A stretch of 64,000 nucleotides of DNA from Octopus sinensis (GCF_006345805.1 NC_043005.1:51584001-51648000); one strand, 5' to 3'; shown: positions 1 to 64,000, counted from the first letter of the stretch. Notes: generated by a model from the sequence alone, not told the origin. A program made the numbers and translations.

Positions 1-236
1 TCAGCCCTAGAACCTGACTATATTGATGTTGGAAAGATGGAGAGCAAAGTGAACACCCTGGGCAGATATAAACTCTGAATGCAGTGGAATGTAATTAAAT
101 ATTTGGAATGCCGTTTTTTTATTCTTTTTTTCTTTTTCTTTTTTTTTTTTTTTTGGATTGGGTGAACTCTGTCAATTCTGCCATGTATCTTCTCTCTTTT
201 AGAGTAATACTAATATTTGTGAATGATTCTTTTAAG

Positions 237-405
237 GTATTTATGGTGCTGGCTGCCTCATCACTGAAGGATGCCGTGGAGAAGGTGGCTATCTGATCAA
301 TGGTGAAGGTGAACGTTTTATGGAACGCTATGCTCCAAATGCCAAAGATCTTGCTTCTCGTGATGTCGTATCTCGTGCCATGACAATTGAAATTCGTGAA
401 GGCAG
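237..405 (+). CDS. SDHA: SDHA coding exon (first in window; upstream exons lie outside)
   Basis: AG acceptor 235-236, GTGAGT donor at 406. Translates (G)[55 protein letters not shown](R), the capping-domain segment of SDHA/FrdA. 169 nt. Confidence 0.97.
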
Positions 406-622
406 GTGAGTATTCTATGTTCAGATGTTTTTTCATACATGTTGTCAGCAGTGAGTATAGACAGAGGCACAACTTGTGGTAAAGACATTTACTTTGCAAC
501 GTTGTACTTTATGGTTTGATTCTACCATTTGGTAGAATCAAAGGTAAGTGTATACTACTACAGCCTTGGTTTGCAGACATGGTTACTTGGTCAAGAAGTT
601 CATTTTGCAAATTATTTCAGAT

Positions 623-960
623 GGTGCTGGTGCCACATAAAAATCACTGGTGATGGTACCACATAAAAATCACTGGTGATGGTACCACATAAAAATCACT
701 GGTGATGGTACCACATAAAAAGCATTGGTGATGGTACCACATAAAAAGCACTGGTGATGGTGTCATGTAAAAAGCACTGGTGATGGTACCACATAAAAAG
801 CACTGGTGATGGTACCATATAAAAAGCACTGGTGATGGTGTCATGTAAAAAGCACTGGTGCTGGTACCACATAAAAAGCACTGGTGATAGTACCATATAA
901 AAAGCACTGGTGATGGTGTCATGTAAAAAGCACTGGTGCTGGTACCACATAAAAAGCACC
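623..960 (+). repeat. 26-bp minisatellite, 13 units, inside a SINE
   Basis: Unit GGTGATGGTACCACATAAAAAGCACT. The last unit runs directly into the SINE segment CACTACAC...TTGGCGTTAGGAAGG...(GAT)n seen at 12350-12520 and 14620-14790. Confidence 0.92.
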
Positions 961-2214
961 CACTACACCCAAAAAAGTGATTGGCGTTAGGAAGGCAGCC
1001 AGCTGTAAGAAACCAAGCCAAAACAGATTATGGAACCTGGTGTGACTCCTGGCCTTGCCAGCTCCTGTCAGACTGTGCGACCTATGCCAGCTTAGAAAAC
1101 ATGTTAAATGATGATGTGTTCAATCACACTGCGTGACACCATCAGCAAATATCTAATACCATAGTCTTGACTCAACCAAAGCTTTTTTCAGTAAAATTTG
1201 GTAAACCAGAGCTGTGGTTGACTTGATCTCTTGACTAGTTTAGCGCCACCATGTGGTACTTGGATATCTTTAGTGGATTCTATTCTGCTGCAAACATTCA
1301 GGCTGGGTTTCTGGTCTCAGAATGACTTCCTTCTTCTTATCAGTGATGGGGCCTGACCACTGATTATCGTTTTATCTTTCACTTGTTTCAGTCATTAGTC
1401 TGTGGCCCTGCTGGGGCACTGCTTTGAGGAATGAATCGACCCCAGTGCTAATATTTTTTAAGTTCGGTACTTATTCTATCAGTCTCTTTTTGCCAAAACA
1501 CAGATGCAGACACCACACACATACACAAGACTATAATAGAAGGCACTTGCCCAAGGTGCCACGCAGTGAGATTGAATCCAGAACCATGTGGTTGGGAAGC
1601 AAATTTCTTACCATACAGCTACGCCAAAAAAAAAAAAAAAAAAAAGTCGGAGTGGGCGGCAAGTATGTCTTTATGGTTAAGTTTTGTGGGGTTCAGAGCT
1701 CAATACCAATGTGTGGTGTATAGGGTAAGAGACTTGAACCATATCTTTGGGTCGACCAAATCCTTGAAGTGTCTCTTAGACGAAATTAGGCCTCCGATTT
1801 CTCACTTAACTTCTAATGTTCTTGTGATTAAATCGCAATGGACGACTAAATATGTTTATCATTAAAGAACAAAAATAAATCATATTTTCAGATATTTTTA
1901 TCTGTATAAGGGAGACTACTCTAATCCTCTAATTTTAAAGTTACCTCCCTTGTTTTCGTTATTATGTTCTTGAGTCATTGATGAGCTTTCTACTCAGTTA
2001 ATTGGCATATTGGATTCACTTTCATCGTCATTTAACGTCCATGTTCCAAACTGGCATGGGTTGGACGATTTGACAGGGAGCCATTAATCCAAGAACTGCA
2101 TTGTGCTCCAGTGTCTGCTTTGGCATTTTTTTGTGCAATTAAATGCCATTCCCAATGCCTTTACTGTGTGCACCTGGCTGCCTTTTTTTTTTGTCCCATG
2201 AGCACTAATGAGGC

Positions 2215-2750
2215 CTATGCAGCTTTGCAAGTCTACAAATCCGAGGAAAGAGTGAGGGATGCTGCGCCCTTATGTTAGAAAGAGGTTAAGAGATGAGAAA
2301 AGGGGTTGGCGTATATTAGGTTCTTGTAGCGGAGCTACATGGCAACTTGCATTTACGAGAAAGAGAATGATTTGATGGTATCTCCAAAGAGCTAGATGAG
2401 GTGTACAGGTGGTACCACAGATAGGAAGAGTTGTAGCGGGCAGGGGTTTGCAAGAGTGTAGGTGAGGGAGAATTAGGAGAGAAGAAGGTCAGCAACATCT
2501 GTAAAAATTGTGAAAGGTTAAGAGAAAAGGGGTGAAGAGTTGTGGAGGTGAGATGGATGCTAGAGGGCTGCTAGTAACAGGGTGATAATGATGGGAGTGG
2601 AGATGACGTGTTTGGGTAGGCTGTGGGAGTAAAATGGAGATACCGACGGGCATAGTGCAAGAATAGAGATTAATTTGGTGGTCTAAGTGGGGTGCATCTG
2701 ATGGGATGGTCACTGGAAAAAAAACAGAAAGAGTAGGAGGGGGTTAGTCA
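2215..2750 (-). mobile_element. Degenerate non-LTR retrotransposon (CR1/L2-like) 3' fragment, tentative
   Basis: Non-SINE purine-rich tract. The minus strand loosely resembles the 3' end of CR1/L2 ORF2; no intact motif. Confidence 0.3.
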
Positions 2751-2924
2751 CTGCTCAGATGACTTTCATAATAAGTTTGTTTGACCAGGTTTAACTCTTC
2801 AACATTCAAACCAGCTATATTTGGCCCAAAGATTCTACCTATTTTATGTTCAAACTAGGCAGATCCTGCCTTTCACACCTATTCTACAATGCCAGTCTAA
2901 AAATCTCAAAGCTGTAAAATAATA

Positions 2925-3135
2925 TTTTCTACTTTAGGCACAAGGCCCGAAATTTTTTTTGTGGGTGGCAGTCGATTAGATCGATCCCAGTATGCAACTA
3001 GTACTTAATTTATCGACTCCAAAAGGATGAAAGGCAAAGTCGACCTCAGCGGAATTTGAACTCAGAACGTAAAGACAGATGAAATACTGCTAAACCTTTT
3101 GCCTGGCTTACTAACGTTTCTGCCAGCTCGCCACC
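2925..3135 (-). mobile_element. SINE family A copy (tRNA-like head with GAGTTCAAATTCC B box; GCCTTTCATCCTTTCGGGGTCGATAAA core)
   Basis: Reverse complement of the family at 17727, 20374, 30035, 31172, 46938, 47692, 55660, 55870, 60735, 62280 and 63690. Confidence 0.8.
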
Positions 3136-3867
3136 AGATAAGCATTACATTTGACAGGATTAATGTCTCAACAATTACAGGCTAACAAATTTCAATGTTA
3201 GTTTTTTTTTTTTTTTTTTTTTTCTTGTTTTATGCAGCCTACTCAAAAAGTATCTACCCAACTTGTGTCATTTTGTAGTGTTTTGTAGCTATCGAGGCAT
3301 ATTTTCCTGTCTCTGAAACAAACTTTGGTAATGAAATATCTGTAAGCTGACTGCAGTGGAAGCAAAGAGCATCTCCATTCTCTGCATTGCTTCCTAAATT
3401 GCAGTAGTCATACTTACTTTCTGCCCTATTGCCAAGACTTGCTGAATTAACTTCATAGAGTCCCATGTATTACACTGGAGGCACATGGCCTAGTGGTTAG
3501 GGTGTTAGACTCATGATTGTAAGTTTTGATTCCTGGACTGGGCAATGCATTGTGTTCTTAAGCAAAACACTTCATTTCACATTGCTCCAGTTCTCTTAGT
3601 AATACTGTGATGGACCGGTGTCCCATCCAGGTGGGGAATTTATGTGCCATGCAAACTGGGAAACCGGCCTTTATGAGTTGGTGTGACTTGAGGGGATAAC
3701 TTTACCTTTACTTTTTTACCTATATTTCACAGCCTATTTTTATTTTTTGTAGGTTAGATATTTTGTTAGTGAGGGAATGATGTTTGTGGTAGTACATGCA
3801 AAAGAAAAAAATGGTTTTTTAAAACTAACATCTTGTGTCACTTCTTTTTTTCTTCCCATCTTACTAG

Positions 3868-4063
3868 GGGTGTTGGTCCTGATAAAGACCATGTTTATCT
3901 ACAGCTTTCTCACTTGCCTGCGGAAGTTCTTCACTCTCGTTTACCAGGAATCTCTGAAACTGCCATGATATTTGCCGGTGTTGATGTCACTCGTGAACCT
4001 ATTCCTGTCTTACCCACTGTGCATTACAACATGGGTGGTGTCCCAACCAACTATAGGGGACAG
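3868..4063 (+). CDS. SDHA: SDHA coding exon
   Basis: TAG acceptor, GT donor at 4064. (R)[65 protein letters not shown] with the conserved HYNMGG motif. 196 nt, phase-compatible with the previous exon. Confidence 0.97.
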
Positions 4064-4974
4064 GTTAGTGATTATTTTTACGTATTTATATTTTTTGTTA
4101 TTTTTTTATCTCTCTCTTTTTTTTTTTTTTAAACCTTTACTTGTTTCACTCATTGGATTGCTGCCATGTGAGGGGCACCACCTTGAAGGCCTTAGTCAGA
4201 CAAATTGACTCTAGTACCTATTTTTTTAAGAGTCTGGTACTTATTTTGTGGAACTGCTATATCACAGGGATACAGACAAACACAACCTATCCCTACTTAA
4301 TAGGCCTCTGCACAGTTTCTGTCTATCAAATTTACTCACAATACATTGGTTAGCCTGGGGCTATAGTAGAAGTCACGTACCCATGGTTCCTTGCAATGGG
4401 ATTGAACCTGATATCACATGACTGCAATGCAAGCTTCTTAACTACACAGCCATGCCCATACCTAAAAATTTATGACCCAGGAAGATGGTCCATTATTGCT
4501 TGCTGATCATAATTGTTGAATAGTCCAATATCATCAAGTATTTAGGTTTTAGGAATTAATGTGCCTTCCAGGAGCAATTTTTCTTTCATACATTTTGTAT
4601 AATAAGAAATGAGAATGAATGCTAAACTCACAAACCTCTGTTATTCGGAAAGAAATTATTCATGAGATTTTATGCTTCTTAGAGAGCCAAAGTTTAATAT
4701 GAACATGAAATTCTATTTGTATTTCATCATTTCATCATAACCTCCACTTTTCCATACTTGCATGGGTTTGACAGAGCTCATTGAGGCAGCTCATCTGTGG
4801 CTGGATGCCCTTCCTGTCACCAACCCTGACCTGTTTCCATGGTCAGACACGCTCTCTCCTAGTATATTGGGAATGAGTGACACTGAAGGATATGGACAGG
4901 GACACGTGCACACGTATTTAGGGCAGTGCTCCAGCGTGGCTGTAGTCAAATGACTGAAACAAGTAAAAGAATAT

Positions 4975-5200
4975 ATGTCATCATTTAACAGCCATTGTCT
5001 ATGCTGGTATGGGTTGGACAGTTTGACCGGAGCTGGCAAGCTGGAGAGTTGCACCAGACTCCAGTCTGATTTGGCATGGTTTCTACTGCTGGATGCCCTT
5101 TCTAATGTCAACCACATTACGGTGTGTATTGGGTGCTTTTACATGGCACCACACAGGCGCTTCTGTGCGACGCTGTACGGGTGCTCTTATGTGGCACTGC
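4975..5200 (-). mobile_element. SINE 3' module with (GAT)n tail (family D)
   Basis: Same module on + at 960-1115, 10545-10700, 12280-12520, 14570-14790 and on - at 2030-2200 and 4750-4830. Confidence 0.75.
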
Positions 5201-5289
5201 CAGAAGTGCTTTACACCACTAGCAGGATTGGTCTTAACACATCTGCTGTGGGGTATGGGCCTTCTTGAGTACAGCCTGTATGTATGTGG

Positions 5290-5575
5290 GCGTGGGCACA
5301 ATGTCCCAGTGGTTAGGGCAGCAGACTCGTGGTTTCAATTCCCAGACTGGGCGTTGTGAGTGTTTATTGAGTGAAAACACCTAAAGCTCCATGAGGCTCC
5401 GGCAGGGATGGGGTGATCCCTGCTGTACTCTTTTGCCACAACTTTCTCTTGCTCTTTCTTCTGTTGGCCTGCTTGCTTAGCCAGCGGGGTGGCGTCATTT
5501 GAAGGCTAAAACAATGCAAAGTGCATTGTGACCAGTGATGTGTAGCAACATCTGATAGCCTGGTCAGTTTTCGTG
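5290..5575 (+). mobile_element. SINE family C (tRNA-Arg-like head)
   Basis: Head TG(G/T)CCCAGTGGTTAGGGCAGC..GGTTTC(G/A)ATTCCC shared with 30644, 33865, 39685 and 47336; body shared with 56155-56330. Confidence 0.75.
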
Positions 5576-5584
5576 ATCACAGTG

Positions 5585-5668
<84 letters not shown>

Positions 5669-5950
5669 CATGTATGATGGGCTCTTTCAGTTTCTGTCTA
5701 CCAAATCCATTCACAAGGCTTTGGTTTGTTTGGGGCCAGAGCACAAGACAATTGCTCAAGGTACCTCACAATGGTACTGAACCTGGAACTATGTGGTTGG
5801 AAAGCAAACATCTTACCACACAGCCATGCTTGTACCTATCTTGAATTATTTTCATTTTGTGTTCTGTGCTTTGTATTTCATATTTTACCATTAAAAAATT
5901 TGTGTGTGTTATATGTTTATGTTATTTGTTTATGCTTTTTCCATAAATAG

Positions 5951-6151
5951 GTTATTACATACAGACCAGAAACTGGAGATGTTGTTGTTCCTGGGCTCTA
6001 CGCATGTGGAGAAGCCGCTTGCGCATCTGTCCATGGAGCTAACCGCCTTGGAGCTAATTCATTGCTGGATCTGGTTGTGTTTGGTAGAGCATGTGCCAAC
6101 ACCATAGCTGAAGAGAATAAACCAGGAGAAACCATTGGAAAGATTTCTCAG
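5951..6151 (+). CDS. SDHA: SDHA coding exon
   Basis: TAG acceptor, GT donor at 6152. [67 protein letters not shown] with the FAD-binding [13 protein letters not shown] motif. 201 nt, phase 0/0. Confidence 0.96.
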
Positions 6152-6789
6152 GTGTGTTGAGTTTTCGCTTGCATTAACAGTTTTTGTCTTTAGTTGTTTT
6201 GCTCAGGTCAGCCCTGTTCGAGTACCATAATCAGATGTCTTTCAGTTATGACCACCCTTTTTTACTTTCAAACATTGTGCATCCAAGCTGCAATATAATA
6301 CAGGATTAATTCAAAACAATGTGAATAAATATGTGTTACATTAGACAAAATAATATGAATGCTAAAGAGTCAAAGACATGTCATTTGATGGCAGTTTGGC
6401 TGCTATTTTTAGCAGGTCAAATGAAAGAAGAAAGATCTGTCTTGTTGGAAACTAGGTTTTTAAATATGATTTAAATTATTAATATTGAACTAAGTACCAG
6501 TGAATTTGAACTTCTGGTCCATCTGTTGGTAGAAGTTTTGTACTTGGTCATTCTGGATATTTTCTCATTTATTTTCTATAAAAACTTCAGTCTTTAATTG
6601 TTTGCTTGTTACTTTTTAAATTCTGGATTTGCTTAGTTAATTCATATGTAGGTTATAAAAATTTAATCTTAGTAACCTTGCTTACTAATGAAATGCGACA
6701 TGGTCTAAAAATTTTGTCTTTTACACAAGTATATACGGTAGTTGAAATTATTGCATTAATTATTGATTTTCTTCAAATTATTTTTGCAG

Positions 6790-6882
6790 AATGCTGGTGA
6801 AGCGTCTGTTGCCAATCTTGACAAACTGCGCCATGCCAATGGAAGTATCTCAACAGCAGACTTGCGTCTGAAGATGCAAAAG
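6790..6882 (+). CDS. SDHA: SDHA coding exon
   Basis: CAG acceptor, GTATGA donor. [31 protein letters not shown]. 93 nt. Confidence 0.95.
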
Positions 6883-7083
6883 GTATGAATATGAATTTGT
6901 TCCGGGTCAGCTGTGACTCAGCAGACGTATGATTAAAGGCTTTCCGGTCATGACTTTCTTGTCTACCTATAAGTACATTGTATATTAAGGACTACATTAT
7001 CCATTGTGTCCCTCCCTTTTGATGATGTTAGGGTGTAATTTGATGGATGTTTGGTTAGTATTTTTAACAGTGACTATGTAGAG

Positions 7084-7434
7084 CAGTGGTTCTCAACTGG
7101 GGTTCATATGGCCCCTGAGGGTCCATATAATATTTTGGGGTGGTTTGTAAATTGAGGATCCATAATAGTATTTTAAGGGAGCCTGAAAAAATTTAGATGT
7201 GTATATTTGTGTGTATTGCAAAGAAAAGAAAAAAAAAAAGCAGCTAGTTTTCTTCCTCTAACATTTTACATAGTTTAACCTGCACACAAGTTAATGCATG
7301 GAAAACAGAACAAGGAATTTTGAAAGAACTTTCTATAAAATCAGTTTTTAAACAGAATGGCTAGGGGGGGGGGCACCTGAATAAACTAATAATCAAAGGG
7401 TTCTATAAATAAAAAAAATGGTTGAGAAACCCTG
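7084..7434. mobile_element. hAT (Charlie-like) non-autonomous element
   Basis: TIRs CAGTGGTTCTCAAC (7084) and GTTGAGAAACCCTG (to 7434). 8-bp flanks ATGTAGAG / GTGCAGAG match 6 of 8, consistent with a decayed TSD. Confidence 0.8.
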
Positions 7435-8890
7435 GTGCAGAGGATCTCTTGTTTGCTCTTTGAAATATGGTTATTGTTTGTAGAGTAGCAGGTTTCCCTA
7501 CTGTCTCCTATAGTATAGTTCTATAGAATGTAGTAGATCTTCATACACTCTCCTTCAGTCTCTGTAGATAAGAGTAGACATCTCTCATTAAAGGAAATGC
7601 ATCCTTCATATAGTCTTCTGTATAGGTGCAGAAATGGCTGTGTGGTAAGAAGTTTGTTTCCCAACCACATAGTTTCAGGTTCAGTCCCACTGTTTAGCAC
7701 CTTCAGCAAGTGTCTTCTATACCCATGGGCTGTCCAACGCTTTTTGAGTGTATTTGGTTGACGGAAACTAAAAGAAGCCCATCATATATACACGTATGTA
7801 TGTATTGTCCACAGATGAAATCCAGAGATTCTCCATAAAGACAGCACTTACTTGTGCTCAAAAGATTCAAGCGTAGATTTCGATGTGTTTACAGGGCATC
7901 GATTCCGCATGGTGAAGAAAGGCTATAAGAGAGATCCAGTTGTGCAGAAATAGAGGCAATTACCTCGATACCTTACCTGAAAACCTGCTGTGGTAAAAAT
8001 ATTGGCAAAGAAGGAACTGTAGTTCTAGTCTAAATACTTGCAACAATGAACCTTTCTTAAAAGCATTTAAGGACCAAATGATGGGGTTAAACCAGACAGT
8101 ATGTTAAACCTTCCACCCATGTGCTAAATATTGCATTTAGCTTTGAGACTTGTGTGAGATTTTCTATAATATGTGGCAACCTTATAAGGGGCCAGTGAAT
8201 GTAGATGATCTTGTAGTGGTGATTTGAAACGGAATTGCTAGGTAGCCAAGCAGATGTCACAATCAAACTACTGTAGTTTCAAATGATTAATCTATTATGT
8301 GACCAGTCAGCGTCAAACCATTGCGTGACTTGGTTTTCTGGAACTTTCTCATTGTTCCCTTAATAAAGAGGGTTTTTGGTGGTAATCGTGGACTGTTGAG
8401 GCAGCCATGTGTTGTCTCCATTTTCATCACCACATCCAGCCAATTAAGATAGATGGCAGATTGTAGACAAAAATTTTCATCTCCATGAATATAGCACAAT
8501 TACTTTCCAGTTGTGATAAGCCAGCCACAGATTGCTGTATCAGTTCACTTGTCACAGATCCCAAGCAGTACGTTTCTCCCAGTATGTAATCATTGTTGTT
8601 AGTATTTTGTAAAAGATCAACACCGAAAAATAAAAAAACTATGTGCAGTAATAAAGTTTGTGTGTGTTAAGCTTCATATCAGCTCTGATCAATGAAAACC
8701 AACTTCTATTTCAGGCATTGTGTATCCAGAACCACAACCACAATGTCCAATGTAATTCTTTTTTTTTTTGTGCAAGATTGTAGAGTGCGATTTCAAGGAA
8801 ATTTAATTGACTGGTATTTTTAAGAGAGTGAGCTACCATGAAGCATCTTCCTTGTTTGGGAGTCATTCATATTGGTGTTCTGTGTTTCAG

Positions 8891-8989
8891 GCCATGCAGG
8901 GTCATGCTGCAGTATTCCGAGAAGGTGATACTCTGAAGAAAGGTTGTGATGTGATGGATGGCATTTATACTGAAATGAATGATCTAAAA
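8891..8989 (+). CDS. SDHA: SDHA coding exon
   Basis: CAG acceptor, GTGAGT donor at 8990. AMQGHAAVFREGDTLKKGCDVMDGIYTEMNDLK. 99 nt. Confidence 0.94.
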
Positions 8990-11497
8990 GTGAGTATTTT
9001 TCAGCTTATTATTTGTTCTGTTCTGTTTTTTTTTGTTCAGCATGCCTCTAGGTGTGGCAGTTGAAGTAACTGAGATGATTTGCTATGGGTGGATTAAATA
9101 TTGGGTTCCCAGATCATGCAGTGTAAGTTTTAATCATGTATCATCTCAGATCCCAAGTTGTAGCTCTGATGGTGTCTTTTGCATTCGACAAGCCTCTCCC
9201 TTTTTTCTCTTGGTAAATAGAGCCTGTCAGTATTACTTTTAGAGTAAGAAGGCAGTGAGTTGGCAGAATCATTACTGCACTGGAAAAACTGCTTAGTGGC
9301 ATTTCTTCTGACTGTACATTCTGAGTTCAAATGTCACCAGGGTCGATTTTTAGCTTTTATCCTTCCAGGGTCAATAAAATAAGTACCAGTTGAACATTGG
9401 GTTCATGTAATCAACTCATCTCCTTGCCCCAAATTTCTGGCATTGTGCCAAAATTTGAAAGAATTTGATGCCAGTATTCCTTTTAGAGTGGTGTGTGTTA
9501 TGCATTTTGAACAACCTTCTAAGTTTCTTGTACCTAATTGCTGTAGCTTTGTCTTTCCACTTCAAAAAAAAAAAAAATCAACAAAACACCAGAGTATCTC
9601 AACAGTGACATTGTCCTCATATAGATCACCTTAATGACTTGGTTTCCATTAAAAGGTGACAATCTGGCAGAATTGTTAGTATTCTGAACAGCAGCATTTC
9701 TTCTGGTTTTATGTTGTGAGTACAAATTCCACCCAGGTTAATTTTACCTTTCATCCTTTCGGAATCAGTAAATTAAATACCTATGAAGAACTGGGGTTGT
9801 GATGTAATTGAATCGCCTCCTCCCAATCAAAATTTGGGCCTTGTACCTTCAGTAAAAATATAAATATATATTCCCTCCTTTTAGTTTAGTTTCAAGCACC
9901 TCTGTAACCTTTCTCTTGTCTTCTTTGGAAGCCTCCCTCATTTTCTTTTCCATTACCTCACCTCACCATCTTGCAGTACCTCAAGGTATATGTCTCTTTT
10001 GTTCTCATTCAGTGATCGAATAATATTGTCTTATAATATGGATTAGATATGTCTTGCAGTCTCTCATCCCTTGTTGCAAACTTTATCATTGGCCATACAC
10101 TAGCAACAGACAAATAAATCCACTCAACTCCATCGCTCTGTGTTGTTGTTGAGTCCCAAGTCAGCCTCTGATGAACTAGATCTATGATTAAAGACATTCT
10201 AACCATGGCCATTTCATCTTTCCTGATAGCATTATCTAATATGTCCATCCATTTTTTAAAGATATTAGGGTAGGGTTTGAGAGCCATTTAACTGTTGTTT
10301 CTTGTAAGTCAAACATGTAGAGTGTTCTCTCATTGGCTTGCTTTGATTCTCTTACTAGTAATATTTATTTGCATATCTCACTATCTGTCTCCCCTAAATA
10401 CAAGTAACCACCTATCTCCTCTACAACATGAATTTGCTCTGCACTAACATCTTCTCTCACATCTTAACCGTGCCCATCTTACATAAGAATGCACCCCTCC
10501 CATTCCTCAGGTTTTGTAGATTTACAAGCTGTGTGACAACCTCAGTGGTGCCAGTGGCATGTAAAAAGCACCCTGGACTCACTGTCAAGTGGTTGGTACT
10601 AGGATGGAGATCCAGTCGTAGAAACCATGCCAGAACAAACAGTAAAACATGATACAGTCTTTGGATCAATCTAATCTTTATCAAACTGCATGGAACATTG
10701 ATGTTGAATGATGATGATGTCTGTATTTCATAAGTTTTATCCTCTTTACTCAATCATTAAAGAAAATAGTTTTGCAGTAGAGAATCTCTTCACTTCAGCC
10801 AGTCAATGACCAACTGTTCCTGGGGCCCCAATGCCTTTTGGCACCTTGTGGATCAGAGAGAACATTCTAAAATTTCTTCCTGACTAAAAGTTTCAAAATG
10901 ATGGATGATGGTGATACACATTTATTAGGATTAGTTATTTGATCATCTGGAAATGTTTCTAAAGCCTCAAGTCTTCTCGGAGAAGGCAGCTAAGAAAATC
11001 TCTTGCTAACCAGTGCGCACCTGATGATACAGGTAACTTGGTAACTGATCATATACAATTATAATATCCATGTTTATGTGCACATGCACACACACACACA
11101 CACACATGTACCCACTCATTTGGTGGCAGGGTATACACATCTGGGATTGGATGGAGGTGGTAGGGAATTCATTGTCGAAGGTTGGTGATGGTGGTGGCTG
11201 AGTAGTTGGTGTTTCTTTTGCATTTTCCATTAAACATCAGCCGTCTTTCTGATTACAGGTATGGCTTGTATTTATTGTGATGTTACCACAAATACATGTA
11301 TCGATACAATTATATTTCTCTTAGTTGTACCCATGGAAATTCCATGGATATTTTGAAAACACACACTCTCTCTCTTTCACTTTATGTATATCTGTCTCTC
11401 TCACTCTCTTTCTTTCACAGCTTTGCTAGCATTTGCATTTTCGCATGTCTGTGTAGGAGTAACTTGTTATAATCAAAATAATTATTTTCTTCTCCAG

Positions 11498-11641
11498 GTG
11501 AGTGATCGTGGATTGGTTTGGAATACAGATCTCGTTGAGACTTTAGAACTACAAAATCTCATGTTAAATGCTGTGCAGGCTATCCATTCTGCCGAAAATA
11601 GGAAAGAATCTCGTGGGGCTCATGCCAGGGAGGACTTTAAG
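11498..11641 (+). CDS. SDHA: SDHA coding exon with non-canonical GC donor
   Basis: TTCTTCTCCAG acceptor. [48 protein letters not shown], ending AAG|GCAAGT. 144 nt, in frame with the next exon only if the GC at 11642 is the donor. Confidence 0.93.
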
Positions 11642-11882
11642 GCAAGTACTGTTGAACATTGTAAATTACTCTTTCTTGTTCTTCTTGTTAAAAGATAATG
11701 TTTTTTATCATTAAAAAAGAGCCCAGTTCGTGATTGTTGTGGTTAAGACATTTGTTTTGCAATCACTTGGTTTTAGGTTCAGTCCCACTGTATGGCACCT
11801 TGGGCAAATGTCTTCTATAGGCCCTGGGCCAGTCCATGCCTTGCAAATGAATTTGGTAGGCGTAAACTGTGTAGCAACTAGT

Positions 11883-11913
<31 letters not shown>

Positions 11914-12864
11914 GTATATACTAAAAATTAATATAATCAGCTAGGTGCAGTGTAATACCATAAAGGAAAGGAAAAATTTAATTCTCACTAAATGTACTGG
12001 GGGTACCAAAGCACCTACATTGTTAGAAATAAGAGTTCAGCACCCTCAGCCACATTTAGTGACGATTAAATGTGTGTGTGTGTGTGTCCCACCCCGACTT
12101 GGATAACTGGTGTTTGTTTATGTTCTTATAACAAAGTGGTTTGGCAAAAGAGATTGCTGGAATAAGCAGCTTTCTTAAAAAATAGTATTGGTATTGATTT
12201 GTTCCAGTGCCCTAGCATGGCTGCAGTCCAATGAGTGAAACAAGTAAAAGATAAAAGATGTGTGTGGGGTGTGTGTGTGTTGGCACGTAAAAAGCACCAT
12301 CCGATCGTGGCCATTTGCCAGCTTCGTCTGGCACCTGTGCCGGTGGCACATAAAAAGCACCCACTACACTCACGGAGTGGTTGGCATTAGGAAGGGCATC
12401 CAGCTGTAGAAACACTGCCAGATCAGACTGGGCTTGATGCAGCCTTCTGGCTTCCCAGACCCCAGTTGAACCGTCCAACCCATGCTAGCATGGAAAGCGG
12501 ACGTTAAATGATGATGATGATATATATATATATATATCTATACACACACATATAAATATGGCCTAGTGGTTAGTGTTGCAGTCATGATCATGACTTCAAT
12601 TCCTAGACCGAGTGGTGCATTGTGTTCTTGAGCAAAACACTTCATCTCACGCTGCTTTTTAATCACTTCAACACCTGACGTGTGGTACACTGTGCGCCTG
12701 TTCAGTCAACATTGATTTGATACAGAGAATGAGCTAATGTGCGGCATGGGCATTTGATCACTACAAACAAATCATTTGTGCAGGTCATTTGACCAAAGCT
12801 GAATGCTCATACATCATCTTTGAGAGAGTCCATCATATATGTGTAATATAAATTGGACATGGAC

Positions 12865-13394
12865 GATCGTTGTATTCTTTCTTGTCTTGAGGTTCACAGC
12901 CAAACGGTTGGGTGGATTTGTGTGAAAAATGGCACACATGTGGAGAGGGTGCATAGATTGGAATGCGGTTTGTATTTTTTTTCTTGCCCCCATACTTACC
13001 GAGAAAATCGCTTAAAACTTTTCTAATGGAATTCCCCTGTTTGTTCCGCCATTAAAACAAGTTGCTCACACAGCCAGCATATACCATTTTGCTAGCAACA
13101 AGGGGAGTACAGGATGACAGTTAACCAAAACTTTCGCTATGCTGTCTCTCTTTCACCTCTTTGTGGGGTTAATAACCTTAATCTTTAGTTACAGTTTCTC
13201 ATTCGAACTACATAATAGGCAGAGTTGTCGGATTAAGACAGTAGGGTGTTTTGAGGGAGATTTGGCTGCTATTTCTACCAGGTCTAGCTACCATGTACAG
13301 GTCTGAACTTAATTTTCATTCACGTATGCCTAACCGAAAACGATCACAGCCACATCATCCAAACAGACCAGGTGAAACCGGGCTTAGCTGCTAG
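12865..13394 (+). mobile_element. Non-autonomous Helitron-like element (3' end clear, 5' end approximate)
   Basis: GC-rich hairpin CCAGG-TGAAA-CCGGG (13368-13382), then CTAG (13391-13394), then T: the canonical Helitron 3' terminus. Confidence 0.6.
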
Positions 13395-13421
<27 letters not shown>

Positions 13422-13426
<5 letters not shown>

Positions 13427-13725
13427 GAAATGAAGAAAATGCTGACAAAATAATTTAAGTAATTTAATTAGGTGAAAGTTCTTTTTACCAGTTGCACATT
13501 TGTTATGCTTATCAAAAGATGTTTTTTTAAGAGAGATAGTTACTTTCTGATAGATTTTTTCCTCTTATCTGGAAAGATAAGAGGAAAAAATCTATCAGAA
13601 AGTAACTCTATCTCTCTTAAAAAAACATCTTTTGATAAGCATAACAAATGCGCAACCGGTAAAAAGAACTTTCACCTAATTAAATTACTTAAATTATTTT
13701 GTCAGCATTTTCTTCATTTCCTTTT
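13422..13725. repeat. Near-perfect long palindrome (149/151-bp arms, GGAA loop) in an SDHA intron
   Basis: 13422-13570 is the reverse complement of 13575-13725 apart from 2 substitutions and a 2-nt indel. Flanked by (TA)n. Confidence 0.95.
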
Positions 13726-13892
13726 TTATATATCACAACTCGTGTTCCACATCTCCTTTTTTAAATATATATATATATATATTGATATGGAGTTTGATTA
13801 CTTGAAATTCTCAACTTCTTTTACACCTTAACTTGTGTATGAAATGAAAGTTTTTTTTATTATTTCTGTTACTCTCCATTTTCACTGAGCAG

Positions 13893-14000
13893 GACCGAGT
13901 GGATGAATACGACTACAGTAAATCTACTGAAGGACAAGAGAAGAAATCTGATCATTGGAGAAAACATACCATCAGTTATTGTGATCCTGAAACAGGGAAA
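13893..14000 (+). CDS. SDHA: SDHA coding exon
   Basis: CAG acceptor, GTAAGT donor at 14001. [36 protein letters not shown]. 108 nt. Confidence 0.94.
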
Positions 14001-14239
14001 GTAAGTTGACCTTTATTTTGGACATCACAATCCTACATTGTTTTCCTGCTCCTTTTCCTTTCAAGTTCAGTGAGAAAGGATGTTAAGGGATACTATTTTT
14101 GTACTAAGAGAGTAAAATGAGTTAACCCTTTAAAACTATGAAATTAAATTTCTTGGTTATTTCTGTGATGACGTTGAATTGTTAAGTAGCAGCCAAAAAA
14201 TGAAATTTTCTGCAAGTCACAATACTGCAATAAACTTGA

Positions 14240-14790
14240 CAGATGAGGCTGTGTGGTAAGAAGCTTGCTTCCCAACCACATGGTTACAGGTTCAGTTCCA
14301 CTGCATGGCACTGTGGGTAAGTGTCTTCTACTATAGTCTTGTGAGTGGATTTGGTAGATGGAAACTGAAAGAAGCCTGTCGTGTGTGTGTTTCTTTCTTG
14401 ATGTCTGTGTCCCCCACCCCCCACCGCTTGACAACTGGTGTTGGTGTCCCGTAACTTAATGGTTTGGTGAAAAGAGACCGATAGAATAAGTACCAGGCTT
14501 ACAAAAAATAAGTCCTGGGGTCGATTTGTTCGATTAAAAGCCTAAAAAGTACTATTTGAGTGTGGCTGCTGCCAGTACCACCTGACTGGCCCTTGTGCCG
14601 GTGGCACGTAAAAGCACCCAATACACTCTCGGAGTGATTGGCGTTAGGAAGGGCATCCAGTTGTAGAAACTCTGCCAGATCAGATTGGAGTCTGGTGCAG
14701 CCTTCTGGTTCGTCAGACCTCAGTCAAATCGTCCAACCCATGCTAGCATGGAAAGCGGACATTAAACGATGATGATGATGATGATGATGA
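14240..14790 (+). mobile_element. SINE family B copy followed by a family D module
   Basis: Head GCTGTGTGGTAAGAAGCTTGCTTCCCAACCACATGG..GGTTCAGTTCC, body GAGTGGATTTGGTAGA.GGAAACTGAAAGAAGCC, then a (GAT)n-tailed module. Confidence 0.8.
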
Positions 14791-15005
14791 TTACTTCCAT
14801 TTTAACAAACTGAAATTTTACTAAAGGGTTTCCTCAGTTAAGATATATACATACATGTATACATTCACACTCACATAAATATGCACATACCTACATACAG
14901 CATTAAACAGTCAATATTAGCGTTTTCAATCTATATATGACTTATGGTTTTTATTTTCCAAAATTATATTTTTACATTCTTTTTTTGTTTGTTTCATTTC
15001 GAAAG

Positions 15006-15092
15006 GTTGAACTTATCTACAGACCTGTAATTGATGACACACTAAAACCAGAAGACTGTCCATATGTCAAGCCAGCAATTCGTTCTTATTAA
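15006..15092 (+). CDS. SDHA: SDHA last coding exon
   Basis: AAG acceptor after a pyrimidine tract. VELIYRPVIDDTLKPEDCPYVKPAIRSY-TAA with the typical SDHA C-terminus (PAIRSY). 87 nt including stop. Confidence 0.95.
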   Translation, partial: VELIYRPVIDDTLKPEDCPYVKPAIRSY

Positions 15093-15615
15093 GTTATTTT
15101 GTAAGTTTCTTTTACTCAACTGCTTTATTTACACCTCTTTGTCATCTTCGGTTTCATATTTAATCCCTAAGGTGCAGAGATCAGATTAAAGCCACATACC
15201 ACAGCAATGACTTCACTAGTGTGCTGTCTGTCCTCCTTCAAAGTGCATCCACCAAATCAAACCTACAAGTGTAGGGGAGGGCTGCAAAGGTTATGGGTGA
15301 TGCTAGCTTCTATTCTCTTTTAGCATTAAGAAGAGCATCTAACTATAGAAACCATGCCAAATCAGACTGGAACCTGGTGCAGCTCTCTGGTTTACCAGTT
15401 TGTCAGACCACCCAACCCATGCCAGCATGGAAAGTGGACATTAAGTGATGATGATGATGAGGCATGGCAGTGTGGTAAGAAGTTTGCTTCCCAACCACAT
15501 GGTTCTGGGTTCAGATTCACTGCATAGTACCTTAGGCAAGTGTCTTCTACTATAGCCTTGTGCTGGCCTAAGCCATGTGAGTGGATTTGGTAGACGGAAA
15601 CTGAAAGAAGCCAGT

Positions 15616-15659
<44 letters not shown>

Positions 15660-16119
15660 TTTCTATTGGTGGCTCAGCAAAAGAGACTGATAGAATAAGT
15701 ACCAGGCTTTAAAAAAATGTACCGGGGTCAATTTCTTTGTTCCTCAAGATGGTGCTCCAGCATGGCTACAGTCTAATGACTGAAACAAGTAAAAGATATT
15801 GAGAACTTCCAGAACAAATCCAAATGGTTGATAAAAGAAGAATGTTAAGATTTATCTTTTGGAAGGGATAGAATAGTTGTTTTTATTGAATCATTCTGGA
15901 ATCAGTAACTGTTAATCTCAGAATTCTCAGGAGTACAACACAATGGCTGTTATGTGTATGTTTGTGCTAATATTTGACCTCATGGCTATTTGATCAAAAG
16001 TTATCCTGTTAACCTCACAAAAGTTGGCATTTTATTGCATCAAATTTCATAAAATTTTTCAAATAAGATTTTTGGTCCACTGAAATCTTCTTGCATACAA
16101 GTCAATGTAGTATAAGAGT

Positions 16120-16410
16120 AAAAGGGTAAAGACCCCACCTTCAGTCATTAACCTCCGAGGTACAAATCTGGGCAAGGTTGTTTTTGGAAGACCAGCAGTT
16201 GCCCATATGCACCAGTCTCGACTCTCCATGCCACTGATGTTATCCAAGGGAAAGGCAAAGGCCAATGCAGCTTGGCACCAGTGACATCGGCACTCATTTC
16301 TACTGCTGAATGAACTGGAGCATTAGTCAAGAACACAAAACTCTGGGATTCGAACTCACTACCTCATGACTATGAGCCCGATGCTCTAACCACTGAGCCA
16401 TGTGCTTCAC
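16120..16410 (-). mobile_element. SINE family E (tRNA-like head)
   Basis: The minus strand starts with a tRNA-like head (+ strand GGATTCGAACTC...CTAACCACTGAGCCA). Body shared with 48775-49060. Confidence 0.7.
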
Positions 16411-18449
16411 ACCAATGTAGTATGTAGTGTTAGCATTTAAACATTGTCAAATGTTTCCAAATCTTACAGCATTTCACAGTGGTATAATTGGTCTTCCATA
16501 TCATCCTGGTATATAACTTGATCGATCTTTTTCACTGTAAATTTCAGTCTGAAAAATTTGACATCTATGCTGGAAAATTCGATACATATGTAACTAAATG
16601 ACACCATGTCGGTTATGATGACGAGTGTTCCAATCGATCCAATAAACGGAACAGCCTGCTGATGAAATTAATGTGAAAGTGGTTGAGCACTCCACAGACA
16701 TGCATGCCCTTAACATAGTTCTCAGGGAGATTCAGCGTGACACAATGTACAAAGCTGGTTCCTTTGAATTACAGGTATAATTCATTTTTGCCAGCCGAGT
16801 AGATGAGAGCAACGTGAAATAAAGTGCCTTGATCAAGGGCACAACACACCACCAGGAATTGAACTTATGACCTTAAGCCAAATACCCTAACCAATAAGCC
16901 ACATGCTTTCACAAATTTTAAAATTTTGGTTTGAAAAATTTGACTTGTATGCTGGAAAACTTCACACACACATTGACACATACATAATGTATATTCTTGC
17001 CTACAAGTCGACATACTATATTTTGCAAACATCCAAACATTGTCACCATCTTTCAAAATGCTACTGCATTTCACAATGGAATATTTGGTCTTCAGTATTG
17101 TTTTGATGTATAAGTCAGCCACTTTTTTTGGTTGTAAATGTTGTTTTTAAAAATTCGACTTGTATGCTGAAAAATAATTTAATTTCTCCTAACAGACTCT
17201 GAGTTGAGATTCTGCTTTGGTTAAACTTTGTATTTCATCCTTACGAAGTTGATAAAATTAGTACCAGTTAACTATGGAATTCAAAGCATTTTGAAAATTT
17301 CTGACCTTGTGCCAGTATTAGAGATTATTTGTTACTTTAGTTGTTGTTGTTTCACATTATAATTATTGTAATATTTGCTTTATTATTGCAGCTAGAAAAC
17401 CTAAGAACCTTAGCGTTGGCCACCTCTTTTAGACGTTACCTGCAGCTGTCACAAATATATTTATGGTTTCTGGATATCTTCATCCTTTTCTCACAACTGG
17501 AAAGAAACTTATATAAACATTCACACACAGAGACACACACGTATGTTGATACATAAATACATATATACATACATACATACATAAATACATATATAATTAA
17601 ATAAAATAAGCACATCCACTTTGGAGAACATTCTGGGTTTACCCAGTCTTGTATAGATATTAAAATGTTTTTAAAAAAAAAAGTTTTATTTTATTATTAT
17701 GATTATTATTATTATTATTATTATTAAGGCAGCAAGCTGGCAGAATCGTTAGCATGCCAGGTGAAATGCTTAGTGGTATTTCGTCTGTCACTACTTTCTG
17801 AGTTCAAATTCTGCCGAGGTCAACTTTGCCTTTCATCCTTTTGGGGTCGATAAAATAAGTACCAGTTGAACACTGGGGTCGGTATAATCGACTAGTTCCC
17901 TCCCTCAAAATTTCAGGCCTTGTGCCTTTAGTAGAAAGGATTATTATTATTATTATTATTATTGCTTTTTGGCAAATAAGGTCTCTTTCCTTTGTATCCT
18001 TAAGTTTAAAAATATCTTGTTTTTCTATTAGTGATAAATTGTGTTATTCATTGTTGTAGAACCAATCACAACTGTAAATGACTAGTTGTTTTCTCTGTTT
18101 TTTGATCCCTTGGAGCCAAAATTTGAGAAGATATTTCTGAAACTTATTTTGAACACAATATTAGACTGTAACCAGCCAACCAGCCAGAGGGTTTAGTGAG
18201 GGGCGCTTTGAGAGGAAAATGGAACTATTTGTATGAATGTTTTCCTCCTGTGATAGGCCAAAGTTAAAAATATTAATACCCACCGCTGTAACAAATATCA
18301 GCCTCGACAACAGTAACGATAACAAGTACAATTACATACCAAATGAAAAGTACTACAGTAGCAGAATGACAAAAACAACTCCACTGCTGCTGTTGTCACA
18401 AACACTACAACTATTTAAAATAAATTAATAAACGATGAACTATTTCTGG

Positions 18450-19960
18450 AATTTGGGATCTTCTCTCAAATAGCGAGATCTGAAGACTTTTAAGTGGAGC
18501 CTTCAAGGAATCTCTGAACTCCTTGGTAACCAGATTGTTTTTCAACCAAAAGTAAATAGATTCTCACCTTTTTCCCGCTACTCAGTGGAAAATGGTACTT
18601 AAAGTACATCTGACATTTAACAAATGACCTCAGCTTAGTAGGTAATAGATGTTGCGAGGGCTGGATGCATGCTCTTATGCCCATCGATAACTTCGATATA
18701 TTGCTTCTCTTAGTCGGCCTTGAAAAGCCTGGATTTCGAAGTTCTGCCATACTTCCTAGATCTGGATGATGCGTTGGTGGTCCTGGAAGTGAGCTGTAGT
18801 GAAGGCGGTGCCTTCAGACTTGTAGCTGTCTATTATCCCTTTTAAAGGAATGCAACTTTGATCAAGGCAGAGATGAATCCGTATAAGTTAATGGGCTTGC
18901 AGTTTAGTACTTCGAGAAGCAAGGCCAGATTGTTCATCCAGCGTCGTGGGCCAATGGGTGAATGGTTCGGTTTTGTCGATTGGAGTCTGGTTTGGACCAG
19001 ACCTCAAGTGACATTAGGAACAGGGTGATCAGTTTCACCAAGAAATGGGCCGGGAGTACGATAACATTGAAAGGTCTGGTAGAAGTTATATATCACCTTA
19101 TATCGTCTCTCTACTTTGTTACTCTCTGACCATCTAGTTTACATTTGTGTAGTGAGGAGTGGTCTGCTCCTTGGCTTTTTTGTGGAAAGGACGTGATCCT
19201 TTGCTCAGACAATCAGTCCATTTACTCTCACTCCTTCCTTACATGGGAGGTTTGATATGCTGTGGATGATGATGCCCTAGTGTGCTCTGGCTACAACACA
19301 AGATTCGTAGACAGTGAGCAGATGTGGCTCCCTATTGGCAGGAACATCTTTTCATAGCTCGTCTCCTTGACGGAGCTGCAATCCTGGGTTAAGCAAAGCT
19401 CAAGACTGGGTACTTGGTATACGGGTATGAAATGTCAAGCGTTCTCCAGAGGACGAGTAATGAAGAAGGGCAACGAAGTTCTTGGAAACACTAGGCATCA
19501 ACAAGACTTGGTCTCTCTGGTACAGAAAACTTTCAACTCAGGAACTATGAATGAATTCAAGAAATCTCCGACGTGGTGCTGTTACTGGTGGATATTGCTA
19601 ATTCAAGACAAACTCTACAAGCCTGGAAATGCTGCTAGATGAGTCTGTACCAAATGTGAGCAGACCAACGAAACTATTTTGTATGTACTCTTTCAGTATC
19701 TGAGCATTATTGGTTTGTGAATTTTGGTCAAATATAGCTGTTGTCGTGGGTCGAACGGTTTGCCTGTCAGACAAATCTTTCAAGATTTCTACCCCCTCCC
19801 TACCAGTCATCTTTTACTGGCTTTGGCGAAAGCAGTTGTGTGGTGAGACTGGAAAGAGTATAGAGATAGACATACTTTCAGTTACCCCTTGGAAGAAGGT
19901 AAGAATGAAACAGGAAGTGCAGCCCCCAATTAGTTATTTGAAAAGTAAGTGGGAATGGTG
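18450..19960 (+). mobile_element. Decayed L1/Tx1-like LINE ORF2 3' fragment
   Basis: CTKCEQTNETILYVLFQ at ~19646-19700 resembles the C-x2-C-x4-ET zinc-knuckle at the end of L1/Tx1 ORF2. A related CLRCMQTNET motif is on - at ~29620-29660. Many stops. Confidence 0.5.
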
Positions 19961-21029
19961 AACATAGTACTTACAAATGAACCTACTCTGAGCATGCAGC
20001 TGTAAGCCTAGAAAACAATAAATGGCGAGGGCACTTTTAATGGTTGATTCAAGGTTTTGTGGGGTTTCCTCAATTGGGCCCATGCAGCCGAGAGGGCACT
20101 TGCCTTTCGTAGTTAAGGTGATTCAGGTTTTGTGAGGTTTCCTCAATTGGGCCCATGTAGCTGTCCCCTTTTTCATTGCGAAATTTTGTTGGAAGTTTTT
20201 TTTTGTTATTTCTGTCTCCATGTTCTACTCAATACTCCTATGTTTGTATCTTCTTTTTTTGCACTGTTCTCTTTCCTTTGTGCTTTTGTTTGTACCTAAT
20301 AAAGAAATCATCATCATCAGTTTTATTATTATTATTATTATTAGTAGTAGTAGTATTAGTATTGTTGTTATTAAGGCAGCGAGCTGGCTGAATCGTTAGC
20401 GCGCAGGACGAAATGCTTAGTGGTATTTCGCCCGTCGCTACATTCTGAGTTCGAATTCTGTCTTTCGGGGTCGATAAATTAAGTACCAGTGAAACACTGG
20501 GGTCGATGTAATCGACTATCCCCCTCCTTCAAAATTTCAGGCTTTGTGCCTATGGTAGAAAGCATTATCAGTAATATTAATACGCCAACTTTTTGTCTTT
20601 GTACGTACCTGTTGTGTGCGTCACAGTTCTTTGAAGTGGCGAGAGAGAGGAAATAAGAGAGGTGTGAGAGAGAAAGAGAGTGAAATAGGCATCAGTGGTG
20701 ACGGCATTCGTTTTGGGCTTTTAAATGTTTCAGGGAGGACGTAAGAAAGAAAGAAAGAGAGTGAGAAAACGTGAAAGAGAAAGAGACAATGAGTGCTACA
20801 ACTCGAGACATATATGTATATATATATGTGTGTGTGAATATATATGCGTGTGTGTATAGTATAAGTTAGTTAAAACATGTTTGCAATAATCAGTGCCGCG
20901 TGGTGGAAATAAACGCATTTACTAAACTTTTATTCATAAATCCATTTATTATTTCGTTCTTTTGCATTTCAATTTGTACCCAGAAATTTTCGACAACTGC
21001 GCACCAGAAGAAATAGGGGGGGGGGAATT

Positions 21030-21353
21030 CCCAGAATTAAACTTAGCCTAAGTGATGCAAATATTCCATTCACACTCAACAGACTTCAGTTTCCACTTCG
21101 ACTTGCATATTCAATGACAATTGATAAGGCTGAAGAGCAAGCATTTGAAAAAGTTGGAATACATTTGCCTCAACTGGTATTTTCTCATGGCCAATTATTA
21201 TATGTCGCATTTTCAAGAGCACGAGCTATGAACAATATCAAAGTAAGAGTTATGACACTCAATTGGGATGACAGACAAGGCCAAAAACGTGGTGTGACAT
21301 ACAAAATATTGTCTATCATGAAGTACTGCGAGGAAGATCACTGCACCAGCTAG
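21030..21353 (+). pseudogene. Helitron RepHel PIF1-like helicase C-terminal remnant
   Basis: PRIKLSLSDANIPFTLNRLQFPLRLAYSMTIDKAEEQAFEKVGIHLPQLVFSHGQLLYVAFSRAR..., then NIVYHEVL after a frameshift. Matches the PIF1 helicase motifs FP(V/L)RLAFAMTINKSQGQT and VFSHGQLYVAFSR, with substitutions. Confidence 0.88.
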
Positions 21354-21731
21354 CATCACACACCATCATTACACATCCACATTACACCTTTAAGATCGGT
21401 GAACCAGTTAGAGACCCGCTGGATCTCTCTCGGCATACCAGCAAACCACAAAATTGCACCAGCCAGCATCACAACTACCCGTCATATGTATGTATGAATG
21501 TATGTTTGTGTGTGTGTGTGTGTGTATTTGTCCCACCACCAGCATTGCTTGACAACCGATGTTGGTGCGTTTGTATCCCTGTAATTTAGCTGTTCAGCAG
21601 AAGAGACTGATAGAATAAGCACCAGGCTTACAGGGAATAAGTCCAGGGGCCAATTTCTTCGATTAAAGGGTGACCACCGTGAAATGACTGAAACAAGTAA
21701 AAGAATAGCAGAAAAACGCTTGCCCCTCCTT

Positions 21732-22117
21732 GGAATTTTCCAGGAAGTACCCATCATCCTCGGACTTTTCCAGGAAGTTCTCCCCCTCCGGAATTTTCCA
21801 GTCCTTTATCCTCTCCTCGGACTTTTCCAGGAAGTCCCGTTCACCCCTCCTCAAACTTTTCCAGGAAGTCCTTCATCCCCTTTCTTGGACTTTTCCAGGA
21901 AGTTATCCTCCCTCCACGGACTTTTCCAGAAGTCCCACTAACCCTCCTCAGATTTTTCCTGGAAGTACTACCCACCACTCCGTGGTCTTTTCCAGGAAGT
22001 TCTTCTTCCCCCTCCATGAACTTTTCTAGGAAATCCTTCCTCCTCTCCTTGGACTTTTCCAGGAAGTTCTTCCACCCATTCTTCTCCTTTCCCCCTCCTC
22101 GAACTTTTTCAGGAAAT
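21732..22117 (+). repeat. Degenerate repeat/spacer array, 12 cores GGACTTTTCCAGGAAGT
   Basis: Cores at 21732, 21762, 21790, 21819, 21853, 21887, 21918, 21950, 21984, 22018, 22051 and 22101, separated by variable pyrimidine-rich linkers. Confidence 0.9.
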
Positions 22118-23051
22118 CCTTCCTCCCCTCCTTTTCCTTTAGAGTCTTCAATTAATATATGTTGGATATTCGCAAATAACATAATATAATGTGCTCACAC
22201 TCTTATGCACGCACATACACATATGGATTGATACAATTGTCTCATTTGTATGATAAATTTCACTTTTATCAATAAATACATATATCGATTAGCTCGATTT
22301 GCTTTAATTGGTCTATCTGATTTATTTAAACGCTTAGTAATCGTGGATAATTTAAGGAAGGTGTCCGATCACTGATGAAATCCCACCAGAGAATTGAAAC
22401 CAGACTGCGTAATCTCATTTGTTTTCCCTCCATGTAGATGCATGGAAAGACGTCTGGGTGGTAGATTATTGGTTTCAAATTTTGGCACAAGTCCAGCAAG
22501 ATTAGGGGAGGGAGTAAGTCGATTGCAGCGACTCCAGTATTTGGCTGTTACTTGTTTTATCGACCCAGAAAAGATAAAAGACAAAGTAGACCTCGGCGGA
22601 ATTTGAACACAGAACACCGCCTTAAAAATATTACTTTCAAGGTTTGGTAGAAGGCCAGCTATTTTGTGGAAATGATAGGTCGATTAGATCGACACCAGTG
22701 CTCAATTGGTACTTATTTTATCGACCGTGAAAGAATGAAAGGTAAAGTCGATCTCAATGGAATTTGAACTCGGAACGTAAAGACGGACGAAATGTTGCCA
22801 AGCATTTTGCCCAGCGTGCTAACGATTCTGCCAAGTAGAATTTTTAACTTCAGGATTCTTTCCCTAACATTTATGACTATAGAGGAGGATAGAAACCAAA
22901 TTGAAAATAACGGTAAGTGGAGACGTTTAAGTATCCCGAAGTCCTATTCGCGAATGATGGAAAGCAAGAAGATGAATTGGATACCAGAATTGCTGATGCT
23001 GACAACAGTAATGTGCTAACCCCAGCATTCGATCCTTAGAAAAGAAGCGGT

Positions 23052-23441
23052 TACTCTTTTACTCTTTTTACTTGTTTCAGTCATTTGACTGCGACCATGC
23101 TGGAGCACCGCCTTTAATCGAGCAAATCGACCCCAGGACTTATCCTTTGTAAGCCTAGTACTTATTCTATCGGTTTCTTTTGCCGAACCGCTAAGTTACG
23201 GGGACGTAAACATACCAGCATCGGTTGTCAAGCGATGTTGGGGGGACAAATACAGGCACACACACACACGCTCACATATACGACGGGCTTCTTTCAGTTT
23301 CCGTCTTCCAGATCCACTCACAAGACTTTGGTCGGCCCGAGGCTATAGTAGAAGACACTTGCCCAAGGTGCCACGCAGTGGGACTGAAACCGGAACATTG
23401 TGGTTGTAAAGCAAGCTACTTACTACACAGCCATTCCTGCC
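23052..23441 (-). mobile_element. SINE family B, near full length
   Basis: Complete head-body-(CA/TA)n-tail structure. Sister copies at 24907-25358, 39140-39445 (+), 51097-51532 and 61845-62240. Confidence 0.85.
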
Positions 23442-23598
23442 TCTAATATTTTAGTAAAAGAATTTATGATTTGTCTTTTACTTGTTTCAGCCATTAGATT
23501 GCGTCCATGCTGGGGCACTTCTTTGAATAATTTTTAGCCGAAAGAATCGAACTTAAGTTACATGAATGTAAACACGTTACAAACTAACACACACATAT

Positions 23599-23658
<60 letters not shown>

Positions 23659-24218
23659 CTGGCTCTCAGCTTCCATCTAATAAATCCACTCACAAGACTT
23701 TAGCCATCCCGAGGCTATAGTACAAGACACCCAAAGCGTCACGCAGTGGGACTGAATTCGGAACCATATGGTTAGAAACAAACTTATTGCCACACAGTGA
23801 TGAATGCTAAGTTGTCTGAAGTAATTTAGTCGCAATAGTGACTATACATCTTAGGTAACTTGCGATAACTTCTATAGATTGAGTCACAAAATATTTTACA
23901 AAAGTTAGTGGAAAAAAAGTACTGTTCGTTCAAGGGAAATAACTTCCAAATAAATATACAAACTTATCTCCCGTTAATTTGGGTACATTTTTATTTTTAC
24001 GTCTTGAGGTATTCAGCAGGTAAACTCATGAAGGACTTGTTCGCGCGCGAGTTTAGCACGGAATTTTGTCAGTGAACAGGTCGCGGTCTCAAAGCGACGA
24101 AAATATTTTGACAAATTAAATTTAAATGTTGAAGCGAATCTAACGATTTTTCCGTGTGTTTAAATGGCTTATAAACACCTTCCACGCTGCAATTGTTAAT
24201 ATATATATATATATATAA

Positions 24219-24885
24219 TTTCAACAATTGAGGGTAAAATTAATTAATTATTAATCAATTTCACCAAGTATTCAGTATGCAAAGGGAGAGCAGAAATTCT
24301 TCGCTTGCATATTTGAGTTTGCTGGCACTGTTAGTTTCGAGCAGATCTTCAGAAGCGATAAGAAGCCGAAAGGGTATGCTCCCACTTTCAGTGTTTTCAA
24401 ATCCAAACCAAGGAGTTCTGAGCTGATGATAGAAATGTCGAGTTGACCAATCTTGAAACGTACGTTCTCAAATAACCTTTGCATTTGATTTTTTAATGTC
24501 TTTACCCCCATACTTTCGTGAGTTGAATTGAGCAAACACTATATGAGAGAGGTTTTCTTTAAGTATTAGAAATAGTTTTAAAAAAGTTTTTTTAGCTACT
24601 ATTTCTAATGAGTTCAGTATGCGGCAAAGTAATTTATTTTACTAAGCCCTTTTATATAATATATATATATATTTCAACAATTGAGGGTAAAATTAATTAA
24701 TTATTAATCAATTTCACCAAGTATTCAGTATGTAAAGGGACCATTTAAGGCGAATTCAAAATATTACATTATATAAAAGAGCTTAGTAAAATAAATTACT
24801 TTGCCACATACTGAACTCATTAGAAATAATGAGTTCAGTATGTGGCAAAGTAATTTATTTTACTAAGCCCTTTTATATAATGTAA
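24219..24885. mobile_element. AT-rich TA-flanked element with direct and inverted partial duplications
   Basis: TTTCAACAATTGAGGGTAAAATT...TTCAGTATG is repeated at 24219 and 24672. Inverted copies lie at ~24602-24660 and 24827-24885; the 59-bp hairpin 24764-24885 has a GAAA loop. Confidence 0.75.
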
Positions 24886-25104
24886 AATTATATATATATA
24901 TATATATACTCTTTTACACGTTTCAGTCATTTGACTGCGGCCATGCTGGAACAACGTCTTTAGTCGAAGAAATCGACCCCAGGACTAATTCTTTGTAAGC
25001 CTAGTACTTATTGTTTTGGTCACCTTTGCCGAACCGCTAAGTTTTGAGGACATAAACACACCAACATCGGTTGTCAAGCGATGGTAGGAGGACAGACACA
25101 GACA

Positions 25105-25140
<36 letters not shown>

Positions 25141-25161
25141 ACACACACACACACACACACG

Positions 25162-25202
<41 letters not shown>

Positions 25203-25569
25203 GATGGGCTTCTTTCAGTTTCCGTCTTCCAAATCCACTCGCAAGACTTTGGTTGGCCCGAGGCTATAGTAGAAGACATTTACCCAAGGTAACACGCAGT
25301 GGGATTGAACCCAGAACCACGAGGTTGGGAAGCAAACTACTTACCACCCAGCCACGCCCAATCTTTTATCTTGCTTTAGTCTACACCCATGCTGGGGCAC
25401 CACCATGAAGGGTTTTAGTCGAACAAATCGACCCTAGGTCTTATCTTTTTAAAGTCTACTTTAAAAGTCTTTTATCTATCGGTGTCTATTGCTGAACTGC
25501 TATGTTACAGAGATGTAAACATAGCGCCGGTTTTCAAGCGGTGGTGGGAGACAAACACAAAGACACTTA

Positions 25570-25620
<51 letters not shown>

Positions 25621-25628
25621 TATACATA

Positions 25629-26008
25629 CTAGCAGTATCGCCCGGCGTTGCTCAGGTTTGTAAGGGAAATAACTATAAAGCATTTTTAGAGAGTTATAGC
25701 AAAAAAATGGAAAGAAAATGATGGTAATTTTTTTTTTGAGAGTTAAAAAAGGTCGAGTTGCGTCCCCTAGACAGTCTGTGGTTTGTGTTTATGATTCTCG
25801 ACCCCATGTCGAATTTATCGATTTTTTTCAGAACTGGGGGAACTTTTCAAAATTTTCGCTGCGTTAGTTTTGAATTATGACATTGGGCTATGTGTGTGTC
25901 AAGTTTCATCAGAATCGGTTGAAAGCCGTGGTCAGGGTGAGGGTACAACCAAACAGACACACAGAAACACACACAGACAAACTGCCGTTTATATATATAG
26001 AGAGAAGA
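25629..26008 (-). mobile_element. Non-autonomous Helitron
   Basis: The minus strand reads A|TCTTCTCTCTATATATA...GC hairpin...CTAG|T: 5' TC, 3' CTAG, insertion between A and T. Confidence 0.8.
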
Positions 26009-26040
26009 TATATGTATATATATATATGTGTGTGTATGTA

Positions 26041-27314
26041 CGAGGGGCGTTCAATAAGTAATGCCCCTGACCCACTTCCCATAGCAGTAGAGCAACGAAA
26101 CTTGGCACAGTTATTAGTCTTTTTCTACATAGGAACCACCCAGAGTTACGCATTTCTCCCATTGTTTGATGTAGCTCTGGAGACCGTTTTTGTAGAAGAC
26201 CCCAGCTTGGTCCTCCAACCTGAACGTGACTTCAGAAATCAAGGCTGCATTATCTGGGAAACGCTTTCCTTTCAAAAACAACTTCATGACTGGGAAGAGG
26301 TGTAAATCAGAGGGTGCAAGGTCAGGAAAGTAGGAGGATGGGGGAAGGAGTTCATAGCCATACGCCTGTGCTTCTGATCTGGCGACAAGCGAGTTGTGGA
26401 CCGGAGCGTTGTCCTGCAGGAGGAGGATGCCTTTGCTGATCTTGCCCCGCCTCTTGATTTTGATAACTTCTCTTAATTTCCTCAAAAGTGAAGCATAATA
26501 GGCTCCTACAATTGTGGTACCCTTTGCCAGGAAATCTGTCATCACTACTCCGTCCTGGTCCCAGAAGACTGTGAGCATGACCTTGCCAGAGGAGGGCTGC
26601 ACCCTTGCCTTCTTTGGAGGGGGTGAGTCACGGTGCTTCCACTGCATTGACTGGGCTTTGGTCTCTGGATCATAGTGATGGGCCCAGGCTTCATCCTGTG
26701 TAATCAGTCTTTTGAAAAATTTTGACTCATCTTCTTGGCACATCTCCAAATTCACCCTCGAGCACTCGACGCGTTCTTGCTTCTGGAAAGGCGTGAGCAA
26801 CCTGGGAATCCATCTGGCAGACACCTTTTGCATATGCAAATGGTCATGAATGATAGTTTCCACAGACCCGGTACTAATCTTGACCTCATGGGCTATTTGG
26901 CGAATAATTATGCGTCGATCTTCCAAAATGGCAGCCTCAACTTGACGGACAGATGCCTCATCAATGGCAGAAGGGGCGACCAGATCTGGGAGCTGTTTCC
27001 ACGGATTTCCGACCATGTTTGAATTCACGATGCCAGCGTTTTACAAGGTCATATGATGGGGCATCATCACCATAAGTTACTTTCATTTCATCAAAAGTCT
27101 CCCGTGGTGTGCGTCCTCTCAAATACAAAAACCGGATCACTGCTCGACACTCAACAGGCTCCATTTCACACTTGACTCGGTTCAAACACCTGTAAATCAG
27201 AAACCACAATTAATTCAGAGCTGTAATTTGCCACTTACTCTATAGAGATATAAATGATTGCACATGCAAACAACTGCAAGTGGGTCAGAGGCATTACTTA
27301 TTGAACGTCCCTCG
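26041..27314 (-). mobile_element. Full-length mariner transposon (1274 bp)
   Basis: TIRs CGAGGGGCGTTCAATAAGTAATGCCCCTGACCCACT and the reverse complement ending at 27314 (2 mismatches). TA TSDs at 26039-40 and 27315-16. Confidence 0.96.
26114..27164 (-). pseudogene. Mariner DD34D transposase with one frameshift
   Basis: ATG at 27164 (MEPVECRAVIRFLYL...RSGRP), frameshift in the G run at 26973-26976, then PSAIDE...WIPRLL...ITQDEAW...QDNAPVH-(34 aa)-DLAPSD...YVEKD-stop. Resembles irritans-subfamily (Himar1-like) transposases. Confidence 0.93.
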
Positions 27315-27318
27315 TATA

Positions 27319-27529
27319 TAAAGTTAATCCAAATATGAAAACACCAAGAGAAAACACAACAACGCGAGGACGTGGAACAAATATAGTATTATTGGACGCT
27401 CAGGAAGGAAGGGAAGAAGGAGGGTTTAACGTTTCGAGCGGAGCTCTTCGTCGGAAACATAGGAGAAGGAAAGATCCAGGGAAGGGAAGACGGAGGAAAA
27501 AAATCGCCAACGGTACACACGCGGTCTCA
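27319..27529 (-). mobile_element. Short TA-flanked element with a minimal hammerhead-like motif (Penelope-like terminal repeat)
   Basis: Reverse-complement homolog of 36425-36611. Minus strand 27458-27424 reads GTTT CCGACGA A GAGC TCC GCTC GAAA C GTT AAAC. Confidence 0.7.
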
Positions 27530-28728
27530 TTTTGGACAGGCTTCTTTCAGTTTGACTTTCAGTTCCCACCTACCAAATCTACTCACAAGACTTTGATCGG
27601 TCTGAGGCTACAGAAGAAAACACTTGCCCAAGGAGCCACGCTGTGGGACAAAACCCGGAATCATGTGTTTAAGAAGCAATCTTCTTATCACGCAGCCACA
27701 TTTGCGTCTGTATATATATATGGATATATGGATATATATGGATAAAATCACGTTAATGATTTTTATCAGATAGTCAGCATGCTATAAATTAATAAATTAA
27801 GTAAAATAATTTAATCATTTTTACTCCTGATCAGAATAGCACTTCATGCAGGGCTTACTTTGATAATATACACGTTGTTGTCGTGAAAAATATTTAAATT
27901 TGACTTATTTTTTATCTATACGTGCAAATATTTGCATGTTGATGTGCGAATCTGCTTTCTACGGTATGTATAATTGTATTTATATTTCTTGTGTATTGTG
28001 TTGACGAAGAAAAAAAGCCTGTTTTAATGGCTTTAATCCAGAAGTTGGACCCAGTTCACAATTAACATGAAATCTTTTAAATATTTTGTCACAAGCCCGA
28101 TTTCAACCATGTGTATATTTAATCTGGAGTTTTTGGTAGTATTTGAGTGCCAAGACCAGAACGCTTATCCTGTCTCTCTCATAAGCTGTCTCCTTGAGCG
28201 TTCAGAATAAATTTTCCATCGTCTTGACTTATTACCCTCATCGTTTGTTTTTACTGCGTTATTCTCTTTGTTCTATCTTTTACTGTTTTTACTTTTATTG
28301 TTTTTACTGTCTTGTTTTGTTATTACTGTCCTGTTCTTGTTATCGCTTTTACCCATCTGCAAAAAATCCCAAATTCTATTTAATTTGCTTTGCGGGAAGG
28401 ACTGTTTCAATGAAGTCACGTCTTGTCCGTACATTCGGAACGCGGAGTAGACGAAACGGACAACTGAAGAAGAGGTATATTCCTTGTGTTGTATGTCTTG
28501 TACTCTGTTTTTTCGTTGTTTGAAAAAAAGTACGTTTCCATGTTTTTGTTTTTATGTTTTCGTTTCTCATTGTGTTCAACGTTTTTTCGATGTCCTGTAC
28601 CCATATATGCATGTATATATACATATAGATGTAGGTATGTACATATGCATACATTTATATATTATTTATATTATTATATGAATATATATATATATATGTA
28701 TGTAAATATATATATGTATATGTATATA

Positions 28729-28934
<206 letters not shown>

Positions 28935-28973
28935 ATATATAATATATATATATATATATTATATATATATATC

Positions 28974-29005
<32 letters not shown>

Positions 29006-29010
29006 TATAT

Positions 29011-29092
29011 TCTCCTGAAGAGAAAGACACAATATGGTCCCATTATTCAATCGGATTTTGGTAATTTGTGCCTTTCGAAACACGTGTAGAAT
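29011..29092 (+). ncRNA. Type I hammerhead ribozyme-like motif in a ~150-bp TA-flanked element
   Basis: CTGAAGA (29015-21), stem II GAAAGACAC/GTGCCTTTC, GAAA (29077-80), palindromic ACACGTGT stem III, GTA triplet. AATAAA follows. Stem I is imperfect. Confidence 0.6.
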
Positions 29093-29185
29093 GAAATAAA
29101 ACGATTTCTGTTCAATCTGCGTTCAGCTCCATTTCTTCAATTCACCAATAACGTTATATACATATGTATGTATATGTAAATACAT

Positions 29186-29232
<47 letters not shown>

Positions 29233-29269
29233 AATATATATATATACACATATGTATGTATATGTAAAT

Positions 29270-29332
<63 letters not shown>

Positions 29333-29399
29333 TTACATATATCCCACCTCCTTTCAAGTCAAACTTGAAAATATAGATAAAAGTTTTGTCATAGAGGAA

Positions 29400-31080
29400 A
29401 GTATCATATCATCTCCAGTTCTTTTAGTGACTTTCACCTCTCAACCACCGCCATAACCACAAGGTAGGGGAAAACTGCAAGCGGTTCGCCACCAGAAGAA
29501 GACGGTGGGCCGATTTTCACGATGGATTCGACCGATAATCCTATCTGCCCTGCACGCTTGAACATCCATTCGACAAAACTTCAAAGATCTGCAATGGTCG
29601 GACTCTGAAAACGGGAAAAACAGTTTCGTTGTTTGCATGCATCTTAGACAGTCTCCACTGCCGTCACTTTTTTTACCTGTAGAGTTTGTTTCGAACCAGA
29701 AATGTTTCCGGTTAGTAATGCCAAGTTGGAGATTTCTGAAAATTATCCTCGCTTCCTTGGCCGAAAGTTTTCTGGAACAGATCAGTTTGTTGACTTTCGT
29801 TAACACCTAAAGATTCTTCGAGAACGTTTTCGTTCTTCCACCAACTTCGTCCAACTGGTTGAGAACAGTGAGCGCCTGACACCATTCTAGATACCAGTGT
29901 CCAGTCTTGGTCTTTGCTTGGGTTAGGACTGCAAATTCATAAAGGAAACAGTTCACCGAATGACGTGTCTGACAAAGGGCGACCACACTTGCTCATCGTC
30001 TAGGGATCTTGGTACATGCTGCAACCACAGCGTAGCACGCCGGGCGAAATGCGTAGCCGTATTTCGTCTGCCGTTACGTTCTGAGTTCAAATTCCGCCGA
30101 GGTCGACTTTGCCTTTCATCCTTTCGGGGTCGATAAATTAAGTACCAGTTACGCACTGGGGTCGATATAATCGACTTAATCCGTTTGTCTGTCCTTGTTC
30201 GTCCCCTCTGTGTTTAGCCCCTTGTGGGTAGTAAATAAATAGGTATATTGAGGATGTTGACAGCAGATGGATCATCTAAGCAATGAAACGCGTCTTGCCA
30301 CAAGAAGTGTAAAATCAGATATTCAACATTGGTCAGATGAAACTATAACAAAACATAACTGCCTCTGTCCGACTTTGGGGAAATAGTTTTTTCTCAGCCC
30401 ATTTCTAGATGACACCGGCCTCTCTGCTCGTAATCTCGTCTTAGTTTATATTCTCCTGAATATACTATTCTGTATGTCCGTCTCCCCACAATGCTGTTCA
30501 GGTGCTCATCTTTAAGTCCAGCGATTTGTTTGATTTAATTTTTGCTCCCTTCTTTGTCCCATATTCCTTTAAAATGGTGCTAGATACACTTGATGAAGCG
30601 AGTGAGTGACTTGAAACGCTTCGTGTTAGCGATCATTTCCTTTGTGGACGCACATGGCCTAGTGCTTAGAGCAGCGGACTCGCGGTCAAGGGATCGCGGG
30701 TTCGAATCTCAGACTAGGCGATGTGTGTGTTTATGAGCGTAACACCTAAGCTCCACGGGGCTCCGGCAGAAGCTAATGGCGAACTTCTGCTGATTCTTCG
30801 CCACAACTTTCTCTCACTCTTTCCTCCTGCATCTTGCAGCTCACCTGCGACGGACCGGCGTCCCGTCCAGGTGGGGAGACTATACGCCAAGGAAACCAGG
30901 AAACCGGCCATTATGAGCCAGGCATGGCTCGAGAAGGAACAAACAAGGATAATTTCCTTTGACCATCGAGCAGACTCCAAGCAACGCAACCTCTGAAAAC
31001 AGGACCAACACCATCTGCCTTGGTTAACTCTGTCAAAAGCTTTCTATTAATACAAATTTATTGGAGCCATAGGAAGCCAA
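29400..31080 (-). mobile_element. Decayed L1/Tx1-like LINE ORF2 interrupted by two SINEs
   Basis: Minus strand has KAFDRVN (RT motif, 31023-31043) and the C-terminal CLRCMQTNET. SINE A at ~30035-30245; SINE C2 at 30644-30947 with a 13-bp TSD GAT(C/A)ATTTCCTTT. Confidence 0.65.
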
Positions 31081-32679
31081 TGTTTATTTTCCCCCTCTCT
31101 CTATGATGTATCCTATGAGGTAGAAATTGTTGATAGTTCTATGGATTACGCAGGTCTGCTCTTTTCCGAGCAGGCGGCGAGCTGGCAGAAACGTTAGCAC
31201 GCCGGGCGAAATGCCTAGCGGTATTTTGTCTGCCGTTACGTTGTGAGTTCAAATTCCGCCGAGTCCGACTTTGCCTTTCATCCTTTCGGGGTCGATAAAT
31301 TAAGTACCAGTTACGCACTGGGGTCGATGTAATCGACTTAATCCGTTTGTCTGTCCTTGTTTGTCCTCTCTGTGTTTAGCCCCTTGTGGGTAGTAAAGAA
31401 ATAGGTCTGCTCTTTTCCGAACAAACTACCGACGGCAAGCACTAACTTTTTTGCTAACACTTTGGCCTAAATCTTAAACTCTGCACCCAGCAGAGTTATT
31501 GGTGTTAGTGTTGGTGGCTGTGGCGATTATGGTCACAATGGGAGTGGTAGCTGGCTGTTATCACTGTTCCGATCCATCTTCTTTTTCCAGATCTTGGTGT
31601 TGTTGCTTTCCTTTCTTTTATTTTTATTGCTATTGTTGTTACTTTTGCTGTTGTCATTTTGTTACTGCTTCCTTTCACGAGGCTGGTAGTAGTAGTCTTC
31701 ATGAATGAATTAGTGACTATGAGAGGAGGAAAATCTCGTAGTGAATGGGAAGTTTTGAGTGTCAAAATCCACCTCACTGCTGAAACCAACCCCTTCTTTC
31801 CTTTCATGTTTCATGATCGGCGATATCACCGCTATGTTAAACTCGAAATTAGTTTCTGTCAATAAGATTTAAGAAATATAACTCTCAGGGGCTGGAAGCA
31901 AAAGAAACTGATTATCCTTTAAGGCCGTGATCGATTCTGCATCAAAATGGGACACGCACACGTACAAAAAAAAAAAAAGAAAGAAAAGAAAGAATAATAA
32001 TAAAAAACAAAACGAAGTCAGATTGTAAATATTACAACAGCAAGCAAGACAAAAAAGGCATCACAAAAACCACAAAATCACAAAAAGAGAAAAATAACGA
32101 GCATTTTAATGAAAATATTTCGAATAGTCTAACAAATAATTTTGAAGGTAGCTATATAGAGATGACGAAAACAACCATAAAAACAACATGAATAGCGACG
32201 ATATCAATAATGATTTCTAATTTAGGCACAAGGCCTGCATTTATGAAGGAAGAGATGTTATTCGATAACATCTATTCCCACACTTGACAAGTATTTCATT
32301 TTATTCATCCTTGTTGACTTCGGCACAATTTAAACTAAAAAAGTAGAGGTGTAAGAAAAACAGCATGGCATTTCCCTCGAAGTTCTAACAATCTTGCTCT
32401 GACAATCCATCGCTCTTAAGGCTCATAAGAAGGTGAACTGGTAGAGTCGTTTGAGCTTTGGATAGAATAGTTTGCGGTATTTCTGCCGGCTGACTGCATT
32501 CTGAGTTCAAATCCCGCCAGGGACAAATTTACTTCTCTTTCCTGCAGGGTCGATTGAAAAGATAAAATACCAGTGCATGGCAGAGGGCTGACGGAATTGT
32601 GAGAGCACATTGCAGTGTTTGTTCCGGTTCTTTACGTTCTGAGTTCAATTTCCATTTAGGAATTCAATCCTCACCGCTG

Positions 32680-32730
<51 letters not shown>

Positions 32731-33136
32731 ATGATATGACGGTTGTAATAGTCTGAGAATAATAATGGTGGTGGTGTTGTTGATGATGATTGTGGTGATG
32801 CTGATAGCTGTGTGGAGGATGGCTTTGAAGCTGGTGGTAGTAGCAGTGGTGATAATAGTAAAGGTGGGGAAGATGATGGTGAGGGCGGAGGTGATGGTAA
32901 TAGTAGTAGTAGTAGTAGTAGAGGTAATCACGATGGTGATGATATTGGTGTTACTGGTGTAGAAATGGTAAGCCTAACCCTAAGCGCAGCGGATGATGAT
33001 GATGATGATGATGATGATGCGGTGATAGTGTGTGCGACATTGACCACGTTGATTAATCTTCGGCCACTGTTTCCGACGGTGACGTTGCCGGTGGTTATGA
33101 TGATGGTAGTGGTGATGTTAGTGGTAGTGGCGATGA

Positions 33137-33170
<34 letters not shown>

Positions 33171-33214
33171 GGTAATGGAGATGATGATGATGATGACGAT
33201 GATGATGATGATGG

Positions 33215-33245
<31 letters not shown>

Positions 33246-33297
33246 GGTGATGAAGATGATGATGATGATGATGATGATGAGGAGGAGGAGGAGGAGG

Positions 33298-33372
<75 letters not shown>

Positions 33373-33430
33373 ATGATGATGATGGTGGTGGTGGTGGTGG
33401 TGGTGGTGGTGATGGCGATGATGTTGATGA
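32680..33430. repeat. (GCT/GAT/GGT)n trinucleotide microsatellite mosaic
   Basis: Directly visible; source of the poly-Met/Val/Asp ORFs. Confidence 0.95.
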
Positions 33431-33720
33431 TTGCGGTGGATGTGACGATGGTAAAGATGCTGCTGGAAGGGAAGACTGTCTCCGATGTGATCAGTTATTT
33501 CTCCAGTGACACACCTTTCAGCATTTAATTAATGTATTGCATTCTGTAACTGTTGACATTTTAAGCCACCAACCATACATGGCTTACGTACGTACGTACG
33601 TACACACACACATACATACATACACACACGCGCACCCATATTCATATGAAGGCATACACGAAGACACATTCATATAAGCCTTTATAGCAATATAGACACC
33701 ACTCACTCATATACACATTT

Positions 33721-33758
<38 letters not shown>

Positions 33759-33763
33759 TCACA

Positions 33764-33815
<52 letters not shown>

Positions 33816-33864
33816 ACACACGCACACACACACACTATCACACGTATATAATACGCTCACATGA

Positions 33865-34257
33865 GTGGAGGCGCAATGGCCCAGTGGTGGTTAGGGCAGC
33901 GGACTCGCAGTCGTAGGATCGCGGTTTCGATTCCCAGACCGGGCGTTGTAAGTGTTTATTGAGCGAAAATAACTAAAGTCCCACGAGGTTCCGGCACGGG
34001 GTGGTGGCGACCCCTGATGTACTCTTCCACCACAAACTTTCTCTCACTCTTTCTTCCTGTTTCTACTGTACCTGTATTTCAAAGGGGTCAGCCTTGTTAC
34101 ACTCTGTGTCATGCGGAATCTCCCCAAGAACTACGTTAAGGGTACACGTGTCTGTGGAGTGCTAAGCCACTTGCACGTTAATTTCACGAGCAGGCTGTTC
34201 CGTTGATTGGATCAACTGGAACCCTCGGCGTCGCAACCGACGGAGTGCCATGACATG
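33865..34257 (+). mobile_element. tRNA-Arg-headed SINE with perfect 12-bp TSD
   Basis: ACGCTCACATGA at 33853-33864 and 34258-34269. A box TGGCCCAGTGG, TCG anticodon-like loop, B box GGTTTCGATTCCC. Confidence 0.88.
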
Positions 34258-34553
34258 ACGCTCACATGAAATCATTTGTAGGTGGCGAGCTGGCAGAATC
34301 TTTAGCACGTCTCGCAAAATGTTTAGCGGCATTTCGTCCGTCTTTACGTTCTGAGTTTAAATTCTGCTGAGATTGACTTTGCCTTTCATCATTTCGGGGT
34401 CGATAAAATAAGTACCCGTTGAGCACTGGGGTCAACGTAATTGACCTTGTGCATATACAAGAAAGGATTATTTAATATTAATTGGCAGGGAGGAACTCAA
34501 ATTCAAAGACTGACCACTAGCATTATCCATATCAAATAACACCATGAATTCCA

Positions 34554-35433
34554 TTAGAGGTATTCCTTGGCTTGAGGGATGAAGCATTGGTGGAACCAAT
34601 TCAAAGTTAGACTTTTGGTAATCCAGACCTTAGGGTTGTGCATCAAGTGGACAAGAAGCAGTATTTTATTTTTATTTTTGAAGACCCTCGGTTTCGCGGA
34701 CTTGTAGAAAAGTCCTGATTTCATCATGAAGCCAGCAGCATTGTAACACATAATTAGTACTACTCTGTCCTTCTGTGCCTTAAGTCCTGGGGCTCTGGAT
34801 TCGTCCTTCATGATGTAAGTTCTAGAAGGCATCTTCTTCCAGAACAAGCTAGTCTCGTCCATACTGAAAACCCTTTCCGGCTTGTATCCCTTTTCTTCGA
34901 TAATCTGCCTGAAGATGTCGAGGTACGGTACTTCGATGCTGTCTCTCCAGGTAGGGAAGCACACTTTATTTTAAACCGTTTCTGGAAACGGTCAAACCTT
35001 TCCTTGCTGGTTCGAACATCTTCGGGCTTCGGTGATGTCAGTGGTCTTGGTTGCAGTTCTTCGGTGCTTTCTGCCCCGTCTCATCGGTTGCGCGGATGAT
35101 GTTACCGCTGAAGTTGTTTTTCTTTTTGCAGTCACTGATCCACAATGCCAAGGCAGATTCAATCCTGACGAAGTGCCTATTTCTCACTATCTTTTTGGCA
35201 CTTTCACAGAAACTTACTGCTATGATAGTCCTGCTCGCCACCTCGTTCTCCTTTATGTAGCGTATGGTGCTTTTGTTGACAACATAATAGCGACCTACTG
35301 CAGCATAACTGTTACCTTCCCGGAACATATCCAGCAGTTGTGCCTTCTCATGGAGCATCATAACCTTGTTCTGGCGCTTAGGTTCACTGCCAGAATCCTC
35401 AGAAGATGTAAGGAGTTTGGGCTTTAATAACAT
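34554..35433 (-). pseudogene. Tigger/pogo-family transposase remnant (CENP-B-type HTH plus start of DDE_1)
   Basis: PKRQNKVMMLHEKAQLLDMFREGNSYAAVGRYYVVNKSTIRYIK...IESALALWI (HTH), then after a frameshift GYKPERVFSMDETSLFWKKMPSRTYI...KAQKDRV...NAAG...WFHQCFIPQ. Truncated. Confidence 0.9.
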
Positions 35434-36104
35434 GCCGCGAAAAACATAGCACTCAACAATATACTAGAGATAGCTACTGGACGCAGTCTCCCCACCAAAA
35501 AACAAAAAAAAACAAAAACAAAAACAAAAAACAAACAAAAAACCTATCTTTGCGTTCTAATATGCGCATACCACCAATGAGGGATTGAGCAGAGATTAAA
35601 AATAATCATGGCTTTGAAAAATTTAGTTTGTATTACCACTAGATATAGCAATCTATATTATAATAATGTGTGGGTGGGGAGAACAGTAAGTAGCCTAATT
35701 TCAATGAGGCTATATTGCCTCACAAACTTAAATTATCCTGTTGAAATAAACAATGCGCATGATCAAATGTAGCGATGATTTAAAAAAATGCGCTGGTATA
35801 AAATAAACGTTCAGTCTCGTATTGTATACATCTTTGATCTAGCATCGCTTCCCCAAGTTTTGTTCAGAGACAAATATAGCGAGAATGGGAGAGTGTGTAT
35901 GTGGGAAATATAGATAGATGTCACTTTACTAATTAGGTAAGTTTGACTGAAAGCAGGAATAAGAGATACAAGATATAGTGTACTTGTATTTAAAGAAAAA
36001 TTAAAGCCACGTGATGCGCGGCTATTCTAATATTTACGATTCCGCTAATATACGGTGGTTTCCGCTAACAATTATTAGTTCCGCGAATAAGTGGGGGATA
36101 TATA

Positions 36105-36352
36105 TTGGGTTGGTGCATAATTATTGCGGCTTTTTTTCAACAAATTTTATTCTACAAAACAATAACAATATTTAACAAAAACATCTTTAAATGACGGTCT
36201 GACCGTCTGCCAAGCAAATGAGAAGCAGTAATTGAAGTAGATGGTGAATATGCTCCGGAATAATCATTTAAAGATGTTTTTGTTACATGTTATTGTTTTT
36301 TTGTTGAATAAAATTTGTTGAAAAAAACCCGCAATAATTCTGCACCAACCCA

Positions 36353-36353
<1 letters not shown>
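36105..36353. mobile_element. Mariner-type MITE with ~90-bp TIRs
   Basis: TTGGGTTGGTGCATAATTATTGCGG... and its reverse complement ending at 36353, TA TSDs. Termini resemble Hsmar1/MADE1-type ITRs (from memory). Confidence 0.85.
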
Positions 36354-36387
<34 letters not shown>

Positions 36388-36424
36388 ACACACACACACA
36401 CACACACATATATGTATATATATA

Positions 36425-36606
36425 TGACCGCGTGTGTACCGTTGGCGATTTTTTTCCTCCGTCTTCCCTTCTTTGGATCTTTCCTTTTCCTATGTTTCTG
36501 ACGAAGAACTCCGCTCGAAACGTCAAAGCCTCCTTCTTTCCCGAGCGTCCAATAATACTATACTTGTTCCACGTCCTCGCGTTGTTGTGTTTTCATGTTT
36601 GGATTA

Positions 36607-36611
<5 letters not shown>
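36425..36611 (+). mobile_element. Short TA-flanked element with a minimal hammerhead motif (Penelope-like terminal repeat)
   Basis: 36494-36528 reads GTTT CTGACGA A GAAC TCC GCTC GAAA C GTC AAAG: intact CUGANGA/GAAA core and GUC triplet. Confidence 0.75.
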
Positions 36612-36646
<35 letters not shown>

Positions 36647-39492
36647 TACGTATGTATGTATGTATGTATGTATGTATGTATGTATGTATGTATGTATGTA
36701 TGTATGTATGTATGTATGTATGTATGTATGTATGATATGTCTGGTTACCTAGACAACCAAGCTACTATCCGTATGTCAAGACAAGCACCCCCCCACTACA
36801 AGCACGTGTGTACTATAAAGTCTGTAGACTCACCAACAATTTGAACTTAACTGATCTCATCTGAAAACGTACACTTTTTCACTTTTTCTCGATGTTGCTG
36901 GGGTCGGGAACGACGATGGCGGTGATAGTGGTGGTGCTGTCGATGGCGGTGGTAACAGTTAGAGCCGGTGACGTCAGCATTACTTTTACATTAACGTTTG
37001 TTATTGGTGTTACTACTGCGAGCTGTTTTTTTGTTTTTCTCATGAAAAACAAAATATTCACGCTTGACATCTATTTAAAATTTAATAAGGGGTCACAGAC
37101 CAATAGCGGGGGAAACTGGAGGAGTAAATAATGAAAGACAACAACATTGAAAAAATAAGTCAACGAAAATCGAAATAAATATTACTGTATGCATGTATAT
37201 ATTATGTATGCAGTATGTGTCTATGAATGTATATACATTTGTGCGTGTGTGTGTGTGTGTGTGTGTGTATGAATGAATGTGTGTTTACGTATGGATACAT
37301 GTACGTATGCATGCATGTATGCAGGCATAGGCATCTATGTATGCATATATGTATACGCGTGTGCGCGTTGATGAGTGTGTATAAAATGTATATAATGTGC
37401 GCATGCATGTGCCTATGCGTGTGTATTTTTTGTGTACACATGCATATTCACACATAAACACATATATGAGCATGTTGTGTATATGTGGATACATATGCAT
37501 GTATATATATATACATACATACATACATTCATACATACATACACACATATAATAAAACAAAGTGTATGTATCAAGAGACGAAAAAAGTTTCGAAAGTTTC
37601 CCCTTTTACTTTCGGTTTCACTTTCGGTTTCACTCGAGGTTTCCCCATTTACCTTCGGTTTTAATTGGGGTTTCCCCTTTTATGACAATGTTTGATGAAG
37701 ATGTTTGATGGAAATGTTTCATGACATATTCTGATGAAAATGTCAGATGTTTTATGAAAATGTTTGATGAAGTTGTCTGATAATAATGTTTGATGAAAAT
37801 GTTTGATACGAAGTCTATGACTTTTGAGAGTAATATGTAAATATTAAATCTTAATATCCACTAATTGAAAAATACCTTTTTTTAAAAAGATTAATTGAAT
37901 CTTTACCTTTTGACCGGTAGATTTAGAAAATAATTTTTTGTAACTAAACACTTTCAAACTTTGTATACTGGTAGAATGTGTCATATAAAACATCTTTTAC
38001 TCTTAGCGTTTTTGAGAAAAGTTTATGTTTACGAAGTTATTTCGTGTTAAAGTTCTCGTATTTCGGTAATTTCAACGAATCAATGACGTATATTCAGCTG
38101 AATAAAATTACTGCTGTTGTTTGTCAACAACAAATTCCGGCGGTGTATATTTCGTTTGTCGCTGTTATTTATGACATCGTTTGAGTTTAACTTAAGTTCT
38201 TCTAAAGAGAGTTCAAGCCGGTCGCTAACAAAGAAACAAGACATTTTAGTTAAGAGACTTCCCGGTGTTTGTAAATATGTGGTTGAGTTGGTGTGTTGGA
38301 TGAACTGTCGATGCACACGCCCAAGAGTGTGCATCTATTCATCTAAAGAATCTCGGATGTAGAATCTTTGGAATGTCTCACATATCTTCACTGTGCCGTT
38401 AATAGATTGGATTTGGAGAATCGACGTCAGTTTCTTTTGCACCTTCTTCGAAAAACCTAATATTGCTAGGTTTTTGTTTAAATTTGTTGCTTCATAGCGT
38501 AATGTACCAGTAATATTAGGTACAGATGAGAATTTATAGTCAGTCTGGGTACGAGAGCTGTAAGTCGTACATTAATTCTCTATAAATGTTCTTTTGTAGG
38601 GTAGGATTCGTGACAGACGAACTGTAGACAGAAACTTCGCTGCGGGCTAGCTAGGAAGTTGGTCAGCAGCAAAACAAAAGGGACTTCCGGTAGGAGAAGG
38701 AAAACAAAAGAATGTCAACAGTGAGTGGGAAAAAATTTGAGTGAATTAAACAGAAATAACTGGCGACTTAAGACCTGATGTACGTAAAGTAATAAACCTT
38801 TGATAAATGTATTCTCGTCTCCACTAGTTTGTTTGCGTATAGCTTAAACAAAGCTATACTTTTATTCCTGGACTTTTGATGGTACATTCACATCCGCTGG
38901 ACAGCTGACCTCTGCAATAGTGCATGACTTTTGTTCACTGTCCCATAGAACAATATCAGGTCTGTTGTGTTTGCACCGAACTGCTGTTTTCATTGGAGCT
39001 TTCACCAGTATTTCTATGTATGTATGTATGTATGAATGTATGTATGTATGTATGTATGTATGTATGTATGTATGTATGTATGCATGCATGCATGTATGTA
39101 TGTTTCTATGTTTGTCTGTCTGTATGTATGTATGTATGTATAGGCGTAGGAGTGGCTGTGTGGTAAGTAGCTTGCTTACCAACCACATGGTTCCGGGTTC
39201 AGTCCCACTGCGTGGCATCTTGGGTAAGTGTCTTCTACTATAGTCTCGGACCGACCAAAGCCTTCTGAGTGGATTTGGTAAACGGAAGCTGAAAGAAACC
39301 CGTCGTATATATGTATATATATGTATGTGTGTATATGTTTGTGTGTCTGTGTTTGTCCCCCCAACATCGCTTGACAACCGATGCTGGTGTGTTTACGCCG
39401 AAAGAGACCGATAGAATAAATTCTAGGCTTACAAAGAATAAGTCCTGTGTAAAATAGTATTACCTAAATAAATGGAATGTGGTTATCTAGAT

Positions 39493-40098
39493 CAGTGCTT
39501 CTCAAACTGTCTGTTGTGGCGTACTGGCAGTTTTTTTTCCAGTGTGCCAGAGACCGGTAATATTTCTTAGTAATATTAATCTATACCGGAAACAGTATAT
39601 ACAAAGAATATAATAAAAGCTGACAATTTTTTAAATCTTATATTTATTTTGTAAACAAACAATACATTATTACACAAGTATTTTGTGGAGGCACATGGCC
39701 TAGTGGTTAGAGCAGCGGACTCATAGTCGAGGGATCGCGGGTTCGAATCTCAGACCGGGCGATGCGAAACACCTAAACTCCACGCGGCTCCGGCAGAAGG
39801 TAATGGCGAACTTCTGCTGACTCTTTCGCCACGACTTTCTCTCACTCTTTCCTTCTGCATCTTGCAGCTTACCTGCGACGGACCGGCGTCCCGTCCAGGT
39901 GGGGAACCTATCACCAAGGAAACCGGGAAACCGGCCCTTATGAGCCAGGCGTGGTTCGAGAAGTAACAACATAAGCATTTTATAAGCATTTTATACGCAT
40001 TTTATAATGTTTCTTTCTTTTCTGGAAACCCACCGCGTACCGACAGCTGATCGCTCGAGGACCGGAACCGGTCCGTGGACCACCACTTTGCAGCATTG
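39493..40098. mobile_element. hAT non-autonomous element with a nested SINE
   Basis: Termini CAGTGCTTCTCAAA / TTTGCAGCATTG; perfect 8-bp TSD ATCTAGAT (39485-92, 40099-106). SINE C2 is nested at ~39685-39970. Confidence 0.85.
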
Positions 40099-40479
40099 AT
40101 CTAGATAACTTATCGCAGAATCATTATGTTCACACAGAACCCATTTCGTACTACTTGAACGTAGGTACGATAGAAAACCAACACACGTTGCACTAACATC
40201 GTAACCAATACGGTCGACCAACAATATCAACTGCTCTAGACAGTTCACACAGTTCTTTATTTATTGAAATCCGTTAATCCACTCTCAGTCACGTATGGGT
40301 ACGAGAATTCTCTCATAATAGTATGTGTGTGTGTGTGTGTGAATAAATCCGGCAACTTGATGACTTAAAATGTCGACAGATACTGAATGAAAGCAAATAA
40401 ATGCAGAAATTATTAATTAAGGGGCTGGAACGTGTGTCATTGGTGCACGGCAGCTGATCACATTTGATGTCATCTTCCC

Positions 40480-40872
40480 TCCTAATCATCATCATCATCA
40501 TCATCATCATCATTACCACCAATCCCACATCACCATAATCATCATCGTCAACATCATCATCATCGTCATCATCATTACCACCACAATAACCATTACCATC
40601 ACCATCATCTTCACGCCGACGCCCACCAGGACCACAAAGACAACGTCGACCACCACCACCACCACCACCACAACAACCAGCACCACTACAACCACCACAA
40701 CCGCTATCACTACCGCCACCACTATCATCACCGCCACCACTATCATCATCACCACCACCACCACCACCACACCACCACCACCACCACCACCACCACCACC
40801 ACCACCACCACCATCATCGTCATCATCATCATTATAATCCTCATCGTCGTCATCGTCCTCGTATCGTCCTCG

Positions 40873-40903
<31 letters not shown>

Positions 40904-40980
40904 TATCATCATCATCATCCTCCCCTCGTCATCGTCAAAACATTTACCGCTGCTGCTACCACCACCACCACCACCACCAC

Positions 40981-41015
<35 letters not shown>

Positions 41016-41908
41016 CCCTCCTATTCAACATTTTTTTACAACCACCTCCACAACCCTCACTATCACCAACACCATCACCATTATCTTTATCATCACGATC
41101 ATACATGATCGTGATCAGTATCATCATCAAAACATCACCAAAATCACCACCACCACCACCACCACCACCACCATCAGCATCATCACCATCATCTGCCCCA
41201 ATACTATTTATTCTCACATCAACTAAGGTTGTACTATTTATTCATCAATTTCATGTCATCACTATCATCGTTACTATTAATCATCATCATCATCATCATC
41301 ACCACCGCCACCGCCACCATCATCATCATCATCATCATCATCACCACCATCCACCCACACCACCATCATATCATCATCATCATCATCATCACCACCACCA
41401 CCTCCCACCATCATCATCATCATCATCATCTCATCATCAACCACCACCACCATCATCATCATCACCACCACCACCCCATCATCATCATCATCATCATCAT
41501 CACCACCACCACCACCACCCATCATCATCATCATCATCATCTTCATCACCACCACCACCATCCATCATCACCACCACCCACCACCACCATCATCATCATC
41601 ATCATCATCACCACCACCACCAACCACCATCATCCATCATCATCATCATCTTCATCATCACACCACCACCATCATCATCACCACCGCCACCCGCCCCATC
41701 ATCATCATCATCATCATCATCACCACCACCACCACCACCATCCATCATCATCATCATCATCTTCATCACCACCACCACCATCATCATCATCACCACACCA
41801 CACCACCATCATCATCATCACATCACATCACTGCCACCACCACCACCACCGCCATCATCATCATCAATCATCATCATCGACCACCACCTACCCCACCAAC
41901 CATTCCAC

Positions 41909-41943
<35 letters not shown>

Positions 41944-42137
41944 ATCACCACCACCACACACACCACCATCCACCACCACCACCATCCACATCATCATCAT
42001 CATCATCCATCATCATCATCACCACCACCACCACCAACCATCATCATCAAACCATACTCATCATCATATCATCATCACCACCACCACACACCATCATCAT
42101 CATCATCATCAGCTTCATCACATCACCACCACACCAC

Positions 42138-42169
<32 letters not shown>

Positions 42170-42616
42170 CCACCACCACCACCACCGCCATCATCATCAT
42201 CATCATCATCATCATCACCACCACCACCACCACCACCACCATCACCATCATCATCATCATCATCATCATCATCACCACCACCACCACCACCACCATCACC
42301 ATCACCATCATCATCATCACCATCACCATCATCATCACCATCATCATCATCACCATCACCATCATCCATCATCATCATTATCAATCAACCACCACCACCG
42401 CCACCATCACATCTCATCATCATCATCATCATCATCATCATCAATCATCAACCCAACCAAACAAAACCGCCACCATCATCATCATCATCATCATCATCTC
42501 ATCACCACCACACCACCACCATCATCATCATCATCATCATCTTCATCACCACCACCACCAATCATCATCATCACCACCACCACCACCATCACATCATCAT
42601 CATCATCATCACCACC

Positions 42617-42650
<34 letters not shown>

Positions 42651-42803
42651 TCTTCATCACCACCACCACCATCATCAATCACCACCACCACCACCACCAC
42701 ATCATCATCATCATCATCATCACACACCACCACCACCACCACCACCGCTACCATCATCATCATCATCATCATCATCACCACCACCAACCACCACCACCAT
42801 CAC

Positions 42804-42835
<32 letters not shown>

Positions 42836-43410
42836 CCCCCACCACGCCACCATCATCATCAGCATCACATCATCATCATCACCAACCACCACCACCACCA
42901 TCATCATCATCACCACCACCACCACCATCATCACATCATCATCATCAGCACCACCACACACCACCACCATCATCATCATCATCATCATCTCATCACACAC
43001 CACCAATCAACCACCACCACCACCACCACATCATCATCATCATCATCTCATCATCCCCACCACCACACCACACATCATCACATCATCACAACACACCAGC
43101 ACCACCACACCATCATCAATCACCACCGCACGCCACCATCATCATCATCATCATCATCATCACCACCACCACCACCACCATCATCAGCATCATCATCATC
43201 TTCATCACCAACCACCACCATCATCATCATCACCACCACCACCACCATCATCAATCATCATCATCATCACCACCACCCCACCACCGCCATCATCATCATC
43301 ATCTAGCATCATCATCACCCACCACACCACCACACTCACCATCATCATCATCACATCATCCTCATCATCATCATCATCACCACCACCACCACCACCACCA
43401 CCACCACCAG

Positions 43411-43445
<35 letters not shown>

Positions 43446-43492
43446 CCACCACCACCGCCACCATCATCATCATCATCATCATCATCATCACC

Positions 43493-43526
<34 letters not shown>

Positions 43527-43791
43527 TCTTCATCACACCAACCACCACCAATCATCAGTGCATCATATCATCAGCATCATCACACCACCACCACCACCGC
43601 CATCATCATCATCATCAGAATCATCATCACCACCACCACACACCACCATCACCATCATCATCATCATCTCATCATCATCACCACCACCACCCACCACCAT
43701 CACCATCACCATCATCATCATCACCATCACCATCATCATCACCATCATCATCATCACCATCACCATCATCATCATCATCATTATCATCACC

Positions 43792-43846
<55 letters not shown>

Positions 43847-43862
43847 CCACCACCACCGCCAC

Positions 43863-43894
<32 letters not shown>

Positions 43895-43896
43895 CC

Positions 43897-43930
<34 letters not shown>

Positions 43931-43962
43931 TCTTCATCACCACCACCACCATCATCATCATC

Positions 43963-43996
<34 letters not shown>

Positions 43997-44003
43997 TCAT
44001 CAC

Positions 44004-44037
<34 letters not shown>

Positions 44038-44338
44038 TCTCATCACCACCACCACCACATCATCATCACCACCACCACCACCCACCACATCATCTCATCA
44101 TCATCATCACCAACCACCACCACCACCGCCATCATCATCATCATCATCATCATCATCACCACCAACCACCACCACCACCACCATCACCATCATCATCATC
44201 ATCATCATCATCATCACCACCACCACCGCCACCATCATCATCATCTCATCATCATCATCATCACCACCCCACCACCACCATCATCATCAATCATCATCAT
44301 CATCTTCATCACCACCACCACCATCATCATCATCACCC

Positions 44339-44372
<34 letters not shown>

Positions 44373-44431
44373 TCATCACCACCACCACCAACCGCCACCA
44401 TCATCATCATCATCATCATCATCATCACACC

Positions 44432-44465
<34 letters not shown>

Positions 44466-44497
44466 TCTTCATCACCACCACCACCATCATCATCATC

Positions 44498-44531
<34 letters not shown>

Positions 44532-44539
44532 TCATCACC

Positions 44540-44573
<34 letters not shown>

Positions 44574-44609
44574 TCTTCATCACCACCACCACCATCATCA
44601 TCATCACCA

Positions 44610-44653
<44 letters not shown>

Positions 44654-44785
44654 CCACCACCACCACCACCGCCATCATCATCATCATCATCATCATCATC
44701 ACCACCACCACCACCACCACCACCACCACCACCACATCATCATCATCATCATCATCATCACCACCACCACCACCACCACCATCAC

Positions 44786-44820
<35 letters not shown>

Positions 44821-44834
44821 CCACCAACACCACC

Positions 44835-44868
<34 letters not shown>

Positions 44869-44930
44869 TCATCATATCATCATCATCATCATCATCATCA
44901 TCTTAATCACTATTATCATGATGTTCATAA
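40480..44930. repeat. ~4.4-kb (CAT)n/(CAC)n mosaic microsatellite
   Basis: Directly visible. Almost G-free on the + strand; produces the 733-, 1225- and 486-aa poly-His/Pro/Ser/Ile/Thr ORFs. Confidence 0.97.
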
Positions 44931-45229
44931 CCATCACATACCACCACGTTCGACTCAATCACCAGTTTCATGGCGTCTACATAGCACCAAAAGAACCAGC
45001 TTTTTTCACCATCGATGAAACAGTTTCTATGCGGGTCACTCGATCTGCTAGAAATAGCAGCCCAACTTACTACATATCCCACGCTTCCGTGTTAAAGGAG
45101 ACACGTGGGGGTGGGATATGAGTTTCCCTGTGTATAAGACGAAAAAGAAACAAACAAACAAAAAATATGGGATGGTCACGCTGGAAAGCCTTTGATTATG
45201 AGTCTCTGTTCGGTCTGGGTTGACCTGGG

Positions 45230-45720
45230 ACTAGACAACAGCTAAAACCACCAGCAGCAGCGGCAGCAGTAGCTGCGGCAAAATCATCCCCACCACCACT
45301 ACCACCACAGCCACCACCAACACTACCACAGCCTCCACCACCAACACCACCACTACCACCACCACTACCACCACCACTACCACCACCACTACCACCACCA
45401 CCACCAAAACCACCACCAAAGCCACCACCACCGCCGCCGCCGCCACCACCACCACCACCACCACCACCACCACCCACCACCACGAATTCCACGAACAACA
45501 ACAATAGTAGTACCAGCAGGAACAGCCGCACCACCACCAACAACAACAACAAACACAATAAAATCACCAAAATAACCATCGCCATCAAAGCCACAAGTAC
45601 CACCGACACACCACTAACACCACCAGCATCAGACCCTCTATCACCAACCTCACCTCACCACCCCCATTCACCACCACCACCACCACCACCACCACCACCC
45701 GCCACTAGCCCCGCCATCAC
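45230..45720. repeat. (CAC/CAA/CCG)n low-complexity tract
   Basis: Directly visible. Confidence 0.9.
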
Positions 45721-45849
45721 CTCCTTCACTCTCTGCTATATAAGGTCACGGCTGCTTTCGATAGTTCTTTGATAATGTCGTCTGTTCTGTTTTTCAGATT
45801 TTATTTTTTAACTGCTGTCACTTATGATTCATGCCAGTGTATGTAAGTG

Positions 45850-45908
<59 letters not shown>

Positions 45909-47539
45909 CGTATATATGTACGTATGTTTACATATATATATATATATATATCTATATGTATATATATATACATATCTGTATACATACGACACACACATAT
46001 ACATACATACACACTTAGACACATACACATTATAAGTGTATGTATGTCTGCATATAATATATATATATACGTATATACACATGCACGCACACATGCAGAT
46101 ACAGATATAACGTATATCACATTTATCTCTCTTTATACACACTTTAAATCGCCACCCCTCTTTGCCTCCTCTACTTCGCTCTTTCTATATATAAATTTAT
46201 ACAAACTCTTACACACTAGCATACACATACATACACATACATACACATACACAAATACACTCGCGCATATTTATAACTAATCTATATTCATACGCATACA
46301 TACATACATACACACACTTATGCCTACATACATACATACACACAAACAGCAACACACACACGGGCGCGCATATTTAATATATACATACATCAATGGTGAT
46401 AATGTAATATAGATTAAACATCAATATAGAAAACAGTTATACTCATTTACTAATTAGTATATGATTGAAATTAGAAGGCGCCATGTTCTGCGATATTTTT
46501 CAACGAAGTCAGCCATATTGTGATCAAAGCTGGCACAGAGAAGAATACAGGAAGGCTTCAGTGATAGATCATCGTATGTAATAGATGTTGTTCGTTTAAC
46601 CATGGGTCAGGCTGAGTGAGTACTCCTATGGTCAAAGACGTCCCATCTTTTATTCATGTATAATATACATAGAGCGGGACTTCTTTTCTGAAATATATAT
46701 GCTCAGTTGACTTTTTTGAATCGTGTTTTGAATGAGATTTTGGCTACTATTTTTGGCAAGTCGAGATATCAACGAGTGACTCCTTCATTGATTGTGTCGT
46801 TGTAGTTTAGATATCTGATGGAAGACGTCCCAGCTGTGACTTTGCCATCTTTTATTCAGACATTCACACAACATAAATAGATAAAAAAAAACCCAAAAAC
46901 ATATATGCATGCATTCATGCATTATTATACATACATTAAGGCGGCGAGCTGGCAGAAACGTTAGCACGCCGAGCGAAATGCATAGCCGTATTTCGTCTGC
47001 CGTTACGTTCTGAGTTCAAATTCCGCCGAGGTCGACTTTGCCAGTACTAGTTACGCACTGGGGTCGATATAATCGACTTAATCAGTTTGTCTGTCCTTGT
47101 TTGTCCTCCCTGTATTTAGCCCCTTGTGGGTAGTAAAGAAATAGGTATATCGTCTGTCTTTACGTTCTGAGTTCAAATTCCGCCGAGGTCGACTTTGCCT
47201 TTCATTTTTTCGGAGTCGATGAATTAAGTACCAGTCAATCTAATACTGGAGTCGATCTAATCGACTGGTCCCCTCCCCAAAAGTTTCGGGCCTTGTGCCT
47301 AGAGCAGAAAAGATTATTATACATACATTATATATAGAGGCGCAATGGCCTAGTGGTAGGGCAGCGGACTTGCGGCGGAGGATCGCGTTTCGATTCCAGA
47401 CCGGGCGTTTGTGTGTTTTATTGAGCGAAAAAAACCCTAAAGCTCCACGAGCTCCGGCAGGAGGTGGTGACCCCTGCTGTACCTTTCACCACTCTAAAGG
47501 CGGTCTCCAGCATGGCCGCATCAAGACTGAAACAATTAC

Positions 47540-47581
<42 letters not shown>

Positions 47582-48020
47582 CAATCTGTCAGTTTGTCTG
47601 TCAGTCTGTCTGTCTGCCCGTCTGCCTGTATGTGTGTATGTATATATATATATATATGTACATACACACGCACACATATATATATATATCAAGGCGGCGA
47701 GCTGGTAGAAACGTTAGCACGCCGGGCGAAATTCGTAGCCGTATTTCGTCTGTCGTTACGTTCCGAGTTCAAATTCCGCCGAGGTCGACTTTGCCTTTCA
47801 TCCTTTCGGGGTCGATAAATTAAGTACCAGTTACGCACTGGGGTCGATGTAGTCGACTTAATCCCTTTGTCTGTCCTTGTTTGTCCCCTCTGTGTTTAGC
47901 CCCTTGTGGGTAGTAAAGAAATATATATATATATCAATACATACACACACATACATAGATACATACATACACACACACATATACATACATATATATTATA
48001 TATGTATATATATATATATA

Positions 48021-48078
<58 letters not shown>

Positions 48079-48129
48079 ATATATATATATATATATATAC
48101 TTAGATACATGGATACTTAGATAAACTTC

Positions 48130-48425
48130 GGCCAAAATTAGCCCAGGGCCATATCTAACTTATAGCTCCACCTGGAAGACATTTAATGATGTTCCATATT
48201 ATCATCCCTTTTTGAGCACTATAGCCCTTTCGAGCAAAGAGTTATTGTTTGCGCAGGTGTATCTAGGTGTAGGTGGTTTATCTGCAGTTTATTTGAGATT
48301 TTCCTCCAGGAGCAGTTTGAATGTAATGAGATCTTTATCTTCTCTTATGTTTGTTGGTATGATGTTAAAGAGAACAGGGCCAGTTGAGGTGAAATAGTTC
48401 TGTCTTAATGTTGTGGTGTGCAGTG
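48130..48425 (-). mobile_element. CR1-like LINE 3' end fragment
   Basis: Minus-strand frame NYFTSTGPVLFNIIPTNIREDKDLITFKLLLEENL resembles the CR1 ORF2 C-terminus (F..RGP.LFN.LP..IR....L..FK..L). Confidence 0.55.
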
Positions 48426-48552
48426 GCCCAGCAATAAAATTTGCTAAGAGGGTGCAAAGCCCAGGTCCTAATTTTTTTTTTATTGAAAAATGTGAATTTT
48501 TCCAATGTTAACATTTAAACAAATGCAAGTATAATAATAATATTTATTATTA

Positions 48553-48746
48553 TGAGGGTCGGCTGAAATGTTCATAATCTGAGCAAGACACTCTCAATGG
48601 AATGTGACCAAATGAAGTTCATTTTCTAACATAGTTCCTCTTACTGTCCACACACTTCCATAAGTAGTTGCAGTGCTTGGATCGCACTGGTAAAGAAGCT
48701 TTTCTGTTGATCAAAATGGTCATCAACAACAGATAGGATGTTCTCA
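48553..48746 (-). mobile_element. Single end of a second mariner element
   Basis: TA|TGAGGGTCGGCTGAAA TIR-like end. The minus strand shows a decayed transposase C-terminus (SFFTSAIQAL...). Confidence 0.55.
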
Positions 48747-50188
48747 TATATGTATATATATATATATATGGTGATGGTGATGGTGACCCCCTTCGGTCAG
48801 ACACTGACCATGGGTTTGCACCTAGAGAGTTACCCTCTGAGGCACAAGTCTGGGCAAGGTTGTTTTATGGAAGACCAGCAGTCGCCCATGCATACCGGCC
48901 TCCCCTCTCCACTCTCCACCACCATGTTGTCCAAGGGAAAGGCAAGGGCCGATACAGCTTGGCACCTGTGACGTCGCAACTCATTTCTACAGCTGAGTGA
49001 ACTGGAGCAGCGTGAAATAAAGTGTCTTGCTCAAGAACACAACACGCAGCCCGGTCCGGATGCAACTGTGCGTCGTTAACCAGCTAGCGATGTCCTCTTG
49101 GGTTTAAAAAATCACAGTAGAGTTAAAGTGGCTATGAATATTATATATATATATGACTTATCACGCCCTATGTATTGAGTTCTTGCTTTTGCAAATGTCT
49201 TCTTTGTATTACCAAACACACTCATGCACACACACAGATACACACACATACATACACACGCACACGCATGCGCGTACACACATACTCTCTCACACACACA
49301 TATCTTGAACTACAACTACAATGTATAATTGTTTTTTTTTTCCAAGATATTAGGTTGTGATCTGAAAGATAATTTTGGATATTATTTCTAACAGTCTACT
49401 CAACATCTTTCGAGTGTTCTCGTTGACTGTTTGCTTCGTCTTAGACTGGAGATTGCCTCCCACCGACCTTGAATTGAGGCTACCTATATATGGTACAAGC
49501 TTTATTGAAAGTCTTAATAGAAAAATAAGAAAAAAAAAAATAACGAACAGAGACTAAATAACAGAAAGCAAAATGAAACCGAAACCAAAACGCCAATTTC
49601 ATGTCTTAAAGAACTGTCTTTGGCAGATTGGTAATATTATCTACCAAAAGACTGGCAATGTTCCACCATAGTTCGTTTCTGAGCCGGTGTTGCATGTTTT
49701 ATTCAAAGTTGACTCCATTTTAAACGTTCTTTACAGACTTGTTAGAAAAAAAAAAAACAAAAAAACTCAAACAAAAAACAAAAACCCCCAAAACGAGAAA
49801 AAAAAAATTGTTTTTCTCTTTTGCTATGCTTCTTTTTGAAACGTTTCTTCTATATTGTGTGAAAAATGGCAACAGATTTGTTCTCTACTGTCTTATCTTC
49901 CTGTATTTTACATTATCGATATATCAGGAATTCATTTTGCAAAAGAATACAAAAAAAAAAAAGAAAAAAAATTAAGAAAAAAGAAGAAAGAGAAAAAAAG
50001 TCAAAAACGTGTACTAACGTCACCTAGTGGAAAAGATGTAAATTAGCGGCGAGCCAAGTCCGAGAATCTGTTTTCATTTTGAGTTATCGAGTTCGATCAA
50101 TTTCACTGCACTGGTGTCATAAATATCGTAGGAAAAGACAGCGATGACTAATTTCAAATATTCCTCCTTCCTATTATTATTATTATTA

Positions 50189-50237
<49 letters not shown>

Positions 50238-51032
50238 CGCGTAGAAAATTGTAGACTTCTTGCCAAGAAACAAGTTCTCAGTAAACAACTTGCAAAATAA
50301 TGAAGTCGGTTTCGTTGAATTGGGCTTCAAATACAACACAGTAATAATGAAGTCTTTTGTGATGGTTCATGACTCAATAGTTCAGCTGCTTACTGATCGT
50401 GTCCACCTAGAGAGATGGACTAAATCATTAGTTCTCATTCTTTTTTTTTTTTAATTATATCCGGGTCAGATTCAAAACCTGGATTTTTTTCGGGGGCAGC
50501 ACGAAAAAAGAAAAAAAAAAGTATTATATTCACAGAGGGAAGACTGTCGAGGGCCACGGTTGAGAACTGTTAGATTAAATCAAACAACGAGCAGCTTAAC
50601 CGGTTCATTCGTCCAGCATCCCACAAGGATGTTGGACGGCATGGACTTGCCTCTACAGGTGCTGACCTGCAGGGCCAATGACTTCTCCTGCTTAATTCTT
50701 TTTTCCTTCCGCTGCCACCTTAGTACCGATAACCTACCTCAGTGTGTTTGGTGTCCGACACTGTTTCCGGTTCGGTCTTATCATTTCAGTTAGAGATGTT
50801 TCATACTTTAATGATTTTGCAATATGAAGCTTTTATCTTTTACTTATTTCAGTCATTAGTCTGCAGCCATGTTGGGGCTCTGCTTTGAGGAATTTTTAGT
50901 CGAACGATTTTTCTTTAAAGCCTGGTACTTATTTTATGGGTCTCATTTGCAGAACCGCTTAGTTTCAGGGACGTAACACAGCATCACTGGTTGTCAAGCA
51001 GTGGTGGTGGACAAACACAAAGACACATGGTG

Positions 51033-51065
<33 letters not shown>

Positions 51066-51319
51066 TAGATATATATATATATATATATATATATATCTTT
51101 TACTCTTTTACTTGTTTCAGTCATTTGACTGCGGCCATGCTGGAGCACCGCCTTTAGTCGAGCAAATCGACCCCGGGACTTATTCTTTGTAATCCCAGTA
51201 CTTATTCTATCGGTCTTTTTTGCCGAACCGCTAAGTGACGGGGACGTAAACACACCAGCATCGGTTGTCAAGCAATGCTAGAGGGACAAACACAGACACA
51301 CCAACACACACACACACAC

Positions 51320-51359
<40 letters not shown>

Positions 51360-51557
51360 CATATATACGACAGGCTTCTTTCAGTTTCCGTCTACCAAAT
51401 CCACTCACAAGGCATTGGTCGGCCCGGGGCTATAGCAGAAGACACTTGCCCAAGATGCCACGCAGTGGGACTGAACCCGGAACCATGTGGTTGGTAAGCA
51501 AGCTACTTACCACACAGCAGCCTCTCTGCGCCATATATATATATATTTAAGTATGTA

Positions 51558-51605
<48 letters not shown>

Positions 51606-52015
51606 TACATACGTACACATACACACACATAGTGTATATCGAGCTTCTTTCAGTTTCCGTTTACCGAATCCACTCACAAGGCTTTGGTCGGCCGAGCGCT
51701 ATAGTAGAAGATACTTTCCCAAGGTGTTACGCAGTGGGACTGAACCCCAAATCATGTGGTTGGGAAGCAAACTTCTTAACACACAGCCAGTGAGCATTTC
51801 TCCTGCATAAAACATTGACAGAAGAACCGGTTTTAACGTCCAACAGTCCCTTTGCAACTTCTTTTGCCGTTACTGCATTTCTTTCCATTCTTTAGAATCT
51901 TTCCTGTCACCGCGAAGAAGGGTGATTCATTCTATTGTAGGACTTTGCAGTTAAAGCTAAGATAAAAATTCCAGAACTAGGAAAACCCGAGGAAAGTAGT
52001 GGGCAATCCTTCGGT

Positions 52016-52121
52016 ATTGGTCTACTTAGTGTCAGTGTGAGGAGACAACGTCATTTACTCTCGTTTTCAGCCTATTTTCCTTATTTATGTCACGTGTGGG
52101 TTAGTGACGTCACCTACCAAT
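52016..52121. promoter_or_regulatory. Candidate promoter motif cluster (CCAAT x2, GTCACGTG E-box, full CRE)
   Basis: ATTGG 52016-20, ACGTCA ~52048, GTCACGTG 52089-96, GTGACGTCAC 52104-13, CCAAT ~52117, all in non-repeat sequence. No transcript evidence. Confidence 0.35.
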
Positions 52122-52904
52122 ACCGAAGAATTGCAAAGTAGTGATGTTTTTTTTTCCGCTGCTGGCGAAAAGTAGTGACCGTATTACTTTCGGGCGTAAG
52201 AATGAAAATAGAATTAAAAGAAAAAAATTGAAGGGATAGAGGAGTGATGTCGTAAAAGTCGGGGCTGTACAATACGAAGGGTGGGGAAGAATTACAATAT
52301 AATTAATTAAAGTCAGGAACAAGACTACTCAGGGCAACAAAGTTGAGAGCAATGAAAAAAAAAAAAAAAAGAAAAAGCAAGGGATGAGGAGGGGAGAGAG
52401 GAGGCGGGGTATGTGTTGACAAGAATTTTGAGATTAATAAAACTTTAAAAAAAAATTTGAGGGAGGGAGAAAAGTAAATAGAAAATTTAAAGAATTGGTA
52501 GACTCGAGGCAATAAAAATGTACATAGAAAATAAATGGAAAATGACAAGAGGAGTGGCCAGACGTATTAAGGTGTCACACAAAGGTATATATTATTTAAA
52601 AAAAAAGAACGAAATAAATAAAAAAAATAAAGCCAAAAAACATTATATTTTTATACATATAACCGGATTTTCATTTAAGTTCTTCAAATTGCTAAAATTT
52701 GCCCGAGTTTTTGGTAAAGTGTAGAATTAATTACACCTGAAATTAGAATTTCCGTATAGGCGGAATTCCGTAACCAGGGTTTCCGTAACGCAAAGGATGT
52801 TTATTACTAAATTAAATAACATTTTACAAAGCCAAGCTTTGCAATGAAATGTGCCGCCGCTACGTTATTTTTTCAGACGAGGGAAAGCAACTCTATAGAA
52901 GAAA

Positions 52905-53220
<316 letters not shown>

Positions 53221-54459
53221 AAATGAAGTTGTACATTACATTAATTTTAAATATTACATTAAGCATGAAAATGGTTTATGAGTTGTAATTCATATTGGTA
53301 ACAATTTATTCTCCCACCTCATATTATCGCCATAAATTAAGATTATGAATTCATAACCGTTTAATATAACTGTAATATGTATCTCATCTTGTTTTACTTA
53401 AGTGTCACTTTAAGCTCGCCTTAAAAGAATATATCGCACGCATCATTTTTTTAATATCGCCAGCGTTTATTTAATCTAATTTCTTATATACCTCCTAGTT
53501 ATAATAACACTCTCTGTTCTTCTGTTGGTAATTATACCCCTTGGCCCATCAGAATCAAATCTACCCATTTAATCTAATATTTTGGAATCTTTATTGTCTT
53601 TTTATTGTCACATATATTTGGCCACGTCTTCATCTATTAATGTACTTATTTATGTATTTTCATCATTAATATCTATCCCCTATATTTACTACCTTATGTC
53701 GTATAAACCGTTCCTACGTATTTTATTATATTATTTTATTTTACTCTCGTTTATTTTCCCCAAGGATTGCCTTTTAATAATATAAATTATTTATTCCTTC
53801 AAGGGATACTATTATACTATCTTTTCCCAGTTTCAGCATTTGCTCACATAATTAAAGAATCCCTCTCCACATTTGTTTATTGAATGAATATTCCTCGTTC
53901 TCTCTTATTATTTGAATAACTTCTTAGGATTATTCGCCGAAAGCTACAATAATTTTACTATCCTATTTTATTTTTTTCTTCTGAATACTTCACTTTGATT
54001 TTCTGTGTTCAAATTTAGGGTCCATACTAACCATCATTCTTCCTTAGATATTTTTCTTACTCCTTATTTAAGTAAGTAAGTTTCTAACACATTCTTCGGC
54101 AACTTTGGTTTTAAACACCGAACAACTTTTAATATTATTTTTTGAGTATTTTCACACAATTTATTCAGTAATTTCCTCAATTATTTCTTCGTTAATTCTT
54201 TCAAATGAAACAAATGTGTTTTTTGCAAAGTTTTGTAAAGGATTCACACACGCACGCACGCACACACACACACACACACACATATATATGTAAATACTTA
54301 TATTTATATGAGTGTGTATGTGTGTGTGCATAGACACGCACATAGGCACAGGCATGGAAGTGAGGTTAAACAACTCGCTTTGCAGCCAAGTAGATTCAGC
54401 TTCAATCTCACACCCTGGGTAAGCGTCTTCTGCTATAGCTCTGGACCAACCACTGCCTC

Positions 54460-54546
<87 letters not shown>

Positions 54547-54820
54547 CGTCTGTCTTTCTGTCTGTCTGTTTGTGTGTGTATATATCTATATGTGTGTTTG
54601 CGCCTGCATTTTTCACCCACTACCGCTTGGCAACCGGTGTTGGTGTGTTTACGTCCCCGTAACTTAGTGGTGTTAGATAGAATAAGTTCCCCCCCCCCAA
54701 TTAAAGTATTGGAGCCAATTCACTCGACAAAAATTCTTCAAGGCAGTGTTCTCAACATGGCTGCAGTCTAATGACTGAAACAAGTAAATGATAAAAAAAT
54801 CTCCCCCCCCCCTCTCTGTA

Positions 54821-54869
<49 letters not shown>

Positions 54870-55075
54870 CAGATCTGTAGATCTTGGCCTTGATAGATCG
54901 CTAGCCATTACACATTCATAATTTTGTCTCCTTGTTTCTTTCTGTGTTCCTTTCTGTGGAAGAACGTAGGCTCGAAACGTTAAAGACTTTTTCACTTCTC
55001 GAGCGTTATACTAATACATCTGTTTGTTGTGTACACCACCTGTCTTCATCTTTTGTTTTTTTTGTTTATTCTCCC
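54870..55075 (+). mobile_element. TA-flanked element with a variant hammerhead-like motif
   Basis: 54950-54985 reads CTTT CTGTGGA A GAAC GTAG GCTC GAAA C GTT AAAG. Same layout as 36494, and the downstream ...CGAGCGT is shared. Confidence 0.55.
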
Positions 55076-55121
55076 TATATATATATATACATACACACAC
55101 ATATATACACACATATATACA

Positions 55122-55178
<57 letters not shown>

Positions 55179-55614
55179 ATACATATACACATAGATGAAT
55201 AAATATACACACATACATATACATATACATATACGCAGGCACTTACACACGCATATGTTGTTTTCGTATTCGTGCCTCAAAACAAATGCTGGTGATTACA
55301 CAAACACACGTACCCGTTACATTACACGTCATTTCTTAATTATTATTGTTCGATTAGTTGTCTAATTAACCAATTAGGTGATCAATTGCTTGACCAATCG
55401 TTTGATTAATCAATCATTTGGTTTATTAGAGTCCTTCCAGCACCAATTGAGATCTCATCAATGTCGCGGCTTCGTTTGCTCCATGGCTGTCAAAGTCATA
55501 AACTCTGAGAAAACCAAAGCATTGCTTGACCAAGCGATAGGTCAAGCAACCGATTAGTTAATGTGTTAATTAGGGAATTACTTCCGTAAAAAAATGATGA
55601 TGATGGAAATAATG

Positions 55615-55653
<39 letters not shown>

Positions 55654-56929
55654 GTGATGATGATAGGGCAGCTTGGGGGAGGGATTAAGTCGATTACATC
55701 GCCTCCAGTGTTTCACGGGTACTTGATTTATCGACTCCCCCCAAAAGGATAACAGGCAAAGTCGACCTCGGCAGAATTTGAATTCAGAATGTAGCGGGCT
55801 AGCGATTCTGGCAGCTCGCAACCTTATTGACGACGACGACAACAACAACAACAACAACAACAACAACAGTCATTTCTACGATAGGGACAAGAGCTGAAAT
55901 TTGGGGGGAGGGGACAAGTCGATTGCATTTACCCCAGTGCGTAACTGATACTTAATTTTTCGATCCCGAAGGTATGTATTCATAGTTGACCTCGGCGGAA
56001 TTTGAACTCAGGACGTGAAAATGAAAGAAATGTCGCTAAGCAAATTTCCCCGGCGTGCTAACGATTCTATCAGCTTGCCGTTCTGACAACAACAACAACA
56101 ACAACAACCAGGATTTCTTTTAATAATAACAGAAACGAAATATAACTAGTGTGCATGCGAAAACACCTAAAAGCTCCACGAGGCTCCGGCAGGGGGTGGT
56201 GATCCCTGCTGTACTCTTTCACCACTCTTTCTTCTGTTGGCCTGCTCGCTTAGCCAGCGGGGTGGCGTCATTCAAAGGCTAAAACAATGTGAACGCATTG
56301 TGACAAGCGATGTGTAACTACATCTGATGTGATCACGTGATCACATACATACATACACACGACATGCATACGTGCATACACTTACACGCACATACACTTA
56401 CACACACACACACACATATAAAGAAAGAAGAAAATGGAGAAATATCGATGAAGAACAATTGGGTTACATCAATTATTATTTACTATTTATTGATGCAAGT
56501 CAGTTGTTGTTCATCGCTATTTCTTAATTTTCTGCCTTCTTTAATTTTGATTCTTGATAAACTTATGTTTATCCTCGCCATTACCCATAACTTATGAACA
56601 TAATAAGCTTGCATATGTATGCCCATGGTTAAAAATAGCTAATATACCGGTAGTGTAATGGATACTTCTATCCCTTGACGGTTACTTTAATATCTAACTC
56701 AGTTAAACTTATATATATATAGTATTACATACGTATAAGAGGGATTACCACCTATGTGGACACCCTAATGCTAGAAGTAGATCCGTTATGGTCTTACCGC
56801 TAAGAAATGTTCTCTAGAAAATTTAGCAAACACCACATATATGATTTACTGTATACTGTATTAAGATAATAGATCCATAATAGAGTAAAAATTGGTAGAA
56901 CTTTTAGTTTCCCAACTCAACCGAGTTAT

Positions 56930-56974
56930 TATGCTAAACACACACGCATACATCCACACGCACACACATCCAAA

Positions 56975-57010
<36 letters not shown>

Positions 57011-57709
57011 ACACACACACACACACCACATATATATATACAGAAACACACACACACAAAGTCATACGCATATACTCATACAAAATGTATATATTCATGT
57101 TTGCATGCATACATATATACATACACACATATGCACACATATATACATGTATACACACATGCATACATGTATACAGACATATAACTATATACATACACAT
57201 ATAATTATATACCAACCTACATATATACATTCCTACATACACACATATATACACACTCATACATACGTGTATGCATACATGCATACATACATACATAAAT
57301 ACATACATACATAAATACATACATACACACGTACACATATATACATAAATACGTACACATATACATGCATGCTTACATATAAACATACATACACACTCAT
57401 GCCATACATGCATGCATACATACACATACATACACACACATGCATACACGCATACATGCATACATGCATACATATATAAATACATACATAATACATACAT
57501 ATATGCATGCATACATATAAATATACATACACACATACATACAAACACACACATACATGCATACATACATACACATGCATACATGCATACACATGCATAC
57601 ACATACATGCATACACACGCGTACATTCATACAATCATACATACATACGTACATACATGCATACATACATACATACATACATACAAACACACATACATAC
57701 ATACATGCA

Positions 57710-57741
<32 letters not shown>

Positions 57742-57932
57742 CATACATACATACATACATACATACAAACACACATACATACATACATGCATACATACAT
57801 ACATACATACATACATACATACATACATGCATACATACATACATACATACAGACATACATACATAAATACAAACATACATACATACATACATACATACAT
57901 ACATACATACATACATACATACATACATACAT

Positions 57933-57963
<31 letters not shown>

Positions 57964-57975
57964 TACATATACCTA
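56930..57975. repeat. (CA)n/(TACA)n/(TGCA) microsatellite complex
   Basis: Directly visible. Confidence 0.95.
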
Positions 57976-58329
57976 CGTATATTCAATCATTGTGTAATTA
58001 ACGTATTTCTAACGCGTTTCTGTGTCTTGTGTAACCGTCTTCACCTTTATCCTCAAGTTTATATAACTTTTTTTTTTCCTTGGTTTGGCCACCCACCAAA
58101 CATTGTGCAACACCTTTGTATACGTTGTTATTATTTGTATGTGTGAATAGGAGACCTGGTGGCAAAGAAAACAAAAATGAAAGAACTGTCTTCTTTTTTA
58201 TTTTTTTTTGCCTTTTTTTATTTTTTTATTTTTCATTTTATTTTATTTTATTTTCTGTATATCTTCATCATAGCTGCGTGTTGGAAGCAAACACGCGTTT
58301 CATTTCATCTTCTCACCACGCCATCAGCA

Positions 58330-59010
58330 TTGGGGAAAAAAAAAAACACCACGACCACGACTATTATCACCGCTACTACTGTCGTATCAACAATACCACT
58401 ACCACCAGCACCACCACCAGCACCACCACCACCATTACCACAACCACTACCACCACCACAACCATCATCATCGTTCAACATCACCACCACCACCACTACC
58501 ACCACCACCACCACCAACCACCACCACCACCACCATCATCATCATTCAACATCACCATCTCCACCACCACCACTACCACCACCACCACCGCTGCCGCCTC
58601 CAACGCCTCCACCTAAGCCGTCTTCACCACCTCCATTGCTGCCTCCGTCGCTGCCGCTACCACCACCACCACCACCCCACCACCACCACCACTACAACCA
58701 CCACCACCACCAACAACAACACAACAACTACAACACCACAAACAACTACCATCACCACATATCACCACAACCACCAACAACACCACCTCCACCACAACCA
58801 CCACCACTATTACGGTCACCACTCCCAGCACCCGTCCTAGAACCACTCCTACCATCACAACGACGACGACGACCACCACCACTACTACAGCCACAGCCAC
58901 TACGACCACCACCACCACTACTACAGCCACAGCCACTACGACCACCACCAGTAAGACAAGCACCAAAGATAGTCAACCTCCCAATACGTCCACACATAAC
59001 ACTACATCAT
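58330..59010. repeat. (CAC/CAA/CTA)n low-complexity tract
   Basis: Directly visible; source of the Pro/Thr-rich ORFs. Confidence 0.9.
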
Positions 59011-59748
59011 TATCAATTCTGATGATTGCCAGATATTAGTTGGAATAGAAGAAAATAACCAAAAGAATTAGAAAGAGTGCAAGATAAACAGATACATTGA
59101 CACATTGATATACTGATATATTAGGTAGAAAGACAGACAAACCGATTGACAGACAGATAGATGGATAGATAGATAGATAGATAGATAGGCTGGTTGAGAG
59201 ATAGTTTGACGGATTGTTAAATAGCTGGACACAAGGACATATGGAAAGTTTGGCTGTCAGATTGATAGATGACCATGTATATATTATAATATATATATAT
59301 ATACAAATTCATATATATATATATATATATAATATCTATATAATATATATATATATAATATATATAATATATGTATTTATGTATGTATGTATGTATATAT
59401 GTATATATCTATATATGTATGCATGTAAGTATATATGTTGTTGTGTGTGTGTATATATATGTATACATACATATACATTTATTTATTAAAATAATTAAAT
59501 ATATATATATATATATTATTACATTATATATATATTATATATTATATATTATATATAATGCATAATTATATATATGTGTGTGTATCATATATATGCAAAT
59601 ATAACATATATGTAATATATGTATATGTATGCTATATATATATATATATATATATAACTGCTACTATATGTGTATGTATATACAATAGTATATATGCATA
59701 TTTATTTCACTATATACACATACACATATACTTATCTCTCTGTTTCTC

Positions 59749-59808
<60 letters not shown>

Positions 59809-59818
59809 TATATATATA

Positions 59819-59918
59819 NNNNNNNNNNNNNNNNNNNNNNNNNNNNNNNNNNNNNNNNNNNNNNNNNNNNNNNNNNNNNNNNNNNNNNNNNNNNNNNNNN
59901 NNNNNNNNNNNNNNNNNN
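59819..59918. other. Assembly gap (100 N) within (TA)n
   Basis: Run of 100 N. Confidence 0.99.
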
Positions 59919-59959
<41 letters not shown>

Positions 59960-60029
59960 CATGCATAAATATGTAGTCTGTATATATTTGTGTGTGAGAG
60001 TGTATATGTATATACATACATACATACAT

Positions 60030-60085
<56 letters not shown>

Positions 60086-60318
60086 CTATATCTATCTATC
60101 TATATATATATGCATACATACACATACATATGTATTTCTATACATTAACAGATATGCACACACTTATGAATATGAAAATACATACATACGTATATGCATA
60201 CATTTACATATACGCTTATATGTATTTATGTAAGTATATATTTACATGTTTATTTATCTGTGTATACATACACACTGACATACGCTTACAAATATACATA
60301 AATACGTACATGCCTACG

Positions 60319-60442
<124 letters not shown>

Positions 60443-62408
60443 ATATATATACATGTGTGTGTATTTATGTGAGTGATTGTGTTTACATGAGACCATAGGT
60501 GTGGATTGGTGATATAACGTGTTTGGATAGAAGTGAAGAGTTGAGGAAATTGACCCAGGTACTTCAGGGTTACTTCCTTTTATTAATTTATTTAAACCTA
60601 TCGACTTGGGTGGATTTGGATTCAAACCTGAAATGCTCCGGTTCTGTACCAGTTTTGTAAACCAGCCAATATTAATATTTCTTCAACCATGAATAATGAT
60701 GATGATGATGATGATGACGACGACGACGACGACGATAATCCTTTCTACTATGGCAGAGGGCCTGAAATTTTGGAGGGAGGACTAGTGGATTATATCGTGC
60801 CCAGCACTTGATTGGTACTTATTTTATCGACCTGGAAGGGATGAAAGGCATAGTCGACCTCTTGGCCTGATGCAATACCAGACGGTGGCTCATGGCTTCT
60901 GATCTTAACTGATTGGAAGTGTTATCATGAATATTCGGCAAATACCACAGATTTGCTTGACATTTGCATGACCTTAACCAGCTGAGCATGTCCCTTGATA
61001 GCTGACGATCTGTGCATCTCTGATTACGAGCAAAAGTAGTGGGAAAGCAAAGTAGTCATATTCTGAGATGAATTATTTGGTGTTTGAGTAATTAACTTCT
61101 GGCAACATGGGTATTTCGTTCAGGGAGCTCCTTTTGAGCGGGTTGGGCGACTCGAGCTAAAGAAAATTCTAACTGGGCCCCCACCTGCGTGGTCATGCAC
61201 CATTTATCTTGATATGAGATCACCATGCCTCGCGCATTTGGTGGTAATGCATGTGCCTGATAAGCTTTATTAGACGGGTAGTTCTGATAGGTAGATTGGG
61301 CTTTGTATATTTGTACCCTAGTGCCACCTTAATGGCATGCGCTGCTCTCTCACTTTGACTGGTGCAGTCAAAGACACGTTAGCATTTGCTGGGGGTGAAG
61401 GAAGGACGTGTTAAGAATGGCCATACCTGCTCGAGTTGTCTTTCTGTAATGTGCTTATAAGCCTCTGTTGATCATTGGAGTTTTACAGTTCTTTATATGT
61501 CTAAACAACTCTTCCGAAAAAAACAAAAAACAAAAAAAAACGGTAGAAGTTTGCAAACTGGTCTGCTATCACATTACTGTGAACCCTTATGATGTTTTCC
61601 GGTGGGTGTGGTCACTCCCTCACCTTTTGTTGAGGTTTGTTTTTTTTTGCTTTGATTTGAGATCTTACATCTTCTTTTACTTATATATTTTTAGCAATGG
61701 TTTGTTTTTCTCTTTTGATTTTCTTGCGTCTCCTCCGGCTCATCGCGAAACGGTGGAGCGGTGCTGCTGGTAACTTTGACTTTCGGGGCCAGACATAAGA
61801 GGACCTCTGCCATCTTCAGTGAAAGTGTTGTTAGTACCTTTTATCTTTTGTCTTTTTTACTTGTTTCAATCATTCGACTGTGGCCATGCTGGAGTACCGT
61901 TTTGAAGAAGTTTTAGCCAAACGAATCGACACCAGTATTTAGTTCTTTTATAAAACCTGGTACTTATTCTATCGGACCTTTGTGCCAAACTGCTAAGTTA
62001 CGATGATGTAAACACACCAACAGCGGTTGTCAAGCGGTGATGGGGGACAAACACAGACACAAAGACACACACATATACGACGAGCTTCTTTCAGTTTCCA
62101 CCAACCAAATCCACTCACAATACTTTGATCAGCCCGAGGCTATAATAGAACACACTTGGTGAAGGTACCGCGTAGTTGGACTGAACTCGGGATCATGTGC
62201 TTGAGAAGCAGACTTCTTACCATGAAGCCACGCCAGCGCCTATGTATGTGAATAGGTGGCAATATTTTCACGTGACTAATGCAGTGAGCTAGTAGAATCG
62301 TTAGCACTCCGGGCGAAATGCTTAGCGGCATTTGGTCCGTCTTCAGGTTCTGAGTTCAAATTCCACCGTGGCCGACTTTGCCTTTCATATATATATATAT
62401 ATATATAT

Positions 62409-63131
62409 ATTTAAATAATGAAGGAGATAAATTAATATTAATTTTAATATCAATTTAAAACCAGTAGTCTAGCATACAAAAATCTGAGAAGTCAGAGAAA
62501 ATTCTAATATATGTGTATATTGGCAGGGCAAGACTGCTAGGTAGTCGGCCGTATGCTAGAAATAGATCATCAACGATCAAACTACAAAGAAAATTCTCTA
62601 GAGGAAAAATTCAGCGAACACCAGAACCAAATTTGGCGGGCAGGACATGAAAATTTATATAAAAAACAGAATTAAATGCATACCTCGGTTTCGGTCTTTA
62701 CCAACAGAATTACTTACATAATTCAAATGTCCGTGGCTTCATCAGTGCAATCGTTCAGTGTAAATGCAATCCGAAAAACTAACCCCAGCTTTCTGTGCCA
62801 AGACAGACACGTGCTTAGTTTTACCGATTACATTAGGGATAACATTTCAAATGTCTTGGTTCCGGCGCGCTAAGAAATTCCTGAAGCAAAGAACTGCAGT
62901 AAATAATTCACTGCGGTTAGTGCTTGCTACTAGAGAACGTATTTATTTCAATATTTAAATAATGAGGGAGATAAATTAATATTAATTTTAATATAAATTC
63001 AAAACCAGTAGTCTAGCATACAAAAAATCTGATAAGTCAGAGAAAATTCTAATATATGTGTATATTGGCAGGGCAAGACTGCTAGGTAGTCGGCCGTATG
63101 CTAGAAATAGATCATCAACGATCAAACTACA
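62409..63131. mobile_element. Element with 178-bp direct terminal repeats around a 366-bp core, flanked by (TA)n
   Basis: 62409-62586 and 62953-63131 are near-identical; the repeat is related to the 24672 unit. Confidence 0.75.
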
Positions 63132-63415
63132 TATATATATATATATATATATGTATGTATATTTCTATAGATATATATATATATGTACAGACATGTACAA
63201 ATATATATTATTTATAATATACATATATATATATACATATATACACATATAGATGTGTATATGTATACGCTTATATACAGGGGTGTATATATATATATAT
63301 ATATTATAAATTATATATGTATATTATAAATAATATATATTTGTACATGTCTGTATATATACATATATAGAAATACACATGCATATATATATACACATAC
63401 ATACATAGATACATG

Positions 63416-63447
<32 letters not shown>

Positions 63448-64000
63448 TACAAGTAAAAATGAAAACACAAATCATATTTTCTTTTGTCATGCCTAGTAAG
63501 GGAAGGTAACAAACTTCAGGATGAAAATTGAAGTTGATCTCGGCGGAATTTGAATGCAAGGTATGCGTGTGTATGGAATATTCAACTACTTGAGCGATAC
63601 GAAATATCGCAACGAAACGAAATAAATAGGAAAACCTTAGTCAACAGCCCTTTTATCCAATGCAGAATTTCTCCACACCAGTAGAACTATAATTATTTCT
63701 TTCTTCAACAAGCTCAAGACCTGGAATTTTGGGGGTAGGAGTTAATCGATTACATCGACCCTAGGGTTCAACTTGTATTTATTTTAATGATTCCCGAAAA
63801 GATTGAAAGCCTGAATCGATCTCAGCGGCATTTAATCTCAGAACTTAAAACCGGAAGAATTGTCGCTAAGTGTTTTGTCCGGCGGACTAACGATTCTGCC
63901 AGTTCGCTGCCCTTAGACGTGTAATAGGGATATAATACATACAATATAGCGCAATATTAAGATAAACACACCAGTAAAATGCAGTATTCACAAATAAAAA

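What the first reader, a model, noticed from the sequence alone, without database searches (positions are those of the whole stretch)
8984..11647. SDHA exon in a recursive-splicing configuration: it regenerates the upstream donor and ends in a GC donor
Seen: the upstream donor is CTAAAA|GTGAGT (8990). The next exon starts TTCTCCAG|GTGAGT (11498), so after ligation the junction again reads CTAAAA|GTGAGT, identical from -6 to +6. The exon's own donor is AAG|GCAAGT, and the exon is 144 nt (frame-preserving). Established: exons starting with a 5'SS motif (RS-exons) can be removed by re-splicing, which the exon junction complex normally represses. Inference: competition between the regenerated GT site and the GC site could toggle an in-frame 48-aa deletion that removes [12 protein letters not shown], probably inactivating complex II. 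This would be a possible built-in splicing switch on a core TCA/respiratory enzyme.
Basis: partly seen in the sequence, partly recalled or inferred. Interest (0 to 1): 0.7.

Follow-up and report, generated by a model that had tools for sequence, protein, structure and literature searches.

The report
Octopus SDHA exon with donor-like start
Exon 13 of the octopus succinate dehydrogenase (SDHA) gene does begin with a splice-donor-like GTGAGT and end in a rare GC donor, but related species change those letters freely and every transcript found keeps the exon, so it looks like an ordinary constitutive exon, not a built-in switch.

Summary
The sequence observation is correct. The window is Octopus sinensis chromosome CM016867.1, and bases 1-15092 hold SDHA exons 8-15.

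- **What is there.** Exon 12 ends CTAAAA|gtgagt. Exon 13 (11498-11641, 144 nt, phase 0/0) starts GTGAGT and ends AAG|gcaagt, a GC-AG intron. Exon 14 starts at 13893.
- **Gene model.** It reproduces the annotated O. sinensis and O. vulgaris proteins exactly. A cDNA contig from another Octopus taxon shows both junctions, with the exon included.
- **Switch idea not supported.**
  - The Val-Ser codons vary freely: GTGAGT only in Octopus, GTTAGC in Argonauta, GTTTCT in Sepia, and GTGTCG, GTGTCT and GTATCA in other molluscs.
  - The GC donor is older (Octopus plus Argonauta) and arose separately.
  - No protein or cDNA in hand lacks the exon.
  - Flanking introns are no better conserved than those of other exons.
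  - The "-6 to +6 identity" is really a 6-nt match, because the exonic half is the same exon by construction.
- **How common this is.** In human, 1.7-4.9% of annotated exons qualify as putative recursive-splicing exons, and most are constitutive and held in check by the exon junction complex.
- **Effect of skipping.** It would remove a segment that carries human disease residues R585 and R589, so the product would probably be non-functional.

Verdict: a real feature and a new member of a known kind, of low interest. RNA-seq junction counts remain untested.

The parts
237..405 (+). SDHA exon 8 (first exon inside the window)
   Evidence: tblastn mapping and exact spliced model; translation matches XP_029640684.1
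3868..4063 (+). SDHA exon 9
5951..6151 (+). SDHA exon 10 (also starts with GT: GTTATT)
6790..6882 (+). SDHA exon 11
8891..8989 (+). SDHA exon 12 (99 nt), ends ...GATCTAAAA
8990..11497 (+). Intron 12 (2508 nt), donor AAA|gtgagt, acceptor ttttcttctccag
11498..11641 (+). SDHA exon 13 (144 nt, phase 0/0). It encodes 48 aa of the helical domain and linker, including [13 protein letters not shown], and matches Pfam Succ_DH_flav_C
11498..11503 (+). GTGAGT = Val-Ser codons. After ligation to exon 12 the junction reads AAA|GTGAGT, a putative recursive 5' splice site
   Evidence: present in mature cDNA of a sibling taxon; not conserved outside Octopus
11642..11647 (+). GC donor of intron 13 (AAG|gcaagt), otherwise a full consensus match
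   Evidence: junction confirmed by cDNA L007; shared with Argonauta, GT in Sepia and other molluscs
11642..13892 (+). Intron 13 (2251 nt, GC-AG). It contains an O. sinensis-specific 320-nt palindrome at 13414-13733
13893..14000 (+). SDHA exon 14 (108 nt)
15006..15092 (+). SDHA exon 15 with TAA stop (starts GTTGAA)

Best explanation
This is the ordinary, constitutively included exon 13 of Octopus sinensis SDHA.

Two unrelated, selectively near-neutral events gave it its look:
1. A GT-to-GC change in the intron-13 donor happened in an ancestor of Octopoda. The rest of the donor is a perfect consensus (AAG|GCAAGT), as is typical of GC-AG introns.
2. Later, in the Octopus lineage only, synonymous third-position changes turned the Val-Ser codons at the exon start into GTG AGT.

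After intron 12 is removed, the exon 12/13 junction therefore reads AAA|GTGAGT, a latent recursive 5' splice site.

Inferred, not shown: this site is kept silent in the usual way. The exon junction complex is deposited about 24 nt upstream of the new junction, and exon 13 is defined through its strong acceptor and its GC donor. At most a low level of in-frame, non-functional exon-13-skipped mRNA would arise as splicing noise. It is a latent liability of a known kind, not a regulatory device.
For: - **Gene model.** It is exact against two independent annotations. A cDNA contig from another Octopus taxon contains the exon with both junctions as predicted.
- **Isoforms.** All 16 cephalopod proteins and transcript products in the two 90% clusters keep the exon. 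The only O. vulgaris isoform difference is at the N-terminus.
- **Codons at the exon start.** GTGAGT in four Octopus taxa, GTTAGC in Argonauta, GTTTCT in Sepia pharaonis and three Sepia cDNA contigs, CTGTCA in another mollusc, GTGTCG in Aplysia, GTGTCT in Haliotis, GTATCA in Ylistrum. Val-Ser is kept but its codons drift freely.
- **Exon-wide drift.** Octopus and Argonauta differ at 27 of 48 third positions in this exon, including both third positions of the motif.
- **GC donor.** Present in Octopus and Argonauta; GT in Sepia, Aplysia, Haliotis, Ylistrum and L006. The two features therefore have separate origins.
- **Flanking introns.** Identity between O. sinensis and O. bimaculoides is 81% and 87% for exon 13, inside the 64-97% range of the other exons.
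- **Literature.** 1.7-4.9% of annotated human exons are putative RS-exons, mainly constitutive and repressed by the exon junction complex (PMC6224609). The same protective role is seen in Drosophila (PMC8184009). GC donors make up under 1% of donors and show enhanced consensus elsewhere (PMC2490688).
- **Function of the segment.** It aligns to residues 551-598 of pig and human SDHA. These include R585, R589, E564 and K598, where likely pathogenic human variants lie (PMC5441402). Loss of the segment would not yield a working enzyme.
Against: - No RNA-seq junction or lariat data could be examined, so low or condition-specific skipping is not excluded.
- The configuration fits the profile reported for EJC-sensitive RS-exons: a strong 3' splice site, a weak own 5' splice site, and a regenerated site identical over 12 nt to a donor that is really used.
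- The GC donor has persisted across the Octopus-Argonauta split even though a C-to-T change would strengthen it. This could hint at selection for a weak donor.
- Repression by the exon junction complex has never been tested in a cephalopod.
Confidence: 0.8

Rival explanations
1. Exon 13 is a physiological RS-exon. After exon 12-13 ligation, the regenerated AAA|GTGAGT competes with the weak GC donor for the exon-14 acceptor. Regulated relief of exon-junction-complex repression then toggles an in-frame 48-aa deletion that down-tunes complex II.
For: - The sequence configuration is real, and the regenerated site equals a used donor.
- The GC donor is the weakest donor in the gene.
- Some human RS-exons are alternatively spliced through incomplete repression (PMC6224609).
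- The skipped product stays in frame and so would escape nonsense-mediated decay.
Against: - The motif is absent in Argonauta, Sepia and all other molluscs examined, while the amino acids are kept.
- Conservation inside Octopus is expected by descent alone (4.7% third-position divergence).
- The two elements arose at different times.
- No skipped isoform appears in annotations or assembled transcripts.
- Flanking-intron conservation is not raised.
- The deleted segment carries residues that are essential in human SDHA, so the product would be a dead or interfering subunit rather than a tuned enzyme.
Confidence: 0.05
2. The GC donor alone is the regulatory element, as in C. elegans let-2. Its weakness would make exon 13 inclusion, or the choice of a nearby alternative donor, depend on trans-acting factors in Octopoda. 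The GTGAGT start would be incidental.
For: - The GC donor is shared by Octopus and Argonauta although their introns are otherwise unalignable.
- GC donors are enriched in alternatively spliced genes (PMC2490688).
- An in-frame GT lies 9 nt downstream, and the Argonauta gene model uses it.
Against: - Retention of one C across that distance is not improbable by chance.
- The +9 site is very poor: ATT|gttttt in Argonauta scores -4.0, and ACT|gttgaa in Octopus is no closer to the consensus (sequence, not scored).
- Octopus annotations and the cDNA use only the GC site.
- The rest of the GC donor is a perfect consensus, which is the usual compensation for constitutive use.
Confidence: 0.07
3. Artefact: the GC, or the GTGAGT, is an assembly or sequencing error, or the exon boundaries are mis-set.
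For: None found. The window does have one 100-N gap, but it is far away at 59819-59918.
Against: The same bases occur in three independent Octopus genome assemblies and in one transcript assembly. The GC also occurs in Argonauta. The boundaries reproduce the annotated proteins exactly.
Confidence: 0.01

Closest known systems
Annotated (constitutive) RS-exons repressed by the exon junction complex, e.g. human KPNA1 and CADM2 (Blazquez et al. 2018, PMC6224609; Boehm et al. 2018)
   Same: The exon starts with a 5' splice-site motif, so ligation to the previous exon rebuilds a donor. It has a strong acceptor and a weaker own donor, and it is included in the mRNA.
   Different: Use of the regenerated site, and dependence on the exon junction complex, are untested here. 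The organism is a cephalopod, where neither has been studied; no paper in the held library mentions both octopus and recursive splicing. The flanking introns are short (2.5 and 2.3 kb).
Drosophila Ubx microexons mI/mII and intronic ratchet points (Hatton et al. 1998; Duff et al. 2015; Joseph & Lai 2021, PMC8605326 and PMC8184009)
   Same: The (Y)n-CAG|GTGAGT arrangement at the intron-exon boundary is the ratchet-point motif. Exons can be removed by re-splicing at an exon-exon junction.
   Different: Drosophila sites serve very long introns and, from established knowledge, are strongly conserved. Here the introns are short and the motif is not conserved beyond one genus.
GC-AG introns (Burset 2000; Thanaraj & Clark 2001; Churbanov et al. 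2008, PMC2490688), including the regulated C. elegans let-2 donor
   Same: A GC donor with all other donor positions at consensus (AAG|GCAAGT), removed by the major spliceosome.
   Different: There is no evidence that this one is alternatively used. It is retained across Octopoda, whereas GC donors were poorly conserved between two nematode species.
Human SDHA transcript variant 3, lacking exons 12 and 13 (as described in PMC11863808)
   Same: An in-frame loss of the homologous coding segment of SDHA exists as an annotated transcript. It has no demonstrated protein or function.
   Different: In vertebrates intron 12 lies 13 nt further downstream. Fish exons 12 and 13 are 112 and 131 nt, against 99 and 144 nt in molluscs. 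Vertebrate exon 13 alone is therefore not frame-preserving and does not start with a donor motif.

Membership tests
Putative annotated RS-exon (Blazquez et al. 2018 definition) | The exon-exon junction (last 3 nt of the preceding exon plus first 6 nt of the exon) scores as a 5' splice site above the threshold that captures 90% of canonical donors | tested here: met
   AAA|GTGAGT is identical to the intron-12 donor. It scores 8.8 against a donor range of 6.0-12.8 in this gene, and against a pooled 10th percentile of 5.56. The scoring used a rough matrix, not MaxEntScan.
Functional RS-exon (recursive splicing actually used) | Use of the regenerated 5' splice site: skipped junction reads, lariats whose 5' end is the first exon base, or skipping on loss of the exon junction complex | not testable with these tools
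   No read-level RNA data were available. Indirectly, every annotated or assembled product keeps the exon.
Functional RS-exon (recursive splicing actually used) | The upstream intron is removed before the downstream intron | not testable with these tools
   This needs nascent-RNA or intermediate junction reads.
Selected (regulatory) recursive site | The 5' splice-site motif at the exon start is kept by purifying selection in related lineages despite synonymous freedom | tested here: not met
   Argonauta has GTTAGC, Sepia GTTTCT, Aplysia GTGTCG, Haliotis GTGTCT and Ylistrum GTATCA. Identity within Octopus is uninformative.
GC-AG (U2-type) intron | The intron starts GC and ends AG, and no alternative canonical reading gives the same mRNA | tested here: met
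   Intron 11642-13892 is gc...ag. Shifting the junction gives non-canonical ends. The protein and cDNA junctions match.
GC-AG (U2-type) intron | The remaining donor positions adhere closely to the consensus | tested here: met
   AAG|GCAAGT matches the consensus at -2, -1, +1 and +3 to +6.
SDHA / complex II flavoprotein subunit | FAD_binding_2 plus Succ_DH_flav_C domains and orthology to mitochondrial SDHA | tested here: met
   100% identity to the C-terminus of O. sinensis XP_029640684.1. Pfam domains PF00890 and PF02910 are present. E-values of 5e-59 to 3e-57 to pig, chicken and human SDHA structures.

The most novel reading that the evidence does not exclude
In the genus Octopus, the recently acquired GTGAGT start combined with the older weak GC donor makes SDHA exon 13 a truly EJC-dependent exon. 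Its partial recursive removal would vary with temperature, hypoxia or tissue, yielding an in-frame SDHA that lacks the end of the helical domain and lowers or interferes with complex II assembly. That would be a lineage-specific post-transcriptional brake on respiration.
Probability: 0.04. Interest if true: 0.6.

Novelty: new member of a known kind. Interest (0 to 1): 0.15.

Why it matters
As it stands, the finding matters little. It is one more constitutive exon that happens to rebuild a donor at its upstream junction, next to one more GC-AG intron. Both classes are well described.

Its modest uses are:
- a clean, datable example of how such configurations arise by synonymous drift (GC donor first in Octopoda, GTGAGT later in Octopus);
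- a ready-made test exon if anyone wants to ask whether the exon junction complex guards against re-splicing in lophotrochozoans, where this has not been examined;
- a flag that gene predictors which disallow GC donors mis-model this exon (see the Argonauta model).

If regulated skipping were shown, it would be a new way of tuning a core respiratory enzyme. Nothing here points that way.

Tried and rejected
- **First two protein searches.** Neither returned a cephalopod. Hit lengths never exceeded 1.75x the query length (205 aa for 117, 637 aa for 364), so I inferred a length cap. A third query, padded with 43 conserved upstream residues from P0126, recovered the Octopus, Argonauta and Sepia clusters.
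- **P0121.** It looked like a near-identical hit (808 bits) but is a chimeric, internally duplicated metatranscriptome protein. Discarded.
- **My own error on the active site.** I first assumed the exon carried the catalytic substrate-binding arginine. Alignment to solved structures showed instead that it covers residues 551-598, the end of the helical domain and the linker. I corrected this and used the human variants R585W, R589W/Q, E564K and K598N as evidence of importance.
- **My own error on the human isoform.** I recalled that a 48-aa-shorter human isoform might lack this exon. PMC11863808 says variant 2 lacks exon 4 and variant 3 lacks exons 12+13, and the fish gene explained why.
- **Other checks of the window.** Rfam and tRNA scans found nothing.
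- **Literature.** Searches for octopus plus recursive splicing, and for SDHA exon-13 skipping, gave nothing relevant.
- **Spliced mapping.** It failed for the Sepia and L006 annotated proteins near the 3' end, because those models deviate or are marked low quality. Those exons were mapped by tblastn instead.

Full report
**Where the window comes from and what gene it holds.**
- The first 16 kb of the window are 100% identical to Octopus sinensis assembly GCA_006345805.1, chromosome CM016867.1. By coordinate arithmetic the window is about CM016867.1:51,584,001-51,648,000.
- A tblastn probe and manual boundary setting place eight + strand exons at 237-405, 3868-4063, 5951-6151, 6790-6882, 8891-8989, 11498-11641, 13893-14000 and 15006-15092.
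- Their 364-aa translation is identical, residue for residue, to the C-terminus of O. sinensis XP_029640684.1 and O. vulgaris CAI9729113.1.
- An exact spliced mapping of the full protein shows 15 exons, so the exon in the finding is exon 13 of 15.

**Check of the observation.**
- Every statement about the sequence is correct. Exon 12 ends CTAAAA followed by gtgagt at 8990. Exon 13 follows ttctccag and starts GTGAGT at 11498. It is 144 nt, in phase 0 at both ends, and encodes [48 protein letters not shown]. Its donor is AAG|gcaagt, and exon 14 starts at 13893.
- GC-AG is the only canonical reading that yields the conserved protein.
- A 1690-nt intron-less Logan contig (SRR16213286) is 98.7% identical in CDS to O. 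bimaculoides and 97.9% to O. sinensis, so it is a further Octopus taxon. It reads ...CTAAAA|GTGAGTGAT... and ...TTTAAG|GACCGAGTG.... Both junctions are therefore used as predicted, and the donor-like motif sits in mature mRNA.

**Is it more than chance?**
- The "identity from -6 to +6" is half tautology. After ligation, the six exonic bases are exon 12's own end. The real coincidence is that six exon bases equal the consensus GTGAGT.
- Val-Ser at this position is common: 51 of 234 metazoan SDHA sequences fetched, and most molluscs.
- From this gene's codon usage (Val GTG+GTA 17/44; Ser AGT 6/36), GTRAGT is expected in about 6% of Val-Ser occurrences.
That is inside the range of the gene's real donors (6.0-12.8), and the GC donor is the lowest of them.
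- Across five mollusc lineages, 24 of 70 SDHA exons start with GT. Seven of 70 junctions pass a threshold that captures 90% of real donors, and the Octopus junction is the strongest.
- In human, 1.7-4.9% of all annotated exons meet the equivalent MaxEntScan criterion, and they are mainly constitutive (PMC6224609). GC donors are under 1% of donors (PMC2490688).
- Multiplying these rates over a genome with on the order of 10^5 internal exons (my rough figure, not computed here) gives tens of exons with both features by chance.

**Comparative test.** Genomic loci or cDNAs were fetched for ten further taxa, plus the source locus of the window itself. The homologous exon is 144 nt with the same boundaries in all the molluscs.

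| Taxon | First six bases | Exon 13 donor |
|---|---|---|
| O. sinensis, O. vulgaris, O. bimaculoides | GTGAGT | AAG\|gcaagt |
| Octopus cDNA (SRR16213286) | GTGAGT | no intron in cDNA; junction AAG\|GAC fits the GC donor |
| Argonauta | GTTAGC | CAG\|gcaagt |
| Sepia pharaonis | GTTTCT | CAG\|gtgagt |
| Three Sepia cDNA contigs | GTTTCT | no intron in cDNA |
| Mollusc L006 (GCA_032854445.2; Leu-Ser) | CTGTCA | gtaagc |
| Aplysia | GTGTCG | gttagt |
| Haliotis | GTGTCT | gtgagc |
| Ylistrum | GTATCA | gtttgt |

- Val-Ser is therefore kept while its codons take six different forms in six lineages.
- Within Octopus, identity is expected from descent alone. Third-position divergence between O. 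sinensis and O. bimaculoides is 32/675 (4.7%), and intron identity is about 86-91%.
- Against Argonauta, 27 of 48 third positions of this exon differ, including both in the motif.
- The GC donor is shared by Octopus and Argonauta but not Sepia, so it predates the GTGAGT. The two halves of the supposed device arose separately.

**Other tests of regulation.**
- The 150 nt of intron on each side of exon 13 are 81% and 87% identical between O. sinensis and O. bimaculoides. This lies within the 64-97% spread of the other 14 exons, so the signature typical of regulated cassette exons is absent.
- All members of the two cephalopod protein clusters keep the exon. These include eight Logan transcript products in the Sepia cluster. 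The two O. vulgaris isoforms differ only in the first 10 residues.

**What skipping would do.**
- The exon aligns to residues 551-598 of pig and human SDHA. This is the end of the helical domain and the linker to the C-terminal domain (domain limits from PMC11863808).
- The human variants E564K, R585W, R589W/Q and K598N, all classified likely pathogenic, fall in this segment (PMC5441402).
- An exon-13-less protein would very probably not be a working flavoprotein subunit. It would be in frame, so nonsense-mediated decay would not remove it. This argues that the regenerated site must be well silenced for the motif to have drifted in.

**Most likely mechanism.**
- Shown: the exon is included, the GC donor is used, the regenerated junction is present in mature mRNA, and the motif is not conserved.
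- Inferred from human and Drosophila work: after intron 12 is removed, the exon junction complex deposited upstream of the junction, together with prior definition of exon 13, blocks U1 and spliceosome assembly on AAA|GTGAGT. Exon 13 is then joined to exon 14 through its GC donor.
- The exon fits the described profile of EJC-sensitive RS-exons (strong acceptor, weak own donor). It is best filed as a putative annotated RS-exon, a latent liability rather than a switch.

**Relation to vertebrate SDHA.**
- The fish Larimichthys crocea also has 15 exons, and exons 3-9 have lengths identical to octopus. Its intron 12 lies 13 nt further downstream: exons 12 and 13 are 112 and 131 nt, against 99 and 144 nt in molluscs.
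- Vertebrate exon 13 alone is therefore not frame-preserving. This fits the report that the human in-frame variant lacks exons 12 and 13 together (PMC11863808). The phase-0 K|VS intron position is the mollusc arrangement.

**Limits.**
- No read-level RNA data were available, so low-level or conditional skipping is untested.
- Donor scoring used an approximate matrix.
- Only one non-Octopus octopod (Argonauta) could be examined.
- The genome-wide chance estimate rests on human figures.

**Verdict.** The "RS-exon configuration" label is acceptable as a sequence description, but the "built-in splicing switch" is not supported. This is a new member of a known kind, and interest is low.

Noticed in passing
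window 13414-13733 (inside intron 13, 159 nt upstream of the exon-14 acceptor): A 320-nt near-perfect palindrome: 126-nt arms at 98% complementarity plus inner arms, flanked by (TA)n. It folds as a hairpin of about 160 bp (-228 kcal/mol, z = -35). It is absent from the orthologous introns of O. vulgaris and O. bimaculoides, so it is a recent foldback or MITE-like insertion in O. sinensis. It could form long dsRNA in the pre-mRNA.
   Followed up: partly
L002 11864-11872 (Argonauta SDHA, GAB1599410.1): The deposited gene model adds three residues (ASI) by using a very poor donor, ATT|gttttt, 9 nt past the conserved CAG|gcaagt GC donor. This is probably an annotation artefact of a predictor that disallows GC donors.
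   Followed up: partly
window 622-959 (intron 8): A tandem array of 13 copies of a 26-nt unit (TGGTGATGGTACCACATAAAAAGCAC) with a 78-nt higher-order period.
   Followed up: no
window 21723-22140: An imperfect tandem array (periods of about 34, 67 and 97 nt) whose unit carries the palindromic core ACTTTTCCAGGAAGT. TTCCAGGAA fits the TTCN3GAA pattern of STAT-type sites. Function unknown.
   Followed up: no
window 26114-27028 (-): An uninterrupted 304-aa ORF matching the mariner-type Transposase_1 family (PF01359, E = 3e-23). It is a possibly intact mariner-like element downstream of SDHA.
   Followed up: partly
window 34554-35433 (-): Two adjacent ORF fragments matching DDE_1 (PF03184) and, just below its cutoff, the CENP-B N-terminal DNA-binding domain. 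This looks like a decayed pogo/Tigger-like transposon.
   Followed up: partly
window 41280-44902: A very long (about 3.6 kb, about 1200 copies) ATC trinucleotide microsatellite. The whole 28-64 kb stretch is dominated by di-, tri- and tetranucleotide repeats, and no convincing cellular gene was seen downstream of SDHA. An assembly gap of 100 N lies at 59819-59918.
   Followed up: no
window exons at 237, 5951, 11498, 15006; L014 (fish): Four of the eight SDHA exons in the window begin with GT (Val codons or a split Gly codon). Intron 12 lies 13 nt upstream of its vertebrate position, while exons 3-9 have lengths identical in octopus and fish. This is a case of intron-position shift in an otherwise very stable gene structure.
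   Followed up: partly
Exon 13 start, Octopoda versus other molluscs (L002, L003, L011-L013): The serine codon switched from the TCN family (Sepia, Aplysia, Haliotis, Ylistrum) to the AGY family (Octopus, Argonauta). That change needs two substitutions, or a non-serine intermediate.
   Followed up: no
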